Assembly (NCBI GenBank): GCA_934699525.1
Contig: CAKUWP010000001.1
Span: 132,384 to 196,383, forward strand
Length of the DNA: 64,000 nucleotides
Direction: 5' to 3'
Source of the DNA: an uncultured Bacilli bacterium
GTDB taxonomy: Bacteria; Bacillota_I; Bacilli_A; RFN20; CAG-826
Part shown: positions 1 through 64,000 of the stretch, one piece after another
How the letters are laid out: each line of letters begins with the position of its first letter
How positions within the stretch are numbered: position 1 is the first letter of the stretch
Translations under genes and position numbers: made by a program
Notes under the pieces: model-generated
Told to the model about the DNA's origin: nothing
The model's database searches: none
What the model saw: the letters and a program-made list of their open reading frames with translations, nothing else

Positions 1-1899
1 CGCGGCTTGATAAAGCGCGTATTGCTTTTCTCCATAAGCTTCTTCTTTAGCCCAGAAGGCATCAAAAGCAGCTTTCTTTTTGGCTTGTTTTTGTTCCAAG
101 GCAGCCTTCTTTTCTTCGCTTAACGCCTGGAACTTGGCTTCGCGTTTGGCTTCGATTTTATCCGCTTTTGTTTTGTTTTTCTCTTCGGCAAGGCGTTCTT
201 TTTCTAGGCGCTTCGCTTTCTTTTCTTCCGCGGATTTCTTCATCTCCTCGGCTTTTTCTTCATAATTCCAGCCTTTGGCTTTGCATTGTTCTTCCAAGGC
301 TTTAAGTCCATCGGCTAAAGCTTCTGCATCTTCAAGCTCAAGGCGCTTGGCATTGCGGATGCTCGCTGGTTCCCAAGTCTTGCCTTCTTTGGCAAAAGCC
401 GCTTTTTCTCTTTCGACCAAGACAGTTTGCTTTTGAGCAATCGTCTTTTCGAGGTTCACAAAGATCAAGAGAGCAGCATTGACAATGCTCGTGATGACTT
501 CTAGTCCGACAAAAAGGAAGGTGAATACGTTATTGGTCGCATCGTTTTGGACGAAGCTCACATAATCGATTCCACCCGTGGTGAAATGTTTTTGAATCGC
601 ATTGGCAATTTCGCCGATTTGATCGGCGGCAACCGGAGCTTGATAACCGGTTTTAGAGAGAATGAGGTTGAAGACGCCGGTGCAAACTCCAACCATGGCG
701 ACGGAGATGATGGAATAGATGGACATGGCACAGCCATCCGCGCGGAAACCCGTCTTCCATTCGATGTGGTCCAAGCAGTCCGCGAAGAGAGCCATGAAGA
801 CATAGGCGCCAGGGAGACCGCCGATGTTTTTGATGAATTGGCCGATTAAAACAACAATCAAATTCGTCGGTTGAACGAAGCAAATAAGGGAACCAAAAGC
901 TAGTAGTAATAAGCCAACCACGGTGACGTTGCGTTTGCCAAATTTCTTGGCTAACGGCCAAACGGCGAAGATGCCGATGCCCATGGGGATGCCGCCGATG
1001 ACGGAAACCATCGTTTGGGTAACCCCATCGTTATAGGTTCCAAGAACGTAGTTGCAGTAATAAACTAGAGACGAATTCTTGAAAACGCTAGCAATCGTAT
1101 TGATTAAGAAATAAAGGCAAAGAAAGACGAAATAACGATCCGTGAAAAGGGCTTTTAATTGGAGCAAGAAGGGGATTTTTTCCTCTTTTTCCTCTCCTTT
1201 TTCCTCGGTGATGCGTTCCTTGGTGAAATAGTATTCGAGTAAGGTTAACGGCAAGGCGATCGCGGAGAGGATGCCCATGACGAGGATCCAAAGTTCTTTA
1301 GAAATCCCAATCAGAGGCATGATAGCCATCGGGAAGACCAAGGCGACAAGGATTCCCGACATCATGATGGTCGCGATTTGGTTAAAGACGGATAGTCCAC
1401 CGCGTTGTTGGGAATTGCGGGTAGAAAGCGGAACCATTAGGTTATGCGACATGTTGAAGATCGTATAGGCAAAAGAATAGAACAGGTTGTAGCTTAAAAC
1501 GATCCAGACGAGTTCAACGGCCAGGTTGCCTTCGGGAACGGTGAAAAGCAAGACTCCCGTAATGGCAAGCAAAGGAGCCGAAAGCAAAATCCAAGGACGG
1601 GCTTTGCCTTGCTTGGTTTTGGTTCGGTCAATGATATAGCCCATCAAGACGTTGGTGAGGCAGTCAATGGTCTTGGATAGAATTGGGGAAAGGAACAGGA
1701 AGAATCCACCCCAAACCCAATTGAGTTTCAAAACGTCGGTGTAATAGATATTCAAATACGTCGCGAAGACAGCGTTTAATAGCAACGCCCCCGCGGGACC
1801 CACCAAATATCCGAGCCATCTTTCTTTGCCCGTGACGTTTTTGGACTGGACACGGCTATTGAAGAAACGGCCGCTTAATTTCTGCTTACTTGCCATATT
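1..1899 (-). CDS. Glycoside-pentoside-hexuronide (GPH/MelB-like) sugar:cation symporter, 3'-truncated at the window edge, with a long Lys/Glu/Ala-rich C-terminal tail
   Basis: Manual reverse-complement translation from ATG at 1899: no in-frame stop down to base 1 (633 codons), checked in eight sub-windows. Contains the GPH hallmark [13 protein letters not shown] and multiple hydrophobic TM segments. The last ~170 aa are K/E/A-rich ([19 protein letters not shown]...). Not in the ORF track because it runs off the edge. Confidence 0.75.
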
Positions 1900-4291
1900 T
1901 TTTGTTCTCCTTCTTTTCTTTGTGGAAGTTTTTCAGCGCTTTAACGGGATGGTTGTTAACCAATCCTTCTAGGAGGAGGGCCAGTTCGTAAGTGAACAGG
2001 CCTCCGCTAGAGAAGCAAAGGGATCGAAGCGAGTTCGCTGGCATGAGGCGCCGGACGAAATTGCCGGCTTTCATCTCGGAAGCCCGCTTCACGGGGTCCT
2101 TGATTTTCTTACCTTTTTTGTATTGGAGTTCCCCTCCGAAATAGGAGGTGGCTTTGCGGAACATTTTGCCCATCCCCGTGCGATATTCCATCAATGGCGT
2201 TTCTAGGGTATAGGGCTTTTTGCCTGGGACATGGGGGCGATATTCCACTCCAATCCGCTTGCAGAATTCTTCATCGCTGATGCCAAGTTCTAGCGGCGCG
2301 TTGAAGTCTCCTTCTTCTCCATCGATCGATACTTCTTTTTGAAAGAGGGTCTCGACCACCGAGAAACCGCAATGGAAGAGGTATTGTCCTTTTTGCACGC
2401 TTAAGCGATCCTTGGACGCATCATAGGAAGAAAGACGTTCCAAGAGGCAATCCCATTCCACGGTCTTTTCTTCTTGAGGTTCCAAATAGACTTTTTGAAA
2501 GGAGACGAGTTCTTTTTTAGGCCCAACGCGAGGTTTGGTCGCATAGATTTGAAGAACCGTTTTTCCCTCCACGTGTCCCGCGTTTTTAATAGAAGCGGTG
2601 AAGTGAATCTTATTTTCTTCGGCTTTTGCTTCAAAAGAAGAAATTTCAAACGTCGTGTAGGAAAGCCCATACCCGAAGGGGTAACGGACTTTCTTATTCA
2701 CCGTTTCGTAATACCGGTAACCGCAATAGACCTCATCCTTATAATATTCAATCGGTGAGGACGTGAATTCTTTGGCCAAAGGAACATCTTCATAATGGAA
2801 GGGCCAAGTTTGAGCTAAGTGACCAGAGGGGTTTGCTTCACCAAAAAGGAGTTTGGTTCCCGCTTCTCCAACCCCTTCTCCCGCCGGGCCAAGGTTTAAG
2901 ATGGCCGTGACGGAATCGAGTCCATCCAGGTCCACCGGGGTACCCGTGGACATCATGAACACGACGGGCTTGCCGAGTTTTTGAAGCTCAAGAAGCAAAT
3001 GGAATTGATTCTCGGGCATGCGAAGAGAGGATTTATCAAAGCCTTCCGATTCATCGAAATCGCTTAAGCCGCCGAAGAAAACGATGACGTCTTTCTTTTT
3101 GGCGAGTTCTAGGGCTTCGGTTTCTTTTTTGGTATCCACTTTGTTTTCGCCATCTTCATAACCCGCGGCGAATTCATAGGAGACGTTCCTCTTCTTGAAA
3201 GCGTCTTCGAAGGTGGATAAGGCGTAAGGGGTAAGCATAGAAGAGCCCGATCCCTGGTAACGCATATGGGCGAAGAAATCGCCGATGACGGCAAGGGAGG
3301 ATTCTTTCTTTAACGGCAAGACGCCATGGTCATTTCGAAGCAAAACCGCTCCATCCACGGCAAGTTTCACCGCAAGTAAAGCATTGGTATCCAAAATCTC
3401 TTTGCCGACTTTTTCTTTCTTTTCGGTCCATTTTGCAACTTCTAGCATCGGAAGAATCGCTTCGTTGAGCTCTTCTTCTTTGAGGTTCCCCTGCTCGACC
3501 GCTTCGTGGACGATGCGGACATTATGGACAACACAGCCCGGCATTTCGAGGTTCAATCCATTCTTAAGGCCTTCGACCTTATCGTGAGTTCCGCCCCAAT
3601 CGGTCATGACTAAACCCCGGAAGCCAAATTCGTCGCGAAGTTTATCTTTCAATAAATAACCGTTTTCCGAGCAGAAGACATGATTGACTTGGTTATAGGC
3701 GGTCATCACCGAATAGGGATGGCCAATGCGAACCGCATAATCGAAGTTGCGGAGATAGATTTCGCTTAAGGCGCGTTTGGAAACGATGGAATCGCCGACG
3801 AAACGATATTTCTCGTTGCCGTTGCAGCAATAATGCTTTAAACAGGCGCCGGCTCCGCTACGTTGAACTCCAAGTGTGAAGTGGCCCGCGTAAAGACCAC
3901 TTAATAAAGGGTCTTCGGAATAATATTCGAAGTTTCTTCCGCATAAGGGGTTTCTTTGGATGTTAAGCGCAGGACCAAGCAATAAATCTACGCCAAAATA
4001 GGCGCATTCTTTGCCAATGGCCTCCCCCTCTAAATAGAAGTCTTCTTCGTCCCAGCTATTGGCAAGGCAGGATCCAACCGGGAAGACGCTTGTTGGTTGA
4101 GAATCGCTGACTCCAGAAAGGGAATCGCTTTTAACGTTGGGCATACGTAGACCCGAGGGGCCATCGCAAAGGAAAAGGGATCGGAAGGATCCTCTTTCCG
4201 CGGTGCGGTTGGGGCTCACTCCAGCGGTGAGCTGAGCTTTATCTTTCAAGCTAACCGAAGACAAAGCATTTTCTTTTTCTTGTTGGTCCAT
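1886..4291 (-). CDS. Glycoside hydrolase family 3 beta-glucosidase (801 aa)
   Basis: GH3 motifs [29 protein letters not shown]; C-terminal fibronectin-like region; 14-nt overlap with the downstream transporter start. Confidence 0.85.
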
Positions 4292-4383
4292 AAATGAAAG
4301 GGCTTTCAGATGAAAACATTATATCGGTTACCTTCTTTTTACACTTATCTATTCTTATCGTTTTCTTATATAATCTTCTATAG

Positions 4384-4947
4384 ATGAAAATCGATAAAAC
4401 TTTTCTCCTCTCCAACACTTCTTCTCTCTCTGGACTTCCCATAGTCTGGTATCGGAAGGGAAAAATCCATGCCTTGCTAGGGTTAAAGGGTTTCCCCTTA
4501 TCTCCATTTGGACTCGTAGAAAAAGAAATTCTCGAAGCAAAAGAAGAAATTGGGTACCGTTTCGACGCCTTTTCTAACGGCTATGTCTTTTTTAAAGCCA
4601 GGGACGAGCTCGTTATCATCGGACCCGCCCGCGAAATTCCGTTATCTTCTCAGCAAGCCCATGGTTTTGCCTATGCTCTTGGCGTTCACGTGTCGGACTG
4701 GGAGACTTTCCAACGCGGACTAGAAGAATGGACCCCTATGCCTTTATCCGCATTGCTGCTTTCTTTTCTTAGTCTTTATCACGTCTTTACGGGCAAAAAG
4801 GTTGCTTTCGAAGAACTCTTCCCGCGATTCGCCTCACCGGTTGCCAACGAAAATAAGCCCGCTAGCCCTTCCTCCAGCCTCGAATCTCATTCTTCTTCCT
4901 ATAGCGCCGAACGCCAAATCCTTTATTTGTCCAAAACGGAGATGTAG
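4384..4947 (+). CDS. Hypothetical protein (187 aa), possibly the detached sensor part of the adjacent AraC-type regulator
   Basis: ORF in the track; no recognisable motif. ATG lies about 12 nt after a TATAAT (4366-4371) with no SD, so the start is uncertain. Ends 5 nt before the 4953 ORF. Confidence 0.35.
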   Translation: MKIDKTFLLSNTSSLSGLPIVWYRKGKIHALLGLKGFPLSPFGLVEKEILEAKEEIGYRFDAFSNGYVFFKARDELVIIGPAREIPLSSQQAHGFAYALGVHVSDWETFQRGLEEWTPMPLSALLLSFLSLYHVFTGKKVAFEELFPRFASPVANENKPASPSSSLESHSSSYSAERQILYLSKTEM

Positions 4948-4952
4948 AAGGA

Positions 4953-5567
4953 TTGAAGAAATGGGTCTCTTCCATCCCTTCCGTGCGTCCGGGAACGACC
5001 TCCACCTCCATGGATACCCAAACCAAGAACCTTTTCGTCACGACGGTTACTTTGGTCTCGCGTTGCGCGATTTCAGCAGGGCTAGATATGGATTTAGCCT
5101 TAACGATTTCCGATTCCTACCTTCAACGCGTGGAGCCTTTATCTCACGACGCGATCATCACCTTGCAGTATCAAATGCTTCTTGATTACGCGACCCGCGT
5201 CCATCAACTTGGCGAAGGTGGACCCCTCTCCAAGAAGGTGGCTAGTTACGTTCAAGCCCATTGGTCGGAAGCCATTCGGCTGCAGGACCTCGCTTCTTCT
5301 TTTTCCATGAGCGTTCCTTCTTTATGTTCCAAATTCAAAAAAGAAACGGGACAGGGGGTCGCTAAATTCGTTTTGAAGATAAAAATCAAGGAGGCGGAAC
5401 GGGAATTAATCGAATCGGACCGCTCCATCAGCGAGATTGCCTTTTACCTCGGATTTTCTTCCCCCGCCCATTTCTCCAAAGACTTTTCCGCCTTAACTTC
5501 CATGAGCCCTTCCGAGTATCGGAAAAAGAATTCGAATGCTTCCTTATCCCCAAGTTACGTTGCTTGA
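4953..5567 (+). CDS. AraC/XylS-type HTH transcriptional regulator (short, 204 aa)
   Basis: C-terminal bipartite AraC HTH (SISEIAFYLGFSSPAHFSKDFSALTSMSPSEYRKK); AAGGA RBS 8 nt upstream of the ATG. Confidence 0.6.
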   Translation: MKKWVSSIPSVRPGTTSTSMDTQTKNLFVTTVTLVSRCAISAGLDMDLALTISDSYLQRVEPLSHDAIITLQYQMLLDYATRVHQLGEGGPLSKKVASYVQAHWSEAIRLQDLASSFSMSVPSLCSKFKKETGQGVAKFVLKIKIKEAERELIESDRSISEIAFYLGFSSPAHFSKDFSALTSMSPSEYRKKNSNASLSPSYVA

Positions 5568-5597
5568 AGTAATATTTCTACGTTTAGGAGAAAAGTC

Positions 5598-6137
5598 ATG
5601 AACCCGATTTACATTGCTAGCGATATCCACGGAAGCCTCTATTACGCGAAACTCTTCTTTGAGAAAGTGGATAAGGCCCATCCCTTTAAGGTGATTTTAT
5701 TGGGGGACTGCTACTATAACGGGGCTAGAAACACCCCTCCCAAGGACTATTCCCCCAAAGACGTCGTGATTTTGTTAAACGCCCATGCGGATAAAATCAT
5801 CTGTACGAAAGGCAACTGCGAATCCGAAGTGGACCAATGGGTCAGCGAATTCCCCATCGTTGATATGGCTAGCCTTTATTTCTTTGATAAGGAAATTACC
5901 GCTTGCCATGGCCATCATTATGGATTCGATAACCTCCCCAAACACCCCGGGGATATTTTCCTGCAGGGCCATACCCATATTGGAGTTTTAGAGAAAAAAG
6001 GGGATTTGATTTTGGGGAATCCTGGATCGGTTTCTTTGCCGAAAGACGACCATCATTCTTATATGGTAATGGATGAAAAAGGCATCGAATTGCGCGACTT
6101 ATTCACCGATGAAGTTCTAAAGTCCGTTGCCTTCTAA
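5598..6137 (+). CDS. YfcE/MJ0936-like metallophosphoesterase (phosphodiesterase)
   Basis: Motifs ASDIHGS, LGDxxxxG, GHTH; 179 aa; AGGAG RBS. Confidence 0.8.
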   Translation: MNPIYIASDIHGSLYYAKLFFEKVDKAHPFKVILLGDCYYNGARNTPPKDYSPKDVVILLNAHADKIICTKGNCESEVDQWVSEFPIVDMASLYFFDKEITACHGHHYGFDNLPKHPGDIFLQGHTHIGVLEKKGDLILGNPGSVSLPKDDHHSYMVMDEKGIELRDLFTDEVLKSVAF

Positions 6138-6249
6138 TTCTTACCATTATTTTACATTCAGGCGCGTGTTAGCGCTTTCTTCAAGGAATCTATAGCATTT
6201 TTCCTTACGTTTTGGCTATGATGAAGTAATCAATTGAACGGAACTAGAA

Positions 6250-7980
6250 ATGAAAACTGCGATCCCTCTCTTCGCCGATTCCGCCTCTACCCCCATTTGG
6301 ATCCCGATTTTGCTAATGATCGGCGGGTTGGGCGCTTTGTTCGTGGGCATGAACATGCTTCAGGCCTCCACGGAAAAACTCGCTACGGGCGGGCTTAAAA
6401 AGCTCTTTGCCAAAACAGCGAAATCCAAATTCGCCGGGGTGGGCATTGGAACCCTCGCCACGATGATCATGCAATCGAGCGGGGCCACCACCATCATGGT
6501 CGTCGGTTTCGTTAACGCAGGCGTCATGAGTTTGGTCCAAGCCGCCACTTACATCATGGGTGCCAATATCGGCACGACCATCACCGCCCAAATCGTTGCT
6601 TTAGGCGGACTTAATTCTTCCTCCTTCCCCCTTACCGAAATCATCATATCGTTGACGATGGTAGGGGTTTTATTACGCCTTTTCTTCGCCAAAAAATTCC
6701 CCAAAGTTGCTTTAGCAGGCGACATGGTCACCGGGCTAGGGCTTCTTTTCCTTGGCTTAGAGACCATGACAAGCAACATGCAATCGCTCTTTTTAAGTAA
6801 TGAAGGACTGAAAGACGCGTTGACGTCCCTCACCAACCCCTTCTTGCTTCTATTGATCGGCATCGTCTTAACCGCGCTAGCTCAGTCTTCTAGTGCTGTC
6901 ACTTCCATCGTTCTTGCCATGGCGATGGCCGGAGCCGTCGTCGGAGGACATGGCAATGGGGTCCTCTATTTGATTTTAGGTTCCAATATTGGTTCTTGCT
7001 CTACCGCCTTATTGTCTGCGATTGGTTCCACGACCAACGGCAAGCGCGCTTCCATCATCCATTTATTGTTCAACGTCTTCGGCAGTTTGATTTTCTTCAT
7101 CCTTCTTCTTTGCTGGCCAGCTGCGATGGAAAGCACCTTTGAAAGATGGTTCTCGGGGAACCCCGCGATTCAAATCGCCATGTTCCATACCTTCTTCAAC
7201 CTCATCTGCACGATCTTGTTCCTCCCCTTCACCAAAGGTCTTGTCTTTTTGGCAACCAAGATCGTTCCCGAAAAAGGAAAGCATTCCGAAGCCGATTTGC
7301 TCGACCCTCGTTTCTTAACGACCCCCGAACTCGCTTTAACCCAAGCGATTTCTTATTACCACATCATGGCCAAAGCCGCCTTGGACGACTTGAACATCTC
7401 CCTCCAAGCCTTCATGGATAAGAAACAGGAAAAAGAAAAAGTCGATGGCAAGGAAACCCGGGTTTTAAGAATGTCTCGCGACTTAAGTTCCTTCTTAGTC
7501 CAAATCGCCGCGAAGGGGGTCAGCCCTGAATCCCAAAAGCGGATTTCCAGAATGCAATTAGATATCGCCGACATCGTCCGTTTAACCGAAGTCGCGGATA
7601 ACATCACGGGCTATACCCGTCATGAAATCGAGGAGGACCTCCTCTTCTCCCCCATCGTCATGACCGAGCTCCAAGCGATGCAGAAAAACATCAACGCGAT
7701 GTTTGCTCAAACGACTCTCATCGTGGATCACCCCGATTTGGAACGTTTAAAGAAAACGAGGGCCATGGAAGATGCGATCGACGACCAACGTACCCAGATG
7801 GTCCACGGACACTTAAAACGTTTAGAGAACGGGGAATGCAAACCCCAAAGTTCCAACGTTTTCATCAATCTCGTTGGCAACTTGGAACGTTGCGGCGACC
7901 ACTTGAACTTCATTGCCGAGCGTTCCTGCAGCGACCTCTTACCCCAAAATAACGACGACATCATATCGTTACACCCATAA
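6250..7980 (+). CDS. Na+/phosphate cotransporter family protein (NptA/YjbB-like) with a C-terminal PhoU-like domain
   Basis: Duplicated Na/Pi-cotransporter motifs (QSSGATTIMVVGFVNAG..., ANIGTTITAQIVAL...) and a C-terminal helical PhoU-like region. Confidence 0.75.
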   Translation: MKTAIPLFADSASTPIWIPILLMIGGLGALFVGMNMLQASTEKLATGGLKKLFAKTAKSKFAGVGIGTLATMIMQSSGATTIMVVGFVNAGVMSLVQAATYIMGANIGTTITAQIVALGGLNSSSFPLTEIIISLTMVGVLLRLFFAKKFPKVALAGDMVTGLGLLFLGLETMTSNMQSLFLSNEGLKDALTSLTNPFLLLLIGIVLTALAQSSSAVTSIVLAMAMAGAVVGGHGNGVLYLILGSNIGSCSTALLSAIGSTTNGKRASIIHLLFNVFGSLIFFILLLCWPAAMESTFERWFSGNPAIQIAMFHTFFNLICTILFLPFTKGLVFLATKIVPEKGKHSEADLLDPRFLTTPELALTQAISYYHIMAKAALDDLNISLQAFMDKKQEKEKVDGKETRVLRMSRDLSSFLVQIAAKGVSPESQKRISRMQLDIADIVRLTEVADNITGYTRHEIEEDLLFSPIVMTELQAMQKNINAMFAQTTLIVDHPDLERLKKTRAMEDAIDDQRTQMVHGHLKRLENGECKPQSSNVFINLVGNLERCGDHLNFIAERSCSDLLPQNNDDIISLHP

Positions 7981-7995
7981 GATTAAGAATCGGAG

Positions 7996-8022
7996 ACCGC
8001 TCCACGTGAGCGGTTTTCTTTT
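7996..8022 (+). terminator. Rho-independent terminator after the Na/Pi transporter gene
   Basis: Stem ACCGCTC / GAGCGGT with a 5-nt loop, followed by TTTCTTTT. Confidence 0.6.
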
Positions 8023-8084
8023 AGGCTATCCCTGTTTACTTATTATAGTTTTTCTATAAAATATAAACAGGAAAGGGAGAAGTT

Positions 8085-9125
8085 ATGTTTAACAAGAATT
8101 TGCGTTATTACCGTTTGAAAAGAGACTTAACCAAAAAAGAATTGGCAGAGCTCGTTCATCTTACCCCGATGGCGATTACTCATTATGAAAATGGCTCTAG
8201 GGCCCCTAGCATGGCCATCCTTAACGATTTAGCGGACGCATTAGATATTCGCGTATCCGACTTCCTTGCCGGTTGGAACAATAGCCTTTCCTTCCTCCAT
8301 GGTTCCTTTCGAAAAAACGCATCGTTATCCAGTGCTCAGCAAGAGACTATTCAAACGAGCGTCGAGGAATATTTTCAGCGCTTCTTTTCCGCTGTTGACA
8401 TCATCGGGGGTGACGTTCTTCCGGAAGCTCCAAAATGTCACGCGTTGCATTTATCTAAAGACGATGAAGCCAATGCTCTAGCATTAAGAGAACATTTAGG
8501 ATTTGCGGATTTTGGCCCCATCTATAACCTAACCAACGCCTTAGAAAACCAAGGGATCCTTCTTTGCTATTTAGATATCGATAACAACAAATTCTCAGGG
8601 ATCAATGGACTCGTCAATCACCGTCCCTATATCGCCGTGAATGAAAACATGAGTCCCGAGCGAATTCGCTCTACTCTTGTCCATGAATTGGCCCACCTCT
8701 ATTTTATTTGGCCGGAATCCATGCAAGAAAAAGAAATCGAAGCGAAAGCCATCGCGATTGCTGGAGCATTTCTATTTTCTAAACACGATGCGATCCGCGA
8801 ACTTGGTTATCGCCGACTTTGCGTCAGTGCCGACATGGTTTTGGTTGCTCAAGAATACGGAATATCCATGTGGTTATTGGCAAAAAGAGCCCAGTTATCC
8901 CATATCATTCGAAAAGACGCGGAACAGCATTTCTATGTCAAAGCTAGCGAGGCCGGTTGGCGCAAGAATGAGCCCATTCGAATCCAAAAAGAAAGACCAC
9001 TTCTATTAAAACAATTTGTTTATCGCGCGATTGCAGAAGGCGATATCAGCATTGAGCGTGGGGCGGAATTGCTCAACAAGTCCTATGACGAGGTGGCAGC
9101 CTATTGTTCTTTTTCCGAGGATTGA
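8085..9125 (+). CDS. XRE-family HTH fused to an ImmA/IrrE (COG2856, DUF955) Zn-metallopeptidase domain
   Basis: N-terminal HTH_3-like (LTKKELAELVHLTPMAITHYENGSRAPS); HEXXH motif LVHELAHLYF in the C-terminal half; AGGGAGAAG RBS. Confidence 0.8.
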   Translation: MFNKNLRYYRLKRDLTKKELAELVHLTPMAITHYENGSRAPSMAILNDLADALDIRVSDFLAGWNNSLSFLHGSFRKNASLSSAQQETIQTSVEEYFQRFFSAVDIIGGDVLPEAPKCHALHLSKDDEANALALREHLGFADFGPIYNLTNALENQGILLCYLDIDNNKFSGINGLVNHRPYIAVNENMSPERIRSTLVHELAHLYFIWPESMQEKEIEAKAIAIAGAFLFSKHDAIRELGYRRLCVSADMVLVAQEYGISMWLLAKRAQLSHIIRKDAEQHFYVKASEAGWRKNEPIRIQKERPLLLKQFVYRAIAEGDISIERGAELLNKSYDEVAAYCSFSED

Positions 9126-9128
9126 TCC

Positions 9129-9629
9129 ATGGACTTTATTAGTAGTGATACCAGTGTCTGGATCGATTTTAAGGTGATCGATTGCGTTTCTTTCCCATTC
9201 AAGCTCCCCTACACCTACATCATGTTCAAAGAATCCATGGAATCGGAAATCCTAAGTCCGACCGGGTTTTTGGACGAACTTGTTGCCGCTGGACTAGTTG
9301 GGGTAGATATCACCATCGAAGAATTCCTTTTAGCGGATCGTTGGGGCAACGTCTACCCCAAACTATCCGTTCCAGATCGCATTGCCCTAGCCATTGCTAA
9401 ACAAAGAGACATCGTATTATTAACAGGAGATAAAGCATTAAGAAAAGCCGCGAGCCAAGAAGGGGTTCCAACACTTGGAACACTTGGAGTTTTAGACCGT
9501 CTTTTAAACGGGAACTATATTACTAAAGATGAATATCTGACCTGCATCGCATCTTTGAAGCAACATAATGGTTATGAAGTTCGCCTTCCGGCTGATGAGT
9601 TAGACAGACGTTTGAACAACGACAAATAG
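9129..9629 (+). CDS. PIN-like putative nuclease (DUF4411-like), partner of the XRE-ImmA gene
   Basis: Starts 3 nt after the upstream stop; PIN-like acidic residues (DTSVWIDF ... LLTGDKAL); 166 aa. Confidence 0.5.
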   Translation: MDFISSDTSVWIDFKVIDCVSFPFKLPYTYIMFKESMESEILSPTGFLDELVAAGLVGVDITIEEFLLADRWGNVYPKLSVPDRIALAIAKQRDIVLLTGDKALRKAASQEGVPTLGTLGVLDRLLNGNYITKDEYLTCIASLKQHNGYEVRLPADELDRRLNNDK

Positions 9630-9715
9630 GAAATATCCTTCATGAGCACATTTAATGGGCGCACATCCCATTAGAAAAGAGGCGCGGACGCGCCCCTTGA
9701 CTGTTTTGAATCGAA

Positions 9716-10978
9716 TTAGGCTTTCACGAAGGTTAGGCCTTTAATGGCGGCTTCGCCTTCTTTCAATTCAACACCTTCAGGTTGGAATGTGGCCGTTTTT
9801 CCTTGGCTTTCATAGTATACAGAGTGCATGGCTTGAACCAAGCTCGCGGCTTTTACAGTGGAATTGGTAACGGTTGGTGTGGTCATGCTTTGATTCCAGC
9901 CAAACAACGAACCAAGCTTCCATCCCGAAGCATCAAAGGTGCAATTTTTAAGCGTGGTGGCTTGGAACGTGGTGTTCGCAAGATAACCGGTCGCTCCTTG
10001 TCCAGCAATCGGAGCGTGGCATTTTGGAGTGCCAGTTCCAGTCGCCTTTACCCCATCACTTCCATTGGTAATTATGGTATTAACATTCTCGAAAGTGGTT
10101 CCAAAAATTTTGGCAGCAATCAACGAGGCGTTTTTATCGCCATTGTACCAGCCATCGGTGATAGTTACGTTTTTAACGGTTGCATTTTTTAAGCTCCCAA
10201 AAGCCCCACAAATGCCACTGCTTTTGGCAACGAGTTTGTTGCCATTGCCGTCAAAGGTTCCGCTGAAGGCTTGATTGCGGGCGTTGTTGCCATACCAAGT
10301 GTCATTCCAAGTCGAAATAAGGCCTTGAACGTTGACATCATTGGCCAGTTTGAAATAACCAAATTGATCCGCATCGACCTTCGGGTAGACATATTCTTTG
10401 AAATCATCCGGCGTCTTAATCATCGCGGTGACGAACGTCGTTTCGCAGGTAAGCGCATATTCTTTGCCATCTTTGATGGTTCCAATTTCAACGGTCTTTA
10501 AGCCATCATCCGTGTGATCGGCTTTAAAGCCAGAGACATCGAGGTTTGCAGGATCCGTCCCCAAATTGAAGGTGCCCGCTTTGATGTAAGAGACGGTGCC
10601 GCCCGCGTACGTTCCTAGATCCAATGTCTTAGTCGTCGCGGTCATCACAACATCTTGAGCCGTTAAGGTTGCCGGATAGATCCAACGATCATCCGTCTCG
10701 GTGAACCCTTCGGTTTTGTAGGCTCCTCCCTCTTCAATCGTTCCAGTGGTCGGCTTGGCAAATACGTGTTCATTGGTCAAGCAATTGACCCAATATTCAC
10801 GGATGCCTTTTTCGGTCTTAGTCGCCTCTTTTCTTTCATAGTGTTTCCAAACGCCGTCGTCTCCTCCTGCAAAGAAGACTCCGCCTTTGTTGCTAGAAAC
10901 GCTATACCCGGTGCCAACGGCGGTCGCGGCGATAGCGGCAACGCCTAAAGCACACATAAGAATCGTCTGTTTCTTCAT
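9716..10978 (-). CDS. Secreted beta-helix-like repeat protein (420 aa), paralog family A
   Basis: Signal peptide MKKQTILMCALGVAAIAATAVG; motif FSGTFDGNGNKL; shares motif and layout with 19863..22181 and 31832..33865. Confidence 0.6.
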   Translation of the reverse strand: MKKQTILMCALGVAAIAATAVGTGYSVSSNKGGVFFAGGDDGVWKHYERKEATKTEKGIREYWVNCLTNEHVFAKPTTGTIEEGGAYKTEGFTETDDRWIYPATLTAQDVVMTATTKTLDLGTYAGGTVSYIKAGTFNLGTDPANLDVSGFKADHTDDGLKTVEIGTIKDGKEYALTCETTFVTAMIKTPDDFKEYVYPKVDADQFGYFKLANDVNVQGLISTWNDTWYGNNARNQAFSGTFDGNGNKLVAKSSGICGAFGSLKNATVKNVTITDGWYNGDKNASLIAAKIFGTTFENVNTIITNGSDGVKATGTGTPKCHAPIAGQGATGYLANTTFQATTLKNCTFDASGWKLGSLFGWNQSMTTPTVTNSTVKAASLVQAMHSVYYESQGKTATFQPEGVELKEGEAAIKGLTFVKA

Positions 10979-11087
10979 ATTGTTACTCCTTTAAAAGGTA
11001 TGAAACGCATTCACCTTATGCGCGTGTGAATAAAAATGAAAGCCCTTACAATTCGAACAAAGAGAATGAAGAATATTTTGACGAGAA

Positions 11088-12758
11088 TTAAGAGGATACC
11101 TTCAAAGAGATTTTGCCGTTTTCCGGCTCAAAACGATATTCCGTCGCCTGAAATCCGCCGGTTAGATAGAAAATCTCTTCTTTTTGAATCAACTTGCCTT
11201 GATGGATTTTAAGATGTCCTTGGATCAAAGGAAGGATGTAAGTAGCCCCTTCTTCCACTTGGATATCGATCGATAACCCATCTGAAGTTAAGCGATATTC
11301 GGTATGCTGCTTGGCTTCTAATCTCTTCCCGTCACGGGTGGCGAAGCCTCCATCGACTTTTAAAATCACGGTTCCTTCTTCTTCCGTTTTCTCGATTTTA
11401 ACTTCCTCATCATAGGTGGAGGAATGGCCATCGATCAACAAGCGAGGAAGCAAAGGACGATGGGTCGCAGGATCGTGGGGAAGTTGTTGGTTGGTGGGTT
11501 CAGGAAGGGGAAAATAATCGATGACGGAGCCCATGACCATCGGGCCATTCGGCCCATAGAGCATAGTTAGGGCGCCCCCGCTTGCGTGCGCGGAGAAGGG
11601 AATATCAAAATCAAATCCCGTAACATCCATGAGATAAGACCCTTTGGAAACGCGATAGAGGTCGCATTCGGGATAATAACGATTGAATTCCGTTTCGGTG
11701 ATGAGCTTCTCATCCGTTTTTAGTAAATAACGTTCTTCGATTTCATCCACGTCGAAGGCTATCGCGTTGGCGTGTTCAAACGTATGATGGATGCAGGGGT
11801 ATTCCCCTTGTTTTTCGTAATCGGGGCCTCCAGCAAGCAAGCCATCCACCGTGCAACGGCCTAGTAATTCCGTATTGCGGTAGGCAATCTCTTGGAACAA
11901 AGGCTCTTGGGGAGCAAAAAGCAAATAGGCGGGAGAGATGCCATCGGAAGTGCGGGACCCATAATAGGTCCATTTGTTATTACGGACCCCAAAGGTATTG
12001 TCTAGCCCTCCATCCGGAAGGAAGAAGGGGGCATTATCCATTAAGCGATCATGCAGGAAGGCGATGGCTTTTTCATCTTTTAAAAGGAAGGCGCATTTCA
12101 CCAGGGCAGGGATCGATTCCTCTAAATCATACCCCATATCGATAGAACGGCAGCCCTTTTTAGAGATAGCATCATGGTTTTTGGATTCGCCATAGAAGAA
12201 TCCGAACTGGCTAAAATGGGCAAGGGAATAATCGAAAAGATGACGGGAAAGTTCTAAATAGCGGGGCTCGTTTAGGTATTGCCCGGCGAGTTGCATCGCA
12301 TAGGCGTTGGTCGTGCAGTAATTGATGTTGGGACGAGAATGCTCGTCGAGATTTTCGTAAAGCCAATTCGACATGCGCTTAGCCTGTTCCAACATGGAAA
12401 AGTGGAATTCTTCATCCAATAAATCGCCAAAAGAATTCAAACTTTCAAAAACCGCGATGGTCAAAAACACCGTGGTATAGGGCCAAGCGGCCTGGGCGTC
12501 GTTATAAAGGGAACCATCGGGACATTCGAGTTGTTTGCCGTACGCAAAAGCAAGTTTTGCCCCCTTTAAATAACGAACGTCCCCCGTCTTTTTATATAAA
12601 ACCCCAAGGGGATAAATCGCATCGGGGGTCCGTCCATGAATCATTTTGCAGCTCGGGCAAAGGAATCCGCCTTTAAAAGCTTCTTCCCCTTCTTGAATTT
12701 GATGGGCGAGCAAGCCCTCCCCCCATCTTTTCAGCAAATCAAAATAGATGTTATTCAT
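11088..12758 (-). CDS. Hypothetical protein (556 aa), possibly an (alpha/alpha)-barrel glycoside hydrolase/lyase-like enzyme
   Basis: Long ORF, 17-nt spacing from the upstream ADP-ribosylglycohydrolase-family gene; no family signature identifiable by eye. Confidence 0.45.
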   Translation of the reverse strand: MNNIYFDLLKRWGEGLLAHQIQEGEEAFKGGFLCPSCKMIHGRTPDAIYPLGVLYKKTGDVRYLKGAKLAFAYGKQLECPDGSLYNDAQAAWPYTTVFLTIAVFESLNSFGDLLDEEFHFSMLEQAKRMSNWLYENLDEHSRPNINYCTTNAYAMQLAGQYLNEPRYLELSRHLFDYSLAHFSQFGFFYGESKNHDAISKKGCRSIDMGYDLEESIPALVKCAFLLKDEKAIAFLHDRLMDNAPFFLPDGGLDNTFGVRNNKWTYYGSRTSDGISPAYLLFAPQEPLFQEIAYRNTELLGRCTVDGLLAGGPDYEKQGEYPCIHHTFEHANAIAFDVDEIEERYLLKTDEKLITETEFNRYYPECDLYRVSKGSYLMDVTGFDFDIPFSAHASGGALTMLYGPNGPMVMGSVIDYFPLPEPTNQQLPHDPATHRPLLPRLLIDGHSSTYDEEVKIEKTEEEGTVILKVDGGFATRDGKRLEAKQHTEYRLTSDGLSIDIQVEEGATYILPLIQGHLKIHQGKLIQKEEIFYLTGGFQATEYRFEPENGKISLKVSS

Positions 12759-12775
12759 GAAATGGATTCTTTCTT

Positions 12776-14302
12776 TTAAGCTAGATATTTGAAGAACACG
12801 ATGTCGATATCATGGGTTTTCCCTTGTTCAGGTACTTCGATTTCTAGAACCGCTTTTTGCTTGCTCCCCACGACTCCGTTCACCTCAAAGGAAAGAATGT
12901 ATTCCTGGCTATGGGCCATCGGGGTCATCGCCGTCCAGCAGGGGACGGAAAAAGAGAATCCGGATTCTTTGGTGAAGCAGCCTTCTGGAACAAAGAATCG
13001 GACATTCGCGGTTAAAGGTTCGTTGCCATAGGCCTTGACGTTATTCACCAACGTCAAACCGATATGCTTGGTTTCTCCCGCGTTGTGGTTCAATCCGTCG
13101 ATATAGCGAACAATCGCCGTGACGGATCCGCGGTGTACCGCAAAGGTATTGGGCTTTAAAGAAAGACGTAACGCGCGGATATCATCCTGCTCGTTATTTT
13201 CCGCCCAGGGACGATCCAACAAAGAAGATAGATTGCTTTCAAGTTCGGTGGGTCCATCGGTGAATTCGACGTCTAATCCCGTTAAGTGGTCCGTATAGAC
13301 TCCATTGCCGTTAAAATAGCAGCAAATCTCCGCCATTCTTCCAACGCGGCGAACCAAATCATCGATGGTTGGGGGAATACGGGGAGAGGTTCCAACGTTG
13401 ATGGAGCAGGTCACGATGCGGTTGCCAATGTAGGCGACCCAGTCTTCAGGAAGGGCCTTGGTTCCGTGCATGATGCCCATAAGAGCGCCGATCGTAGCCC
13501 CTGTGCAGTCCGTGTCATCGCCGCAATTGACCGCGATAAGCAAGGATTTCTTATAATCGCCTTCCCCATAAAGCAAGCCAATCAAAACAAAGGCGATGTT
13601 ACTCGGGGCTTGGAACCAGCCATCCCCGATATCGGCGTTGAGTTCAACAATCGCGTTGCGCGCTTCTTGCCATGTCTTGCCTTCTTCGTGGAGGCGAAGC
13701 ACTTCTTTCACGGTTTTGGCGGTTCTCGTTTCTAGATCAATCTTCGATAACCCGATGCGAATGAGTTCATGGATATCGGTGATGCCAAAGGCGGCGCTTT
13801 CCATGGCGGCGACGAATGCCGCGGCAATCGTGCCTTCGCCCATACCATGGTCCACCATGGCGTCATGAAGGGCATAGCGGACCGCATGATCCACCATGAG
13901 GGGATTCGTGGTCGCCCAAATTTCGCTGCGGATCCAGGCACCATTGGAATGGCTCCAGATATTGATATCACTAGAACCGGACACTCCGGGTTCGATACCT
14001 TGAAGCATATGGTGTTTGCAGATTCCATATTCCGCCCAAGAAGGGGGGATAAAATTCAGCCAATAACGGCCAAGGACTTCGCTATTGATATTTTGGGGTC
14101 CCTGCATTTCCAAGGCCCTTAGCCAAATGAGCTGCAAATCCAAATCATCGTTTGGGAGGGGCTGCCCTTTGGGGGTAGAAAACCCTTTCACGTCTAAAAT
14201 CTCTCGTTTTCCTTCGGTGGGTCCCCCGATGGTTCCCCCGATGTTCTTGCCAATAAAGCAAGCGCGGACCTTATCAATGTATTCTTCTCGATTCAGTTTC
14301 AT
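12776..14302 (-). CDS. ADP-ribosylglycohydrolase-family protein with a roughly 200-aa C-terminal extension
   Basis: N-terminal CFIGKNIGGTIGGP and the DraG/ARH-type motif CGDDTDCTGATIGALMG. Confidence 0.7.
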   Translation of the reverse strand: MKLNREEYIDKVRACFIGKNIGGTIGGPTEGKREILDVKGFSTPKGQPLPNDDLDLQLIWLRALEMQGPQNINSEVLGRYWLNFIPPSWAEYGICKHHMLQGIEPGVSGSSDINIWSHSNGAWIRSEIWATTNPLMVDHAVRYALHDAMVDHGMGEGTIAAAFVAAMESAAFGITDIHELIRIGLSKIDLETRTAKTVKEVLRLHEEGKTWQEARNAIVELNADIGDGWFQAPSNIAFVLIGLLYGEGDYKKSLLIAVNCGDDTDCTGATIGALMGIMHGTKALPEDWVAYIGNRIVTCSINVGTSPRIPPTIDDLVRRVGRMAEICCYFNGNGVYTDHLTGLDVEFTDGPTELESNLSSLLDRPWAENNEQDDIRALRLSLKPNTFAVHRGSVTAIVRYIDGLNHNAGETKHIGLTLVNNVKAYGNEPLTANVRFFVPEGCFTKESGFSFSVPCWTAMTPMAHSQEYILSFEVNGVVGSKQKAVLEIEVPEQGKTHDIDIVFFKYLA

Positions 14303-14624
14303 AAACGAATCTCCTTTTCTTCAATAGCAAAAAAATGCTTCATGGAACTAAAAGCGAATGCTCGTTTGCCCTTTTGTATTTGCCATGGAAATATCCCTAC
14401 GGCTCAAAGCCATCCTTATCATAGAGCAAGCAGACGAATCGTCCAAATAAATGGGCATTGTCAATAGATGGGAGGTAAAAAATCGAATATCAATGTTGCT
14501 AACGATGGGATTTGGCTTTGTTTTGTAACAACTTTATAGGGAAACAAACACATACCGGACAAATTCCAGGAACGTTTGGATTCTTTATCCCCTATAATGG
14601 GTTATCAGCCCCTAGGAGAAAACC

Positions 14625-15857
14625 ATGGATTATTCCTATGTTAATGATTTCCGTAAACTCGGTTTTGGAATGTTCGTTCATTTTGGTCTTTATAGCGTTC
14701 TCGGCAAAGGAGAATGGCATTTTCAATATACCCGCGATAGCCGCATCAGCGATGACGTTGCAATGGAACGATATATCGAAAAAACCTTCCCTCGTTTTAA
14801 AGTTGCCCCAAATTGGGCGAAAGAACTTTGCAAAACCGCAAAAAAAGCGGGCTGCCGTTATGTGACCTTAACCACCCGTCATCACGAAGGATTCTCCCTT
14901 TACGATACCTGCGGGCTCAATGAATTCGACGCTCCGCACTCCCCGACTCGTCGGGATCTCGTTCAGGAATTCGTGGATGCCTGCCGTGAATTCGACCTTC
15001 TCCCCGTTTTCTATCATACCGTCATCGATTGGTGGCAAAAGGATTTCCAAAGTGGGAATTTTGATGCCTATTTTGCTTACTTGAAACGTTCCATCGAAAT
15101 CCTTTGCACCCGTTATGGGAAAGTCGGGGGGTTCTGGTTTGATGGAACTTGGGGACTCCCCCAAGGGATCACCTTTCCCGAAGAAATCTACCAAATGATC
15201 CATGCTTTGCAGCCTCGAGCCATCATCACGAATAACACCGGCTTATCCGCCTGTGGAGAAAAAGGAGGCGAAGAAATCGACTGCGTCACCTTTGAAAAAG
15301 GAAAAGCTTTCCCGATCTCTTCTTCCGCCTCCCGGCCAATCGTTGGGGAAGTCTGCGACACGATTGTGGAGCATTGGGGGTACGCCAAAAACGACTATTG
15401 CATCAAATCCTATTCCCATCTATTGAACGAATTGATCTCTACCCGTGCCGCGGGATGCAATTTGCTTCTTAACGTCGGGCCCAAGGGCAATGGGTTCTTG
15501 CCCGTCGAGCAAAAACGGATGATGAAGATGCTAGGAAGCTGGCTCAAGAAAAATCATTCGATTGTTTTGGACGCCACCCCTTCTTCCCTTCAAGCGGATG
15601 GAGCGTATCTATTTGAAAAAGACGGCTTCTATTACGCCGTCGTCCAAGATGTCCCGATGGCTGCGGATGCCCACGTCCAACGCGACCAAGGCAAGAAAAC
15701 GGTTCTCCTTCATACGAATAAGCGGATTTCCTCCCTATCCATGGTCGATAAACCCGGGGAAAAGATAGAGAAAACTTCCCACCAAAGTTTCGTCATCACC
15801 CCCTTTGAATACGGCACCAGCATGGGGGCAAGGATTGCAAAATTCCGTTTAAAATAA
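14625..15857 (+). CDS. GH29 alpha-L-fucosidase
   Basis: GFGMFVHFGLYS, TTRHHEGFSLYDT, WFDGTW motifs; TATAAT about 30 nt and AGGAGA RBS upstream. Confidence 0.85.
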   Translation: MDYSYVNDFRKLGFGMFVHFGLYSVLGKGEWHFQYTRDSRISDDVAMERYIEKTFPRFKVAPNWAKELCKTAKKAGCRYVTLTTRHHEGFSLYDTCGLNEFDAPHSPTRRDLVQEFVDACREFDLLPVFYHTVIDWWQKDFQSGNFDAYFAYLKRSIEILCTRYGKVGGFWFDGTWGLPQGITFPEEIYQMIHALQPRAIITNNTGLSACGEKGGEEIDCVTFEKGKAFPISSSASRPIVGEVCDTIVEHWGYAKNDYCIKSYSHLLNELISTRAAGCNLLLNVGPKGNGFLPVEQKRMMKMLGSWLKKNHSIVLDATPSSLQADGAYLFEKDGFYYAVVQDVPMAADAHVQRDQGKKTVLLHTNKRISSLSMVDKPGEKIEKTSHQSFVITPFEYGTSMGARIAKFRLK

Positions 15858-15868
15858 AGCCAATCAAA

Positions 15869-15906
15869 AAGGTCGCGGGAAGGAACACCGCGACCTTTTT
15901 CTTTAT
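15869..15906. terminator. Bidirectional rho-independent terminator between the convergent GH29 and ABC-permease genes
   Basis: 10-bp stem AAGGTCGCGG / CCGCGACCTT, 9-nt loop, T-tracts on both sides. Confidence 0.65.
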
Positions 15907-15919
15907 GGTTTGAATCGAG

Positions 15920-16825
15920 CTATCCCTTGATTCCGCCTTCATCCATGTTGGACATAATTTTGTTACGGAAAATCAAGAACACGATGAGAAGGGGGATAAA
16001 GAGCAATACGCCTGCGGCGATCTTAAACGGCGCTTCGTTAATTTCCGTATTGACGTTTAAAATCGCATAGAGGCCTAAAGCCGCGGTGGGAGAACCCGGC
16101 AAATAAACATAGGGAACCTGGTAATCGTTCCAATAGGAGATAAAGAATAATAAGGCCACCGTCCCAAATAAGGGCATCACAATCGGCATCATGACGTGGG
16201 TGAAGATTCTAAAATGGCTCGCCCCTTCCACCAACGCATATTCGGTATAGTCCTTGGGAATCCGCGAGAAGGCCGCGTAGAAAATCAAATAATAGATGTT
16301 CGCGTAGCCAAATTTCATGATGTACATCCCAATCATCGTGTCATAAATATGCAAGGCACGAAGGATTTGAATCATGGAGGACATGTTGCCAACAATGGGG
16401 AGAACCATCGTGACGATGACCGAATAATGAACGATTTTGGATAAAAGACAGGGGTATTTGCTCGTTAAATAAGCAACGGTCGCCGTCACCGCGGTTTGGA
16501 TGAGGGCGCAGCCTCCCGCATATAAAAGCGAATACAGAAGCATCTGCTCGAAATACACATAATGGGGGCTACCGCCACGGGAAACGCGAACGCGCATTTT
16601 CGTGAAGACGTAGAGGTAATTATCAAAGGTGAATGCGTTTTTCCCTAAGAAAATCGTTGGGTTGCGAAGATAGGAATCCGCGGTTTTAAAGGAGGAGAAA
16701 AGCGCCCAGAAAATAAGCAACAACAACCCAATGGAATAAAGGGCAAGGATGATGAAAACACTCACGTCGAAGGCATTGAAATGGATTTTGTGGCGGCGGG
16801 TAGGTTTACGGTTTGCTGCAGTCAT
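15920..16825 (-). CDS. CUT1 sugar ABC transporter permease (MalG-like)
   Basis: EAA-loop ALVEGASHFRIF; six TM segments. Confidence 0.85.
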   Translation of the reverse strand: MTAANRKPTRRHKIHFNAFDVSVFIILALYSIGLLLLIFWALFSSFKTADSYLRNPTIFLGKNAFTFDNYLYVFTKMRVRVSRGGSPHYVYFEQMLLYSLLYAGGCALIQTAVTATVAYLTSKYPCLLSKIVHYSVIVTMVLPIVGNMSSMIQILRALHIYDTMIGMYIMKFGYANIYYLIFYAAFSRIPKDYTEYALVEGASHFRIFTHVMMPIVMPLFGTVALLFFISYWNDYQVPYVYLPGSPTAALGLYAILNVNTEINEAPFKIAAGVLLFIPLLIVFLIFRNKIMSNMDEGGIKG

Positions 16826-16828
16826 AAA

Positions 16829-17782
16829 CTAGTCCTCCCTCGGCCCAAAGCGATTGAGCAAATAACGGGCCCCAAACGTTAAGGGGGCAACGATAAGAGT
16901 CAAGATGACCCCATAGGCGGAAGCAATCGGATAGGAGACCGGGTTTTCTTGCCCGGTTCGAATAATGAGCATGAATTGATAGTAGCCAAGCGTCTGCATC
17001 TGAGCCGGCGCATTACCTGCATAGAAGGAGAATAGATAAGCTTGGCTGCTCGCGGTTGCCGCTAAAGAGATGATGAAGAGGGAGACTAACGTCTTCCAGC
17101 ATCCGGGAATCATGATGTTCCAGAAGATTCGGAATTCGCTCGCTCCGTCGACTTTCGCCGCTTCCATAACAGCAGGAGAGACGTTGGACATCGCATTGAG
17201 ATAAAGAAGGATGGAACCAGAGAAGCCGATCCAAACGTAGAAAACAATCAAGGTCAATAAAGCTTTTGGGGCGTCTCCGCCTAAAATCGTCACCAATAAG
17301 TCATCTTTAGTCAGGATTTGCAATATCCGAACTAGTTCATCATCGACAAAATAGTTGAAGAAGATTACGAAGACCATGGAGCAGACGATGGAAGGCAGAA
17401 AGAGAACGACTTTGAAGAACCCTGCAAACAGAGCCTTCTTATGGATGTAATAGCCAAAGAGGAGGGACAGGGGCATGATAATCAAAATATCCACGAGGAA
17501 GAATAGCGTCGTGTTGCGGATGCAAACTTGAATCGTGTGGCCCGGGTCATTCACCAAAACGTCCCAAATTTCAGCGAAATTAGCAAACCCCACCCAAGAG
17601 CGAACTTCCTTGCCTCCAAAATTGGAATAGCTTTGGAAAGCCAAAAGGATGGAATTGAAATTCACGACGATATAGAAAATCACAAATTGGAGGATCGGGA
17701 GGGCAATCATCAGCCCATAAAAGAGTTTCCCCTCCCGGTTGAACCAACCGACTTGTCCTTTCTTTTTCGCTTTCGCTACCAT
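16829..17782 (-). CDS. CUT1 sugar ABC transporter permease (MalF-like)
   Basis: EAA-loop EAAKVDGASEFRIFWNIMIP. Confidence 0.85.
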   Translation of the reverse strand: MVAKAKKKGQVGWFNREGKLFYGLMIALPILQFVIFYIVVNFNSILLAFQSYSNFGGKEVRSWVGFANFAEIWDVLVNDPGHTIQVCIRNTTLFFLVDILIIMPLSLLFGYYIHKKALFAGFFKVVLFLPSIVCSMVFVIFFNYFVDDELVRILQILTKDDLLVTILGGDAPKALLTLIVFYVWIGFSGSILLYLNAMSNVSPAVMEAAKVDGASEFRIFWNIMIPGCWKTLVSLFIISLAATASSQAYLFSFYAGNAPAQMQTLGYYQFMLIIRTGQENPVSYPIASAYGVILTLIVAPLTFGARYLLNRFGPRED

Positions 17783-17804
17783 AGTCGTCCTTTTCGAAAG
17801 GGTC

Positions 17805-19544
17805 TTATTTGCCCCAAGAGGTCACGTAGTATTTATTGATTTTGGCAAATAGATCCGTCCCAGAATCCTTGGGATTATTGGAGAAATAGACGAAGGGATT
17901 GTCGTTAGAAGCGTCGATGGAGAAACCCCATTTGCGGTAGCTTAAAGCTCCGGCTTTTCTCGAAGCGGCTTCCGTTTGGGGACGCCAATCCAAATGCTTG
18001 GTGTTGGGGGCACTGTAATATTGATAGGCGCGGTTTCCAAAATAACTCATGTTGCTTAAGGTTTCTTCCGTGAGGTCGGCTTTGAGGAAACGAACCATAT
18101 CCGTATTTTCGGAGAAAATGTTAATCATGCGATCGGAATTAAGATAGCCAAGGAAGGTCTTCGCCCCTTCTTTGAGGTTCTCGGGGCAAGCCGCATTGAT
18201 AAACATGGAGGAGTCGCGGTCGGAAAGGGTCAAATTGTCTTCGCCGATTTGAGCCGATGTCGCGTGGGGCAAAGGAAGGATACCAAAGCGTTTGGTCTTC
18301 TTGTCGTTTCCTTTATAAGACGGAGTGACTTCCGAATTCCACCACGCCCCTTCGACCAACATGCCAATCGGCTTGCTAACTAAAGTGGGGTCATCGGTTC
18401 CGTTGATGAAATAGTTTTGGGCCGTCGTATGCATGAAGGACGGCTTCATACCTTCCGCGAGGTAATAGTCGCGGTTGCTCATGATCGTCTTGGCGAAATT
18501 GCAGGCGTCCAATAACCCCTTCTGCTGATGGACTTTATAGACGTTATCCCCATTGACGGACAAATCGGAAGCATAGACGTATTCCCCTTTCTCCATTTTG
18601 GGGCGATAGGAAGAATCCAAATCCAATATGCGAGTGGAGGTGCCGGAGAAGGTTAAAGAGTTCTGGGCTTCTTCGTAGCCAATAGAAGAATTCCAAAGGT
18701 TCAAGGCCAAGGAAATCAAATACCCTTTCTCATAGCCGTTCCAGGCAATCGGAGTCACCGATTCGCTGGACATATAAGTCAATAAGGCGTGGAAATCCGC
18801 GTAGGTTGCAGGAAGTCCATCATCCCAAGAATAATCGACTCCATCGATGACACCGGTTTTCCCATCCGGGCCCAAGGAGCGTTTTTCCGAGGCGTCTTGA
18901 ACAAAGAGTTCGCTTACTTTCTCGTAGGAACCAAGGCCGGCTTCGTTTAGCCCTTCGGCGGTTTTGCCTTCCGCGAAATAGAATCCTTTATCATCAAAGA
19001 GGTCGACGTTGTAATTGATGCCGCAAGAACTGTCGTAGAAGGGGATGGCATAATATTTTTTGCCTCCGCCTTCGCCAAGACCATAGAAATCTTTCGAAGC
19101 ATCATAAAATTTATTCACAATGGGCTTGTTCTCTTTTTCCGCTGCATTAACCGGGGCAGGATTCGTGACAACGTCCGTCACATCCAACATGACGTTTTTC
19201 GCGGCAAATTGGAAATAATCGACGTTTTCCATCACGAAGACTTGGTAGGGCGAAGCCGTGACCGCATCCACTTGGATGACTTGTTTTTCAAAATCTTTTT
19301 GGATTTGGATGCCTTTCTTGCCTGGTTCAAAGGAATAGTCGGCAAAATCTTTTTCAAAAGCATCGCAGGCTTTATCGATCCATTCGCGACGGAGGCCGCC
19401 GTTATAATACTTAACCCCTAAGGTCGTTTTGGTCGCATCCAGGCTTTGGTCGCCGTCTTCATCGCGGTTAAAACAAGATCCTAATGCAATTAGTGAGGTT
19501 GCGGCACAGAGGATAAACGGAAGCGCTTTCATTTTATGGGACAT
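17805..19544 (-). CDS. Extracellular solute-binding lipoprotein of the CUT1 ABC transporter (about 580 aa)
   Basis: Start refined to internal Met (MSHKMKALPFILCAATSLIALGSC, lipobox LGSC) with GGAAAGGAAA upstream; the track ORF extends further to 19658. Confidence 0.7.
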   Translation of the reverse strand: MSHKMKALPFILCAATSLIALGSCFNRDEDGDQSLDATKTTLGVKYYNGGLRREWIDKACDAFEKDFADYSFEPGKKGIQIQKDFEKQVIQVDAVTASPYQVFVMENVDYFQFAAKNVMLDVTDVVTNPAPVNAAEKENKPIVNKFYDASKDFYGLGEGGGKKYYAIPFYDSSCGINYNVDLFDDKGFYFAEGKTAEGLNEAGLGSYEKVSELFVQDASEKRSLGPDGKTGVIDGVDYSWDDGLPATYADFHALLTYMSSESVTPIAWNGYEKGYLISLALNLWNSSIGYEEAQNSLTFSGTSTRILDLDSSYRPKMEKGEYVYASDLSVNGDNVYKVHQQKGLLDACNFAKTIMSNRDYYLAEGMKPSFMHTTAQNYFINGTDDPTLVSKPIGMLVEGAWWNSEVTPSYKGNDKKTKRFGILPLPHATSAQIGEDNLTLSDRDSSMFINAACPENLKEGAKTFLGYLNSDRMINIFSENTDMVRFLKADLTEETLSNMSYFGNRAYQYYSAPNTKHLDWRPQTEAASRKAGALSYRKWGFSIDASNDNPFVYFSNNPKDSGTDLFAKINKYYVTSWGK

Positions 19545-19822
19545 CGGATTTCCTTTCCTTCGTGGAACCCACGAAAAACAATCGATATTCTTGGTTTCTT
19601 TCATTGTATCGTCACGGGGGTACTTCATCAATGACGTTCTTGTTGCCACCCAATACAATTTTGTAACATTTGCATTTTTTAATTTTAGAACAATTTTGTT
19701 ATTTGCCCTGTATTTGTCGGAAGTTTTTTAGAATTTGCCAAAAATTCGTTTTAATGGTTTTATAGCACCGCTAAGAAGGAACGAAAGACCAATCAAAGGT
19801 CCCATGACTCTTCTTAGATAGC

Positions 19823-19852
19823 GATTCTTCCCGGACAACGCCGGGAAGAATC
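19823..19852. terminator. Strong hairpin 3' of the beta-helix lipoprotein gene
   Basis: Perfect 12-bp stem GATTCTTCCCGG / CCGGGAAGAATC with a 6-nt loop; flanks are not strongly T-rich. Confidence 0.45.
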
Positions 19853-19862
19853 TTCGATCGAA

Positions 19863-22181
19863 TTAATGACAATAGATCGGAGTCGAATAGACCGTCGCCT
19901 TGCTTTCGGCGCTCCAAGTCCATAGACCGCCAAATTCCATCTTCTCAAAATAAGCAGAGGTCGCAGGCATCCAGGATAAATCCGTGGGTCGATAAGCATT
20001 CGTTTTATTAACAAAGGGGCAAACGCAGATATATACGCCCGAAGATAAATGACGAACTTCAACATATGTCCAGAAGGTTCTATCCGCCATGGAAGGCAAA
20101 CAGAAAGTGCCATCCGAACTAATCGCCATCGTGCTTTGATTATTCACCCCATCGCGGACATAATTTTCCACGCGGCAGAAGAAAGACCGTGAGCTCACTC
20201 CTTCTTGCTTAGTGGTTAGGTCAACAAACATCGTCCCTCCGTTGCCGTTACTTACCTCCATCTTGGTAACGGGCATGCCCAAATAAGTCTCTTCGGTAGC
20301 CACGGGGCTCTTCAAAGCGGAATCGGCGAGTTTTCTCTCGTCTTTAACCACCTTGCAATTGACAAGTTTCTCCCCGCCATAACGGGCAAGATTCAATTTG
20401 CTCGCATCGACGGGAGCAGGCAAATGAACGGTGATATTTTCTACCATTCCGCCCGCAAGATTACCGACGATGGCTGCCACGGGAGCATAATCCTCTTTTG
20501 TCGAATCGAAGGTTTCGGAAACAAAATAGACATCACTGTTTCGAATCGTTCCTCCGTTGATCGTGCTCACCAAGGGGGCGGAAGTTCCATAGGCAAAGCT
20601 GCCTTGATGAGTCCTCACCGTAACATTTTCGATTAAACCACCATCCATGGTTCCAGCAATCCCCGAAATGGATTGATTGCTAAAGGAGGTGGTATATTCG
20701 AGCTCGAGGTTTTTCACCGTTCCCGTCAAGTGAGAGAATAAAACGCCACGGTATCCTTGCATTTCGCTATCACGAAGACCCCATTTCGCGTAAATCCGAT
20801 GGCCATCTCCATTTAAAACACCGGAGAAGGATCCTAGATTCATGCAATACGCAGACATCGATTTGGCGATTTGGATGTCACTCGCCAAGTAATAACGTCC
20901 ATCCGACTTCATGGCCTTGAGTTCTTCTTTGCTGGTGATACGCTTTTCCGAAATGCCATGAACATCGATATTCGTTTCAATCGAAGTCAAAACTTTATCC
21001 CATTCGGCGAAACGCTCTCCTTCTTCCAAGGAAGCAGAGAAGGCCACTTTGGCTTTATCCAGTTCTTCTTGAGGCAAGGCCGTTCCCATCGGGACGCTAA
21101 CCTCATAGACTTTGGTTTCATCGTGGTAGAATGAGACGGTCCGCATATTGATGGAAGCCCCTTCGACGAGGATTTTGAAATCCTTCTTGGGGTTTGGGAG
21201 GCTATACGTTCCATCTTCTGCCCGCGTTAACGGGGTTTTGATTTCATCGACCAGAGAATAAACCGCGAGGTTATTTTCGCAATCGGTATAGTGGTCATCC
21301 ATCATCAAGGAGAACGAGAAATTCTCAACAAAATAGGGAAGGGAATCCTTCTTGTTTTTTATGGCTCCTGGAATATCGCAGACGAATTCCACCGAGCTGA
21401 CGATTACTTCTTCCCCTGATAATTCGATATGGACGGGACGGGTAACGTTTTTCACCGTGTAAGTTTTTCCTTCTTGGAATTCGGTGATTTCATCATTGAG
21501 CAAGAAGAGGAAATCCTTGCCCTTCTTATATCCAGGAGCAAAGGAAAGGGTGAAAGAATAATCTTCGCCGTACGTGACCGCCTCGTCGCCTTGGAATACG
21601 AAATGTTTCGCAGCGAAGTCTTTCTCGATTTTTACCGCGCTTCTAGCAATCCCCTCCGCGGAAATAACGAGATTCCCTTTGATGTTTTTGACGTTAAATA
21701 AACCGTCTTTTTCTTCCAAGGATTTATTCTGTCCGTTTTCTTTAATAGAAATCGAAGTATAGGAATATCCTTCTTCTACCTTGCAGGAAAAGGAATAATC
21801 TTCCCCGTAAGGAACAGAACTTGCTCCCACAAAAGTCACAAAATCCGTTTTGATGAAATCCACCGAAAAAACGATTTTGCTGACGCCTTCTACGGTAATG
21901 AGTAAATCTTCTTGAACGGAGGGAACGGTATAGACGTCCCCGTTCCTTTTTACTTCTTCTCCATTCGCCTTAACCGCGTAAGAAGAGCCGGCTTCATAGC
22001 CTTCGGCAAAGGAGACACGAAAGGAATAGGCATCCCCTTCTTTTGTCTCCTTTTCCCCGTTAATCGTGTATCCTTCTCCGCTAGAAAAGGAAACGAGGAA
22101 GGTCGCGGGGACTTTATTCTCCCCACAGGAAGCAAGTAGCAAGATGCTACTAAGCGAGAGGACTAAAATACTTTTCTTCAT
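19863..22181 (-). CDS. Surface lipoprotein with a beta-helix-like repeat region (772 aa), paralog family A
   Basis: Lipobox LLLASCG; motif FSGVLNGDGHRIYAKWG; GGLIENVTV and GGTIRNS repeats; C-terminal YSTPIYCH tail similar to 31832. Confidence 0.65.
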   Translation of the reverse strand: MKKSILVLSLSSILLLASCGENKVPATFLVSFSSGEGYTINGEKETKEGDAYSFRVSFAEGYEAGSSYAVKANGEEVKRNGDVYTVPSVQEDLLITVEGVSKIVFSVDFIKTDFVTFVGASSVPYGEDYSFSCKVEEGYSYTSISIKENGQNKSLEEKDGLFNVKNIKGNLVISAEGIARSAVKIEKDFAAKHFVFQGDEAVTYGEDYSFTLSFAPGYKKGKDFLFLLNDEITEFQEGKTYTVKNVTRPVHIELSGEEVIVSSVEFVCDIPGAIKNKKDSLPYFVENFSFSLMMDDHYTDCENNLAVYSLVDEIKTPLTRAEDGTYSLPNPKKDFKILVEGASINMRTVSFYHDETKVYEVSVPMGTALPQEELDKAKVAFSASLEEGERFAEWDKVLTSIETNIDVHGISEKRITSKEELKAMKSDGRYYLASDIQIAKSMSAYCMNLGSFSGVLNGDGHRIYAKWGLRDSEMQGYRGVLFSHLTGTVKNLELEYTTSFSNQSISGIAGTMDGGLIENVTVRTHQGSFAYGTSAPLVSTINGGTIRNSDVYFVSETFDSTKEDYAPVAAIVGNLAGGMVENITVHLPAPVDASKLNLARYGGEKLVNCKVVKDERKLADSALKSPVATEETYLGMPVTKMEVSNGNGGTMFVDLTTKQEGVSSRSFFCRVENYVRDGVNNQSTMAISSDGTFCLPSMADRTFWTYVEVRHLSSGVYICVCPFVNKTNAYRPTDLSWMPATSAYFEKMEFGGLWTWSAESKATVYSTPIYCH

Positions 22182-22190
22182 AACCGCTCC

Positions 22191-23567
22191 TTAATGAATG
22201 GTGTTCTTTAATGTCGGGACATCCTTACCATGAAGGTCCCAAACCTCAGGGCTGAGGCAAGAATAAGCGGATACCATGGCATCCATTTCACTGGAAACAA
22301 GATCCACTTTATTCATCTGAAGGGTACCGTAAACATCCCCGGCATTCCCTTGGGTGACCCCTAGCGTATTCGTGGAACAGATAACACTGTTGGACAAGGT
22401 TCCATTCCCCCACCAGAAATATTGGCTTCCGTTGACCGCGGCGCACTTTTGGGCGTTGAAATCCGATCCATCCGCATTCTTCATATTGAGGAAAATGTTG
22501 GAGGCATTATAGACATATCCGCTACAAAATAGCCCTGCTTTATCTAAATCTGCCGCGGGGAAAGTCAAATCCAAATAAAGGTTTTCGAAACGATTGGAAC
22601 GCCTTAATTCATCGGGGATTTCCGGAGCATTGCGGGTAAGAGTGTAACCAAGTCCCGATAAGCGATTTCCCTTTTCCTCTTGGGTGAAGGTCACGTTATC
22701 AAAGCTAAGATTACGAACAACGGCTCCCTGCATGACGCCGAATAAAGATTGGATGTAGACCTTCTTGGAGAAGGTAATGTTCGAAACCGAATGGCCAAAG
22801 CCATTGATTTCAGAACGGAAAGCCTCGTTGAAGCCAGTCATGGCGGAATCGGCGATACCCGTGTATTCGACTCCAGCAAAATCGATGTCCCCGTTTAAAG
22901 CATATCGAGAAGTCCGGTCATTATGGGTAGAAACCATTTGGATCCAGTCATTCGCGGTTTTAAGGTAACGGGTATAGATATCCACACTGACGCGGGTAGT
23001 CACGCCTTCTGTGGAAATCTCAATTTCCGTCTTTCCTTCTTTTAAGGCAGTCACTTTTCCTTTTTCGTCGACGCTCGCCACTTCTTCGTTACCGCTAGAA
23101 TAGGAGAAGGTCGCTGGTTTTTCCACTTCCCCCGAATAGAGTTTTGGTTTTAATTGAACGGAGTTCTTCCCGCTTTCAAGGGTTAACGCTTGGTAAGAGG
23201 GGAGAACGATATCCAAAGTGGCGGAGGATTCTTCGGTGACGGTCACTTCCAAGGTATCGACTTTCGAGCCGACCTTGCCGGTGATCGTCGCTTGGCCTGA
23301 AGTTTTAGCAATCAATAAACCGGAAGAATCCATTTCGGCAACGGAAGGATTCGACGAAACAAAGCTTGCTTTCGAAGAAGCCGTGAATTCGATTTTTTTG
23401 GTTTGTCCTTCTTGAAGAGAAACCGACTTCGTCTTAAAGGAGAAGGTTTCTTCTACCTGAATAGGACCAGTTCCCGAAGAGGAGGAATCATTGGGCGTAG
23501 AAGGGTTATGGCAGGCGCTTAAGGCTAGCAAGGCCGCCGAAAAAAGGAGAATCGTTGGTTTTTTCAT
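22191..23567 (-). CDS. Lipoprotein with Big_2-like Ig domains and a beta-helix-type motif
   Basis: Start refined to MKKPTILLFSAALLALSAC (GGAG upstream); Big_2-like segment SNPSVAEMDSSGLLIAKTSGQATITG; motif INGFGHSVSNITF. Confidence 0.65.
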   Translation of the reverse strand: MKKPTILLFSAALLALSACHNPSTPNDSSSSGTGPIQVEETFSFKTKSVSLQEGQTKKIEFTASSKASFVSSNPSVAEMDSSGLLIAKTSGQATITGKVGSKVDTLEVTVTEESSATLDIVLPSYQALTLESGKNSVQLKPKLYSGEVEKPATFSYSSGNEEVASVDEKGKVTALKEGKTEIEISTEGVTTRVSVDIYTRYLKTANDWIQMVSTHNDRTSRYALNGDIDFAGVEYTGIADSAMTGFNEAFRSEINGFGHSVSNITFSKKVYIQSLFGVMQGAVVRNLSFDNVTFTQEEKGNRLSGLGYTLTRNAPEIPDELRRSNRFENLYLDLTFPAADLDKAGLFCSGYVYNASNIFLNMKNADGSDFNAQKCAAVNGSQYFWWGNGTLSNSVICSTNTLGVTQGNAGDVYGTLQMNKVDLVSSEMDAMVSAYSCLSPEVWDLHGKDVPTLKNTIH

Positions 23568-23572
23568 TGAAA

Positions 23573-25483
23573 TCACGCTCCAAAAATGGAGGTCCTCCAG
23601 GTTTGTAAAGTCGTCGCGATGTCGGTGGATCCTTCCATGGAAGAAACCACTCCGAAATCCACGCATGCGTCGTTGAGCAGACCCCAGTACTGCTCTTTTT
23701 GTTTTTGGGACAATTCGTTCATGTAGAAACGGAAGAGCATGTATAACGGGAAGATTTCTTCCACGCGGATACGCTTGAGTAACGTTTCGTAACGATCGGG
23801 ATCACTCGTCTGCATTCCTTCAATGCTCTTTTCGGCGTCGAATAGCATTTCCAAGAACCGGTCCAAAACCTCATACGGCCAGAATTGGTTGAGATACAGG
23901 TCGGACATGACATAAGCCCCGATTCCTTGGGTCGCGGTGAGGTGAGCAAAATAGGCGCGGAGGGCACGATAATAATCGTAGATTTTCGCTTCGGCCTCCC
24001 CGTAATAATGCTTCATGAAGTCTTTTTCGAGGTCGGCATAGCTTACGTTCAAACTGTATTGGAGCTTGGCTTGGGTGTAGGCGCGCATCGCTTCAAATCC
24101 CGGAATCCCCGACATATAGAAGCTTTGGTCGAGCATCGCGGTTGCCCCCATGTCCGCATAGAATTTGTAATGGTCTTCGTAAACACCATAGTTATTCATC
24201 GGAACAAGATTGGATTTTGCTTGAATCGAATAAGCCCAGATATACATTTCTCCCGGATGTCCCGCGTATTTGAATAAGTCACCCCAGCCCTGGAGTTGCT
24301 TATGTTGAGCGGCGTTTTTCGGGTCGGACATTTTTCTGGAGAAGTCCGCGTCAATGGGGCAATACATGACCATGACGTTGTCGTTGATACGGAAATCGCT
24401 GCTAATAGGAACATAGGAAGAGGTCGCGTCATTCCATTTCGCAGGGGGTTCTTGGCTCGTTTGATAGGCGAAGAAAACATATTTCATGCTTCGCTCGGGA
24501 TAATTCGCGTGAAGCCAGGGATCGAGGATTTCTTGAAGTTTATTGGTGAATTCCAGCTCCTGTCCCCCGTATCCGCCATATTTTTCGCGTTCGGCCACGC
24601 AGGAAGCGCAATAGCACATATCCAAATTGTCCTCGTGACCCATCTGGATATAGGTGGCTTGGGGATTTCCAACAATCGCATTTTTCATCTCTTCTGCCAT
24701 CGCCACAACGACCTCGGGATTGGAATAGCAAACCTGGGTGGCCCCTTCGTTATACCAGTCCGGATGCGCGGCCCCATATTTAGAATAGGGAAGGAATTTG
24801 GTGATCGTCGTATGGGCAAAGGCCGCCCATTTTCCTAATCCCAAATCATGATGAAGACGCATGCGGCGTTCATACAAGGAATTCGTGCTGATGTGCTTCA
24901 AAAGGATTTGACGCATATCGAAGAGAGGATGGAATTCCTTTTGATAGGAAAGGAGGGGGATGCTGCTCACTTCTTTATAATCAATTTCTTCTGCGGTATA
25001 CATCTCCAAGCCGATTTGCTCCTGGAGGAAGTCATAGACGCCGCAATAGACGCCGGACCCTTGGCGGGAATTCAGATAAAGAGATTCTCCTACCGTCTGG
25101 AATGAATACCCAGTTTGGCCTAAATCCTTGGCCAAGGTTAAGCCGCTATCTTCCCAAAGGGTTGTAGAACCCAAAGAGAAGAAATGACCTTCTTTGGAGG
25201 GGAGAGTAACGTCTTTTACAATCGGAAGGGTAACCCCTGTGGAGCGTTCTACAAAATATTGGAGCTCGCTGGAAGCGAATAAGACGTTCGCGTCGGCATC
25301 GCTAGGAACCACGATTTGGTAATCGCTTTTCCCGTCTTGGACAAAGTATTTGCCGGTATCCACCGCCGGGACACCCGAAGAAGTTTTGGAATCTTCGGAG
25401 GTCAAAGGCGGCTGCCCTGCGCAGGAGCAAGCGGAAAGGCAAAGGGTGGATAAGAGAAGAACGAGATTTTTCGATTTGTTCAT
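23573..25483 (-). CDS. Lipoprotein, putative glycan-active enzyme of unknown family (636 aa)
   Basis: Lipobox CLSACSC; large globular protein with a Cys cluster (MCYCASC); family not resolved by eye. Confidence 0.5.
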   Translation of the reverse strand: MNKSKNLVLLLSTLCLSACSCAGQPPLTSEDSKTSSGVPAVDTGKYFVQDGKSDYQIVVPSDADANVLFASSELQYFVERSTGVTLPIVKDVTLPSKEGHFFSLGSTTLWEDSGLTLAKDLGQTGYSFQTVGESLYLNSRQGSGVYCGVYDFLQEQIGLEMYTAEEIDYKEVSSIPLLSYQKEFHPLFDMRQILLKHISTNSLYERRMRLHHDLGLGKWAAFAHTTITKFLPYSKYGAAHPDWYNEGATQVCYSNPEVVVAMAEEMKNAIVGNPQATYIQMGHEDNLDMCYCASCVAEREKYGGYGGQELEFTNKLQEILDPWLHANYPERSMKYVFFAYQTSQEPPAKWNDATSSYVPISSDFRINDNVMVMYCPIDADFSRKMSDPKNAAQHKQLQGWGDLFKYAGHPGEMYIWAYSIQAKSNLVPMNNYGVYEDHYKFYADMGATAMLDQSFYMSGIPGFEAMRAYTQAKLQYSLNVSYADLEKDFMKHYYGEAEAKIYDYYRALRAYFAHLTATQGIGAYVMSDLYLNQFWPYEVLDRFLEMLFDAEKSIEGMQTSDPDRYETLLKRIRVEEIFPLYMLFRFYMNELSQKQKEQYWGLLNDACVDFGVVSSMEGSTDIATTLQTWRTSIFGA

Positions 25484-25500
25484 GATCTTTTTCTCCTTTC

Positions 25501-28500
25501 TTAACGAACCGTGACGACAAAGGAATAGAAATTCACGTTGCCGTTTTCATCGTTCACCATGTAAGTGAAGGTATAGGTTCCTTTTTGTTCGGCCTTCATG
25601 GATTTTTCGTTGACCGAGATGAAGTCTCCGTCGGGAAGTTGGCAATAGAGCAAAACCGTCGCCGTTTCGGGGTTTTGATCCTGAATCTCATAGGTGGGAA
25701 GAACGATTTCTTCTCCTTGCTTCACTTCCGTAGCAAACGAAGAGGTGAATTTTAAGGTTGGGGCGATGGGATCAAAGGCGCCGAAGAAGAAGGAACAGGC
25801 ACTGCTATTGCCCGCGGTATCCTTAAATAGATAGGTGATCTTATAAGAACCGACCTTCTCCATCTTGTAACTGGGGCCAATCTCTTCCACGGTTCCCTTC
25901 TTCAAGACCTCGCCATCGCAAGAAATCGTGACGACCGTGCTTTTGACTTCGTTTAGAACATCATAAGCAAAGACTTTAGGGAATTGGATTTCCGTTCCCA
26001 GGGCGAAACGTCCCGATAAGGCTTGCTCAAAATAGACGTTAGGTCCGATCGAATCTTTACGAACGTTATTGATGATTTGGTTGTTGATGCTGCGGAATAA
26101 GAAGGTTCCCTCGCATTCCGCTTCTACAAACATCCTGATTTTTCCCGAAGCAAAGCCGTTAAAGTCTTCTAATACGGCCACTTGGTTGGATAAGCCGTCG
26201 TAAATCGCGTGCGCGCTCTCCAAATAAGTGAAGCTCGCTTCACCAACGCTCGATTCAAAATAACGGAAGGCTTCTCCTCCGTTGACGGAGCAATAGAGCT
26301 TGCCGCCTAAACGGGTGAAATGGAGGGAAATGGAGCTTGAGAAATCCAAGGAATCGCAAAGCTTGACCGTGTATTCGTCCATCCCTTGGCCATTCCAAGT
26401 CGCGGTGAGTTTCTTCCCAAATAGGCTTGGCAAGAATTCTACGGAGGTTCCTTCTTTCTTCATCGTCGCTTGGACGCCTTCATCGATTGCCTCAATCGTC
26501 GAATTGGAAGAATGGAAATAGGAAGCGAGGAAGCCAATTTTATTCGTCGGTTTGACAATCGGAAGGACTTTCTTCACTTCTTTGGTTCCGTTTTTACCTT
26601 GGAAGGAATAGGTAATCGTTGCTTCTTGAGTGGTGGAAGAAGAAACCGGGACATAGGTATCTTCTAGGGCGATTTCTCTTTGACCGTTTCCGTCTTGGAC
26701 TTTAATCGTGGGAGAAAGGAAGGAAAGCGAGCCGTCTTCTTCGTAAACCGAGGCAACAAAATGAGACAAATCGTAGGAACGTCCTTCGAGTAAGGCGGAA
26801 GGAAGGTAAAGCTTCGATTCGTCGGTAACAGGAAGGGTAGGAATTGAAATATTGGAGATGAATTTGGTGATTTTGGCCTGGTTACCCACATAATCGGTCG
26901 CCAAGAAACGGACCACGTAATTCTTCTTCTTTTCAATTCGGAAGGAGCCGTTTATTACTTCAACTGGATCATTGGCACAGGAAACGGAATAGCGGGTTGT
27001 GATGCCGCCGACTCCGCCTGTAGTAGAAATTGCTGGCAGCCGGATAAGGTCTCCCATGGAGGCAGTCTCCGGAAGAGTGCTACTTAAAGCAATGGACAAA
27101 GACGAAGCGATGGTAACGACTTCCACTTTCTTTTCGGCGCGAGTCAAATTGCCGAAAGCATCTTTCGCTTCGAATACAAGGGTATAGATGCCGCTAGATT
27201 TGGGAACAAAGCCTTCTCCGCCTTCTTGGATTAAGGTGTTGCCCGAATAGACGCTGACTTTCTTAGAAACCACCCTGGATTCATCATCGTTAGCGATAAA
27301 TTCTGGATAACGGTAGGTCTTTCCCACTTCTCCTTTTGGCAAATCGCCTTCGGAAACGTGGATTTGCGGGCCTTTGCTATCGGAGATATAACGGCTGCTC
27401 ATTTCTTCTCCGTCAACGTTAGTAACGAGTAAATCCGCCGTCGAGGAGACACCGGTTGCATAAACCGTCATCTTCACTTTGTTGCTGGTAAAGCCCGTCC
27501 AAGCGGCGTCCCCGCCAGAAAGAGTGGGGTCATTGGTGGAGAAATCACGGACTAACCAGGGCACGCGATTATCTTGGTAGCCTGGAGCCGTGCCGTAATC
27601 CTGCCAATGGTTGGCATATAAGCGGTTGGTGTCGGAATCAAAGAAGAGCTGGAGTTTGGAATTCTCGTAGGTTCTTCCATTTAACGACGAGGTGAAGTCG
27701 CAGGCGGAAATAAACCCACCGTCTTCATGCATTTCGGCATTATCGACGGTTCCAAGGTTCCCCGTATCGAAATTCCAATAATAGCCGGTGAAGGCTTGGC
27801 CCGTGGCTTTGGCGCGAATGCGGGTAAATTGGGGCATGTAGGAAAGATATTTGACGCGGATCGTCACGACGTTAGTGGGGCGATCCATGTCTTGGAGTTC
27901 GACGTAAATCGCTTCTAAATCCGCGGTGCCCGGGTTATGAGGGTCGGTGCGAAGTTCTAGAAGTTTCGTATTATCGTTTAAATTCTTCGCGCTTTCGTCG
28001 AAATGGTTGTCGCTTAAATCCAGGGTCTTGGAATAAACGACTTTCTTGCCATCGTTTAAGGTCAAACGAACCCCACTATAGTTGTCGTTCATCCTGGCAA
28101 CGCCATACTCGGCACTCGCCCCGGTTTGGCAAAGGAAGCGGGACGTGTATTCTTCTTCCAAGATGAAATAGACCGAATGAGACAAAATTTGGCCATCAAT
28201 ATGGGCTTCATAACGGATTTCATAACGCCCGGCTTCGTCTAAAGTCGAAGCAACGTCTCTTCCTTTCCCCGAGGGGAAATAGAGCATGGGTTTGGCTTCC
28301 GCTTCTTGTCCTTTGAAATAGGCTTTGCCCAAACTCGGAGCAAAAGTGGAACCCAAAGACAAAGTAGGGAGTTCAGGGAGAGCAAATCCCACTTGATCCG
28401 CGGTGATGGAAACGACGCGGACATCCTTTAGTGAAGGATTCGTCGGCGAATAATAAGTGACCGTATAATCGCCAAACGCATCAAAACTAAAATCAAATCC

Positions 28501-29706
28501 GCCCTTTCTCCCTTCATATCCCTCCACGGCTTTGCCGTCTTTTTCCATGCGAACTAGCGCTTCTTCTTTTTGCAGCATCAAGGCATTGGATACGATGCTA
28601 GCAGCAGGGAAATGGACAAGAGAATGGAGGCCTTTTTGGCTGGAAACATCCAAATCGTATTTTTCTTCAAAAAGGAATTGCTTAGTTTGGTTTTCTTTCT
28701 TTAAGCATGGGAGGGCATAGAAGTTGGAAGCCCGTTCCGCCCCATCTACATATTCATAATAGATATAGTATTTGCCTTCTTTTGTTGGGGTGAAGGTGCT
28801 TGAGGTCGAAACGACATTCCCCGATTCGTCATAGACTTTCGTGGAAATCTTGGCCGTATCCAAATCCCCGCGATAGAGGGATACCGCACGCCCTTGGGGA
28901 AGGTGGTATTCTTCTCCGACCGTCCCTTTCTTGGTAAACGAGGCGGTTAAAACGGGATGGTCTTCCACGTTTTGGGATAGGTCGTATCCGCCGAAACGAG
29001 TGAGCAGCAAGGAGGCTTTCGAATAGGAGACGACCTGATCGAAACTGAGTTTGACGTTATAAGAGGAAAAATGGCCTAAATCATTTTCTAGACGTTTGCC
29101 ATCATTAAAGGTGGAACTAAAATCCCAAACATTTTGATAGCTGCCGTTGTCCGCCATGATTTTGACGCACATGGAGGCGGGATCAAATTGCATCTTGGTA
29201 AAATGACCCGCGTATTGGGTATATAGGCCAAGGGAGTTATAGCCCGCGGTATATCCACCCGCATCCTCGGCTTTGTTCCAAGGGGTTTGATAATAACGGA
29301 TGCCGCCCTTTACACCATTATATTCCACGTATGCCTCGCTATAGGAAGCATAGGAATTCACCCCGAAACGGAACGACTTCTTCGTCGCTTCATCCTCGAA
29401 TTCCAAGGTGTAATGATTCACCGTTGGGCTGCCAGACTCCTTTACGGCAAGAATGTTTGCGGAAAAAGTACCGGACATGGGGGCTTTGAAACGAGCGGAC
29501 ACGCCGCTATCAAACCCGTAAAGCAATAAACCCGTTTGTTTGGAATCCGGATCAAATTGCTGCGCCTTGGCCTTCATCCCCGCAGAGAGATGGAAGAGCC
29601 CGCCGGCATCTCCGCTTGCAAGCAATGCTTCTTGACCGGGATTTAACCCAATCGAGAGGGGCAAAGCAGCGAGGCCGAGGATGAATAGTCCCTTGTTGTG
29701 CTTCAT
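25501..29706 (-). CDS. Giant secreted multi-domain protein (1401 aa), probably an Ig-like/carbohydrate-binding surface protein
   Basis: Signal peptide with no lipobox Cys; GGGAGG RBS; no LPXTG; repetitive beta-rich domains. Confidence 0.7.
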   Translation of the reverse strand: MKHNKGLFILGLAALPLSIGLNPGQEALLASGDAGGLFHLSAGMKAKAQQFDPDSKQTGLLLYGFDSGVSARFKAPMSGTFSANILAVKESGSPTVNHYTLEFEDEATKKSFRFGVNSYASYSEAYVEYNGVKGGIRYYQTPWNKAEDAGGYTAGYNSLGLYTQYAGHFTKMQFDPASMCVKIMADNGSYQNVWDFSSTFNDGKRLENDLGHFSSYNVKLSFDQVVSYSKASLLLTRFGGYDLSQNVEDHPVLTASFTKKGTVGEEYHLPQGRAVSLYRGDLDTAKISTKVYDESGNVVSTSSTFTPTKEGKYYIYYEYVDGAERASNFYALPCLKKENQTKQFLFEEKYDLDVSSQKGLHSLVHFPAASIVSNALMLQKEEALVRMEKDGKAVEGYEGRKGGFDFSFDAFGDYTVTYYSPTNPSLKDVRVVSITADQVGFALPELPTLSLGSTFAPSLGKAYFKGQEAEAKPMLYFPSGKGRDVASTLDEAGRYEIRYEAHIDGQILSHSVYFILEEEYTSRFLCQTGASAEYGVARMNDNYSGVRLTLNDGKKVVYSKTLDLSDNHFDESAKNLNDNTKLLELRTDPHNPGTADLEAIYVELQDMDRPTNVVTIRVKYLSYMPQFTRIRAKATGQAFTGYYWNFDTGNLGTVDNAEMHEDGGFISACDFTSSLNGRTYENSKLQLFFDSDTNRLYANHWQDYGTAPGYQDNRVPWLVRDFSTNDPTLSGGDAAWTGFTSNKVKMTVYATGVSSTADLLVTNVDGEEMSSRYISDSKGPQIHVSEGDLPKGEVGKTYRYPEFIANDDESRVVSKKVSVYSGNTLIQEGGEGFVPKSSGIYTLVFEAKDAFGNLTRAEKKVEVVTIASSLSIALSSTLPETASMGDLIRLPAISTTGGVGGITTRYSVSCANDPVEVINGSFRIEKKKNYVVRFLATDYVGNQAKITKFISNISIPTLPVTDESKLYLPSALLEGRSYDLSHFVASVYEEDGSLSFLSPTIKVQDGNGQREIALEDTYVPVSSSTTQEATITYSFQGKNGTKEVKKVLPIVKPTNKIGFLASYFHSSNSTIEAIDEGVQATMKKEGTSVEFLPSLFGKKLTATWNGQGMDEYTVKLCDSLDFSSSISLHFTRLGGKLYCSVNGGEAFRYFESSVGEASFTYLESAHAIYDGLSNQVAVLEDFNGFASGKIRMFVEAECEGTFLFRSINNQIINNVRKDSIGPNVYFEQALSGRFALGTEIQFPKVFAYDVLNEVKSTVVTISCDGEVLKKGTVEEIGPSYKMEKVGSYKITYLFKDTAGNSSACSFFFGAFDPIAPTLKFTSSFATEVKQGEEIVLPTYEIQDQNPETATVLLYCQLPDGDFISVNEKSMKAEQKGTYTFTYMVNDENGNVNFYSFVVTVR

Positions 29707-29709
29707 GGT

Positions 29710-30741
29710 TTACCTCCCAGAATAACGGTTTTCTTCTTTTTCAAGTTCGGCAAGAATTTCTTCTACGGTGGTCGTGGCTAACGAGATGTAACGATCGCCA
29801 CATCCATAATAGATATAGAGGGTGTCGTCTTTATTCACCCAACCCGTGGGGAAGACGCATCCCGGATACATCTCGCTGAATTCAAACGAAGTCTCCGGTT
29901 CCATGACGTAATGTTTAGTTTTAGCCAGGATTTTGGAGGGATTATTCAAGTCTAACAACATGAATCCCACGCGGTAAAGATGGTCTTTCTTCGAAACGCC
30001 ATGATAGAGGAATAACCACCCCTTCTCCGTTTTTAGGGGCGGGCAACCCGCGCCGATGCGTTCGGTTTCCCAATCTTCTTGTCCTACGCGATAAAGGAGT
30101 TCAGGTTTGCCCCATTCCATGAGCTCATCGCTATAGGAAATCCAAATGGAGGGGTTGGGGCCATCGCAATAGGGACGCTCGATTTTAACGAACTTCCCAT
30201 TCACCTTTTCGGGGAAAATGACGCAGTCGCGATTGTCATAACGGGAATCCGTGATGCGACCACATTTTTTGTAGGTCTTGAAGTCCCGGGTATAGGCTAA
30301 ATAGGTAACGGTATGCCGTCTTTTCAAGAACGTTGGAGGAATCTCTGGAGCCGGTTCTTTTACGAATTCCTTGGTATAGCGATCCGGTTCGTCTAGCCAA
30401 TAACGACCCACGAAATAGGGTTTGGCCGCATAGGTTAAATAATAGACGTCCCCCATCTTTACTAAACGTGGGTCTTCCGGTCCTGCTCCGTCTTCCCCAT
30501 TGGGATCAGCTTCGAAAATGGGACGATTGGAAGCTCTTTCAAAATGGATGCCGTCCTCAGAAGTCGCTAGGCCTAAGCGCATGACGTGTTGGATGTCATC
30601 GCCAGCCGCGCGATAGACCATGATGAATTTCTTACTTTCTTCGTCATAGACGACCGCGGGATTCAAAACGCAGAAATTGTCCCAAGTAGAATGGGGGTTC
30701 GGAGACAATATCGGATTACCAGGATACTTCTTTAATTTCAT
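29710..30741 (-). CDS. GH130 beta-mannoside phosphorylase (343 aa, no signal peptide)
   Basis: N-terminal YPGNPIL...NPAVVY pattern and C-terminal YYGCGD, typical of GH130; GGAGGAATAA RBS. Confidence 0.8.
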   Translation of the reverse strand: MKLKKYPGNPILSPNPHSTWDNFCVLNPAVVYDEESKKFIMVYRAAGDDIQHVMRLGLATSEDGIHFERASNRPIFEADPNGEDGAGPEDPRLVKMGDVYYLTYAAKPYFVGRYWLDEPDRYTKEFVKEPAPEIPPTFLKRRHTVTYLAYTRDFKTYKKCGRITDSRYDNRDCVIFPEKVNGKFVKIERPYCDGPNPSIWISYSDELMEWGKPELLYRVGQEDWETERIGAGCPPLKTEKGWLFLYHGVSKKDHLYRVGFMLLDLNNPSKILAKTKHYVMEPETSFEFSEMYPGCVFPTGWVNKDDTLYIYYGCGDRYISLATTTVEEILAELEKEENRYSGR

Positions 30742-30912
30742 TTATTCCTCCCAACGCGGAAAGACCGCATTGAATCTAAGCGCTTACATTATCGCCTCCC
30801 CTTCCTAGGAAGCGAAGCCCTTCTTTTTAACTTTTTTATATAGTTTTGTGTCATTTAGGTGCTATATTTTAAAAAAAGGTGTTTGATTTTGTCACAAACC
30901 TGGAGATTGTTT

Positions 30913-31791
30913 ATGATTCTAACCAGCTTCAACGACCCTATTCCCTTCGAATCCCGCGAGGTCGCGGAATCCTTGTCGTTTACCTATCATATCAATACCT
31001 TCGATTATCCGATCCTTCACGGCCACAAAGACATCTGGGAATTCACCTTGATGACCAACGGGGCGATTGAAAATCAGCTCAACGGAAAAAGTTACCTTTG
31101 CCCCGCGGGAACCGTCTTCTTCGCGGGCCCCGGGGACGTGCATCGGTTAATCAAAGCCGGCACGGAAAAACCCCGTTACATCAACATCATCATCCGGGAA
31201 GCAAAATTAAAAGAGCTCCTTTCCGTTCTTTCTCCCGACATGGAATCGATTCTTCGCGACAGCAGCCACCATTTTCAAATGAACGCCGCCACGATTTTAA
31301 GCGTGGAATCTCTGGTTCATAAAGCCAACCTGGATTTAGGCTACTCCAAGCAAACGGACGAACTTCTTCTCGCTGCTTTCCTCCTTATCCTTCAGCAGGC
31401 ATTCGTTCAATGCATCAATGTTCCGGAAGATTTATCCCCCTTCGAAACCAAGGTGCTTGCCTTAAGTTCCAAAGAGGAATTCCTAACCTATACCGTCAGC
31501 GATCTTTGCACCGAACTTCATTATTCCCGCGTTCAGTTAAATCGTTTGTTCCAAAAATATTTCAAAATCACCCCGCACGAATATCTATTAACCAAAAAAC
31601 TCAATTATGCGGCGAGTCTTCTATTAAAAACCTCAATGTCGACGGCAGAAATTGCTTCCACCATTGGTTTCTCCCACTTATCTCAATTTAGCATCGATTT
31701 CAAAAAACTCTTCCAATTAACCCCTGGGGAATATCGAAAACAAAAAGGAACGAACTTCCTTAATGGAAAAGGGCCGTCCGTCAACCAGTAA
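30913..31791 (+). CDS. AraC-family transcriptional regulator (cupin sensor plus HTH)
   Basis: Start refined to MILTSFN (GGAGATTGTTT-ATG); C-terminal AraC HTH (IASTIGFSHLSQFSIDFKKLFQLTPGEYRK); divergent from the GH130 operon. Confidence 0.85.
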   Translation: MILTSFNDPIPFESREVAESLSFTYHINTFDYPILHGHKDIWEFTLMTNGAIENQLNGKSYLCPAGTVFFAGPGDVHRLIKAGTEKPRYINIIIREAKLKELLSVLSPDMESILRDSSHHFQMNAATILSVESLVHKANLDLGYSKQTDELLLAAFLLILQQAFVQCINVPEDLSPFETKVLALSSKEEFLTYTVSDLCTELHYSRVQLNRLFQKYFKITPHEYLLTKKLNYAASLLLKTSMSTAEIASTIGFSHLSQFSIDFKKLFQLTPGEYRKQKGTNFLNGKGPSVNQ

Positions 31792-31831
31792 GGTTGGGAC
31801 GACCCTTTTTGCTAGTAATTAATTGAAGCGA

Positions 31832-33865
31832 TCAATATTCAACGTAGACCGGGGTGGCATAGAACGTGGCACTCGGATTTTCGGTCCAAGTATACAACCC
31901 GGTGGTAGACGCCAAAGTTGTAACCGATTCGCGTTTAGATTCCTGCATGGCTTGCGGAACAGAATCATGGGTAGCGGGAACAATGACGTTGAAGAAATCC
32001 GTCACGCAACGGAACGTGCCCGTATCATCCAAGCGAGTAAACTCGACATAATTCCAAATATCCAACCCATCGTTGGATGCGCGCAAGACATTGGTGCCGC
32101 CAGTCAGAGGGAAGCTGTCATGGGGAGAATCCGGTTTGCTAACAAGATTTTCCACTTTAATGAAGAAGGATGCGGTCTTAACTTTCTTGGCCGTGAGGTC
32201 AAAGGTATCATTCAAGATGTTCACGCTTGATCCAGAAATATATTTTTTATACACGGGCATTCCCAAGAAAGTTTCGGTTTGAAGCTCACCACCACCTATC
32301 AATGCGCTGTCAACGGCTTTTTGTTGATAATTGACGATTTTGCAATTCTTAATTTCGCCATTTGCTTTCGAAGAACGCACAATTTCAATTTTGGAAGGAT
32401 CACACCCCGCCGGAATTTTCACTGTGACATTTTCAAGCTTGGTGCCTTTTCCCATCGATCCTGCGACGCCAGCAATTTCATTGAGTTTAGTCGCGTCCAT
32501 CTGGGGAGCTAAGAAATAAGCGGTCGAATTCCGGATAACGCCCCCATTTTTAATTCCTTTGGTGAATGTGCCTGAATCGTCCCAAGTTTGGTATTTAAAC
32601 ATGGTGTGTGCTGCGACATTTTCAATCAATCCGCCATCTAAGGTGTCACAAATACCCGCCGCACTTAGTGAGTAGTGGTCGATATGAATCTGAGTTTCAA
32701 AATTTTTGATAACGCCCGACAACGTCCCAAACATTCCAGATTTATGAGCGTTGCATCGATTTAGGGTGTAAACTCGATGCCCTTTTCCATCCAAAACACC
32801 AGAGAATTTTTGGTTCGGGAATGTCGTTAATTGAATATCGTTCGCCAGATAATAGACGCCATTTTCTTCCATGGCGTGGAATTCTTCTTCGTTGCTAATA
32901 GGTGTGCCGGCTTTTTCGGTCGCGTTAAGGTGAATATAGGTATAACCAGTTTCCTTGACGCTTGTGTCGTACTGTCTGGCAACCGTGATGGAATAAACGC
33001 CAGACGCATCCGCGGTCAAGGTCTTGCGGCCCGCTTCCGCGCGGTCGCTAGAAACCGTGACGGTGTAGTCATATTGCTTAGCAAAGAACGGGTCAAGTTC
33101 GACTTTGAATTCGAGCTTTCCGCCGATAGGAGCAAGAGCCGGCAAGGTTTTGCCTTCTTTGTCCGTGAAGCGGAATCCATCCCGTTTCGCATTGGCCATG
33201 ATCTTCGAATATTCGTTATCCACGGCCGTGCAGGCATATTTATAGGTGATGCTCTTGAAGGAGAACGCGCCTTCGGTGGAGGTCAGCGTCGGATTGTTCG
33301 TTTCAATCCAGAATGCGCTGGGATCGTCGTTATCGCGGTTATTGGTCCAAACGTGATGGAGGTTCTCGTAACCGACTTTATCCGCTTCCGCCGCGGTGCT
33401 ATAAAGTCCGCGTCCTGCGCCGTCGCCGCGATTATTGATCACCTCAAACCAGGTGCGGATGCTTCCTGCATGAACGACCTTTTGGCTTGGTTTAGCCACC
33501 GTTAAGCCGTCGATCTCCATTTCGTAGAAAAGGGAGCCGCCGTTCGCGCCTTGATAGCCATTCGTGGATGTTCCACCACTTATAACAGCGCGTGTTAAGC
33601 TCGCGCCTTGCTTAAAGGTAATCACATCTCCCGTGACGGTCACATCCCCTGTCACACTAAAGGGGTTGCCATTTTTGGTGATGGTCTTGACTCCAGCCTT
33701 AAAATCGTCCGCGGTGAATGTGATCGCCATGGCTTTCGCACTCGGATAAGCCCCTTCGCCGAGAAGGCTGCTATTGCCTTGCCCGCTTAAAACCACGCTA
33801 ACACCAGCAAGAAGAAGGGAAAGGCCTGCGCCCCCAACCAACAAAAGATTTTGTTTTTTCTTCAT
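31832..33865 (-). CDS. Secreted/membrane-anchored beta-helix-like repeat protein (about 677 aa), paralog family A
   Basis: Start at MKKKQNLLLVGG; motif FSGVLDGKGHRVYTL; GGLIENVAA and GGVIRNS repeats; C-terminal tail YATPVYVEY. Confidence 0.65.
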   Translation of the reverse strand: MKKKQNLLLVGGAGLSLLLAGVSVVLSGQGNSSLLGEGAYPSAKAMAITFTADDFKAGVKTITKNGNPFSVTGDVTVTGDVITFKQGASLTRAVISGGTSTNGYQGANGGSLFYEMEIDGLTVAKPSQKVVHAGSIRTWFEVINNRGDGAGRGLYSTAAEADKVGYENLHHVWTNNRDNDDPSAFWIETNNPTLTSTEGAFSFKSITYKYACTAVDNEYSKIMANAKRDGFRFTDKEGKTLPALAPIGGKLEFKVELDPFFAKQYDYTVTVSSDRAEAGRKTLTADASGVYSITVARQYDTSVKETGYTYIHLNATEKAGTPISNEEEFHAMEENGVYYLANDIQLTTFPNQKFSGVLDGKGHRVYTLNRCNAHKSGMFGTLSGVIKNFETQIHIDHYSLSAAGICDTLDGGLIENVAAHTMFKYQTWDDSGTFTKGIKNGGVIRNSTAYFLAPQMDATKLNEIAGVAGSMGKGTKLENVTVKIPAGCDPSKIEIVRSSKANGEIKNCKIVNYQQKAVDSALIGGGELQTETFLGMPVYKKYISGSSVNILNDTFDLTAKKVKTASFFIKVENLVSKPDSPHDSFPLTGGTNVLRASNDGLDIWNYVEFTRLDDTGTFRCVTDFFNVIVPATHDSVPQAMQESKRESVTTLASTTGLYTWTENPSATFYATPVYVEY

Positions 33866-34182
33866 AGAAATCATCACTCCTTTCTCTTAAGTAAAAAGAT
33901 TTCTATCTTTGTAAGCGGTTACATTTTATAGGGCATCCCTACGTTCCTTAAACCTTCTTTCAAAACACTATTCAATGTTTTTGTTACATTATTAGGTTTT
34001 TTTCTCGTTTTTACGACACGGATTTGTCACACGTAGAGTCAAAAACAACCAAATAGGCTCGGATGTGGAAAAACAGGGTTTTGAATCACGAGCCATAAAA
34101 GATTGAAATGATGGTTTCGTAACAAAGATTGAATCGGATATTTTGCCTGTACTAAATACTATGCCCCTTTCGGTAAGACTCA

Positions 34183-34283
34183 TGTAAAAAGGTGCAATTA
34201 ATGAAGTCGAATAACCTGTAAAAAGGTGCAATTAATGGAGTTAAAAACTTGCAAAAAGGTGCAATTAATGAAAAAATACAATC
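34183..34283 (+). repeat. Three tandem 33-34-bp direct repeats (TG[T/C]AAAAAGGTGCAATTAATGRA...) ending at the ATPase start codon
   Basis: Units at about 34183, 34217 and 34250; each carries AAGGTG followed 7 nt later by ATG (micro-ORFs such as MKSNNL*). Confidence 0.85.
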
Positions 34284-35666
34284 ATGAAACGAAAATACTT
34301 AGCAGATTTAGAACGTTGGCTTACTGCCCCCGACCGTAAGCCTTTAATGGTTTGGGGGGCCCGACAAGTGGGAAAATCTTATTTAATTGAAGAACTATTC
34401 GCGAAAAAATATTTCCCCAATCGCTACCTGCGAATTGACTGCTCAGACGATACGACTTTTGTCGATTACGTTTTCTCTAATAGTAAATTGAACGATGTTC
34501 TGGCTTACATCGAATTGGCCTACGACTTTAAGGCGGACAAAGACCATCTTTTGATCTTTGACGAAGCCCAAGATTGTCTTCCCGTTGTCAAAATGATGAA
34601 GCATTTCTGTGAACAGCACCGGGAAATCCCCGTCATCGTCACAGGATCTTTGGTTCGGTTAAAAATCATGCGCGATGCCCATAAAAGAGGCCAATATGCG
34701 AAAGATACCAAATTTCTTTTCCCTGTAGGAAAAATCAACCAGCTCTACATCTATCCAATGACCTTCGATGAATTCCTGTTAAATGATAACCCCGGACTTT
34801 TGGATTACCTATCCACGCATTTTCAAAAGCAAATCCCCTTGGAACCCGTTATTCATCAAAAGGCTTTAGATGCCCTTCAAAATTATCTTTTTGTTGGAGG
34901 AATGCCGGAAGTCGTAGACACCTACTTGAAGAATAGGGAAAACGGCCCTCTTGGGCTACAAGCCGTCGCGGATAAATTGCAGGAAATTTATGACGACTAT
35001 CTTGCCGATATGGATTTATATCAGGCATCGCCAGAATCCATCATTCGAAGTCGCGCCGTCTATCGCGATATCTATCGCCAATTAAATAAAGAGAATAAGA
35101 ATTTCAAATTTTCTTTGGTTGAAAATAAAGCCAAAGGAAGGGATATGGCAAACCCCATCGCTTGGCTTGTAACCGCCAAAGTCGTCAACCAGTCCTTTTT
35201 ATTAAAAGAAAAGGCCACGACCCCTTTTGTAAAAGAGGAAGATTCCTTAACGCGCCTTTATTTATCCGATATGGGAATGTTCACTTATCAAAGTGGTTTA
35301 AACGTCAAAACGTTCTTAACCAATAAAAACAACGCTCTCTCTGGGATATATTTTGAAAATTATGTCGCCTGCGAATTAAGCGCAAGACGGATCGGTCTAT
35401 TCTATTGGAAAGGAAAAAGGGATTCCGAAATGGAATTCCTTCTCGATATCGACGGATGTCCCACCCCCATTGACGTTAAGAAAGGTCGAGGCAGTCTTAA
35501 TTCATTAAAGGGATTCCGCGCCCACAATAGCAATGGCCTGGCCATCAAGATTTCTAGCAATCAGTATGGTTATGATCAGGAAACCAACCTATTGACTTTA
35601 CCTCTTTATTATTTGTCTTTCTATTTGGATAAATTGCAAAAAGGTGCAATTAATGAAGTCGAATAG
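34284..35666 (+). CDS. COG1373-type AAA+ ATPase (AAA_14 plus DUF4143 architecture)
   Basis: Walker A GARQVGKSY, Walker B LLIFDEAQ, typical 460-aa length; paralog of 43230..44528. Confidence 0.8.
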   Translation: MKRKYLADLERWLTAPDRKPLMVWGARQVGKSYLIEELFAKKYFPNRYLRIDCSDDTTFVDYVFSNSKLNDVLAYIELAYDFKADKDHLLIFDEAQDCLPVVKMMKHFCEQHREIPVIVTGSLVRLKIMRDAHKRGQYAKDTKFLFPVGKINQLYIYPMTFDEFLLNDNPGLLDYLSTHFQKQIPLEPVIHQKALDALQNYLFVGGMPEVVDTYLKNRENGPLGLQAVADKLQEIYDDYLADMDLYQASPESIIRSRAVYRDIYRQLNKENKNFKFSLVENKAKGRDMANPIAWLVTAKVVNQSFLLKEKATTPFVKEEDSLTRLYLSDMGMFTYQSGLNVKTFLTNKNNALSGIYFENYVACELSARRIGLFYWKGKRDSEMEFLLDIDGCPTPIDVKKGRGSLNSLKGFRAHNSNGLAIKISSNQYGYDQETNLLTLPLYYLSFYLDKLQKGAINEVE

Positions 35667-35701
35667 CCTGTAAAAAGGTGCAATTAATGGAAATGAAAAG
35701 G
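35636..35701 (+). repeat. Two further copies of the 33-bp repeat, overlapping the last 10 codons and stop of the ATPase gene
   Basis: 35636-35693 matches 34183-34240 over about 57 bp with two mismatches; the repeat encodes ...KGAINEVE*. Confidence 0.85.
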
Positions 35702-35719
35702 TGGCGGAACCCCGCCACC
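35700..35719. terminator. Bidirectional terminator hairpin between the ATPase and the convergent lipoprotein gene
   Basis: GGTGGCGG-AACC-CCGCCACC, perfect 8-bp GC-rich stem. Confidence 0.55.
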
Positions 35720-35740
35720 AATTATTAGAAAGTGTGCTAA

Positions 35741-37432
35741 TTAGTAAGTGATGCCGCCACCGAGAGCGCTGACAGAAACGGTTTTGGTGAAGGTTTTCGG
35801 ATCTTCGTTTTCAAATTCCAATACCACATGGCCATCCACAAGTTTGAAGGAGGACAATGTAAAGGAACCCCAATCCACTTCGTTTCCTTCTTCGTCCATT
35901 TCGATGAAACTTCCTTCATCGGCCAAAGAGGCCTCGGTCGCGTTGTTCCAGGTAAATTTGTAGTAATAGGCGGTCATCATGCTGTCATAGTATTGAATCG
36001 TACCCGTCTTATCTTCCTTAAAGACAAGGGTCGATGCTGGATAGCCATCATCTTCCCAATTTCCTAGAAGCAACGAGGCGATGCCGCCCGTCGATTTGGC
36101 TTTGACAGTGAAAGTGTTGCTTGCAACGGCTTTGCTACCATCGGCTTTGCTTTGGGTCGAGGTGAAGGTCACCACGATCTTGCTGCCTGCAGCCGCATCT
36201 TCTTTGACTTGGAGGGTATATCCGTCCGCCGCGCTGCCGGTAAGGGTAGCGAATTCCGATCCGGAAGTGATTTCCGCGGTATAAAGATTTTTCGCTGTCG
36301 TGGGAAGGATCGTCGCGGAGAGGGAAACACTAGAACCCGCGACCACTTCTTTGTCTTCTTGGTTGAGGCTGATGCCGTTGATGGGCTTATCTTCCGTCAC
36401 GATGTGGAGGCTTCCACTAACCCCGTGGGCGGAAACGAAGGGGATGTCCACTTCGCCGGCTTTTAGGATCTTGAATTGATTCGTACGCGAATTGAAGAGA
36501 ACGAATTCGTTATCTTCTCCAATCGTTGAGACGATCGCATCTACAAGCGTCGAAGCTTTGGGGTTCTTAGCGGAAGCAAACTTCACCGCGTAGGAATTGT
36601 CGACCAAATAACGGCCGTCTTCGCTGACAAGGGTCGCTTGGATATCCTTGAAGCAGTAATTTTCTTCCAAAACCGCTTCCGGGTTTTCGACCTTGGCTCC
36701 TTCTTTCTTCCATTCGTAGGACGAGGAGGAAGTTGAAGTCGGCGTCGAATCCGCTTCGCTAGCGAAAGTCGAAGTCGTGGTGACGAGTTTTACGATGGCT
36801 TCATCGAGGATCGTCGCTTCGAATTTCTTTTCGACGGTGGCTCCTTCTTCTGTCACTTTTTCGGTCAACGTGAAGACATCGTTTTCATACGCATAAGTTT
36901 TGCCTTCTCCGCCTTTGACAAAGTCATCGAGGACAGCAAGGTTCGCGCTTAAACCATAGGCGTTATTGACCAAAAGAAGAGAGGTTTTTTGATGGAATTC
37001 TTTCTTCGTGGCATCGCTCATCTCAGTTTTAGCAAAATCGACGAGCGCGTCTCCTTCGAAACGGAATTCAAGGAAGGCGTTGTCTTCAATGGAACGGACG
37101 AGGGTGATGTTGCCCGGATTATGCTGAACCACTTGGTTTTTGAAAAAGGAAGCCGAGAAAACGTTTTCCCCTTCTTGGTATGCGGCGGAGGTCGCCAAAG
37201 GCTCATTGGCGATGGTGTTCTTCTTATAGGCTTCGAAATGGGCTTTGAAGCGTTCTTCCGCGGTTAGTCCCACCGTCGAGCTTGTCGAAGCGGAGGAAGA
37301 GGAGGAAACCGAGGTAGCGGAATCGCTAGTAGAAGGATTCGGCTTGGTTTCGCTGGAAGAGGGGTTTCCGCCCGTGCATCCCGCAAGAAGCAAAAGGGAG
37401 GAAAGCAGCAAAAGGGATGGTTTTTTATTCAT
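35741..37432 (-). CDS. Large lipoprotein with a Ser/Thr-rich linker (563 aa), unknown function, paralog family B
   Basis: Lipobox LLLAGCTG followed by an S/T-rich low-complexity region. Confidence 0.65.
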   Translation of the reverse strand: MNKKPSLLLLSSLLLLAGCTGGNPSSSETKPNPSTSDSATSVSSSSSASTSSTVGLTAEERFKAHFEAYKKNTIANEPLATSAAYQEGENVFSASFFKNQVVQHNPGNITLVRSIEDNAFLEFRFEGDALVDFAKTEMSDATKKEFHQKTSLLLVNNAYGLSANLAVLDDFVKGGEGKTYAYENDVFTLTEKVTEEGATVEKKFEATILDEAIVKLVTTTSTFASEADSTPTSTSSSSYEWKKEGAKVENPEAVLEENYCFKDIQATLVSEDGRYLVDNSYAVKFASAKNPKASTLVDAIVSTIGEDNEFVLFNSRTNQFKILKAGEVDIPFVSAHGVSGSLHIVTEDKPINGISLNQEDKEVVAGSSVSLSATILPTTAKNLYTAEITSGSEFATLTGSAADGYTLQVKEDAAAGSKIVVTFTSTQSKADGSKAVASNTFTVKAKSTGGIASLLLGNWEDDGYPASTLVFKEDKTGTIQYYDSMMTAYYYKFTWNNATEASLADEGSFIEMDEEGNEVDWGSFTLSSFKLVDGHVVLEFENEDPKTFTKTVSVSALGGGITY

Positions 37433-37438
37433 TTTTCA

Positions 37439-39388
37439 TTACTCCATCGGCGTTAGGCCATTGATCAAAAGCGTCAAATTCGGAGCGAGGGAAGCGGTGC
37501 CATAATCCTTGAAACTGATTTGATCATAACCCGTCACAGATCCCTGCCCGTATTCAGAGGGGGCCTCGTATCGATAATTGATATTAAGCACGCGCGAATT
37601 TTCGTCAAGTTGCATCGTGAGGGTGCTCGGAATCATATAAGCTCCGCCTTCTCCCATGATGAGGGTATCCGCGACGGAAAGGACTTCCGGCTTCGGGACG
37701 ATTTGGTTTTTGGAATTGATGTTGAAGATAAGCGGGGAGGCCGAGAAACCGATATGGTTATCCAGGGTATCGCCTTCGATGCATTTACCACTGGTGACGG
37801 CGACCAAACGATTTGATGTCGCATCACGACTCACGTTGAAGGGGATGACTTTGCCGTCTTTTTCCACGAACCCGTGGCGTTTGGAAACTTCCGTAGTCAC
37901 AGGGTTATAGACTTCAAAATAGAGAATGTTGTTCGTTAAAGTCATGCGGGTGACGCTAGAAGCAAGGGAGCCATAATCTTCGATCGTAGCCACATAAGAG
38001 GAGCCTTGCTTTAGGCCTTTAAACGCATTCTCGATCTTCTTTTGGTTGGCATCGTCTGCCTTGGCTTCATAAGGGGCAGGGCGAGTGAAATTGGCTTTGG
38101 AATCAAAGGTGGTCTTCACCGTGTAATAGAAATAGGAGGAATCGGAGTCGGAGACCGAGCGATAGAAGGTGGCGTCCATTTCCTGCATGACTCCATTTTC
38201 CACGACGAGATCCAACGTCTTAATCGCCATATCGAAGTTGACGTAGGAATAGGAATAGAAGAATCCTTCCGCGTCTAAGCCCAAATAACGATAGGTGTTG
38301 TCTTTGATTTTACGGAAAGCCTTCGCGGAGAAGATATCCTTCGGCCATTCAAGTTCCTTCCATTGGATGTCTTTGCCCTCTTCGGCGCTATTTTCCACAA
38401 TGACTTCGTTATGGCCGTTGATGCCGATGATTTTGGCTGCGCCATTTTGGTTTTCAAAGAAATGGGCGTAGATCTGTTCGCTGCCCTTTTCTTGGCTGCG
38501 GACGCTAAGCTGCGTGGAAGAGATGCCAACGTCGCTAACGGCATATTCCACCGGTTCTTCATTTCCTTCGTGGAGAGAAATGACGTTATGGGCGGAAAGG
38601 GTTTCGCTTTGGAGGACCTTCGCCGCGTCTTCGCTTAAGGATTCCCCGCTAGCATAGGAGGAACGGAACGCTTCGATGGCTTCGAGTTTGGAGCAATCCA
38701 CGTTCGAGAAAGTGGCCTTGGTGATGACCGCTTCTTTGTAGTCCCCATTGGAATCCATGCTCAGCGCATTGATGGTAAAGGCGAGGTCACCATTTTCCAA
38801 AATGGAGAAGGTCGTATCTTGGATTAAATTATTTTGGGCCAAAGAGATATAGCCAACGGAAGCGCAGAAAACGAGGTTTGCCATTGCGCTGTCCGTATAG
38901 AAAGATCCATCCGCGGCTTCTTTAATCGCACCGCTTTTGAGGTTATAACGGCTTTGAGTTTTGTCCGTGAACAGGGAGAAATAGCTGATTTCGTTGACGG
39001 AGCTCACGTAGGTTCCGCTGCTGGTCTCGGGGAGAAGGATGTCCACGTTATTTTGGTTTAAGTCAAAGCGATAAAGGATGTCCTCATCTTCTTTTTCCAC
39101 GTAGGGGAGAAGCATTCCACCACTTTGAAGGATGGAAGCGTAATAGTAGTCTTTGTTGAACAAGTCAAAGCATTCCACCCCTTCCATCGAATAGGAGAGG
39201 GTGTAATCACCGTGATTGGCCACATAGATCAAATAGTCGTAGATATATTCCGCGTCCTTTTCGCGGTCCTTCATATCCTCGTAGAAATGGGATCCCGAGG
39301 AGGAGGAATCTTGGGGTTTATCGGTGTTGCCACATCCTGCTAGAAGCAAAGGAAGGATGAGGGGAATGATGTATTTAAATTTTTTCAT
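37439..39388 (-). CDS. Large lipoprotein (649 aa), unknown function, paralog family B
   Basis: Lipobox LLLAGCGN; a shared block (DNTYRYLGLDAEGFFYSYSY...VVENGVMQEMDATFY) aligns with the 39407 protein (GNGRYRYIGSNPFSVFYG...VSNGALTNIEVKF). Confidence 0.65.
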   Translation of the reverse strand: MKKFKYIIPLILPLLLAGCGNTDKPQDSSSSGSHFYEDMKDREKDAEYIYDYLIYVANHGDYTLSYSMEGVECFDLFNKDYYYASILQSGGMLLPYVEKEDEDILYRFDLNQNNVDILLPETSSGTYVSSVNEISYFSLFTDKTQSRYNLKSGAIKEAADGSFYTDSAMANLVFCASVGYISLAQNNLIQDTTFSILENGDLAFTINALSMDSNGDYKEAVITKATFSNVDCSKLEAIEAFRSSYASGESLSEDAAKVLQSETLSAHNVISLHEGNEEPVEYAVSDVGISSTQLSVRSQEKGSEQIYAHFFENQNGAAKIIGINGHNEVIVENSAEEGKDIQWKELEWPKDIFSAKAFRKIKDNTYRYLGLDAEGFFYSYSYVNFDMAIKTLDLVVENGVMQEMDATFYRSVSDSDSSYFYYTVKTTFDSKANFTRPAPYEAKADDANQKKIENAFKGLKQGSSYVATIEDYGSLASSVTRMTLTNNILYFEVYNPVTTEVSKRHGFVEKDGKVIPFNVSRDATSNRLVAVTSGKCIEGDTLDNHIGFSASPLIFNINSKNQIVPKPEVLSVADTLIMGEGGAYMIPSTLTMQLDENSRVLNINYRYEAPSEYGQGSVTGYDQISFKDYGTASLAPNLTLLINGLTPME

Positions 39389-39406
39389 AATCGCGTATTC
39401 CTTTCA

Positions 39407-41779
39407 TTAATCCGGGATATAAAGGTCGATGCCGACTTTGGGGTTCTCCCCAATCGTGATACCCAAGGTATAAACCCCGCCTTCGAGGACGTAATAGGTC
39501 TTTTTGCCGTTAGAATCTTTGCCTTCGACAATGCCAGGAATCGCACGGACCTTTTCTTCGAAGCGGCTCATGTAATGGGTCGGGTCCTCGAATTCCACAT
39601 AGGTATCCGGTTGATAGATCTGCACGTGGGTCGGCTTGTTGTTAACGATGTTGGTCGTGATGGCGTACCACCCGTCGAAGAGGGTCGGCTCATAGACGTA
39701 GGGGATGAGTTTGGCCGTAGATTCGCCGAAGAAGGAAAGCAAGGTCGGATAGACGTTTTCTTCCATTTCCCAGGTGGAGGGGGCGGAGAAGGTCGTGAGT
39801 TCTTGCACCTTGGCAGCAAGGTTGGCGTCCACTTCGATTTCATCGTCGCCAAGCCCCACGAATTCGCCGATTTCTTCGCCTTTGGACTGGCCGTTATTGT
39901 ATTCATAACGGTAGCTATAGCTGATTGGTTTCTTCGAGACGTTATTTTTGTAGAAGATATGGAACGTCATCGGACGAACGTTGTCGAGGTGTTGGAAGCC
40001 TTGGATAGAGGAAGTCAAATCATAAATCGGGGTGCGGAGGTTATAGGCAACCTGGGATTCGATGACGGTTTTCTTGAGGACGTCCGGGGAAAGGTTCATG
40101 TTGAGAACATCTTCCAGGGTTTTGTCTTCCGGTTCGGACAAAGCGAACACGTCGTCTTGGCTCGTGTAAAGGAACTGGACGAGTTTGTTCTCCTTGTTCA
40201 TGGCATAGCCGATGCGCTTGGAAGAATATTCCGTCGTAGAGCCGGGTTTCAAAGTCTTTTCTTCACGAAGCAAGTAACGGCTTCCTTCCACATTGGAATA
40301 AGTGAGATAAGCCGCGGAAGAGGGGTCATTTGCATTGTAAAGTTTCAATTGGAACGAGCCTTTGAAATAGGAGAGGGTTTTGGCGATGTCGTCATGAGAA
40401 CCATCTTCTGACGGGGCAAGTGGGGCAGGCATGGCGATCTTTGCGCCTTCTTGGACCGTGATGTGAGCAGCGTACCAATCCTTGGAATAAAAATTCGTCG
40501 GGTCGGTATAGGAATTGAATTTGACTTCGATGTTGGTGAGGGCCCCGTTAGAAACGGAGAAATCGATGAATTCGACATCTTGATTGCCCAAGGATTTAGC
40601 AAGGGTCAAGCCATAGAACACGGAGAAGGGGTTCGAGCCGATATAACGATAACGGCCATTGCCAACCTTCATGAGATTGCTGGCCTTGAGGATATCTTTC
40701 AAATAAACGTAGGAAGACCAATTTTGCCCCGTCGGCTTGCTTTCGACCTTGTTGGAACCGGAGAGATAGACTTCGTGAGAGGCGTCTCCTTGTTTTTGGT
40801 AATAATGGTCATCGTAATAATGGTCATCATGGCCAAAGGTATGGTGAATCTTATCGAGATCCATCGCGACGACGTTGGTTCCTTCGTCATTACCCCATTC
40901 TTCGCTGTCTCGGTGTTCCCAGATTTCCGCGGTGAAGGTATAGGCGTCTTTTTGAAGAGCCGGAAGGGCTGCTTCTTCCACCATATTCACGGAGGAGGGG
41001 TTCTTGAAATAGGCCTCTTCCGCGCTTGCAGAGGCCGAATTCAAATCCGAGAAGGTGCCCTTGGCGTAATCGGTGAAGGTGAAGCCATCGGTGGAACGGA
41101 CGAGAACAAAGGAAAGATCCCCGTTATTTTCTAGGGAAAGCGTCGCGTAAACGAATTGTTCGCTGGCCGCGCGTTCCTTGAGGTTCAAAAGGCAAGCAAG
41201 CGAATAGACGAGGCCAAAATCATTGACCACGTATTCGTCGACGTTCATCAAAAAATCGTCTTTGGTGAAAGTGCCTTTGCCATCTTTTCCAACGTAATCG
41301 GACAAAAGATTGAACGACGATAAATCCGTTAAGGGGGCATAGGCGTCCCCATTTAATTTCGAATCGATGGAAAGCAGTTCTAACGTTTTTCCCGTATTAT
41401 CGAATTCGTAGGAAGAGGTCTTCGACGGATCCTCAAAATTCGGACGGAGGATGTGGCTTAGTCCTTTGCTTTCGAGACGAATATAAGAACCAAAGCAATA
41501 GGTGTCTTCAAACGAGGGCTCATCTTCTTCGTTCGTCAGCGAGACTTTGCTGAGGCGATAGGATTTCGCCTCAACAATCTCATTGAATTTCTTGGCAAGA
41601 ATCTCTTTGTTGATTGGGAGTTTCGGCTGCTCCGAAGAGCCGTTAGAGGTCGAATTAGACTCTGTCCCAGTGGAGGAAGAGGCGGTGTCATTGCTATTTC
41701 CACCAGCCCCGCAAGAAGCAAGTAGCGTCGCCGCGGAAAGCAAGAGGATGGAAGCGCGTGTTAATTTTTTTCTATTCAT
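39407..41779 (-). CDS. Large lipoprotein (790 aa), unknown function, paralog family B
   Basis: Lipobox LLASCGAG plus an S/T/N-rich linker; similarity block with 37439. Confidence 0.65.
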   Translation of the reverse strand: MNRKKLTRASILLLSAATLLASCGAGGNSNDTASSSTGTESNSTSNGSSEQPKLPINKEILAKKFNEIVEAKSYRLSKVSLTNEEDEPSFEDTYCFGSYIRLESKGLSHILRPNFEDPSKTSSYEFDNTGKTLELLSIDSKLNGDAYAPLTDLSSFNLLSDYVGKDGKGTFTKDDFLMNVDEYVVNDFGLVYSLACLLNLKERAASEQFVYATLSLENNGDLSFVLVRSTDGFTFTDYAKGTFSDLNSASASAEEAYFKNPSSVNMVEEAALPALQKDAYTFTAEIWEHRDSEEWGNDEGTNVVAMDLDKIHHTFGHDDHYYDDHYYQKQGDASHEVYLSGSNKVESKPTGQNWSSYVYLKDILKASNLMKVGNGRYRYIGSNPFSVFYGLTLAKSLGNQDVEFIDFSVSNGALTNIEVKFNSYTDPTNFYSKDWYAAHITVQEGAKIAMPAPLAPSEDGSHDDIAKTLSYFKGSFQLKLYNANDPSSAAYLTYSNVEGSRYLLREEKTLKPGSTTEYSSKRIGYAMNKENKLVQFLYTSQDDVFALSEPEDKTLEDVLNMNLSPDVLKKTVIESQVAYNLRTPIYDLTSSIQGFQHLDNVRPMTFHIFYKNNVSKKPISYSYRYEYNNGQSKGEEIGEFVGLGDDEIEVDANLAAKVQELTTFSAPSTWEMEENVYPTLLSFFGESTAKLIPYVYEPTLFDGWYAITTNIVNNKPTHVQIYQPDTYVEFEDPTHYMSRFEEKVRAIPGIVEGKDSNGKKTYYVLEGGVYTLGITIGENPKVGIDLYIPD

Positions 41780-41835
41780 GTTTCATTCCTTTCAAGCCGA
41801 ACTATTGTAGACGTGACTGCTCGTTTGGTCTAGAA

Positions 41836-41851
41836 CTTTCCTTAAGGAAAG
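41836..41851. promoter_or_regulatory. Perfect 16-bp palindrome CTTTCCTTAAGGAAAG upstream of the metallophosphoesterase gene; a third TCCTTAA half-site lies at about 41892 near a TATAAT at 41917
   Basis: Direct inspection of the sequence; candidate operator site. Confidence 0.4.
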
Positions 41852-41955
41852 CGGTTTAAATATCTTGTTTCGCTTCTTTTGTTTCGTCTCCTTCCTTAAA
41901 TCAAGGGATTTATGCCTATAATGAAAAAGTCGAAACACTCAGAGGAAAATCCCCC

Positions 41956-42948
41956 ATGGTGAAAGAAAAAATAAAAGAATCCTGGATTCGCGTGAACCAG
42001 CGGATCGATGAATTTTGTAGAGGAAACGAGGACCGCTCCTTCCGGCTTTTATTTATCACTGACGTTCATATGGGGGCGGAGAACGTTCACCACATCGAAC
42101 AGTTGCAAATGCTTCAAGAGCTTCTCCCCTCCAGCAAAATCGATTTCGTCGTGAATGGGGGAGACATTGGACTAGATGTCGGCGAAAGCAACGAAGAGGC
42201 GAAACGGGTCATCGAATTGACCCAAAAGGCCATGGATTTTGGGAATATCCCCTATTTCTTTTGCAAAGGAAACCACGACATCAAACTAGGCGTATTAGGA
42301 CGAGAAGGTTTAAACCCTTATTTGAATCGTTATTTTCTCGATAAAATCACCCCTGAAAAAGGAAGAATTATAACAAGCGAAACGAACGAAGGTGGATACG
42401 GGTATTATGTAGATAGCAAAACCAACACCCGTTTCTTGTTCCTGAATACTTCGGAAAACCTCCGGGGATATGACGTATCCGGGGAACAACTTGCATTCGT
42501 CATAAACCAATTGGAAACTTGCAAGGAAAAATCCCTCGTCATCTTCAGCCATTTTTGTTTCAACTCCTGTGGGGCGTGGGTTCGTTATCCCAACCCTTTG
42601 AGTCCTAATATGATTAGACTCCGAGACATCGAAAAAGCCTTTGTGAACCGGAAAAAAGGACACACGGGTCCCCTCGATTTTGATTTTAGCCGTTCTCGAA
42701 GCCGCCTTCTTCTTCACCTTTGTGGAGATTCTCATTTTAACAACCAATCTCGAAGCGATAGTTACCTCATCGCCTGCAGGCAAGGGTATGGAGGAATCGA
42801 TCCAGAAGATATCCCGGAAGGGGCTTCTTTCGATTTGTTTGATAAACACGAGCAATGTGATTTCGACCTTTTGGTTATTACCCCAAAGCACGCGAAGCTA
42901 TTCCGTGTTGGGGCTGGGGAGGGGGTTCGCGATATCGAAATTGCCTAA
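41956..42948 (+). CDS. Calcineurin-like metallophosphoesterase (330 aa)
   Basis: Motifs ITDVHMG, NGGDIG, KGNHD; GAGG RBS; TATAAT about 35 nt upstream. Confidence 0.7.
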   Translation: MVKEKIKESWIRVNQRIDEFCRGNEDRSFRLLFITDVHMGAENVHHIEQLQMLQELLPSSKIDFVVNGGDIGLDVGESNEEAKRVIELTQKAMDFGNIPYFFCKGNHDIKLGVLGREGLNPYLNRYFLDKITPEKGRIITSETNEGGYGYYVDSKTNTRFLFLNTSENLRGYDVSGEQLAFVINQLETCKEKSLVIFSHFCFNSCGAWVRYPNPLSPNMIRLRDIEKAFVNRKKGHTGPLDFDFSRSRSRLLLHLCGDSHFNNQSRSDSYLIACRQGYGGIDPEDIPEGASFDLFDKHEQCDFDLLVITPKHAKLFRVGAGEGVRDIEIA

Positions 42949-43108
42949 GGGTTTCCCCTCTTTTTTCCGTGAAGTCCGAAAAAGTGTAATTTCACTATCG
43001 TTTTTTGCATTTTTCTTGACTTCATTTTGCCCGATTTTCACACTTTTTCGAAGTTAACTGAAAGGAAAGAGAAAAACATCCGATGTATTGCCAACATTTA
43101 AGTTAAGT

Positions 43109-43219
43109 ACATTTTTGGTTGGTTCTAACCGAATTTGTACTTAGATATTGCTTTCAGCATTAGAGAAATTAAAATAGTTATATACAATTTTGGTTGGTTC
43201 TAACCGAATTTGTACCTAG
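43109..43219 (+). repeat. Two 36-bp direct repeats (ACAWTTTTGGTTGGTTCTAACCGAATTTGTACYTAG) 75 bp apart, the second ending at the RBS of the ATPase gene
   Basis: Copies at about 43109-43144 and 43184-43219; each contains the inverted element GGTT-CT-AACC. Confidence 0.8.
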
Positions 43220-43229
43220 GAGATTTGAA

Positions 43230-44528
43230 ATGGTGTTTGCCAGAAAACGTTACTTGGATCAATTAACCGCCTCAATCGGCAATGGAATGATCAAGGTCAT
43301 CACGGGGCCAAGGCGTTCGGGAAAATCTTACTTGTTGTTTACAATTTTTCGAGATTGGTTACTTCATTCCGGCGTTCAAGAAGATCATATTTTGTGCCTG
43401 AAATTAGACCAGCAAAGCAATGCTCGTTATCGGAACCTTGACGAATTTGTTTCTTTTTTCAAATCTCAACGCAAAACCGACGGAAAATCCGCCTATTTTC
43501 TCATTGATGAAATTCAATTGGTCGCATCCAAAGAGAACCCTTGGGTTCAAGGTCAATTTCTAACCTTTTACGACGCCCTGAACGAATTTCTGGGTTGGGA
43601 CAATATAGAAGTCTTCGTTACGGGCAGCAATTCCCACATGCTCTCTAGCGATATCGCAACCGAATTTCGCGGACGCGATTGGCAAATTCCGATGTATCCA
43701 TTGTCCTATTCCGAAATTCGAGAACAAACCGATTCGAACATCAACGACTTCACGTTATGGGACCTTTACTGGAAATACGGGGGATTGCCCGCCTGCGTTT
43801 TGGAATCCGACGAATCGAAAAAGCAGCAATATCTTAAGCAAATTTTTTCCACCACTTATTTAAAGGATATTGTGGAACGGTACCATCTTCGCGACGACAT
43901 TATTTTAGAGAACCTCGTTGCTTATTTAGCTTCTTCCGTTGGTTCCGTCCTCAATCCCACCAACATCTCCAACACCTTTAAAAGCAAAATGCACATAACA
44001 GTTGCCCCGGCCACCATTCGTCGCTACATCACCTATCTTAATGACGCCTTTGTCATTTCCGACGCTCAACGGTTTGATCTTAAAGGAAAAGCCATTATCA
44101 ACGGGTCTAGCAAATATTTCTTTAACGACATGGGGCTTCGAAACGCCGCCGCCCATTTTTTAGGTCAAGACCAAGAACCCCACTTCATGGAAAACATCAT
44201 CTATAACGAATTGGTTCTTCGTGGATTTATGGTTCAGGTTGGATCCATTACAAGCACGGAAAACGTTAAGGGGAAACCAACAAAGGTAACGAGAGAGGTA
44301 GACTTCGTTGCAACCAAGAACGGAAGGAAATTCTATATTCAATCGGCTTTCCTTATCGATAATCCCGCCAAGCTTCAGCAAGAAAAAGAATCTTTCCGAA
44401 AAATCGACGATTCCTTCACTCGCGTTATTATCAGCAAATTCACTTCCGGCGCATCCTACGATGAAGACGGCGTGTTGCGCCTCGGCTTGTTCGATTTCTT
44501 GCTCAACAAGTCCAACATCATCGATTGA
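43230..44528 (+). CDS. COG1373-type AAA+ ATPase (AAA_14 plus DUF4143), second paralog
   Basis: Start refined to MVFARKRYLDQL (AGGAG RBS); Walker A GPRRSGKSY, Walker B YFLIDEIQ. Confidence 0.8.
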   Translation: MVFARKRYLDQLTASIGNGMIKVITGPRRSGKSYLLFTIFRDWLLHSGVQEDHILCLKLDQQSNARYRNLDEFVSFFKSQRKTDGKSAYFLIDEIQLVASKENPWVQGQFLTFYDALNEFLGWDNIEVFVTGSNSHMLSSDIATEFRGRDWQIPMYPLSYSEIREQTDSNINDFTLWDLYWKYGGLPACVLESDESKKQQYLKQIFSTTYLKDIVERYHLRDDIILENLVAYLASSVGSVLNPTNISNTFKSKMHITVAPATIRRYITYLNDAFVISDAQRFDLKGKAIINGSSKYFFNDMGLRNAAAHFLGQDQEPHFMENIIYNELVLRGFMVQVGSITSTENVKGKPTKVTREVDFVATKNGRKFYIQSAFLIDNPAKLQQEKESFRKIDDSFTRVIISKFTSGASYDEDGVLRLGLFDFLLNKSNIID

Positions 44529-44533
44529 TTAAA

Positions 44534-44566
44534 AGTTCCATTTTTGGAACTATTTCGTCGCATTTT
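44534..44566 (+). terminator. Hairpin terminator after the second ATPase gene
   Basis: AGTTCCA-TTTTT-TGGAACT followed by ATTTCGTCGCATTTT. Confidence 0.5.
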
Positions 44567-44623
44567 AGAATAATTTCTAAAGTTTTATTCCCACTTTTGG
44601 AACTTTTACCATACAATATAGCC

Positions 44624-45283
44624 ATGAAAAAAAGAATAACTCTATTCCATGGCTCTGATCACGTCATCGATTCCCCCGTTTTCGGGGGAGGATCCCCAAA
44701 AAACGATTATGGGTTTGGATTTTATTGCACCCTGGAAGAGAAAGCCGCCAAAGTTTGGGCCAACCGAAACGGAGGGCCGGGATACGTCAATCAATACGAG
44801 ATCGACGTTTCTTCGCTGCAAATCTTAGATTTAACCGCCCCCTCTTTTGATGCTATGTACTGGATTTCCCTTCTCCTTCAGCACCGCAGTTTGGACGATA
44901 CCGATCGAAGAAAATACAAAACTCTTTTGGAAGACCTCTTTCGAACTTATCCCGTTTCCATTGATGGCGTCGATCTCATCATCGGGTATCGTGCCGATGA
45001 CCGATATTTTCGTTATTGCAAAGATTTTTTGTCCAGCCAATTGGATTACGATTCCCTAACAAAAGCATTAAAGCTAGGAAAATTAGGGATTCAATACGTT
45101 CTGCTTTCGCCAAAAGCCTTCCAAAACATTCATTTTATACGCGCTGAAAAAATTGGAGAGGATTATCTCCGCTCCTATTCTCAACTCATGGAAAAAACTA
45201 ACGACGAATATCAGATAATCATGGAGGGCGCCGATCAAAGAAACGGCCTCTTCATCCGGGACATGTTATATGGAAAACGTTAA
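44624..45283 (+). CDS. DUF3990-like protein (about 220 aa)
   Basis: Start at MKKRITLFHGSDHVIDSPVFGGGSPKNDYGFGFYCT (DUF3990-type LYHGS...DYG.GFYC N-terminus). TACAAT lies 6 nt upstream of the ATG, so the transcript is possibly leaderless. The ORF overlaps the next ORF by 14 nt. Confidence 0.55.
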   Translation: MKKRITLFHGSDHVIDSPVFGGGSPKNDYGFGFYCTLEEKAAKVWANRNGGPGYVNQYEIDVSSLQILDLTAPSFDAMYWISLLLQHRSLDDTDRRKYKTLLEDLFRTYPVSIDGVDLIIGYRADDRYFRYCKDFLSSQLDYDSLTKALKLGKLGIQYVLLSPKAFQNIHFIRAEKIGEDYLRSYSQLMEKTNDEYQIIMEGADQRNGLFIRDMLYGKR

Positions 45284-45905
45284 ACTGCTAACTTCCGAAA
45301 TCAAAGAACGTCTCGCTTCTTTTTTCGAAATGTGCTTATCCCAAGAAGCCATTCCCATTGATTTGCTAGAAGAAAAGCTTGCTTGGGCCGAGCCTTTTCA
45401 ACTTTTGGAAAGAGGCGATGCCACCAGTTTATTAACTGGCACGGTCAGCGATTTATTTCATCGCGTGTTTCAAACTCACGAAACGCCAAATCAATATCTG
45501 ACTGATTCTCGTTTTTATTGGGCAGGACAAATATACGCCACCATCTTTTTGGAAGAAGGGGCGTCCCTTTATCGCATTTCTCTATTGCTCCCCTTGCGTG
45601 AAATGAAAGATCTTTTTCTCCCTTATCACGAGATGGACGACACTCAAATCGTGCAATTGTATCGAAAGCGTGAAAAGGAAAAAAGCGTTTTGGAAGTCCT
45701 CAAAAAGAAAAGCGGACTTTCCTATGTAGAAATGGTAAAAAAGACAGAAATTCCAAAAACCAATCTTTTCCGATTAAAAGACAACAAGAATCTCCAACGC
45801 ATCGGATTAGACGAAGCGAATCAATTAAGCCAAATCCTTCATTGTCCCATCACGGTTTTTCTCAGCCAAGTGCTTTTATCATCATTTTCGAAATATTCTC
45901 GATAA
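45270..45905 (+). CDS. HTH-containing protein, possibly DUF3791-like plus an XRE-type HTH; translationally coupled partner of the DUF3990 gene
   Basis: C-terminal HTH (LSYVEMVKKTEIPKTNLFRLKDNKNLQRIGLDEANQLSQIL); a middle segment (LFLPYHEMDDTQIVQLY) resembles the DUF3791 core. Confidence 0.5.
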   Translation: MENVKLLTSEIKERLASFFEMCLSQEAIPIDLLEEKLAWAEPFQLLERGDATSLLTGTVSDLFHRVFQTHETPNQYLTDSRFYWAGQIYATIFLEEGASLYRISLLLPLREMKDLFLPYHEMDDTQIVQLYRKREKEKSVLEVLKKKSGLSYVEMVKKTEIPKTNLFRLKDNKNLQRIGLDEANQLSQILHCPITVFLSQVLLSSFSKYSR

Positions 45906-45997
45906 TAAGGACAAATTCGAAATTTAAGGCGCGAAAAGATTCAATCCATTTTGATTAAAAAGACGCGTTTAACAGCGACAAAAAGATATGCTCGCTA

Positions 45998-47380
45998 TTA
46001 CGAAGCGCGATCCGCCTCGGAAGAAAGAACCGATACCTCTTTTTTCCATTTCTTACGAATCCAAAAATATCGGATCAAGGGATAAAGAGTCCCCGCGACA
46101 AAACTAATCGGCCACGCAAACCACAAAATTAAAACGTTATGCCAAGCATAGGCCGCGGCAAAGGCAATGCCGGCTTTCGCCGCCAGCTGCATGAACCCAG
46201 CAATAAGGGAGTCCGCGGCCTTTCCCATGCCCTTCAAAACATATTGATAGATATTCATGATGCCGCAGAGAATGCAAGGCACCCCTGCAATCAAAAGGTA
46301 ACGGTAAGCTTCGTGAACCACTTCCTCCGCCGGTTCTTTTAAAAACCACGGAATCATGTAAATCCCAGCAAAGCCCAGCACAAGCCCAATCACCGCGGAA
46401 AACCCTAGGTTTAAAATGTGAGATGCTTTCACGCCGGGTTCAATTCGGTCGATCGTCCCCGCCCCAACGTTTTGAGAAGTATATACACTGAGAGAACTTC
46501 CTACGTTCTCCACCGGAATCAACGCAAACGCAGCAATTCGGCTTCCTACCGTATAGGAAGAAATGACGTTTTCTCCAAACTGATTGACGCATCCCTGGAC
46601 CAAAACGTTGCCCAGGTTATTGATGCCAGCTTGCAAGGCGAAGGGGATGGCAAGCCGAGAAATATCCCCCATTAAACGTATGTTCAGTTTGGCATCCTCT
46701 TTATGAATCCGCATTTGCGGATATTTGATATAGAGAAGCACCAAGGCAAAAATAACGGACAACCCTTGAGCGATCGCCGTTGCAATCGCCGTCCCTTCTA
46801 CCCCCATTTTAAAAACCAAAACAAACAGGAAATCGAGGCCAATGTTCGAAATGGCAGAAACCAGCAAACACCATAATGCGCTTAAGGAATCTCCGATGCT
46901 TCGAAAAGCGTTATAAAGCAAATAATAGCTAAGCGGAAATAACATCGTCACGAAGCTCACCTGCAGATATTTGGTGGCTTCCGCCAATATGTTTTCCGGG
47001 GTTTGCATCCAAATTAAGATTTGCCTCGACAAAAAGAAGCCGGACAAGGCAATAATCGCGCTTAAAAACAAAGCAAAATAGAACGAATTGGCAAAAATAT
47101 GGCGAACCTGCCCGTATTCCTTTTTTCCAAAGCTTTGGGCCATCAAGACCCCGCAGCCAATATTGACCCCGATGACCAAAGAAACAATGAGAAGAATGAT
47201 GGGCATCGTCACTCCAATGGCGTCTAAAGCTTGGTTGCCCAAGACCTTACCCACGATAATCGAGTCCGTTAAAGAATAGACTTGAGAAAGGAAGTTCGAT
47301 AACAAGGCTGGCAAAGTAAAAGCGAGCAGCAGCTTTAACGGATGCCCTTTGGTCATATCAATTTGAGCTTTGTTTTTCAT
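45998..47380 (-). CDS. MATE-family efflux transporter
   Basis: 12-TM protein; N-terminus LKLLLAFTLPALLSNFLSQVYSLTDSIIVGKVLG is typical of MATE. Confidence 0.8.
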   Translation of the reverse strand: MKNKAQIDMTKGHPLKLLLAFTLPALLSNFLSQVYSLTDSIIVGKVLGNQALDAIGVTMPIILLIVSLVIGVNIGCGVLMAQSFGKKEYGQVRHIFANSFYFALFLSAIIALSGFFLSRQILIWMQTPENILAEATKYLQVSFVTMLFPLSYYLLYNAFRSIGDSLSALWCLLVSAISNIGLDFLFVLVFKMGVEGTAIATAIAQGLSVIFALVLLYIKYPQMRIHKEDAKLNIRLMGDISRLAIPFALQAGINNLGNVLVQGCVNQFGENVISSYTVGSRIAAFALIPVENVGSSLSVYTSQNVGAGTIDRIEPGVKASHILNLGFSAVIGLVLGFAGIYMIPWFLKEPAEEVVHEAYRYLLIAGVPCILCGIMNIYQYVLKGMGKAADSLIAGFMQLAAKAGIAFAAAYAWHNVLILWFAWPISFVAGTLYPLIRYFWIRKKWKKEVSVLSSEADRAS

Positions 47381-47389
47381 TTTTATTTT

Positions 47390-49615
47390 CTATTCTTTGT
47401 CGATTTGATTGAGTTCCGCTTGGAAAGCTTTTCGAATGGGGTCGGGGAGATCGACTTTAGCAAAGCCGAGCAATTTGGAAACAGGGATGGGGGATTCCCA
47501 ACTAAACCGGCTGGATTCCGTTAAAGGGGAAAGATAACGAAGAAAGACTTCTTTAGCCGCTGCATTAGCCCCAATATCCACAATGGCATCTTCCAAGGTG
47601 AACCCCTTTTTCCGTAATGGCTTTTCTAATCCCGTCACAGATTTTACGTCGATATGCTCAAACCAGTTCGCTGCCTTCCCCCCCGTATCTTTCTTTTTGG
47701 GCAAGGAATAGGAAGGGTCTTTTCGTTCTACGCGATTTAGCAAAAACGAATCCACGTACCCTTCGGATTTGGCCGTAATTTCATTCTTCCCCCATCGGAG
47801 TTTAACCCCTTCAAAGACAAAGAACTTTCCCTCGTTATATTGACGTTCCACTAATTTGCCGTTTACAAAGAGGGAAACGCTAGGGCAATTGGAAATCACT
47901 TGAATAGTTGTTTCGGGCGTAGCGCGATTTTCGTATCGCTTTCCGCAGATGTGCACGAACTTCTCTTGGGTCCAAGAAGCCTTATAAAGGTAAAAGGCGT
48001 CTTTTTTGATTTTACGGTCGATGCTTACCAAGCCTTTTTGGTTAATACCTCTTCTTCCGCCTTCATAACGAGAGGCGCTACCGAAATCGAACATCGTCCA
48101 AACAAAAGACCCGCTGATTCCCGTTCTCTGTTTTAATGTCTTCAAAGCATTCAAGCAAAAGAGAACTTGGTATTCTTCCGAATAGTCCCCAAGACGGGGA
48201 GTGTCGCTATGGAAACGAGGATTCGTGTCCACGCCATATTCTGTAAGCAAAATCATTTTGGAAGGGTTCACTGAGCGGATGGCGTCGAGTCGAAACCCCA
48301 GATCCTCCATTTTCCCATAGTACCAACCATAATAAAGATTGAAACCGAGGATGTCGGTGGAATGAAGGATTTCACAGTCATCTTCCGTCGTATATTCATT
48401 GGCTTGAGCTGTCATTCTCGACGGGTCCAGTTGCTTTGCCTTCGCCGCCAAACGCTTAACCAAATCAAAGGAATAAGCATTTTTGCTCACCATGCAAACC
48501 TCGTTTTGAACCCCATAGCAAAATACGGATACGTGGTTTCGCACTTGGGAAATCAAAGCCTCAAGATGCTCGAAAGCGTTTTGGTCCGCCTCCGGGGTAG
48601 GTATCACCGCAGAAATCACGGGGATTTCGGCATAAACCAGTAAACCGGCTTCATCGCAAAGGGAATAGAATTCATCCGCATGTTGATAATGGGATAGCCT
48701 TACCGCGTTCGCCCCCATTTCTTGAATCAAGGCAAGGTCGGTTTTCATTTCCATCATCCCAATCGCATTGCCCTTGCCCCCATAGTCTTGATGGCGGGCC
48801 ACCCCTTTTATCGGGTAGGGCTTACCATTAAGCATAAAGCCATGGTCTTCGTCGTAAACCATGGTCCGAAACCCCGTTTTCAGGGTTCTTCGATCCAAAA
48901 CTCGGCCTTGCCTATCGATTAAGGAAATCTCCACTTCGTACAGGAAGGGATCGTTGACCCCATTCCACCGATGAACGAACGGAATATTCACTTCCGTCTC
49001 CAAGCGGCCCTTCTTTTCAACGTGAGAATACTCTCCCCGCTTTTCTTGGCCCTGGATTTTTAGAGAAAGAGCCAAGTCTTTTTCTTCTAACGTTGCAACG
49101 TTGGCGATGACTTTGAGTTTTCCGTTTTGGCCAGAAATGGAAGGGAAGAGCAGGATGCCATCTCGCGATCCATCCAATTCATCAAAATGGGTGGTGCCCT
49201 GAAGAATTAGATTCACAGGACGATAGATTCCCCCATAAAAAGAGAAATCTGCCATCGAAGGATAGATGTTTTTATTGGGGGCGTTGCTCACTTGAATTTC
49301 AATATGGTTTTCCCCGTTTTTTAAAAAAGAGGTCACTTCATATCGTTTTAAGGCAAAGCCAATGTGGCTTTCGCCTACTTTGTTTCCGTTGAGAAATACA
49401 TCAAAGCATTGACTCGCTGCACCGATTTCTAAATACGCAGCCTCGCATGGCTCTTCCAAGACAAATGTTTTACGATAAGAAACCTTGCCACGGAACATCA
49501 TTTCTTTTTCGCCTTGACCATCCTCCGCGTTAAAGGAATGAGGCAAAGTAATGTTTTCCTCTTTTCCTTCCTTAAAAAGGGTCCAGTTGTCATGCAAAGA
49601 AATGACTTTTCTCAT
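47390..49615 (-). CDS. Glycoside hydrolase family 2 (beta-galactosidase/beta-mannosidase/beta-glucuronidase type, 741 aa)
   Basis: GH2 signature NAVRLSHYQHADEFYSLCDEAGLLVYAEIP; N-terminal sugar-binding domain. Confidence 0.85.
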   Translation of the reverse strand: MRKVISLHDNWTLFKEGKEENITLPHSFNAEDGQGEKEMMFRGKVSYRKTFVLEEPCEAAYLEIGAASQCFDVFLNGNKVGESHIGFALKRYEVTSFLKNGENHIEIQVSNAPNKNIYPSMADFSFYGGIYRPVNLILQGTTHFDELDGSRDGILLFPSISGQNGKLKVIANVATLEEKDLALSLKIQGQEKRGEYSHVEKKGRLETEVNIPFVHRWNGVNDPFLYEVEISLIDRQGRVLDRRTLKTGFRTMVYDEDHGFMLNGKPYPIKGVARHQDYGGKGNAIGMMEMKTDLALIQEMGANAVRLSHYQHADEFYSLCDEAGLLVYAEIPVISAVIPTPEADQNAFEHLEALISQVRNHVSVFCYGVQNEVCMVSKNAYSFDLVKRLAAKAKQLDPSRMTAQANEYTTEDDCEILHSTDILGFNLYYGWYYGKMEDLGFRLDAIRSVNPSKMILLTEYGVDTNPRFHSDTPRLGDYSEEYQVLFCLNALKTLKQRTGISGSFVWTMFDFGSASRYEGGRRGINQKGLVSIDRKIKKDAFYLYKASWTQEKFVHICGKRYENRATPETTIQVISNCPSVSLFVNGKLVERQYNEGKFFVFEGVKLRWGKNEITAKSEGYVDSFLLNRVERKDPSYSLPKKKDTGGKAANWFEHIDVKSVTGLEKPLRKKGFTLEDAIVDIGANAAAKEVFLRYLSPLTESSRFSWESPIPVSKLLGFAKVDLPDPIRKAFQAELNQIDKE

Positions 49616-49653
49616 GGATAAAACCTATAGGACTAAACTTTTCGATTCAAAGT

Positions 49654-50301
49654 TCAGCGGAAATGCTTCAATAAATCGGAGAATTTCTCTAGGCGAATGT
49701 CCGCTTTTTCATAACGAGTGGCATCTCCGATGGCCACGCCAAGCATCCCTCCATTTTTCGCCCCATCGATGCCAGCATAAGCATCTTCAACGACCGCGCA
49801 TTCTTCCGGATGGAGGTTCAAAAATTCGGCTGCCTTCAGAAAGACTTCCGGATTCGGCTTAGATTTCGTGATGTTATTTCCATCGCTGATCGCGTCAAAA
49901 GCATCGGTGAGCTGAACTTGATTCAAAATGAATTTCGCGTTTTTCGAGCTTGATCCGACCGCCAAACGATAGCCTCTCCGACGGAGTTCGGCCAAAGTGG
50001 CTCTCGTTTCTGGGCCAACATCAGCAGGCGTCATGGTCGAAAGCAAGCCGCGATAGAATTCATTTTTCTCCGCGGCGATTTCTTCTTTTTGTTCCAGGGA
50101 TAGAGGGGTGCCGTGATAATTCTCCAAAATGATTTCTAACGAAGCCATCCGTGAAACGCCACGAAGGCGATTATTGATTTTCTCGTCAAAATAGATGCCC
50201 CGTTCATCGGCAATCTTCTTCCATCCCAAATAATGGAATCGGTCCGTAAAAACGAGAACCCCATCTAAATCAAAGATAATACCTTTCGTAACCATCGTCA
50301 T
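49654..50301 (-). CDS. Beta-phosphoglucomutase-like HAD-family phosphatase/mutase
   Basis: IIFDLDGVLVFTD, SKPNPEVF and EDAYAGIDGAKNGGM motifs. Confidence 0.75.
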   Translation of the reverse strand: MTMVTKGIIFDLDGVLVFTDRFHYLGWKKIADERGIYFDEKINNRLRGVSRMASLEIILENYHGTPLSLEQKEEIAAEKNEFYRGLLSTMTPADVGPETRATLAELRRRGYRLAVGSSSKNAKFILNQVQLTDAFDAISDGNNITKSKPNPEVFLKAAEFLNLHPEECAVVEDAYAGIDGAKNGGMLGVAIGDATRYEKADIRLEKFSDLLKHFR

Positions 50302-51911
50302 TTTTCTCCTTTTTTCTGCAGTTCAAGGCAATGAAAGATCAAAGCGCCAAAAGGCATCCCTTGTTCAATCAATGCTTTCACGTTATCTTCTTCCCCTTGC
50401 GGGCAAAGCGGCTTGAGTTTGGACCACATCATCTTCTTGGTAAACCGCGAATCAATATCAAAAGGCACCACATCAGCGGTTTGCTGCAAATATTTTAGCA
50501 ATTGATCCTTTTTCTTCTGAATTTCCTCGTGGTATACGGGGTTATGAATTTCGTTGCATAACTCCTTCGGGTCCTTTTCTAAATCGTAGAATTCGTCCTG
50601 GGTGTGGGAACGGGACACGTATTTGTAACGATGATCGCGAAGCATGATGCCCTTGTCGTGAAGGGCGTCGTCTTTTTCCGCGAGCATCTTGGGGTAATAG
50701 TCGTTATGGGGATCCGGGCCGTTTTTGCCGCTTTGATGGTATTCATCGGCTTGAATTTCCCCCGGTTCTCTTCCGCCTTCACAAAGCACGAAATCGCGGT
50801 TTTCTTTCTTTCGGTCTCCTAAAATCGGCGTTAAATCCTTTCCAAAGTGAGTATGGGAGGACGAAATGCCGGCGAAGCGTAAGGCCGTCGCGTAGAAGTC
50901 GGTTAATTCCACCAAAGAGGAGGAGACCCCTTGGTCCAATTCATATCCCTTGGGGGGCTTCACCAAAAAGGGGACGCGGGTCAAAACGTCTTCAAACGTA
51001 TTTTGGTCCTTTTCTACCAAGTCGTAATCCCCCGTGAAATCACCATGATCGGAAAAGAAGAAAATGGCTGAGTCCTCATAAATTCCAGCCTTTTTAAGGG
51101 CGGTTACCAGTTTCCCAAATTGATGATCGACTTTGCTTACCATCCCTAAATAGGTGGCGCGCAATTCATCCCAATCTTTCTCTTCGTATTGTTCCGTGTG
51201 GGAATAATCTCGAATGGCCGAAAGAATCGGGGCCTTGCCTTTAGCGTCTTTTGAAGAAATGCGAGGAGGTAACGCTTTCCGGTCAATGGAGGAGAAATAG
51301 GGTTCTTCTACTTCATAGGGAACATGGGGGTAAAATAAGCCAAGAAAAATGGCGATAGGACGATCATCGATCGGGTGCAAAAGACGGTCAATAGCGGCAT
51401 CGATGGCCTCGTCGTCCGAAGTATAATTCTCCCCCTGTTCATCTAAGCCTAGTTCGCCATGGAAATGGGAATAACGATTTTTGGAATTCTCGCTTTTATC
51501 GACGGGATGGATGGGGCCAGGAGCCCGACGCGTTCCTTCGTAATAATGAATTTCATCCGCGTGGGATTCACTCCAACCGTCGATTTGTCCGGCGGTTAAA
51601 TCGTTGCGGTCATTCATCCAAACGTAATAGCCGCTTTCCTTCAATTCTTTTAAGAGGCTATCTTCGCCAGGACGAAGAAGATAGGTCATCGTGCGATGCC
51701 CGTGGACATGGGGGTAAAGGCCCGTCATAAACGAGCAACGAGAGGGGACGCAAACGGGATTTTGACAAAAGGCGTTGGAAAAAGAGACCGCATCGTTTTC
51801 GGCAAAATCGTCCAAGTTCGGCGTTTTGGCGGCAGGGTTGCCAAGATGCGACATGGAATCCGCGCGCATCTCGTCGGGATTAACAATAATGATGTAAGGT
51901 CTTTTTGCCAT
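50298..51911 (-). CDS. Sulfatase (formylglycine-dependent arylsulfatase family), cytoplasmic
   Basis: Start refined to MAKRPYIII (AGGAG 7 nt upstream). Signature C-V-P-S-R-C-S-F-M-T-G; no signal peptide. Confidence 0.85.
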   Translation of the reverse strand: MAKRPYIIIVNPDEMRADSMSHLGNPAAKTPNLDDFAENDAVSFSNAFCQNPVCVPSRCSFMTGLYPHVHGHRTMTYLLRPGEDSLLKELKESGYYVWMNDRNDLTAGQIDGWSESHADEIHYYEGTRRAPGPIHPVDKSENSKNRYSHFHGELGLDEQGENYTSDDEAIDAAIDRLLHPIDDRPIAIFLGLFYPHVPYEVEEPYFSSIDRKALPPRISSKDAKGKAPILSAIRDYSHTEQYEEKDWDELRATYLGMVSKVDHQFGKLVTALKKAGIYEDSAIFFFSDHGDFTGDYDLVEKDQNTFEDVLTRVPFLVKPPKGYELDQGVSSSLVELTDFYATALRFAGISSSHTHFGKDLTPILGDRKKENRDFVLCEGGREPGEIQADEYHQSGKNGPDPHNDYYPKMLAEKDDALHDKGIMLRDHRYKYVSRSHTQDEFYDLEKDPKELCNEIHNPVYHEEIQKKKDQLLKYLQQTADVVPFDIDSRFTKKMMWSKLKPLCPQGEEDNVKALIEQGMPFGALIFHCLELQKKGEK

Positions 51912-51924
51912 ATTCATCTCCTGA

Positions 51925-53673
51925 TTAAAGGTAATTTTTGCCGCAGAGCGGATCGATAGGCGAAACGCCATGGAAGGAGCTTCTTCCCATGATTTTGTCG
52001 ACGACCGCATCGCAGAAACGAGGATCGGAAGAATAGACGTTGATATACGTTTTCATCATCGGAGCATCGAAAAGATGATAGGGGTCCCCCGTAGAAATCA
52101 TGATGGCGGGAATTTCTTCTACAAACCACGGGGCGTCGTCGCCTAACCCAAATACCACATTCCAATTCAAGCGAAGCGTGGTGTTATTCGATGCGTTTTG
52201 CATGTTGCAGATATAAACATATAAATCGTAGGAGGCTTTGGCTTGTTCAACTGGACGATAAAGTTCTCCCATCAATGCCTTTTTCTCCGACGACAATTCC
52301 TTCGCGTCGAAGTCGCTGGGTTCAATCGTGGTTCTTCGGTCACGCAAAATCACTTCAAATCCCTCGTCTTCGAATCTCTTTTTCCACGATTGGGCAAAAG
52401 CATCGTCCGGAGAAGAACTCTTTTGAATGACGTTTAAATAAACTCGTTTGTATTTTTTCGGACTAAGGGGGAAGATGTTTTGCTCATCGCGAACCAAAGT
52501 CACGGAGCGATCCGCGACTTCTTCCGCCCATTTTTTAAAGAGTTCCGTCCCCACTTCTTTTAGGGCTTCTTCTCCTGGAACTAACGTCCCTTCTTTTTGT
52601 TTTTCCGGCAATCCTAGCATCGCTTTGGTTGCCAGAATTCGCGTGACGGCCTCATCGATTCTTTTCTCGGAAACGATGCCGTTTTTCACTCCTTCCACAA
52701 GATATCGATGGTCTTCGTCCAAGTCCTTGTTGAAAAGGAACATGTCACACCCTGCTTCGATAGAAGTAGGCACAGCAAGGTGGCGAGGCATCGCCGATAA
52801 ATAGCCAATCATGGCCGTGGAATCGGTGGAGATTAGGCCATTAAAGCCTAGTTTATCTCGTAATAGCCCTGTAAGAATGGCCTTGGATAACGTGGCAGGC
52901 ATCAAGCGATCCTTCCGAGAACTTTGCGGGTCATATTCCTTCACCCATTCGGGGAAAGCGATATGGCCGACCATCACGGTTTCCGCTCCTTCATCAATCA
53001 AGGTTTGGTAGACCTTGCCATAGGTTTCCATATAACGTTCTACGGTTAAGGAGTTCACGCTGGTCACCAAATGCTGATCGCGTTCGTCCACCCCGTCTCC
53101 AGGGAAGTGCTTGATGGTAACGGCAACATGGTTTTCTTTCGCCCCGCGAAGATATCCACTGGCCATTGAGATAACACGTTCTACCGAGGAACCAAAGGTC
53201 CGGGTATTGGTAATGGGGTTATGGAATTCGTTATCGATATCAACGATAGGAGCAAAGGACCAATTAAGCCCCAAAGCTGCTCCTTCTTTGCATGCGACAA
53301 AGCCCATGCGATACCCATTTTCAGGGTCATCGGTCGCCGCAACAGCCATCGGGGAGCCAAAACAAGTCCCCTCTTGAGCAAGGCCATTGCCCCCCGCTTC
53401 CGTATTCGCGGCAATCAGCAAAGGAATCTTTGTCATATTTTGGATGGTGCGATGGGTCGCCTGCACTTCTTTGGCGAGACCCGGACGATACATGATTCCC
53501 CCGATTCCTATATCGTTAATAAGATGGGATAAATAATAGGGGTTATCCGTTAATCCAATGGGGCAAAAAATCTGACCGCATTTTTGTTCAAGGGTCATCT
53601 TCTTAAGAGTTTCCTCTACCCAGGCGATTTGATCGTCATTCAAGTAGAAGGGTTTTGCTTTTAAATCAATCAT
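51925..53673 (-). CDS. GH3-family glycosidase (NagZ/beta-hexosaminidase-like, 582 aa)
   Basis: KHFPGDG motif and GH3 N-terminal domain pattern; no signal peptide. Confidence 0.75.
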   Translation of the reverse strand: MIDLKAKPFYLNDDQIAWVEETLKKMTLEQKCGQIFCPIGLTDNPYYLSHLINDIGIGGIMYRPGLAKEVQATHRTIQNMTKIPLLIAANTEAGGNGLAQEGTCFGSPMAVAATDDPENGYRMGFVACKEGAALGLNWSFAPIVDIDNEFHNPITNTRTFGSSVERVISMASGYLRGAKENHVAVTIKHFPGDGVDERDQHLVTSVNSLTVERYMETYGKVYQTLIDEGAETVMVGHIAFPEWVKEYDPQSSRKDRLMPATLSKAILTGLLRDKLGFNGLISTDSTAMIGYLSAMPRHLAVPTSIEAGCDMFLFNKDLDEDHRYLVEGVKNGIVSEKRIDEAVTRILATKAMLGLPEKQKEGTLVPGEEALKEVGTELFKKWAEEVADRSVTLVRDEQNIFPLSPKKYKRVYLNVIQKSSSPDDAFAQSWKKRFEDEGFEVILRDRRTTIEPSDFDAKELSSEKKALMGELYRPVEQAKASYDLYVYICNMQNASNNTTLRLNWNVVFGLGDDAPWFVEEIPAIMISTGDPYHLFDAPMMKTYINVYSSDPRFCDAVVDKIMGRSSFHGVSPIDPLCGKNYL

Positions 53674-53692
53674 GGGGTCGCTCCTTTTCTCT

Positions 53693-55255
53693 TTACCGAA
53701 TCAATTCAACGAAAACAACGTCGTTCACTTCTAGTTCTACCTCGAAGCAGATTTCCTTTTCGTTTTCTTGCAAAGGTAGACATTTTCTATCTACACGGCT
53801 TCTTTCTTTCACGAAGGCTATTTCCTCTTTGGTTAATTCTGCCTTATTCCATTTCAAATATTCCTTGTAGGGATTTCCAGAATCTTCGGAGATGGAAGAC
53901 ATCCACGCTTTTTGAAAGCCGGACAAAGGAATGGAGACATCCAGTCTTTCTTTTCCTAAATCCAAATTTTTCATATTTTGACGGGTGAAAAGAAGTTGGA
54001 CATCGCCGCGCTTATTTTGGAAGGCGGCGATGGTGATATCGCCTGCTTGATCTGGAATATCGAAGCGTTCCTCGCCAACGGAAGAAAGGAATTTCAGCGC
54101 ATAATAACTCGGCTTGGGGATGCCATGGTGAGAGAGCAAGCCGAACCCACCGTGAAATTCTTCGTGGAACATATGGAGTTCCTCGAAAAGATCGGAAAAG
54201 CACCAAAGGCTGCTTCCATCAATGACCCCCTCTGTTTTCAGGGCCGTCATCACGATAAAAGCGGCCACTTTTTTAGTGTCGTTGGTAGCCGCGCTGAAGG
54301 TCGCGTTCTCATTCCATTCCGTATAGTAAAGAGGGGGATCGCCCACCAAAGATTTCGCGGCTTTTGCATTCACAACAATCGTGTCATTCCTCAAGGAATC
54401 TCGTTCACTTTTATCCACGAAAATTCTTCGTAATCCCGAGAGGATGCTTCCGCTAGGAACATCCGATAAAACCGTGGGATTCGAAAAAGGATTCCCCCCT
54501 TCTTTATTGGTAGGATCGCCACCAGCCATTTGACCGATTGGATCTCCCGCATACTGATGTGTGGAAATAAAATCGCAAGGAACGTCATGCTCGCGGATAA
54601 AGGAAAGGAATTCCGGAATCCAATTGCTTCCGGCCGTTGCTGGCCCGCCAACCTTCAATTTGGGGTGAACGCTTTTAATCGCGCGGCTCGTAATTTCATA
54701 GAGGTGGAAATAATCTTCTTGGCTTCCACCGAAAAACACGATGAGATTCGGCTCATTCCAAACTTCGAAGTTCCAAGATAGCACTTCTTTTTCGCCATAT
54801 CGGTCTAGCAAAAAACGGAGGAAGGAACGGATGAATTCCATCCATTGCTCATCGTCTTTTGGCATGGACGAAGAACCGGGATAGCCATAATAGAAAAGCG
54901 TTCGATGGTTGGAGTTTTTGGCGAGATGAGACGGCATAAACCCCAATTCGACAAAAGGTTTCATGCCCGCTTCCAAAACATTGTCGTAGACCTCACCAAT
55001 CCGCTCAAAGCTAATATCGGTGAATCGCTCTGCCCCAGGGAGAGGAAAGATATCCTGTAAGCTGCGAACGACATTCATATCATCGTTAAAAATGCCATGA
55101 AAGCGAACCTGGTTGATTCCCAAAGTATCATGAATAAAACGGAGCTGCTCTACTGCGTCTTTTCGTAATAATAACGGTGCATGCCCCGACCCTACCCCAA
55201 ACAGAAAATGCTTAGAAAAAGTGTGGTGCGATGAAAGTTCCAAATGAATTTTCAT
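53693..55255 (-). CDS. GH39-family glycosidase (beta-xylosidase-like)
   Basis: N-terminal region similar to XynB-type GH39 (RFHGIFNDD); WNEPNL acid/base motif. Confidence 0.65.
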   Translation of the reverse strand: MKIHLELSSHHTFSKHFLFGVGSGHAPLLLRKDAVEQLRFIHDTLGINQVRFHGIFNDDMNVVRSLQDIFPLPGAERFTDISFERIGEVYDNVLEAGMKPFVELGFMPSHLAKNSNHRTLFYYGYPGSSSMPKDDEQWMEFIRSFLRFLLDRYGEKEVLSWNFEVWNEPNLIVFFGGSQEDYFHLYEITSRAIKSVHPKLKVGGPATAGSNWIPEFLSFIREHDVPCDFISTHQYAGDPIGQMAGGDPTNKEGGNPFSNPTVLSDVPSGSILSGLRRIFVDKSERDSLRNDTIVVNAKAAKSLVGDPPLYYTEWNENATFSAATNDTKKVAAFIVMTALKTEGVIDGSSLWCFSDLFEELHMFHEEFHGGFGLLSHHGIPKPSYYALKFLSSVGEERFDIPDQAGDITIAAFQNKRGDVQLLFTRQNMKNLDLGKERLDVSIPLSGFQKAWMSSISEDSGNPYKEYLKWNKAELTKEEIAFVKERSRVDRKCLPLQENEKEICFEVELEVNDVVFVELIR

Positions 55256-57934
55256 TTATGCTTCCACCTTTCGCAATTCTTCATCCAGCTCTTTAGCCTG
55301 TTCTAACCGAACCGGCAAATAACCCATCTGGGTCAATACAAAGGGGGATAAGATTTTGAAATCTTCGTTTCCCGAGGCAATACCGAGGAAAAGAGGTTGC
55401 TTCGAACAAGCTTCCACGGCTTTGGGGTTCGACAAAATGTCGATAAAGGAAGAAAACATTGTGAAGGGATGGTTCATATCCTTCGTCAAAGAATAGGAGA
55501 ACGCATGATTCCCTTCTCCAATATCGACTTCTTGGTCGTTTTCTTTATAGGGGAGAATAACATGGGCGTTGCAACCGTGGGGGATTGATACATGCAGGAC
55601 CAAGGTATTGTCCTTTTGAATTTGATAATCCACATGGAAGGTTCCCCGTACGGACTCATAGTCCATGCTGACTTGCTTGAGACGGTAATTCAAGACTGGG
55701 GCGATCAACACTTTTTGATAGGCGTTACCCCAATTACGAAGCCCCGCGATACGGGTATAAATCGCCTCGCAAACCGAACCATAAGCATAATGGTTCAGCG
55801 AATTCATCGAGGTTCCCGAAATCGTTCCGTCTTCCAAAACGCTGTTCCAACGTTCCCAAATGGTGGTCGCCCCATGCAAAACAGCAAACATCCATCCAGG
55901 ACATTCTGGAGAGAAAAGCATGCGGTAGGCATCTTCTTCCATGCCGTGATCCATCATAGTTTGCAAAGCTAGAGGCGTCCCAACAAACCCCGATTTCATC
56001 CGGAAAGAATCCTCGGCTAAACGTGCCTTAAAGCATTCGGTGATTTTGGTTTTATCCTCCACCAAATCAAAATGAAGGGCAAGGATATAGGAGGTTTGGG
56101 TGTCTAAAGCCAATCGGCCATTGGGAGAAACATACTCCGCAGCAATCGCCTTCTTCACTTCTTGAGCAAGGTGGCCGTATTTTTGAGCGTCTTCTTCTTT
56201 CCCTAGGATTTTCGCAGCCTTAGAAACCAAAGAAAGGGAATAAGAATAATAAATGCTCGAGATATAGGTATCGTCGGTACCGCCTTTTAAAGACTGAGAA
56301 GTCATTCCATCCATGGCCAGCCAATCTCCAAAGGTGAAGATATTGGATACCAGGTGGGAATCATGAAGAACTTCGTGGTCGTTACGGATAAGGGCTTCCA
56401 CATAATCCTTCATCAAAGGATATTCTTCTTCTAGTTGTTCCTTGTCTCCATATTCCTCGTAAACGCATAAAGGGATAATCGTTCCGGCATCCGCCCATAC
56501 GGCACCACCTTCTCTAGCGCTCCCTTCCAAGGAAGGAGAATAAGCAGGAAGCAATCCTTTATAGAAACGGGTCTGGTCGGCACGAAGATCTTGGAGAAAT
56601 TTCTTATAGAAGAGCTTCGCGTTCATGTTCATGCAGGCGGTTTTGGCGAAAACCTGCGAATCCCCCGTCCAGCCAAGGCGTTCATCCCGTTGTGGGCAAT
56701 CCGTAGGAACATCCAAGAAATTCCCTTTTTGACCCCAGTATGCGTTATGAACCAACTGGTTCAATTCTTGGGAACTCGAAGAAAACGAAAGCGTGTTTTC
56801 TAAATCGGAATGAAGAACGACCCCCGTGAAATCCTCTGGACGCACTTCTTTCATACCTTCGACTTTGACGTAACGGAAACCATAGAAGGTAAAGAAGGCA
56901 TCCACCACGGTTTCTTTCCCCGAAGCGGTATACCAAAGTTCGGCTTTGGCGGAGCGGAGATTATCGCGGTAAAAATTACCGTTTTGCAGGATTTCCCCGT
57001 ACTGCAAATGGATTTTGGTTCCTTTTTCTTCTTTGCAGATAAAGCGGGCAAACCCCACCATGTTTTGGCCAAAATCGAGAACGGTTTCCCCTGCGGGAGT
57101 TTTAACGAGAATTGGTTTCAATAATTCGTGTTCGGTAACCGGAGGATTAAACTGAGGAACGAGGTGGAACGAAATATCGGCAAGACGGACTCCGCAAGAA
57201 GGGAGATCCTTTCGATTCGCGTCGCGGATTTCGCCATCATAAATCGTAGAGAAGGTGAATTCGGAGGGACGTGCTTTCCAGTTTTCACCCGTTTTGATGA
57301 CCTCTTTGGTGCCGTCTTCATGAATCAAAACAAGTTTGGCGGACAGCAAATACGAAGAACCATAGATATTTCCAGGATGGTTATCAAAACCCATTCTGCC
57401 TTTGTACATTCCATCCCCTAGATACACTTCGATTTGGTTTTGCTCTTTTAATAAAGGAAGGACATCATAAGTTTGATAACGGAGATAAGAATGATAATCG
57501 TTAAGCCCCGGGGTCAAATAATCGTTGCCGATTTTTTTTCCATTCAGGAAGGCACGGTAAAAGCCTAAGCCCGTGATATAGAGAAACGCCGAATGGATAT
57601 TAGAAGTTTTAAATTCGGTGAACATCACCGGATGGGTAATGTCTTCTTTCGGCGTAATAAAGGGGGCATCGAGTTCTTCTGCAATGGAAAAGGAAGCAAG
57701 CTCGCTATCGTCGATTTGCCAAAAATAACGAACCCCTGTCTGAAAAGGATAGTCCACCCCAAAGCCGATGGCCTCGTCTAAGCAAACTTCTTTTTCGCAT
57801 AAAACCGTCTTCTTCTCTTTGTTATAAAGCTTGAAGAGAAAAATTTGACCTTGATCAGCAACAAAGGAGAAACGAACCTTCTTCTCGATTCCGAGAGGGT
57901 TGATTCTGGAATTGGTTCTTAATTTCGTAATCAC
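55256..57934 (-). CDS. GH78 alpha-L-rhamnosidase (892 aa)
   Basis: Signature VPTDCPQRDERLGWTGD; multi-domain length typical of bacterial rhamnosidases. Confidence 0.9.
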   Translation of the reverse strand: MITKLRTNSRINPLGIEKKVRFSFVADQGQIFLFKLYNKEKKTVLCEKEVCLDEAIGFGVDYPFQTGVRYFWQIDDSELASFSIAEELDAPFITPKEDITHPVMFTEFKTSNIHSAFLYITGLGFYRAFLNGKKIGNDYLTPGLNDYHSYLRYQTYDVLPLLKEQNQIEVYLGDGMYKGRMGFDNHPGNIYGSSYLLSAKLVLIHEDGTKEVIKTGENWKARPSEFTFSTIYDGEIRDANRKDLPSCGVRLADISFHLVPQFNPPVTEHELLKPILVKTPAGETVLDFGQNMVGFARFICKEEKGTKIHLQYGEILQNGNFYRDNLRSAKAELWYTASGKETVVDAFFTFYGFRYVKVEGMKEVRPEDFTGVVLHSDLENTLSFSSSSQELNQLVHNAYWGQKGNFLDVPTDCPQRDERLGWTGDSQVFAKTACMNMNAKLFYKKFLQDLRADQTRFYKGLLPAYSPSLEGSAREGGAVWADAGTIIPLCVYEEYGDKEQLEEEYPLMKDYVEALIRNDHEVLHDSHLVSNIFTFGDWLAMDGMTSQSLKGGTDDTYISSIYYSYSLSLVSKAAKILGKEEDAQKYGHLAQEVKKAIAAEYVSPNGRLALDTQTSYILALHFDLVEDKTKITECFKARLAEDSFRMKSGFVGTPLALQTMMDHGMEEDAYRMLFSPECPGWMFAVLHGATTIWERWNSVLEDGTISGTSMNSLNHYAYGSVCEAIYTRIAGLRNWGNAYQKVLIAPVLNYRLKQVSMDYESVRGTFHVDYQIQKDNTLVLHVSIPHGCNAHVILPYKENDQEVDIGEGNHAFSYSLTKDMNHPFTMFSSFIDILSNPKAVEACSKQPLFLGIASGNEDFKILSPFVLTQMGYLPVRLEQAKELDEELRKVEA

Positions 57935-58034
57935 GGTTTTTCTCCTTTTTTGTCGTTGATGTTAGAAAAGGGGCGCGAACGTTTGGAATTTGAGATAACG
58001 CCGCAACCCCTTCATTTCATGGTTTCCTTTGGAA

Positions 58035-59075
58035 TTAAGCAGGGTCCTCGGGGGCATGGAGGTTGCTTTTTCGCAACGCAATCTTCATTTGAATGGCCGC
58101 GAATAATTTTTTGATATTGTTTAATTCAGCCGACAGCGTCCAGAACAGCATCATGAAGACGCCGAAGAACATGGAGTAATAGCCGGAGACGTCGCCATTG
58201 ATCATCACGGCGAGTCCTTTGTTCAGCATTTGAATCGACACGGCTCCGACGAGAACGCCAACCCAGCCATAGCTAAGAAAGCCGATGAACATCCCGATAT
58301 AAACGGGGACAATGTTAGAGAAGGCGACGGAGGTGGTGGAAAGATTGCCGATTTCTCCCGGTTGAATCCAGGTTGTTGCGCCGTAGATGATGCCAGCAAG
58401 GCCGAAGAGGGCGCCAGAGAATAAATAGGTGTAATAAAGGTTTTTGGTTTCGTTGATTCCGATATTGACCGCGGTCATTTGGTTATTGGCAAGAAGACGG
58501 GCTCTTGCTCCCCCGACGCTTAAGTCTTTGAAATAGAAATACAGGAGAACCCCAACCAAAAGAATGAGGAACACCCATGGGGTGAAACCCAATACTTTGA
58601 GATAGTTGTCGGAGAAGAGTTGGGTGCCTTTGCCATCAAAAAGAACGCGAGGGACGGATTCATAAACAAGGGTCAACGCGATGGAGGTGATGATAATCGG
58701 CATGCGAAGAATCTTGTACATGAAGGCGGTCAGCATCGAAATGAGAATGCCGAAAACAACGCACAAAACAATATAGAGGGGGATACTGCCAGCCCCTCCC
58801 ACTGCTTGAGCGATATGTCCGGATAAATAGGCGCTGAGGATGATGTTGATGCCCCCAGTGAAATCGAAACGTCCATTGAGGATTTGAACGGACAATCCCA
58901 TGGCGATTAACGATGCCATGCAGGATTTGCGGAGAATTTCCTCCATGGATTCTGCATTCACGTATAAGCCAACCTTGCCAACACTTGCCGTGGCGATGAC
59001 CATGGCCAAAAACATCACAAGGGGCAACGCCAATGTTCCAAGGGTTTTTAGGGAAATCGATTTGACTAATTTCAT
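58035..59075 (-). CDS. ABC transporter permease (CUT2/BMP-type)
   Basis: Multi-TM protein with a branched-chain/ribose-type permease fold; last gene of the ATPase-permease-SBP-permease block. Confidence 0.75.
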   Translation of the reverse strand: MKLVKSISLKTLGTLALPLVMFLAMVIATASVGKVGLYVNAESMEEILRKSCMASLIAMGLSVQILNGRFDFTGGINIILSAYLSGHIAQAVGGAGSIPLYIVLCVVFGILISMLTAFMYKILRMPIIITSIALTLVYESVPRVLFDGKGTQLFSDNYLKVLGFTPWVFLILLVGVLLYFYFKDLSVGGARARLLANNQMTAVNIGINETKNLYYTYLFSGALFGLAGIIYGATTWIQPGEIGNLSTTSVAFSNIVPVYIGMFIGFLSYGWVGVLVGAVSIQMLNKGLAVMINGDVSGYYSMFFGVFMMLFWTLSAELNNIKKLFAAIQMKIALRKSNLHAPEDPA

Positions 59076-59148
59076 AAGGGTACCTCAGCAATTAGGGAAC
59101 CCCACGCCGCCACAAAAGGTGACGGCGCAGGGAGATAAACGGATCGAA

Positions 59149-60498
59149 TTACTTCGAAGCGCGATAAGCCGCGAGAGCATCTAAGCCCTGAACGGTCTTA
59201 AGGAGGTTCGAATAGGTCGCAGAAGGATTGAATCTCTTTATGAGGTTCTTGAGCGCATTGGCGTCAAGGAGGGCATCCTTGGCGTTATGAGTCGCGTAGA
59301 GAGAATGGGACATCATGTAGTTCATCTCATCCTTGGTTTTGATGTAATTGTAGAAACCGGAGACGCGGTGGTCCGTAACATCCTTGTCAAGGTAACGGTT
59401 ATCCGCGGCCTTTTGCTGCCAAATATCTTCGTAATCGTTCTTATCAATACGGTTGACGAGCATGGCGAGAGGATAAGCAAACGATTCGACGCAGGTGAAG
59501 GTGGCTTGTCTCATGATGCCATCACCGAAATGTTTCGTGAAGCCATCGCTGGTGCCATCGTAGCCATTGCCATAGATGCGGATGTTCGGGGCGGCGGTCG
59601 TGGCCTTCGGATAGATGAAGGTTCCCGCAGCGCCAAAGCAAGCAATCGAAGTCATGCCATCACGGCCGTTGCCTTTTTGGAAATAGGTGTCGTCAATCGG
59701 AGCAAATCCAAGGGAGAAGCCAAGATTTCCAGAAGCGTTGGCGACCGAGGAATCGCCAGGATATTTTCCCGGGAAATCCGCGGAGGTTTTGTAGGTTCCG
59801 TCTTCTTTTTTGCCAACGTCATAGAGCTCGACTTTGTCATCGGCGTGTTCGGCGTTCCAAGCATTGACTTTGGTGATGAAGGTGTCGCAAGCACCCATCT
59901 GCTTCGGATAATAGAGAAAGTTGAAATGGGCGAGGGCGATGTTTCTTTCTCCAGCGGAGACAACGACATTTTGGAAATAATCTTCGCCTAAATATTGGCC
60001 GCCCATATCGCCGGTACGAACGCCGTCTTCGATGCCGCCGACATAATAATCGACCATGTTCTTCTTATCGGCATCCGTGGCAATGCCGAAACCGGTATTG
60101 CCGCCATCATAGTAATAATAGTCTTCCGGGGTGCCATAATAGGAAGCGATCGGGGTGTCGCCTTCCGCCGCCTTTGTGACAAATGACGGGAAGGTGTTGC
60201 CGCAGAGAGAGACGACGATGCCTTGGCAGCCAGCGAGTTGAAGGTCGGCGATGGAGTTCAAGTTCTTTTCTTGGTCGGTAAGCGAACCAGTCTTGAACGT
60301 GAATTTGAAGCCGAGCTCTTCCGAAATGTAGTTGGTGTAAGCCGTGAGGGCTTCTACGTCATCGCCCGTGTCTTTGTAGAGCATGATCCCGATGTGGATC
60401 CCGTCTTTAGCGGTGCCGCAGGAAGTCGCGCTGACGGCAACTCCAAGAGCACTGGCGCTCAAGGCGAGGATGGGGAGAATTTTCTTTCCGAATTTCAT
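59149..60498 (-). CDS. ABC transporter substrate-binding lipoprotein (type-I periplasmic binding fold, BMP/CUT2-like)
   Basis: Lipobox VSATSCGT; 449 aa. Confidence 0.65.
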   Translation of the reverse strand: MKFGKKILPILALSASALGVAVSATSCGTAKDGIHIGIMLYKDTGDDVEALTAYTNYISEELGFKFTFKTGSLTDQEKNLNSIADLQLAGCQGIVVSLCGNTFPSFVTKAAEGDTPIASYYGTPEDYYYYDGGNTGFGIATDADKKNMVDYYVGGIEDGVRTGDMGGQYLGEDYFQNVVVSAGERNIALAHFNFLYYPKQMGACDTFITKVNAWNAEHADDKVELYDVGKKEDGTYKTSADFPGKYPGDSSVANASGNLGFSLGFAPIDDTYFQKGNGRDGMTSIACFGAAGTFIYPKATTAAPNIRIYGNGYDGTSDGFTKHFGDGIMRQATFTCVESFAYPLAMLVNRIDKNDYEDIWQQKAADNRYLDKDVTDHRVSGFYNYIKTKDEMNYMMSHSLYATHNAKDALLDANALKNLIKRFNPSATYSNLLKTVQGLDALAAYRASK

Positions 60499-60552
60499 AG
60501 TGAATTTTCCTTTCTAAAATTCTTTATATAGATTGGGTTCTCATCCCAATAT

Positions 60553-61629
60553 CTATCGTTGTAGGGTTTTGATGTCCTTCCTGCGGCATGTAAGGACGAT
60601 GATTGCGAAGAGAATGACGGATTGAACCAGCATTGTCGCGGAAGCTGGGACGCCAGAAAGAATCAATCCGGTTTCCAAAATGTTGAAGATCATCGTGCCA
60701 ACCACCGCGGACGAAACACGGGACTTCATGCCCCCGCTGACCGGCATGCCGCCTAAAATCAAGGCGATCATGATGGACATGTGGAAGTTGGCTCCCGTGG
60801 ACTTAGTGACGGTACCGACGCGGTTAACCGAATTAACGCAAGCAAAGACAATCGCCAAGCCCAAGAAGGCATAAGCGAGGAATTTGAAGAGCCAGGTGTT
60901 GACCCCAGACTGACGGGCAACCGTTTCGTTGGTGCCGATCGCGCGGGTATATTTTCCAAGACGCGTGAACTTAAAGAGGTAGAACGTGATGAGTCCAAAG
61001 ATGACCAAGAAGGTGATTTGGAACCACGTTTCCTTTAAGAAAGAGAAATCGCCATAAAGGGTGACAGCTTCCGTGTTGGTGAAATAGATTGCCTGGATGC
61101 CTCCGGCGAAAAACATCAAGAAAATCGATCCGATGACCGCGGGAAGATGGAGGAATTCGCCCACGGAAGCGTTGATGACGGCACAAACAAGCGTAAAAAC
61201 CAAGGCAACAAGAATACCAACCCATAGTTGGCCAGTCGCATTGGAGACAAGGGTCATGATGATGGCCGCAACCCCGGCGCTTGCCCCAACCGAAATATCC
61301 ATGGCCCCCATCGAATAGATGAAGATGGCGCCAAGAGAAATGATCATTAAGGTGATGGAACGTTCTACGAAACTCTTCCAGAAGAATTTCGTCCAAATCG
61401 TCTTTCCCGTCACAAGAGGGGGGACAATCGAGAACACCAAAATGCAAAGAGCGAAGCCAACAAAGGGAATAATGGTTGTGATATTCGCTTTCGTCCACGC
61501 GACGATATTCTTCCACGTAAATGCTTCTTTGATTCGTTGTTTCCAAGGTGTCTTTTCCATCGGAACAACCGCTTCTCTTTTGTTTTCCTCAGAAGGCATC
61601 GGTTGCAAGTTCTTATCTTTGTTTTCCAT
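60553..61629 (-). CDS. ABC transporter permease (CUT2/BMP-type)
   Basis: Multi-TM protein with a long hydrophilic N-terminus. Confidence 0.75.
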   Translation of the reverse strand: MENKDKNLQPMPSEENKREAVVPMEKTPWKQRIKEAFTWKNIVAWTKANITTIIPFVGFALCILVFSIVPPLVTGKTIWTKFFWKSFVERSITLMIISLGAIFIYSMGAMDISVGASAGVAAIIMTLVSNATGQLWVGILVALVFTLVCAVINASVGEFLHLPAVIGSIFLMFFAGGIQAIYFTNTEAVTLYGDFSFLKETWFQITFLVIFGLITFYLFKFTRLGKYTRAIGTNETVARQSGVNTWLFKFLAYAFLGLAIVFACVNSVNRVGTVTKSTGANFHMSIMIALILGGMPVSGGMKSRVSSAVVGTMIFNILETGLILSGVPASATMLVQSVILFAIIVLTCRRKDIKTLQR

Positions 61630-61646
61630 GTCCAGGTCCTCCTTCC

Positions 61647-63152
61647 TTAAATCATGTATTCGATGATGTCGGATTCTTTGAGATCCGGGCTGCGAGTGAA
61701 TTCTTTGGTCACGACAAAGTCTTTCATGACAATGAGCTTATCAACCATGCCAATGAGCTCCGCCATTTCTTCGGAAATCATGATGATGGCCTTGCCTTGC
61801 TTCTTCATCTCGGCAATCGTGGCATACATCGCTTGTTTCACCGCGATATCGACGCCGCGGGTAGGGCAATCCATGATGATGACGTCGCATCCTTTCGCCG
61901 TCCATTTGGCAAAGGAAACTTTCTGTTTATTGCCTCCGGAGAGAGTATTGACGTACTGCTTCGGTCCTTTGGCTTTGATGTTCAAGGCCTTCATTTCGCC
62001 CTTGGCAACGCGTTTTTCCGCGAGGGGGTTCACAAAACACACTTTATTGAGGTCATCAAGAGAGGGAAGAACGATGTTGTCTCCAATGGACGCACCCAGC
62101 ATCAAAGCTTCGGAGTCGCGATTCTTGGAGATATATCCGATGCCGCTTTTGATGGCGACTTTTGGAGATTTAATCACCTTTCCATTGCGGGTCACCGATC
62201 CGTGTTTCACTTTTTTAAGGCCGAATGCCGCTTTGCCGATTTCATGCATTCCGCATCCGGACAATCCGCCGAATCCGATGATTTCGCCTTCATGGAGGGT
62301 CAAGGAGAAGTCTTTGATCTTGCCAATGTCGGCATGGGAGATTTCCAACGCGACTTTTTCTCCATGAGAAATGTCGTAATCTTCGCGGTAATAAGCATCG
62401 CCGATATCGCGGCCCACCATCATCTGGCGGATTCGCTTCATCGCGTTGGATTCATCCATTTCTTTACGGGTCAAATGGCCAATAATTTCCCCGTCGCGAA
62501 GAACGGTGAGGCAGGTGCACTGTTCCATGATTTCGTCCATATCATGGGAAACAAAGACGATGGATTTGCCTTCGTCGCACATTTTATGAACCAACTTATA
62601 GAGGATCTGACGACCATCCAAAGAAAGAGCAGTCGTTGTTTCATCGACGACAAGGATTTCCGTATCTTCGTTCACGCAGCGAACGATTTCCACCAACTTG
62701 CGGTCTTCGAAGGTCAAAGCATTGATCGGCATCTCGCCACGAATATGGGAAATGCCAAACTTGTCTAGCATTTCATTGGCGGCTTTGTTCATCTTCTTAC
62801 GAAGAATGATTCCGAATTTGGAAAAGAGGTTTTCCCTTCCAGCGAATAAATTCTCGGCAACGGTTGCCCCGCTGATGGTGTTGCTTTCTTGGAGAATCAT
62901 GGAAATGCCGGCGCGTTGAGCTTCCAACATGTTGGCTGGCTTCCATGGCTGGCCTTTATAGAACATTTCTCCGCTAGTGGCGGGCTGCATGCCGGAAGCG
63001 ATGGACATAATGGTGGATTTTCCCGATCCATTCTCACCGACAAGACCGCGGATTTCGCCACGACGCAACACGATATCGACTCCTTTTAAGGCGACGATAG
63101 GACCGAAAACTTTTTTCATGTTTTTGGCTTCAAACACTACTTCTCCAGGCAT
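61647..63152 (-). CDS. ABC transporter ATP-binding protein with tandem ABC domains (501 aa)
   Basis: Two Walker A sites (GENGSGKST, GLSGCGMHE), two LSGG signatures (LSGGNKQK present) and two Walker B sites. Confidence 0.9.
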   Translation of the reverse strand: MPGEVVFEAKNMKKVFGPIVALKGVDIVLRRGEIRGLVGENGSGKSTIMSIASGMQPATSGEMFYKGQPWKPANMLEAQRAGISMILQESNTISGATVAENLFAGRENLFSKFGIILRKKMNKAANEMLDKFGISHIRGEMPINALTFEDRKLVEIVRCVNEDTEILVVDETTTALSLDGRQILYKLVHKMCDEGKSIVFVSHDMDEIMEQCTCLTVLRDGEIIGHLTRKEMDESNAMKRIRQMMVGRDIGDAYYREDYDISHGEKVALEISHADIGKIKDFSLTLHEGEIIGFGGLSGCGMHEIGKAAFGLKKVKHGSVTRNGKVIKSPKVAIKSGIGYISKNRDSEALMLGASIGDNIVLPSLDDLNKVCFVNPLAEKRVAKGEMKALNIKAKGPKQYVNTLSGGNKQKVSFAKWTAKGCDVIIMDCPTRGVDIAVKQAMYATIAEMKKQGKAIIMISEEMAELIGMVDKLIVMKDFVVTKEFTRSPDLKESDIIEYMI

Positions 63153-63396
63153 GAAATCCTCCCTTTCTGCACTCGCATCTACGGTTTACGGCCAAATCAT
63201 AAAACCGATGTAAGGGCTTTCAAAGAGCACTTTGTATGCTAAATTTCCATGATTTTATGCAAATTGTTTGAATTGAAGTGCTGCCAATACGTTACAAACT
63301 ATTTCATGCTCACTTTTTTATTGTCAAAAGAATTGTTTTACCTACTTTTAGCACACTTTTTTATGTTTTTATTCTCTTTTGTAGTACCATTAATTC

Positions 63397-64000
63397 ATGG
63401 ATATTGCTAAAAATTCTCTGAAATTCCCGAAATCCATCGAAGATTTGGGCTTACACAGCGTCATTCTGCGAACCCTTGAGATTAAAAAAACATACAAGAG
63501 AACTCTTAGCATTTACTTCGTCCTGGCAGGCGAATGTACCTTCTATGTCAATGGCAACTCCTTTCAAGCTCGAAAAGGCGATTTGCTACTCGTCAATCCT
63601 AACGATGTCTTCGCTTGCTATTCCCGGGAAGGGACCACTTTGGGCATCGTCGAATTTGACCTTTTGTCTTTGATGGGAGAAGACAAGGCCCATCGTTATT
63701 TTCTTTTCTCCCAAAGCAGCAACGTGGAACGAGTCCATTTCGACACCGTCCGCACTTGCCTTGCCAAAATCATCCGTGACGAAGCATTCCATGAGAGCTT
63801 CTTCACGATAGCTAGCAACGTCTACGACCTCATTGCCATTCTCGAAAGTCATTTTGTAGATACCCGTGGAGAAGAAAACGGGGGAGAAGGAAGATATTCC
63901 GAACGCATGCAGTCGATGCTCGACTACATCAACGAGCATTATAAAGACGGTGTTTCTTTGAAATCTTTAGCGGAACACGAGCATTTAACCCCCGCTTATT
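63397..64000 (+). CDS. AraC-family transcriptional regulator, 3'-truncated at the window edge
   Basis: Manual translation from ATG 63397 shows no stop to the window end. Cupin-like sensor (LAGECTFYVNGNSFQARKGDLLLVNP) followed by the beginning of the AraC HTH (VSLKSLAEHEHLTPAY). Divergent from the ABC/GH operon. Not in the ORF track. Confidence 0.75.
   Translation, partial: MDIAKNSLKFPKSIEDLGLHSVILRTLEIKKTYKRTLSIYFVLAGECTFYVNGNSFQARKGDLLLVNPNDVFACYSREGTTLGIVEFDLLSLMGEDKAHRYFLFSQSSNVERVHFDTVRTCLAKIIRDEAFHESFFTIASNVYDLIAILESHFVDTRGEENGGEGRYSERMQSMLDYINEHYKDGVSLKSLAEHEHLTPAY

Follow-up and report, generated by a model that had tools for sequence, protein, structure and literature searches.

A direct repeat that recurs on both sides of a single ATPase gene raises the question of whether it records how the gene reached its site or serves the gene where it now stands. 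We addressed this question in a 64,000-nucleotide stretch (hereafter the window) of the genome of an uncultured Bacilli bacterium. A first-pass annotation had read the repeat there as the footprint of insertion or site-specific recombination of a gene cassette. Our analysis leads us to propose, with moderate confidence, that the repeat consists of 34-bp iteron-like protein-binding sites that would form the promoter/operator of a self-contained single-gene cassette, and that the ATPase itself is their probable binder.

Repeat units at both ends of the ATPase gene

The gene (34284-35666, + strand) encodes a 460-aa ATPase with AAA_14 and DUF4143 domains (COG1373), and it belongs to PDC-S01, a phage-defense candidate of PADLOC. 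The 18-mer AAAAAGGTGCAATTAATG occurs in five exact copies in the 64 kb, all of them at this gene: three upstream (34186, 34220 and 34253) and two at its 3' end (35638 and 35672). The chance expectation for this count is 0.16, five copies were reached in none of 100 shuffles, and no further match was found in the window at up to three mismatches. This confinement of the units to the ATPase gene within 64 kb speaks for the operator reading. The repeated tandem unit had been recognized at first pass and sized at about 33 bp; the size needs correction, as the units are spaced by 34, 33 and 34 nt and have a conserved core of about 22 nt. The bracketing of the gene on both sides was confirmed (2 mismatches over 57 nt), and a repeat search returned a 65-nt direct repeat of 92% identity (34183-34247 and 35635-35699).

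Upstream of the gene, unit U1 (34183-34204, + strand) reads TGTAAAAAGGTGCAATTAATGA and is followed by the spacer AGTCGAATAACC; together they duplicate the coding 3' unit D1, stop codon included. As had been noted earlier, this copy ends in TAA in the frame of the coding copy, but it reads ATG TAA..., with an extra stop at the Gln position. U1 is followed by U2 (34217-34238, + strand, TGTAAAAAGGTGCAATTAATGG) and by the promoter-proximal unit U3 (34249-34271, + strand). There are indeed three tandem upstream copies, but the third does not end at the start codon: the U3 core stops at 34270, which leaves 13 nt up to the ATG at 34284. At the other end, D1 (35635-35656, + strand) is in-frame coding sequence for LQKGAIN, in agreement with the first reading; the ORF 34284-35666 reads ...LDKLQKGAINEVE-TAG through this unit, and the TAG (35664-35666) ends it 10 nt later. 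D2 (35669-35690, + strand) is non-coding. A GC-rich hairpin (35700-35719, - strand), the terminator of a convergent 563-aa gene, forms the right edge of the cassette.

Constraint on the arrays across gut Bacilli

When the repeat was sought in related genomes, as the first-pass annotation had suggested, arrays with a 34-bp period were found on both sides of homologous genes in at least nine gut Bacilli lineages, along with sites that carry units and no gene. Across these bracketed lineages the period is 34 nt (33 once, in the window), and 1382-1385 nt separate the last unit of the 5' array from the first of the 3' array. Genomes of the reference set each carry the exact unit at only one or two loci, always at a COG1373 gene or a gene-less module. 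Upstream arrays hold 2-4 units, and unit number ranges from 1 to 4 overall. U1 is missing in 3 of the 9 relatives compared (L119, L080 and L123) and present in L120/L070, L122, L078, L090 and L088. No polymorphism was found among contigs with an identical ATPase or an identical neighbor protein, all of which show the same arrangement.

Selection on these arrays acts at the DNA level. Gene bodies are 58-74% identical, whereas 40 unit cores match their consensus at 97.5% identity. Furthermore, the tail codons CAA AAA GGT GCA ATT AAT GAA are represented by one codon per position in 10 lineages, while the 30 codons before the tail vary synonymously; use of a single codon per position indicates that the constraint acts on DNA. 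In L123, which lies at a dS of about 0.7 and whose left flank is unalignable, all four units, D2 included, are nonetheless perfect.

The upstream array is ancestral, because distant homologues (47-63% identity) keep 3-4 tandem units on the upstream side only. One distant homologue carries its upstream units inverted, which fits a binding site. The 3' tail has decayed in many homologues, so that some lineages evidently do without the 3' array, a point against the operator model. Since homologues without the 3' copy still have the upstream array, the repeat is better described as a conserved cis-element of this gene clade than primarily as an insertion footprint.

These data also bear on the possibility that the flanking repeat is a relic of tandem gene duplication, or of the 3' end of a neighboring gene, with no present function. 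The fact that U1 copies the coding tail with its stop codon would suit such an origin, as would the tail decay and the sequence past the last 3' unit in the J/L097 group, which resembles the leader and the first two bases of an ATPase start. Neutrality, in contrast, agrees poorly with unit cores more conserved than gene bodies, with four units unchanged in L123 and with the fixed codon usage of the tail. In addition, judging from established requirements for recombination, gene conversion alone would not keep the copies alike in most lineages, where identity tracts of about 22 nt would be too short for it. We consider a neutral relic improbable.

Gene loss and horizontal transfer of the cassette

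The view of the locus as a discrete single-gene cassette found direct support in L031, a syntenic relative that lacks exactly the ATPase gene while keeping one unit; the hairpin at 35700-35719 is also present at this site. Intact units likewise persist at the gene-less sites of L045, L054, L060 and L087. These gene-less sites are the unit combinations expected from unit-by-unit recombination, as exemplified by L054, which consists of the first upstream and both downstream units (up1 + down1 + down2). Recombination between the arrays therefore explains the loss of the gene in some relatives. Variation in unit number, and U1 as a copy of D1, show that duplication and deletion between arrays have occurred at this site, as had been supposed.

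Turnover of the cassette among genomic contexts, also anticipated at first pass, was observed as well. L107 and L097 share the cassette at 89% identity, against 68% for their flanking housekeeping genes (SDH and peptidase), and cassettes 89-92% identical lie in unrelated contexts in J and L107 and in L019 and L073. The whole cassette, arrays included, has thus moved horizontally among gut Bacilli. At the window locus itself, the dS of the ATPase gene tracks that of its neighbor and its dN/dS is 0.03-0.09, showing vertical inheritance under purifying selection.

Such transfers invite the proposal that the cassette mobilizes itself, with the arrays as recombination or recognition sites, the AAA+/PD-(D/E)xK protein promoting excision, duplication, integration or homing, and the gene-less modules as non-autonomous derivatives. 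Besides the transferred cassettes and the intact units of gene-less sites, the conserved nuclease residues of the protein and the presence of TnsC among its weaker fold matches (both detailed below) agree with this proposal, as does the location of several modules directly after tRNA genes (tRNA-His or tRNA-Gly). However, the segment shared by transferred cassettes reaches beyond the units by 59 nt on the left and 67-85 nt on the right, indicating that the units are not the cassette ends. Gene-less modules keep these outer segments and are hence scars of internal deletions, not naive targets. Homologues without the tail possess 5' arrays and no 3' arrays, the gene at the window locus evolves in step with its neighbor, and every protein cluster examined occupies one locus in all samples. 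Mobility of this kind is therefore unlikely in our view. Its boldest form would be an autonomous single-gene mobile element of a new kind, in which an ORC-like AAA+/PD-(D/E)xK protein recognizes arrays at both gene ends and drives excision, amplification, integration or homing, and gene-less modules of about 0.2 kb (hairpin, units and tail) are non-autonomous derivatives; we regard this form as quite unlikely. If the protein did mobilize its own cassette, the mechanism of transposition or homing would be a new one.

Site-specific recombination, part of the original interpretation, was not borne out. The called genes in the 10 kb to each side of the cassette include no recombinase, and no inverted repeats, attC- or XerC/D-type included, were found in 33500-36300. 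The best terminal inverted repeats at module ends measure 6-7 nt, a length that 14-41% of shuffles also reach, and covarying 7-mers considered as such repeats did no better than shuffles. The modules that follow tRNA genes lack an integrase, and in the alignments read, their right boundary bears no copy of the tRNA 3' end. Integron cassettes and pdif modules are likewise single-gene modules bounded by repeated sites and present or absent at a fixed position, but here there is no attC- or XerC/D-type inverted-repeat site and no integrase nearby; unlike integron cassettes, the ATPase gene has its own promoter-like geometry and direct tandem repeats. Compared with a transposon or insertion sequence, the ATPase is the only gene and significant terminal inverted repeats are missing. 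The cassette also resembles cases of deletion or amplification between direct repeats, RecA-dependent or by replication slippage, in that the unit composition of its gene-less sites is exactly what unit-by-unit exchange would give. Unlike in ordinary direct-repeat deletion, the repeats here are under strong selection and hence not accidental.

Several other leads were discarded. A phage or plasmid origin was rejected, as blastn against 72,556 plasmid records and phage records returned no match, and matches to viral contigs were single and look like chance. L072 and L023, which looked like the two ends of a 9.6-kb circular element, proved to be adjacent 8-kb blocks of one linear contig. The contigs of about 1.45 kb that carry many homologues are uninformative as evidence for circles, because de Bruijn assemblies break at repeats flanking a gene whether or not circles exist. 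Finally, a 79-aa ORF that L048, L050 and L065 carry to the left of their units is not a decayed ATPase, as its segments lack collinearity with the ATPase and NCBIfam gave no match.

The predicted promoter and the candidate binder of the units

U3 supplies the -35-like hexamer TTGCAA (34249-34254), the full 17-nt spacer (34255-34271) and the TG (34269-34270) of an extended -10-like element. The -10-like hexamer AAAAAT follows (34272-34277, + strand), then 6 nt, then the ATG. This geometry (TTGCAA, 17 nt, TGn, -10, 6 nt, ATG) is kept in 10 of 13 lineages. The -10 of the window is weak, and a generic promoter scan gave no call because the promoter scores 8/12. With 6 nt between the -10-like hexamer and the ATG, the ATPase mRNA is probably leaderless, which would explain why the start codon lacks a Shine-Dalgarno sequence, none being found in the preceding 13 nt, in line with the first-pass description.

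A leaderless mRNA would account for this lack better than the attenuation or translational coupling proposed at first pass, by which ribosomes loading at AAGGTG-N7-ATG in the units would control ATPase translation. The micro-ORFs do exist (MKSNNL, and an ORF of 23 codons in a frame other than that of the ATPase), AAGGTG-N7-ATG is found in every unit, and in the L111 homologue the AAGGTG of the last unit lies 8 nt before the real start and would act as a Shine-Dalgarno sequence. The micro-ORFs nevertheless vary in length between 2 and 34 codons and show no conservation of sequence. Furthermore, 10 of 13 lineages have their units before the predicted -10, so that transcription from that promoter would not include them, and the 23-codon ORF stops about 50 nt into the ATPase ORF, a position ill-suited to termination-reinitiation. 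We judge such control very improbable. A programmed frameshift from the U3 ATG via an A-run was dropped, as the A-run is missing in other lineages. No Rfam family matched 33000-36500, L082 or L023.

If the units are operator sites, the protein that binds them has to be sought. Because the cassette moves between hosts with its arrays, the binder must be either common to all hosts or encoded by the cassette, whose only protein product is the ATPase. A trans-acting host regulator, or a feature of the host RNA polymerase common to these Bacilli, would account for the conservation and the promoter overlap equally well. That the exact unit is confined to COG1373 genes and gene-less modules, that diverged hosts exchange the cassette together with its arrays and that no regulator gene consistently adjoins the cassette make a host factor an unlikely binder.

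Profile searches upheld the initial COG1373/DUF4143 assignment of the protein, with AAA_14 at 67.8 bits (Pfam gathering cut-off 27, E = 1.2e-18) and a C-terminal DUF4143 at 52 bits (gathering cut-off 28.1). DUF4143 has been placed in the PD-(D/E)xK superfamily (PMC3424549). In a comparison of 48 homologues, Walker A residues G25 A26 R27 Q28 G30 K31 and Walker B residues D93 E94 are invariant; among the nuclease motif residues, E382 and E384 are invariant and D397 and K399 nearly so. The structure model (pLDDT 87) places a winged helix at about residues 270-330 and shows the tail as disordered; the predicted fold combines this winged helix with an ORC/Cdc6-like AAA+ domain and a PD-(D/E)xK nuclease domain. 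The best Foldseek match in the PDB was the archaeal AAA+ protein 2fna (E = 9e-8), followed by ORC4/5, Cdc6/Orc1, RFC and DnaA (E = 1e-6 to 1e-4 for ORC4/5, Cdc6/Orc1 and DnaA), with TnsC among the weaker matches. As TM-scores are low (0.2-0.44), this resemblance to initiators is one of fold class only, and no match to Cdc6, ORC or DnaA was found by sequence in Pfam, NCBIfam or the PDB. The units occur in variants, GCAATTAATG and GTAAATTG, and a link between unit variant and recognition helix (about residues 284-297, window numbering) is seen in two lineages only.

Tandem direct repeats adjoining the gene of an initiator-like AAA+ protein with a winged helix could also suggest an integrated mini-replicon or replication origin, with iterons bound by the ORC-like initiator. 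However, a replication origin at this locus was rejected, there being no GC-skew switch; the cassette matched none of the plasmid or phage records, the protein matched no Rep or initiator family, and it contains a nuclease domain. A mini-replicon is accordingly hardly probable.

In the autoregulatory model that we favor, the binder would most likely be the cassette's own ORC/Cdc6-like AAA+ product with its winged helix and PD-(D/E)xK domain, and once bound to the array it would silence the promoter (negative autoregulation). The two 3' units could act as a second cluster that cooperates by looping or oligomerization, and the last 10 codons of the ORF, which are read from the first 3' unit, would be a by-product. 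An operator 1.4 kb away is unusual, and the role given to it here is a guess. Unequal recombination between units would change unit number; it would have copied a 3' unit into the 5' array, giving the 57-65-bp repeat of the window, and would occasionally delete the gene and leave a unit-only scar. Autoregulation alone leaves the arrival of the cassette in unrelated genomic contexts unexplained.

Arrays of this kind have counterparts elsewhere. Iterons, DnaA boxes or ORBs adjoin genes of AAA+ initiators, as in DnaA autoregulation or archaeal orc1/cdc6 next to an origin. The units here are likewise tandem direct repeats, lying over or beside the predicted promoter of a gene whose product has an initiator-fold AAA+ domain and a winged helix. 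An iteron-controlled replicon shares the tandem direct repeats beside a gene, here 2-4 upstream units at 34 nt. What differs is the 34-nt period, the second array inside the 3' end of the ORF and the nuclease domain of the protein, and signs of a replication function (skew, plasmid matches) were not found at the cassette. Plasmid partition loci (R1 parC, and F sopC with its 43-bp repeats) offer a further parallel, by analogy only, as phased direct repeats that include the promoter lie upstream of an NTPase operon; there, the array is bound by a DNA-binding protein that the operon itself encodes and that acts as a repressor. The cassette differs from them by its protein family, its lack of a partner adaptor gene and its chromosomal setting.

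The ATPase + PD-(D/E)xK architecture found here has been described for PDC-S01 (PMC12988326, PMC3424549), which, with COG1373, is reported to be among the most abundant putative defense genes of prokaryotes (PMC12988326, PMC13356809) and to lack experimental validation (PMC12988326). The ATPase matches its models over its full length (PADLOC profile PDLC04786, residues 1-447, E = 3.3e-104), in keeping with the defense-island association of the family noted at first pass. PDC-S01 is defined by the protein alone, and the cassette adds arrays on both gene sides; no flanking repeat arrays, operator or leaderless promoter have been described for it in the literature searched. This clade offers a testable handle, a 22-bp motif under stronger constraint than the codons of the protein, in phased arrays on both sides of the gene. 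If the ATPase binds the units, they would be the first specific DNA ligand and regulatory logic for the family, and repeat-mediated loss, gain and amplification would explain the fast turnover of such genes. The immediate neighbors of the ATPase gene have no family matches, and a second PDC-S01 paralogue lies 7.5 kb away, adjoining a DUF3990 gene.

The ATPase gene and its repeat units

The gene at 34284-35666 (+ strand) belongs to COG1373/PDC-S01. Its 460-aa product exceeded the Pfam thresholds for both AAA_14 and DUF4143 in a profile search, bearing out the domain call of the first-pass annotation, and matched the PADLOC phage-defence candidate class PDC-S01 across its full length (E = 3e-104). 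This class is described as very abundant, experimentally unvalidated and a fusion of an ATPase with PD-(D/E)xK (PMC12988326, PMC3424549). Across 48 homologues, the Walker A and Walker B residues are invariant, and those of the E-x-E...D-x-K motif are invariant or nearly so. An AlphaFold model (pLDDT 87, pTM 0.89) predicts an AAA+ module, a winged helix at approximately residues 270-330 and a C-terminal alpha/beta domain, with the final six residues disordered. We found no solved structure matching the ATPase by sequence; the top structural match to the model was the archaeal AAA+ ATPase 2fna, followed by ORC4/5, Cdc6/Orc1, RFC and DnaA, and more weakly by TnsC among others.

An exact-match scan located the unit core AAAAAGGTGCAATTAATG at 34186, 34220 and 34253, upstream of the ORF, and at 35638 and 35672 at its 3' end, confirming the repeat reported to bracket the gene. 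No further copy was found elsewhere in the 64-kb window with up to 3 mismatches permitted, and the 5 observed copies compare with 0.16 expected by chance (0/100 shuffles attained 5). The longer direct repeat pairs 34183-34247 with 35635-35699 (65 nt, 92% identity), and the ORF runs through the first 3' unit, reading ...LDKLQKGAINEVE-TAG. The first upstream copy keeps the frame and TAA end ascribed to it, but contains an extra in-frame TAA at the Gln position. The third upstream unit, said to end at the start codon, ends 13 nt before it.

When one genome per species was scanned, the unit 18-mer turned up at 76 loci. Roughly half of these, single matches from unrelated taxa, appear to be chance hits; at the others, the units are tandem and the source is a gut MAG with a Bacilli, Erysipelotrichaceae, Bacillales or Mollicutes label. 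L070 (92% identical across 8 kb) and L078 (90%) represent the window's own lineage. A complete bracket (2-4 units, a 1.38-kb gene, 2 units) was present in the window and in L018, L019, L020, L073, L086, L097, L107 and L072+L023 (adjacent blocks of one linear contig). In these lineages the unit period is constantly 34 nt, the last 5' unit lies 1382-1385 nt from the first 3' unit, and gene bodies are 58-74% identical, compared with 97.5% consensus identity for 40 unit cores.

Furthermore, the seven tail codons CAA AAA GGT GCA ATT AAT GAA show a single codon at each position in ten lineages, in which the 30 preceding codons vary freely at synonymous sites. In L123, of the window's lineage, dS is ~0.7 and the left intergenic flank is unalignable, yet 4/4 units are perfect. 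These observations show that constraint on the units acts at the DNA level, the coding tail being a by-product of the DNA element, and that the 3' pair is under selection. The tail is decayed or absent in 76/120 of the closest protein clusters.

Homologues in L111, L113 and L115 (60-63% identity) and in L032 and L081 (~47%) have an upstream array of 3-4 tandem units, in some cases with GGTGTAAATTG as a variant core, and no units downstream. In L054, a 48%-identical homologue (1925-3256) has 3 inverted units (AAATTGCAC-TTTTT, ~34-nt spacing) 5' of its promoter, on the minus strand of the locus as oriented. Since distant homologues have upstream units only, the upstream array is the ancestral trait of the clade; the 3' pair was acquired later, within the subclade bearing the LQKGAI tail. 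Members of another COG1373 subfamily, which is very distant (407 aa, ~21% identical), also carry 1-2 units ~100 nt upstream (L038 6027; L048 6695-6746; L050 876-927; L065 7603-7654; L097 ~7270, degenerate). In L048, L050 and L065, a conserved 79-aa ORF without NCBIfam match terminates within the first unit. ATPase homologues with unit arrays were also seen in bins outside Bacilli, L036 (Bacteroidaceae-labelled) and L032 (Acutalibacteraceae-labelled MAG), reflecting either cross-lineage transfer or mis-binning.

Gene loss and unit exchange

The cassette lies at the same site in L119, L120, L122, L123, L070, L078, L080, L088 and L090. Only L031 is without it: the left flank leads through a single unit to the same terminator hairpin, so that the presence/absence comparison proposed earlier did reveal a syntenic site missing the gene. 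The neighbouring 649-aa protein is ~95% identical across these lineages, and L031 is no exception. L031 therefore does not stand out as an outgroup, and the most parsimonious reading is that its gene was lost through unit-by-unit recombination. In the window's lineage, the ATPase has a dN/dS of 0.03-0.09 and its dS resembles that of the neighbouring gene; at this locus it is therefore a vertically inherited gene under selection.

The upstream array at this locus has 2 or 3 units. L119, L080 and L123 do not have the extra unit, U1, whose spacer copies the coding tail with its stop. Since U1 copies the 3' tail yet is polymorphic, the 57-bp repeat previously read as a cassette footprint is a lineage-specific product of exchange between the 3' and 5' arrays, and not primarily an insertion footprint.

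Several minor features were observed around this locus. The ATPase alleles of L080 (553-1919) and L088 (420-1782) carry frame-breaking deletions of 13 and 17 nt between perfect units. In L082 (1900-2597; contig 90% identical to the window), a degenerate third unit precedes a perfect TATAAT, unrelated GC-rich hairpin-forming sequence and a C-terminal fragment of an IS200-type Y1 transposase (29.5 bits); an insertion sequence probably landed in the promoter array of this low-coverage contig, which ends there. Three large tandem ORFs (563, 649 and 790 aa) without Pfam matches occupy window 35741-41779 (minus strand); between close relatives, identity is 75-97% for the 563-aa protein, which is mosaic and evolves fast, and 95-98% for the adjacent 649-aa protein.

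Gene-less modules occur in other lineages. L045 (1 unit), L054 (3) and L060 (2) correspond to the site occupied in L097, L107 and L072+L023, and L087 to the L019/L073 type. The L054 units are up1, down1 and down2, with the ATTATTG variant of the coding unit, as expected if up2 recombined with down1. Because these modules retain cassette-specific sequence outside the units (terminator hairpin left, 25-60 nt right), they are deletion scars and not naive targets. L029 retains no more than the final 24 codons and three units. Variable unit number, the 3'-unit copy in the 5' array and loss of the gene are all explained by recombination between units, as amplification possibly is too.

A second small direct repeat, CATTTAnnGCGTACA, occurs twice at a 32-nt period immediately right of the cassette (L107 5410-5475; L023 contig ~9380-9443), with one hybrid copy in gene-less L045 and L054. 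A tRNA gene or cluster (His, Gly, a Pro-Arg-Met-Ala cluster or Pro) is often found a short distance upstream of a unit array (L045, L054, L072, L107, L019, L037), with the same intervening terminator hairpin in L045, L054, L072 and L107. L045 (after tRNA-His) and L054 (after tRNA-Gly) share ~66 identical nt between tRNA and first unit.

Horizontal movement of the cassette

The cassettes of L107 and L097 are 89% identical, compared with 68% for the adjacent serine dehydratase and peptidase M18 genes. Those of L072+L023 and L107 (92.5%) and of L019 and L073 (89%) lie in surroundings with nothing else in common, even at the protein level. Cassettes more alike than their flanks, or in unrelated surroundings, indicate that the cassette has been transferred or relocated. 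The main rival to a regulatory role for the units is that the ATPase mobilises its own cassette, as these transfers and its nuclease domain would allow. However, the common segment continues beyond the units, for 59 nt on the left and 67-85 nt on the right, so the units are not the cassette ends; relatives with 5'-only arrays and vertical inheritance at the window locus also argue against self-mobilisation. We found no significant terminal inverted repeats at the cassette ends, and the genes around it are housekeeping genes, with no recombinase or mobile-element gene among them. Plasmid and phage records gave no match, and viral-contig matches look like chance. The cassette lacks the defining features of integron cassettes, transposons, replicons and tRNA-targeting integrative islands. 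Some modules follow tRNA-His or tRNA-Gly. There is a small chance that it represents a new kind of mobile element.

Putative promoter geometry and a candidate binder

In 10/13 lineages, the last upstream unit supplies TTGCAA and a 17-nt spacer ending in TG, followed by a -10-like hexamer (AAAAAT in the window, TATAAT in L019), exactly 6 nt and the ATG. With this geometry, transcription would be expected to start at the first base of the ATG; the mRNA would then be leaderless, explaining the missing Shine-Dalgarno sequence. A generic promoter scan did not call the window's weak promoter. The micro-ORFs from unit ATGs, proposed to mediate translational coupling or attenuation, range from 2 to 34 codons across lineages with no common sequence, making a leader-peptide mechanism unlikely.

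The best-supported reading is that the units form an iteron-like operator/promoter array. The array moves with the cassette between diverged hosts, and since the only protein encoded there has an initiator-type AAA+ and winged-helix fold, the ATPase is the most economical candidate binder. As the array overlaps the promoter, its occupancy would repress the ATPase promoter, that is, autorepression. A weak lead to the ATPase as binder is that the putative recognition helix differs (NPYFW/NPLFW vs PIxW) in the two lineages whose units are of the GTAAATTG variant, which may simply reflect relatedness. The 3' pair might act in looping, in cooperative loading or as a roadblock, each of them a guess. 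Initiator genes with adjoining binding-site arrays, and plasmid partition operators, show a similar arrangement; no such arrays were described for COG1373/PDC-S01 in searchable papers. For a defence candidate that is abundant and uncharacterised, the cassette offers a DNA ligand and a regulatory logic that can be tested.

The window holds a second PDC-S01-type ATPase (AAA_14 + DUF4143, 444 aa) at 43194-44528, with an unrelated 44-nt direct repeat of its own, AGTTAAGTACATTTTTGGTTGGTTCTAACCGAATTTGTACTTAG, present in two upstream copies 75 nt apart (43101-43219). This repeat is internally palindromic and present in one copy only in relative L080; the family may generally carry repeats close to its promoters. 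Directly after this ATPase (44525-45905) come a DUF3990 gene and, overlapping it, a 211-aa ORF without family match; together they may make up a small cluster of the defence or toxin-antitoxin-like type.

Follow-up and report, generated by a model that had tools for sequence, protein, structure and literature searches.

Three side-by-side and probably independent units in a variable low-G+C stretch of an uncultured Bacilli genome

Four open reading frames, all on the plus strand, follow one another at 41956-45905 of the window (the whole 64,000-nt stretch of DNA analyzed here); they code for a metallophosphoesterase (MPE), an AAA_14-DUF4143 ATPase, a DUF3990 protein and a further protein, orf4. 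A preliminary description took them for one accessory island, possibly a defence system. Do the four genes work together, or are they mere neighbours? We think it likely that they are neighbours only and form three transcription units with independent functions, in a part of the genome that is variable and low in G+C: the MPE as a bystander (unit A), a self-contained ATPase (unit B) and a toxin-antitoxin-type pair, DUF3990/orf4 (unit C).

Setting of the four genes and the phosphoesterase

The sequence features reported earlier (ORFs, a 16-bp palindrome, direct repeats and a 14-nt overlap) were present at or near the positions given for them. Minus-strand clusters flank the genes, as described; however, a MATE efflux gene (45998-47380, minus strand) intervenes between orf4 and the GH2 gene. 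Over most of 42750-46000 the G+C content was 0.36-0.44, lower than in the lipoprotein genes (0.47-0.51). Separate promoter-like sites and a separate set of repeats are found in each of the two spacers between the units (281 and 95 nt), and the order of the four genes was kept in all same-species contigs.

The MPE gene (41956-42948, plus strand) codes for a 330-aa calcineurin-like protein (Pfam Metallophos, 4e-10) with the full set of catalytic motifs (D36-x-H38, G69-D70, G105-N106-H107, H199 and G257-D258-S259-H260), whose residues are invariant among 47 homologues. By sequence, the closest solved relatives were purple acid phosphatases (3e-6) and Mre11 (1e-4), a similarity of a generic kind only. 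MPE orthologues, 61-66% identical, occurred in three unrelated neighbourhoods; in the gene-neighbourhood comparison that the preliminary description had proposed they were never beside ATPase or DUF3990 genes. In the same-species contig L008 the MPE gene is frameshifted, with the other genes intact. The MPE is probably a stand-alone cytoplasmic phosphoesterase of housekeeping type, a bystander at this locus.

One could speculate that the four genes nevertheless make up one accessory defence system, with an MPE nuclease and an AAA+ ATPase acting as in modules of the Mre11/SbcD-ATPase type and the DUF3990/HTH pair serving as effector or regulator. Such a system would agree with the contiguity of the genes on one strand of a low-G+C stretch between minus-strand clusters, with the arrangement shared by all same-species contigs and with a weak similarity of the MPE to SbcD/Mre11; yet the likeness to Mre11 is limited to generic metal-binding motifs, purple acid phosphatases match better, each unit has its own promoter and cis elements, and outside this species the MPE was never linked to the other genes. 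We regard this reading as extremely improbable; the ATPase loci described below speak against it as well.

The perfect 16-bp palindrome CTTTCCTTAAGGAAAG (41836-41851) lies between the MPE gene and a minus-strand gene for a 790-aa lipoprotein, in a divergent intergenic region of 176 nt; a further TCCTTAA is found at 41893, in the MPE promoter region, as had been reported. This is the sole perfect 16-bp palindrome in the 64-kb window. Block shuffles of the window contained 0.92 such palindromes on average, with at least one in 62% of the shuffles; thus, its existence is statistically unremarkable, at chance level. The palindrome is identical in same-species contigs, and it was absent from the regions upstream of the MPE orthologues compared from other species (L020, L022, L024). 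It may be an operator.

With respect to defence, three of the four genes do come from families of an accessory, defence-candidate or toxin-antitoxin type. A PADLOC search, also proposed earlier, matched the ATPase to PDC-S01 (E 7.6e-104, profile positions 6-409 of 412) and the DUF3990 protein to PDC-M42A (E 3e-38). The ATPase and DUF3990 families, the low G+C content and the cis elements that each unit has of its own support an accessory-type character of the three genes, and to that extent the earlier interpretation is partly supported; any anti-phage role would be a prediction.

The DUF3990/orf4 pair and its promoter

The DUF3990 gene (44624-45283, plus strand; Pfam DUF3990, 4.6e-35) had been given TTG 44525 as its start, the true one being ATG 44624. 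Its 219-aa product, a predicted toxin of the ADP-ribosyltransferase (ART) fold, has conserved HGS (H9) and GFGFYCT (Y34) motifs; which residue is the third catalytic one of the ART fold is ambiguous (lineage L028 has R in place of E59; Q157 is shared by L028 and, without variation, by the five closest sequences). Pfam places the DUF3990 family in the ART clan (PMC7955679).

The orf4 product (45270-45905, plus strand; 211 aa), a predicted antitoxin and autorepressor, has an all-alpha N-terminal domain (residues 1-135) with invariant W84 and H120 and a Y119-H-E-M motif, and a C-terminal Xre-type HTH domain (~140-195; model pLDDT 92.3), with a weak HTH_26 match at residues 141-194. Structure search gave matches to the HTH part only, and the N-terminal domain is novel. 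Relatives of orf4 formed 460 clusters with E<=1e-3; among 50 family members, 24 had HTH_3/HTH_26 matches and three matched PDC-M42B (best 2.7e-10). We characterized the pair as a divergent relative of the PADLOC candidate PDC-M42.

The orf4 gene overlaps the DUF3990 gene by 14 nt. Both the pairing and this same overlap were kept in all eight lineages examined (the window, L014, L016, L017, L025, L027, L028 and L111) at identities from 25% to 67%, and the pair was intact in all 10 same-species contexts.

A -10 box, TACAAT (44612-44617, plus strand), stands only 6 nt before ATG 44624, which implies a leaderless transcript; apparently, then, the pair has a leaderless promoter of its own. Orthologues have TGnTATGAT-N6-ATG at this place, and L028 has TGGTATAAT-N6-ATG. 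The distal predicted operator, a perfect palindrome GTTCCA-TTTT-TGGAAC (44535-44550), begins 7 nt after the ATPase stop codon and is conserved upstream of the orthologous pairs of L016, L017, L025 and L027; the proximal predicted operator, degenerate ATTCCCACTTTTGGAAC (44587-44603), overlaps the -35 element, and orthologues carry GTTyCA-N4-TGGTAC at its position. In the window and in these four lineages the two palindromes are situated ~53 nt apart over the promoter. The divergent pair of L028 (orf4 38% identical) has a different palindrome, TATCACnAATGATA, twice, and the pair of L111 has ACACAAA-N8-TTTGTGT over the -10 box; the palindromic operators change where the HTH protein orf4 diverges. 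We infer that the Xre-type HTH of orf4 would bind both GTTCCA-N4-TGGAAC palindromes over the promoter of the leaderless operon.

The DUF3990 protein would be the ART-fold toxin of a two-gene toxin-antitoxin-type module, with its predicted toxicity neutralized by the N-terminal domain of orf4; were the labile orf4 lost, e.g. on a shutdown of host expression by infection, the toxin would be released and growth would stop. Alternatively, the two genes could code for a regulated enzyme and its transcription factor, for instance an enzyme that carries out a nucleotide- or NAD-related modification and is controlled by an Xre-type repressor. The ambiguous third catalytic residue would fit such an enzyme, as would orf4-family genes found without DUF3990 (a 300-aa form in L109 and a solo second copy in L111); however, strict pairing with a translationally coupled 14-nt overlap, maintained over the whole range of identities, points to a toxin-antitoxin module. 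The ART-clan domain is also known as an Rhs C-terminal domain beside a gene of predicted immunity function (PMC4524185); in L016 and L014 the pair has restriction-modification genes and further mobile or defence genes as neighbours; and the families of both partners match PADLOC candidate models built from defence-embedded genes. We consider the enzyme-and-regulator alternative quite unlikely.

The ATPase and its adjacency to the pair

The ATPase gene (43230-44528, plus strand; COG1373 type; AAA_14 6e-25, DUF4143 5e-14) had TTG 43194 as its listed start but begins in reality at ATG 43230, preceded by AGGAG at 43217-43221; the resulting length of 432 aa is also given by gene callers on other contigs. 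The structure model (pLDDT 88.3) has an AAA+ domain (1-215), a winged helix (~224-298) and, at ~316-410, a PD-(D/E)XK-like domain in which the motif D358...Q371-S-A is non-canonical; the subfamily does not have the canonical ExK of PD-(D/E)XK nucleases. Structural matches included 2fna (1e-9), Apaf-1/CED-4, Orc1/Cdc6-DNA complexes, SSO1545 and the Can2/Cdn1 nuclease domains, the modelled fold thus resembling Orc1/Cdc6, STAND NTPases and SSO1545. With this fold, the ATPase was rejected as an SMC/ABC-type partner of an Mre11/SbcD-type nuclease.

Around ATPase homologues, no MPE homologue was found in 80 loci (577 kb), and a DUF3990 gene was present in two, the other 78 having none; no MPE gene was found near the pair in the eight lineages. 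The phosphoesterase-ATPase module suggested earlier is not supported by these counts or by the fold of the ATPase, and the idea of a single four-gene island fails on co-location at MPE orthologues, ATPase loci and pair lineages alike. Single units also decay separately within the species: besides the MPE frameshift in L008, a 937-bp deletion with microhomology at its junction removed most of the ATPase gene in L012, leaving the MPE gene and the pair intact (the pair 98% identical). Unit B is a self-contained single-gene unit. PDC-S01 is a very common single-gene family of phage-defence candidates; one member tested in E. coli did not protect against T4, T5 or T7 (bioRxiv 10.1101/2024.09.26.614923), so unit B is only an unproven candidate for defence.

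Could the ATPase and the pair form a three-gene system, in which a rapidly diversifying AAA+ sensor controls the DUF3990/HTH effector module? Such a sensor would account for the AAA+ genes that neighbour the pair in several lineages. Three of the eight have an AAA_14-DUF4143 gene directly next to it (the window; upstream in L017; downstream in L016), and in L041 and L043 such a gene is divergent to the pair; an ATPase_2/DUF234 AAA+ gene lies upstream in L016 and probably in L025; and 7-30 nt separate the end of the ATPase ORF from the distal operator of the pair in both the window and L017. The adjacency is commoner than the ~3% per side estimated from unselected sequence (rough binomial p ~0.006). 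Against a three-gene system, the adjacent ATPases are non-orthologous, belonging each time to a different subfamily (~19-25% identical to the ATPases of the window versus 60-67% for the pair), with site types, positions and orientations differing as well; no ATPase gene adjoins the pair in L014, L027, L028 and L111, and the sole nearby candidate in L025 is a weak ATPase-like match ~1 kb upstream. Furthermore, the pair outlasted the ATPase in L012, and PADLOC models treat the two as separate candidates. We would give the three-gene system only a slim chance. Different, non-orthologous ATPases adjoin the pair in some lineages, a pattern more suggestive of genes brought together repeatedly in a variable hotspot than of an operon; there may be a loose functional or insertional link between the pair and AAA+ genes.

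Repeat sites of the ATPase family

Two repeats, 44 nt long and 91% identical, precede the ATPase gene; the pair had been described as 2 x 36-bp direct repeats, an extent that we revise. Site S1 (43101-43144, plus strand) is an imperfect 34-nt palindrome with core GGTTCTAACC; S2 (43176-43219, plus strand), 75 nt downstream of S1, has a -10-like TACAAT at its start (43183-43188) and extends as far as the ribosome-binding site, its end lying 10 nt from the ATG. An exact 26-nt core is common to S1 (43115-43140) and S2 (43190-43215), with 0 chance matches expected. No site was found downstream of this ATPase gene, and L012 retains one repeat copy only.

An S1-equivalent element is present in homologous loci, and tandem repeats stood directly upstream of the ATG in all five AAA_14-DUF4143 genes inspected. 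In the subfamily of this ATPase, repeat pairs of >=20 nt (for the most part at a spacing of 73-88 nt, the end 1-20 nt short of the ATG) were present in 20 of 75 metagenomic loci and 12 of 50 non-redundant IMG/VR (viral-contig) loci versus 12 of 314 control ORFs (Fisher 1.8e-8), this strict criterion selecting only 24-27% of the homologues. The palindromes within the repeats, 12-16 bp long, are variable yet share a common format. Paired palindrome-bearing sites ending just before the ATG are a hallmark of the ATPase family.

The first paralogue of the window, ATP1 (34284-35666, plus strand; 460 aa), has repeats of another sequence, as reported earlier: five copies of AAAAAGGTGCAATTAATG bracket the gene, three upstream (34186, 34220, 34253) and two downstream (35638, 35672). 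In the same-species contig L005, ATP1 is absent exactly between the repeats, with two AAAAAGGTGCAATTAATG sites retained.

These sites raise the question of whether unit B is a selfish single-gene cassette rather than an immune gene, one that spreads or persists via its flanking sites (by site-specific or nuclease-assisted insertion), the repeats being recombination or iteron-like sites and not operators. Sites on both sides of the gene, as at ATP1, are found also in L055, L117-L122, L132 and L186 (order S-S-gene-S); the gene is bracketed by 55-75-bp duplications that include the terminator of the upstream gene in L075 and L077, and by a duplication of at least 30 bp in L057; and repeats shared by the two flanks occurred at 8 of 73 ATPase loci versus 5 of 192 control genes (p = 0.009). 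The allele of L005, the abundance of homologues on predicted viral contigs (75 loci), their presence among horizontally shared gut genes (PMC10782964) and the absence of phage protection by the tested PDC-S01 protein would agree with a cassette too. However, there is no recombinase or transposase in it, and the subfamily is missing the canonical nuclease motif; most loci have sites upstream only, as has the second ATPase of the window; deletion between direct repeats explains the L005 allele equally well; and the identical ATP1 protein is confined to one genomic context (seven contigs), thus giving no sign of recent transposition. On balance, we find a selfish cassette unlikely.

For unit B as a self-contained ATPase gene, two palindrome-bearing sites would bracket the promoter, the second copy lying in the 5' leader, and their likeliest role would be binding of a dimeric DNA-binding protein. 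The predicted binder is the winged helix of the ATPase itself, which would make the gene autoregulated; the repeated sites may serve in addition as substrates for precise gain and loss of the ATPase gene. This site architecture of the ATPase family is the most interesting lead that the locus offers.

The interval and the conservation of its gene order

Within 41836-45905 we saw four ORFs, all on the plus strand, as the preliminary description had stated. The first codes for a calcineurin-like metallophosphoesterase of 330 aa (MPE, 41956-42948; Pfam Metallophos, 4e-10), the second for a 432-aa ATPase with AAA_14 and DUF4143 domains (ATPase2, 43230-44528); the start ATG at 43230 has AGGAG just 5' of it, and gene callers on other contigs also give 432 aa. 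The third gene (44624-45283, start ATG at 44624) encodes a DUF3990 protein of 219 aa (Pfam, 4.6e-35) and overlaps by 14 nt with orf4 (45270-45905), whose 211-aa product has a weak match to a Cro/C1-type helix-turn-helix (HTH) domain at residues 141-194. Upstream, the interval is bordered by minus-strand lipoprotein genes, in agreement with the earlier account; downstream, the glycoside hydrolase neighbour named there is separated from the interval by a minus-strand MATE transporter gene, after which the GH2 gene follows. The G+C content is 0.36-0.44 over most of 42750-46000 vs 0.47-0.51 in the lipoprotein genes. The 64-kb window has no tRNA genes and thus no tRNA-linked integration site; an Rfam scan of 41700-46100 at a permissive threshold produced no credible match, and scans of the four proteins against NCBIfam and PHROGs gave weak generic matches for MPE only.

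The lipoprotein genes (37439-41779, minus strand) code for proteins of 649 and 790 aa with lipoboxes LAGC and LASC; no Pfam match was found for either of them or for the 563-aa ORF at 35741-37432. These large ORFs vary in length among strains (785 vs 790 aa; 550-575 aa) and are split in contig L010.

The perfect 16-bp palindrome reported upstream of MPE is indeed present (CTTTCCTTAAGGAAAG, 41836-41851) and is the sole one of its kind in the window; block shuffles contain 0.92 on average, a frequency at chance level, and we rejected it as a significant feature. MPE orthologues of other species do not have it in their upstream regions. A role as operator within the divergent promoter region is possible, but nothing singles it out. 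A 14-nt inverted match between a repeat site (43130-43143) and 45906-45919, a candidate for terminal inverted repeats of an element made of ATPase2 and the DUF3990/orf4 pair, was also attributed to chance (∼1.5 such matches are expected in 4.3 kb).

The four genes had been considered one accessory island, possibly a phosphoesterase-ATPase defence module. We ran the neighbourhood-conservation test proposed along with that idea on the same species and on relatives of MPE, orf4 and the ATPase. The arrangement is kept in 13 human-gut metagenome contexts of the same species; still, its units decay singly. In contig L008 MPE carries a frameshift after residue ∼133; in contig L012 a deletion with microhomology at the junction has removed 937 bp of the ATPase gene together with one repeat copy, while MPE and the pair (98% identical) are intact.

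Outside the species the units part. Orthologues of MPE (61-66% identity) are situated in three unrelated neighbourhoods: adjoining GH3, MCRA and TetR genes; after a cluster of ABC and large-ORF genes, before GH130; and near Fic and DUF234-ATPase genes. In none of the three was ATPase2 or the DUF3990 gene a neighbour, nor did a homologue of MPE appear near members of the window's ATPase subfamily in 80 metagenomic loci (577 kb); a DUF3990 gene was near two of these 80, divergently oriented in both. Relatives of orf4 were traced to contigs for eight close clusters and for a 25%-identical relative (protein P0069). In 8/8 lineages examined (identity 25%-67%), orf4 comes after the DUF3990 gene and overlaps it by the same 14 nt; MPE is absent from all eight. 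Only in three lineages is an AAA_14-DUF4143 gene directly beside the pair: upstream in the window and in L017, downstream in L016. The ATPases beside the pair elsewhere are 19-25% identical to the window's one, while the pair itself is 60-67% identical.

An AAA+ gene beside the pair is nevertheless commoner than a rough background estimate (∼3% per side; binomial p ∼0.006). Such adjacency fits clustering in variable hotspots or defence islands rather than an operon. The pair neighbourhood contains a type I restriction-modification system in L016, and ArdC, helicase and methylase genes in L014.

These neighbourhood tests make MPE a bystander and set ATPase2 apart from the pair, as two modules brought side by side more than once and independently; they do not support the idea of one four-gene system, or of a module of MPE with the ATPase.

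MPE itself has all five parts of the calcineurin-like motif set (DxH, GD, GNH(D/E), H, GxH), and its metal-binding motifs D36-x-H38, G69-D70, G105-N106-H107-D108, H199 and G257-D258-S259-H260 show little or no variation among 47 sequences. Its Pfam score is 40.9 bits vs a cut-off of 21.5. We treated it as a cytoplasmic phosphoesterase. Its PADLOC matches are marginal and limited to the N-terminal part; by sequence, the nearest solved proteins are purple acid phosphatases (3e-6) and Mre11 (1e-4), with generic motifs only in common. A phosphoesterase gene beside an ATPase gene does resemble Mre11/SbcD modules (SbcCD, Mre11-Rad50 and derived defence systems), and MPE has weak sequence similarity to Mre11/SbcD (1e-4 to 0.04). 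In contrast to those modules, however, MPE and the ATPase are not co-inherited; the ATPase is of AAA+ type (SSO1545/STAND/Orc1/Cdc6) instead of SMC/Rad50/ABC; MPE is closer to purple acid phosphatases; and 281 nt with a promoter and sites of their own lie between the two genes.

ATPase2, the PDC-S01 family and its palindromic sites

ATPase2 matches the PDC-S01 profile PDLC04787 over its full length (E 7.6e-104; residues 13-439 of a 444-aa ORF, profile positions 6-409/412); four further PDC-S01 models in PADLOC match as well. ‘Guilt by embedding’ led to the proposal of PDC-S01 as a single-gene candidate (bioRxiv 10.1101/2024.01.29.577857). Among defence calls in prokaryotes it is one of the commonest (PMC12988326, PMC13356809); surveys of the gut, the rumen and archaea list it with the most frequent ‘defence systems’, and its abundance in gut and rumen genomes is very high (PMC13356809). 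As a defence family it is unvalidated (PMC12988326); a representative challenged with T4, T5 and T7 did not protect against them (bioRxiv 10.1101/2024.09.26.614923).

ATPase2 is, like PDC-S01, a single-gene unit, and it has the AAA+ plus PD-(D/E)XK-family architecture described for PDC-S01 (PMC3424549; PMC12988326). Pfam places AAA_14 (6e-25) before DUF4143 (5e-14), and the AlphaFold model (pLDDT 88.3) consists of an AAA+ domain, a winged helix (∼224-298) and a C-terminal nuclease-like alpha/beta domain. Foldseek related the model to the archaeal AAA+ protein SSO1545 (1e-9), Apaf-1/CED-4 and Orc1/Cdc6 on origin DNA, and its C-terminal part to the nuclease domains of Can2, Cdn1 and VC1899; a sequence search of PDB with the ATPase subfamily found nothing. 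The difference from other PDC-S01 members is in the nuclease signature: in the window's subfamily it reads D358...Q371-S-A, invariant in 27 sequences, whereas other AAA_14-DUF4143 genes have E/D-x-K at the position of Q371-S-A. The replacement of (D/E)-x-K by Q-S-A makes nuclease activity of ATPase2 uncertain. K381 and E385 are invariant in the subfamily and might substitute for the missing residues.

Members of the ATPase2 subfamily (39-44% identical) were observed on 75 predicted viral contigs of IMG/VR (L114-L188), many of the copies being near-identical and representing one element; the family is therefore not only chromosomal but is also carried by prophages or phage-like elements.

The direct repeats reported ahead of ATPase2 were confirmed: two 44-nt copies (43101-43144 and 43176-43219) are 91% identical and share an exact 26-nt core, with none expected by chance. 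Tandem repeats end at or just before the start codon in all five AAA_14-DUF4143 genes that we inspected; in four of the five there are two to four copies with a period of 33-34 nt, while the period at ATPase2 is 75 nt. Within the ATPase2 subfamily, a repeat pair of at least 20 nt occurs in 20/75 metagenomic loci and 12/50 non-redundant IMG/VR loci, vs 12/314 control ORFs from the same loci (Fisher 1.8e-8). The two copies are nearly always 73-88 nt apart, and the second one stops 1-20 nt before the ATG. The palindromes, one in each repeat, are 12-16 bp long and built alike (an A-tract, TGCGnA...TnCGCA-like arms, then A4T3), although their letters vary among homologues; the palindrome of the window, GGTTCTAACC, lies within a 34-nt imperfect palindrome. 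A promoter-like TAGAGA-16-TACAAT is located between the window's two copies, and the second copy covers the leader. We found no description of such palindromic site architecture around a PDC-S01 gene in the literature searched.

Could these sites be intrinsic terminators? We rejected this possibility, as in most homologues the stems are short and no U-run follows. The simplest reading of the sequences is that the site pair would serve as operators for a dimeric DNA-binding protein. Since the ATPase, with its winged helix, is the only gene common to these loci, we infer autoregulation: the ATPase would bind its own palindromic sites via the winged helix.

In working principle only, the predicted arrangement is similar to Orc1/Cdc6 with origin recognition boxes and to iteron-binding plasmid Rep proteins: the gene of an AAA+/winged-helix ATPase is directly preceded by repeated, cognate-looking sites, which surround an A+T-rich spacer. 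The 33-nt periodic repeats at the first ATPase paralogue of the window (ATP1, 34284-35666) and in L016, L017 and L025 look like iterons. The ATPases differ from those initiators in having an extra PD-(D/E)XK-like domain and many copies per genome, and a replication role is unsupported.

The sites are not confined to the upstream side. At ATP1, copies of AAAAAGGTGCAATTAATG are present both upstream (three, 34186-34270, with a 33-34-nt period) and just after or overlapping the 3' end of the gene (two, 35638-35689). In contig L005 of the same species ATP1 is missing and exactly two AAAAAGGTGCAATTAATG copies are left (368-424); compared with the window, presence or absence of ATP1 is a precise 1452-bp indel bounded by a 56-bp direct repeat. 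In other loci (L055, L117-L122, L132, L186) a third site lies 17-30 nt past the stop codon, so that the order is site-site-gene-site. Direct duplications of 55-75 bp that include the terminator of the upstream gene bracket the ATPase gene in L075 and L077; in L057 the bracketing duplication is of at least 30 bp. Repeats shared by the two flanks are enriched at ATPase loci, 8/73 vs 5/192 for control genes (p = 0.009).

One could speculate from these sequences that each PDC-S01/COG1373 ATPase gene is an autonomous cassette of a single gene, defined by palindromic sites of its own, the protein recognizing the sites for self-regulation as well as for insertion and excision of its own gene. If true, it would explain the precise presence/absence alleles, the long flank duplications and the repeated landing beside accessory modules such as the DUF3990 pair; many PDC-S01 calls would then be selfish elements or a new site-addressed system, and not phage-attacking nucleases. 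Yet the identical ATP1 protein was seen in one genomic context only and no recombinase is present with the ATPase cassette; for these reasons we hold such cassettes to be improbable. Alternatively, the flanking sites could merely favour precise deletion.

A remnant of ATP1 was also observed in L012 (1-1520), where a Na/Pi cotransporter gene (window 6250-7980) is ∼1 kb from the 3' remnant of ATP1 (window 35543-35791). This spacing implies that a stretch of ∼27 kb with glycoside-hydrolase genes (window ∼8-35.5 kb) is either missing or rearranged in L012; the ATPase remnant is located at the junction.

The DUF3990/orf4 pair

DUF3990 belongs to the ADP-ribosyltransferase (ART) clan of Pfam (PMC7955679) and has been described as the C-terminal domain of a type VI-associated Rhs protein, with a predicted immunity gene downstream (PMC4524185). 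By analogy, these two facts suggest that the DUF3990 protein would be a toxin and orf4 would neutralize it. Of the expected ART catalytic residues, two do not vary: H9 (in Y/F-H-G-S) and Y34 (in G-F-G-F-Y-C-T). The third one is ambiguous; it could be E59 (R in L028) or Q157, a residue found in L028 and, without exception, in the five closest sequences. A sequence search of PDB with the DUF3990 protein found no solved relative, and the DUF3990 clade was not found in IMG/VR.

The orf4 family, of which orf4 is the founding member in this analysis, comprises ∼460 clusters at 50% identity in a profile search; a narrow orf4 alignment used as query for related loci found four genomes. The model of orf4 (pLDDT 92.3) has an all-alpha N-terminal domain of 135 aa, with invariant W84, H120 and a Y-H-E-M motif, and a C-terminal Xre HTH; HTH_3/HTH_26 is matched by 24/50 family members. 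Structural relatives (C.BclI, CylR2, HipB, CapH) were found for the HTH only, the structure search giving no match for the 135-aa domain. Two members of the family stand without a DUF3990 gene: a solo 207-aa relative (L111, 1082-1705; family profile E 1e-52) located 2.3 kb upstream of a DUF3990/orf4 pair, and a 300-aa form with a C-terminal extension in L109 (P0066).

The 95-nt gap that follows the ATPase gene is the pair's own control region. It contains a distal perfect palindrome, GTTCCA-TTTT-TGGAAC (44535-44550), a degenerate copy of it (44587-44603) overlapping the -35 element, and the -10 element TACAAT (44612-44617) 6 nt before the ATG, a distance implying a leaderless mRNA. Both palindromes and TGnTATGAT-N6-ATG are kept in the orthologous pairs of L016, L017, L025 and L027. 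At the 38%-identical pair of L028 another palindrome, TATCACnAATGATA, is present twice, and in L111 ACACAAA-N8-TTTGTGT extends over the -10 box. Covariation of predicted operators and HTH protein is the classic mark of type II toxin-antitoxin operons under autoregulation. Further features of this type are seen as well: two small genes, adjacent and co-oriented, that stay together in eight lineages and, in sequence and model, an HTH-bearing putative antitoxin with palindromic promoter sites that it is predicted to bind.

The distal operator has the same general format as the ATPase sites (an A-tract and a 16-bp palindrome) and occupies the position of the third ATPase site in other loci. In the window (44526-44550) and in L017 (7241-7300) the distance from the end of the ATPase gene to this operator is 7-30 nt; the two ATPase genes are not orthologous (19% identical).

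Among candidate systems the pair is closest to PDC-M42, two adjacent co-oriented genes for a DUF3990-like protein A and an HTH-containing protein B (M10 and M13 are related); PDC-M42 itself is a candidate system only. The DUF3990 protein matches PDC-M42A (PDLC04641; E 3.1e-38, profile positions 2-180/215) and, weaker, M13 and M10. PDC-M42B is matched by three of 50 orf4-family members (best 2.7e-10), and the window's orf4 matches no PADLOC model, PDC-M42B included, at E<=0.1. The pair is thus a divergent relative of PDC-M42, and PADLOC would probably not call PDC-M42 here.

In DarTG the gene for the ART-fold toxin comes first, the downstream antitoxin gene overlaps it, and the outcome is growth arrest or abortive infection. 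The pair has the same order, with the predicted toxin gene first and the putative antitoxin gene overlapping it, and the same outcome would be expected from it. It differs from DarT-DarG in that DUF3990 and DarT are of different Pfam families, and orf4, all-alpha with an Xre HTH, has no macrodomain; neutralization would therefore be by binding and repression and not by enzymatic reversal. RES toxins are in the same ART clan of Pfam as DUF3990 (PMC7955679). The pair would share with RES-Xre (ParST-type) systems an ART-clan toxin, an Xre-type HTH antitoxin and, probably, an autoregulated operon; it differs in toxin family, in the reversed gene order (toxin first) and in the C-terminal position of the orf4 HTH, after the 135-aa domain that has no structural match.

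Meaning for annotation and for the families

The features observed in the preliminary description were confirmed; their union into one four-gene module was not supported, and the region should not be annotated as a new defence system of four genes. Its components are a phosphoesterase of generic type, an ATPase of PDC-S01 type and a DUF3990/HTH pair resembling PDC-M42, each of them of a known or candidate kind. The points of interest are the conserved site architecture of the PDC-S01-type genes and the well-defined operator-promoter layout of a predicted ART-clan toxin pair. With its predicted operator, apparently leaderless promoter and a putative antitoxin domain having no structural relative, the pair offers a clean small model for a predicted, uncharacterized ART-clan toxin. 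For PDC-S01, the palindromic sites next to the start codon, spaced by ∼75 bp or arrayed like iterons every 33 bp, the occasional extra copy after the stop codon and the precise gene-loss alleles give a concrete handle for testing the role of unvalidated, often-counted ‘defence’ genes.
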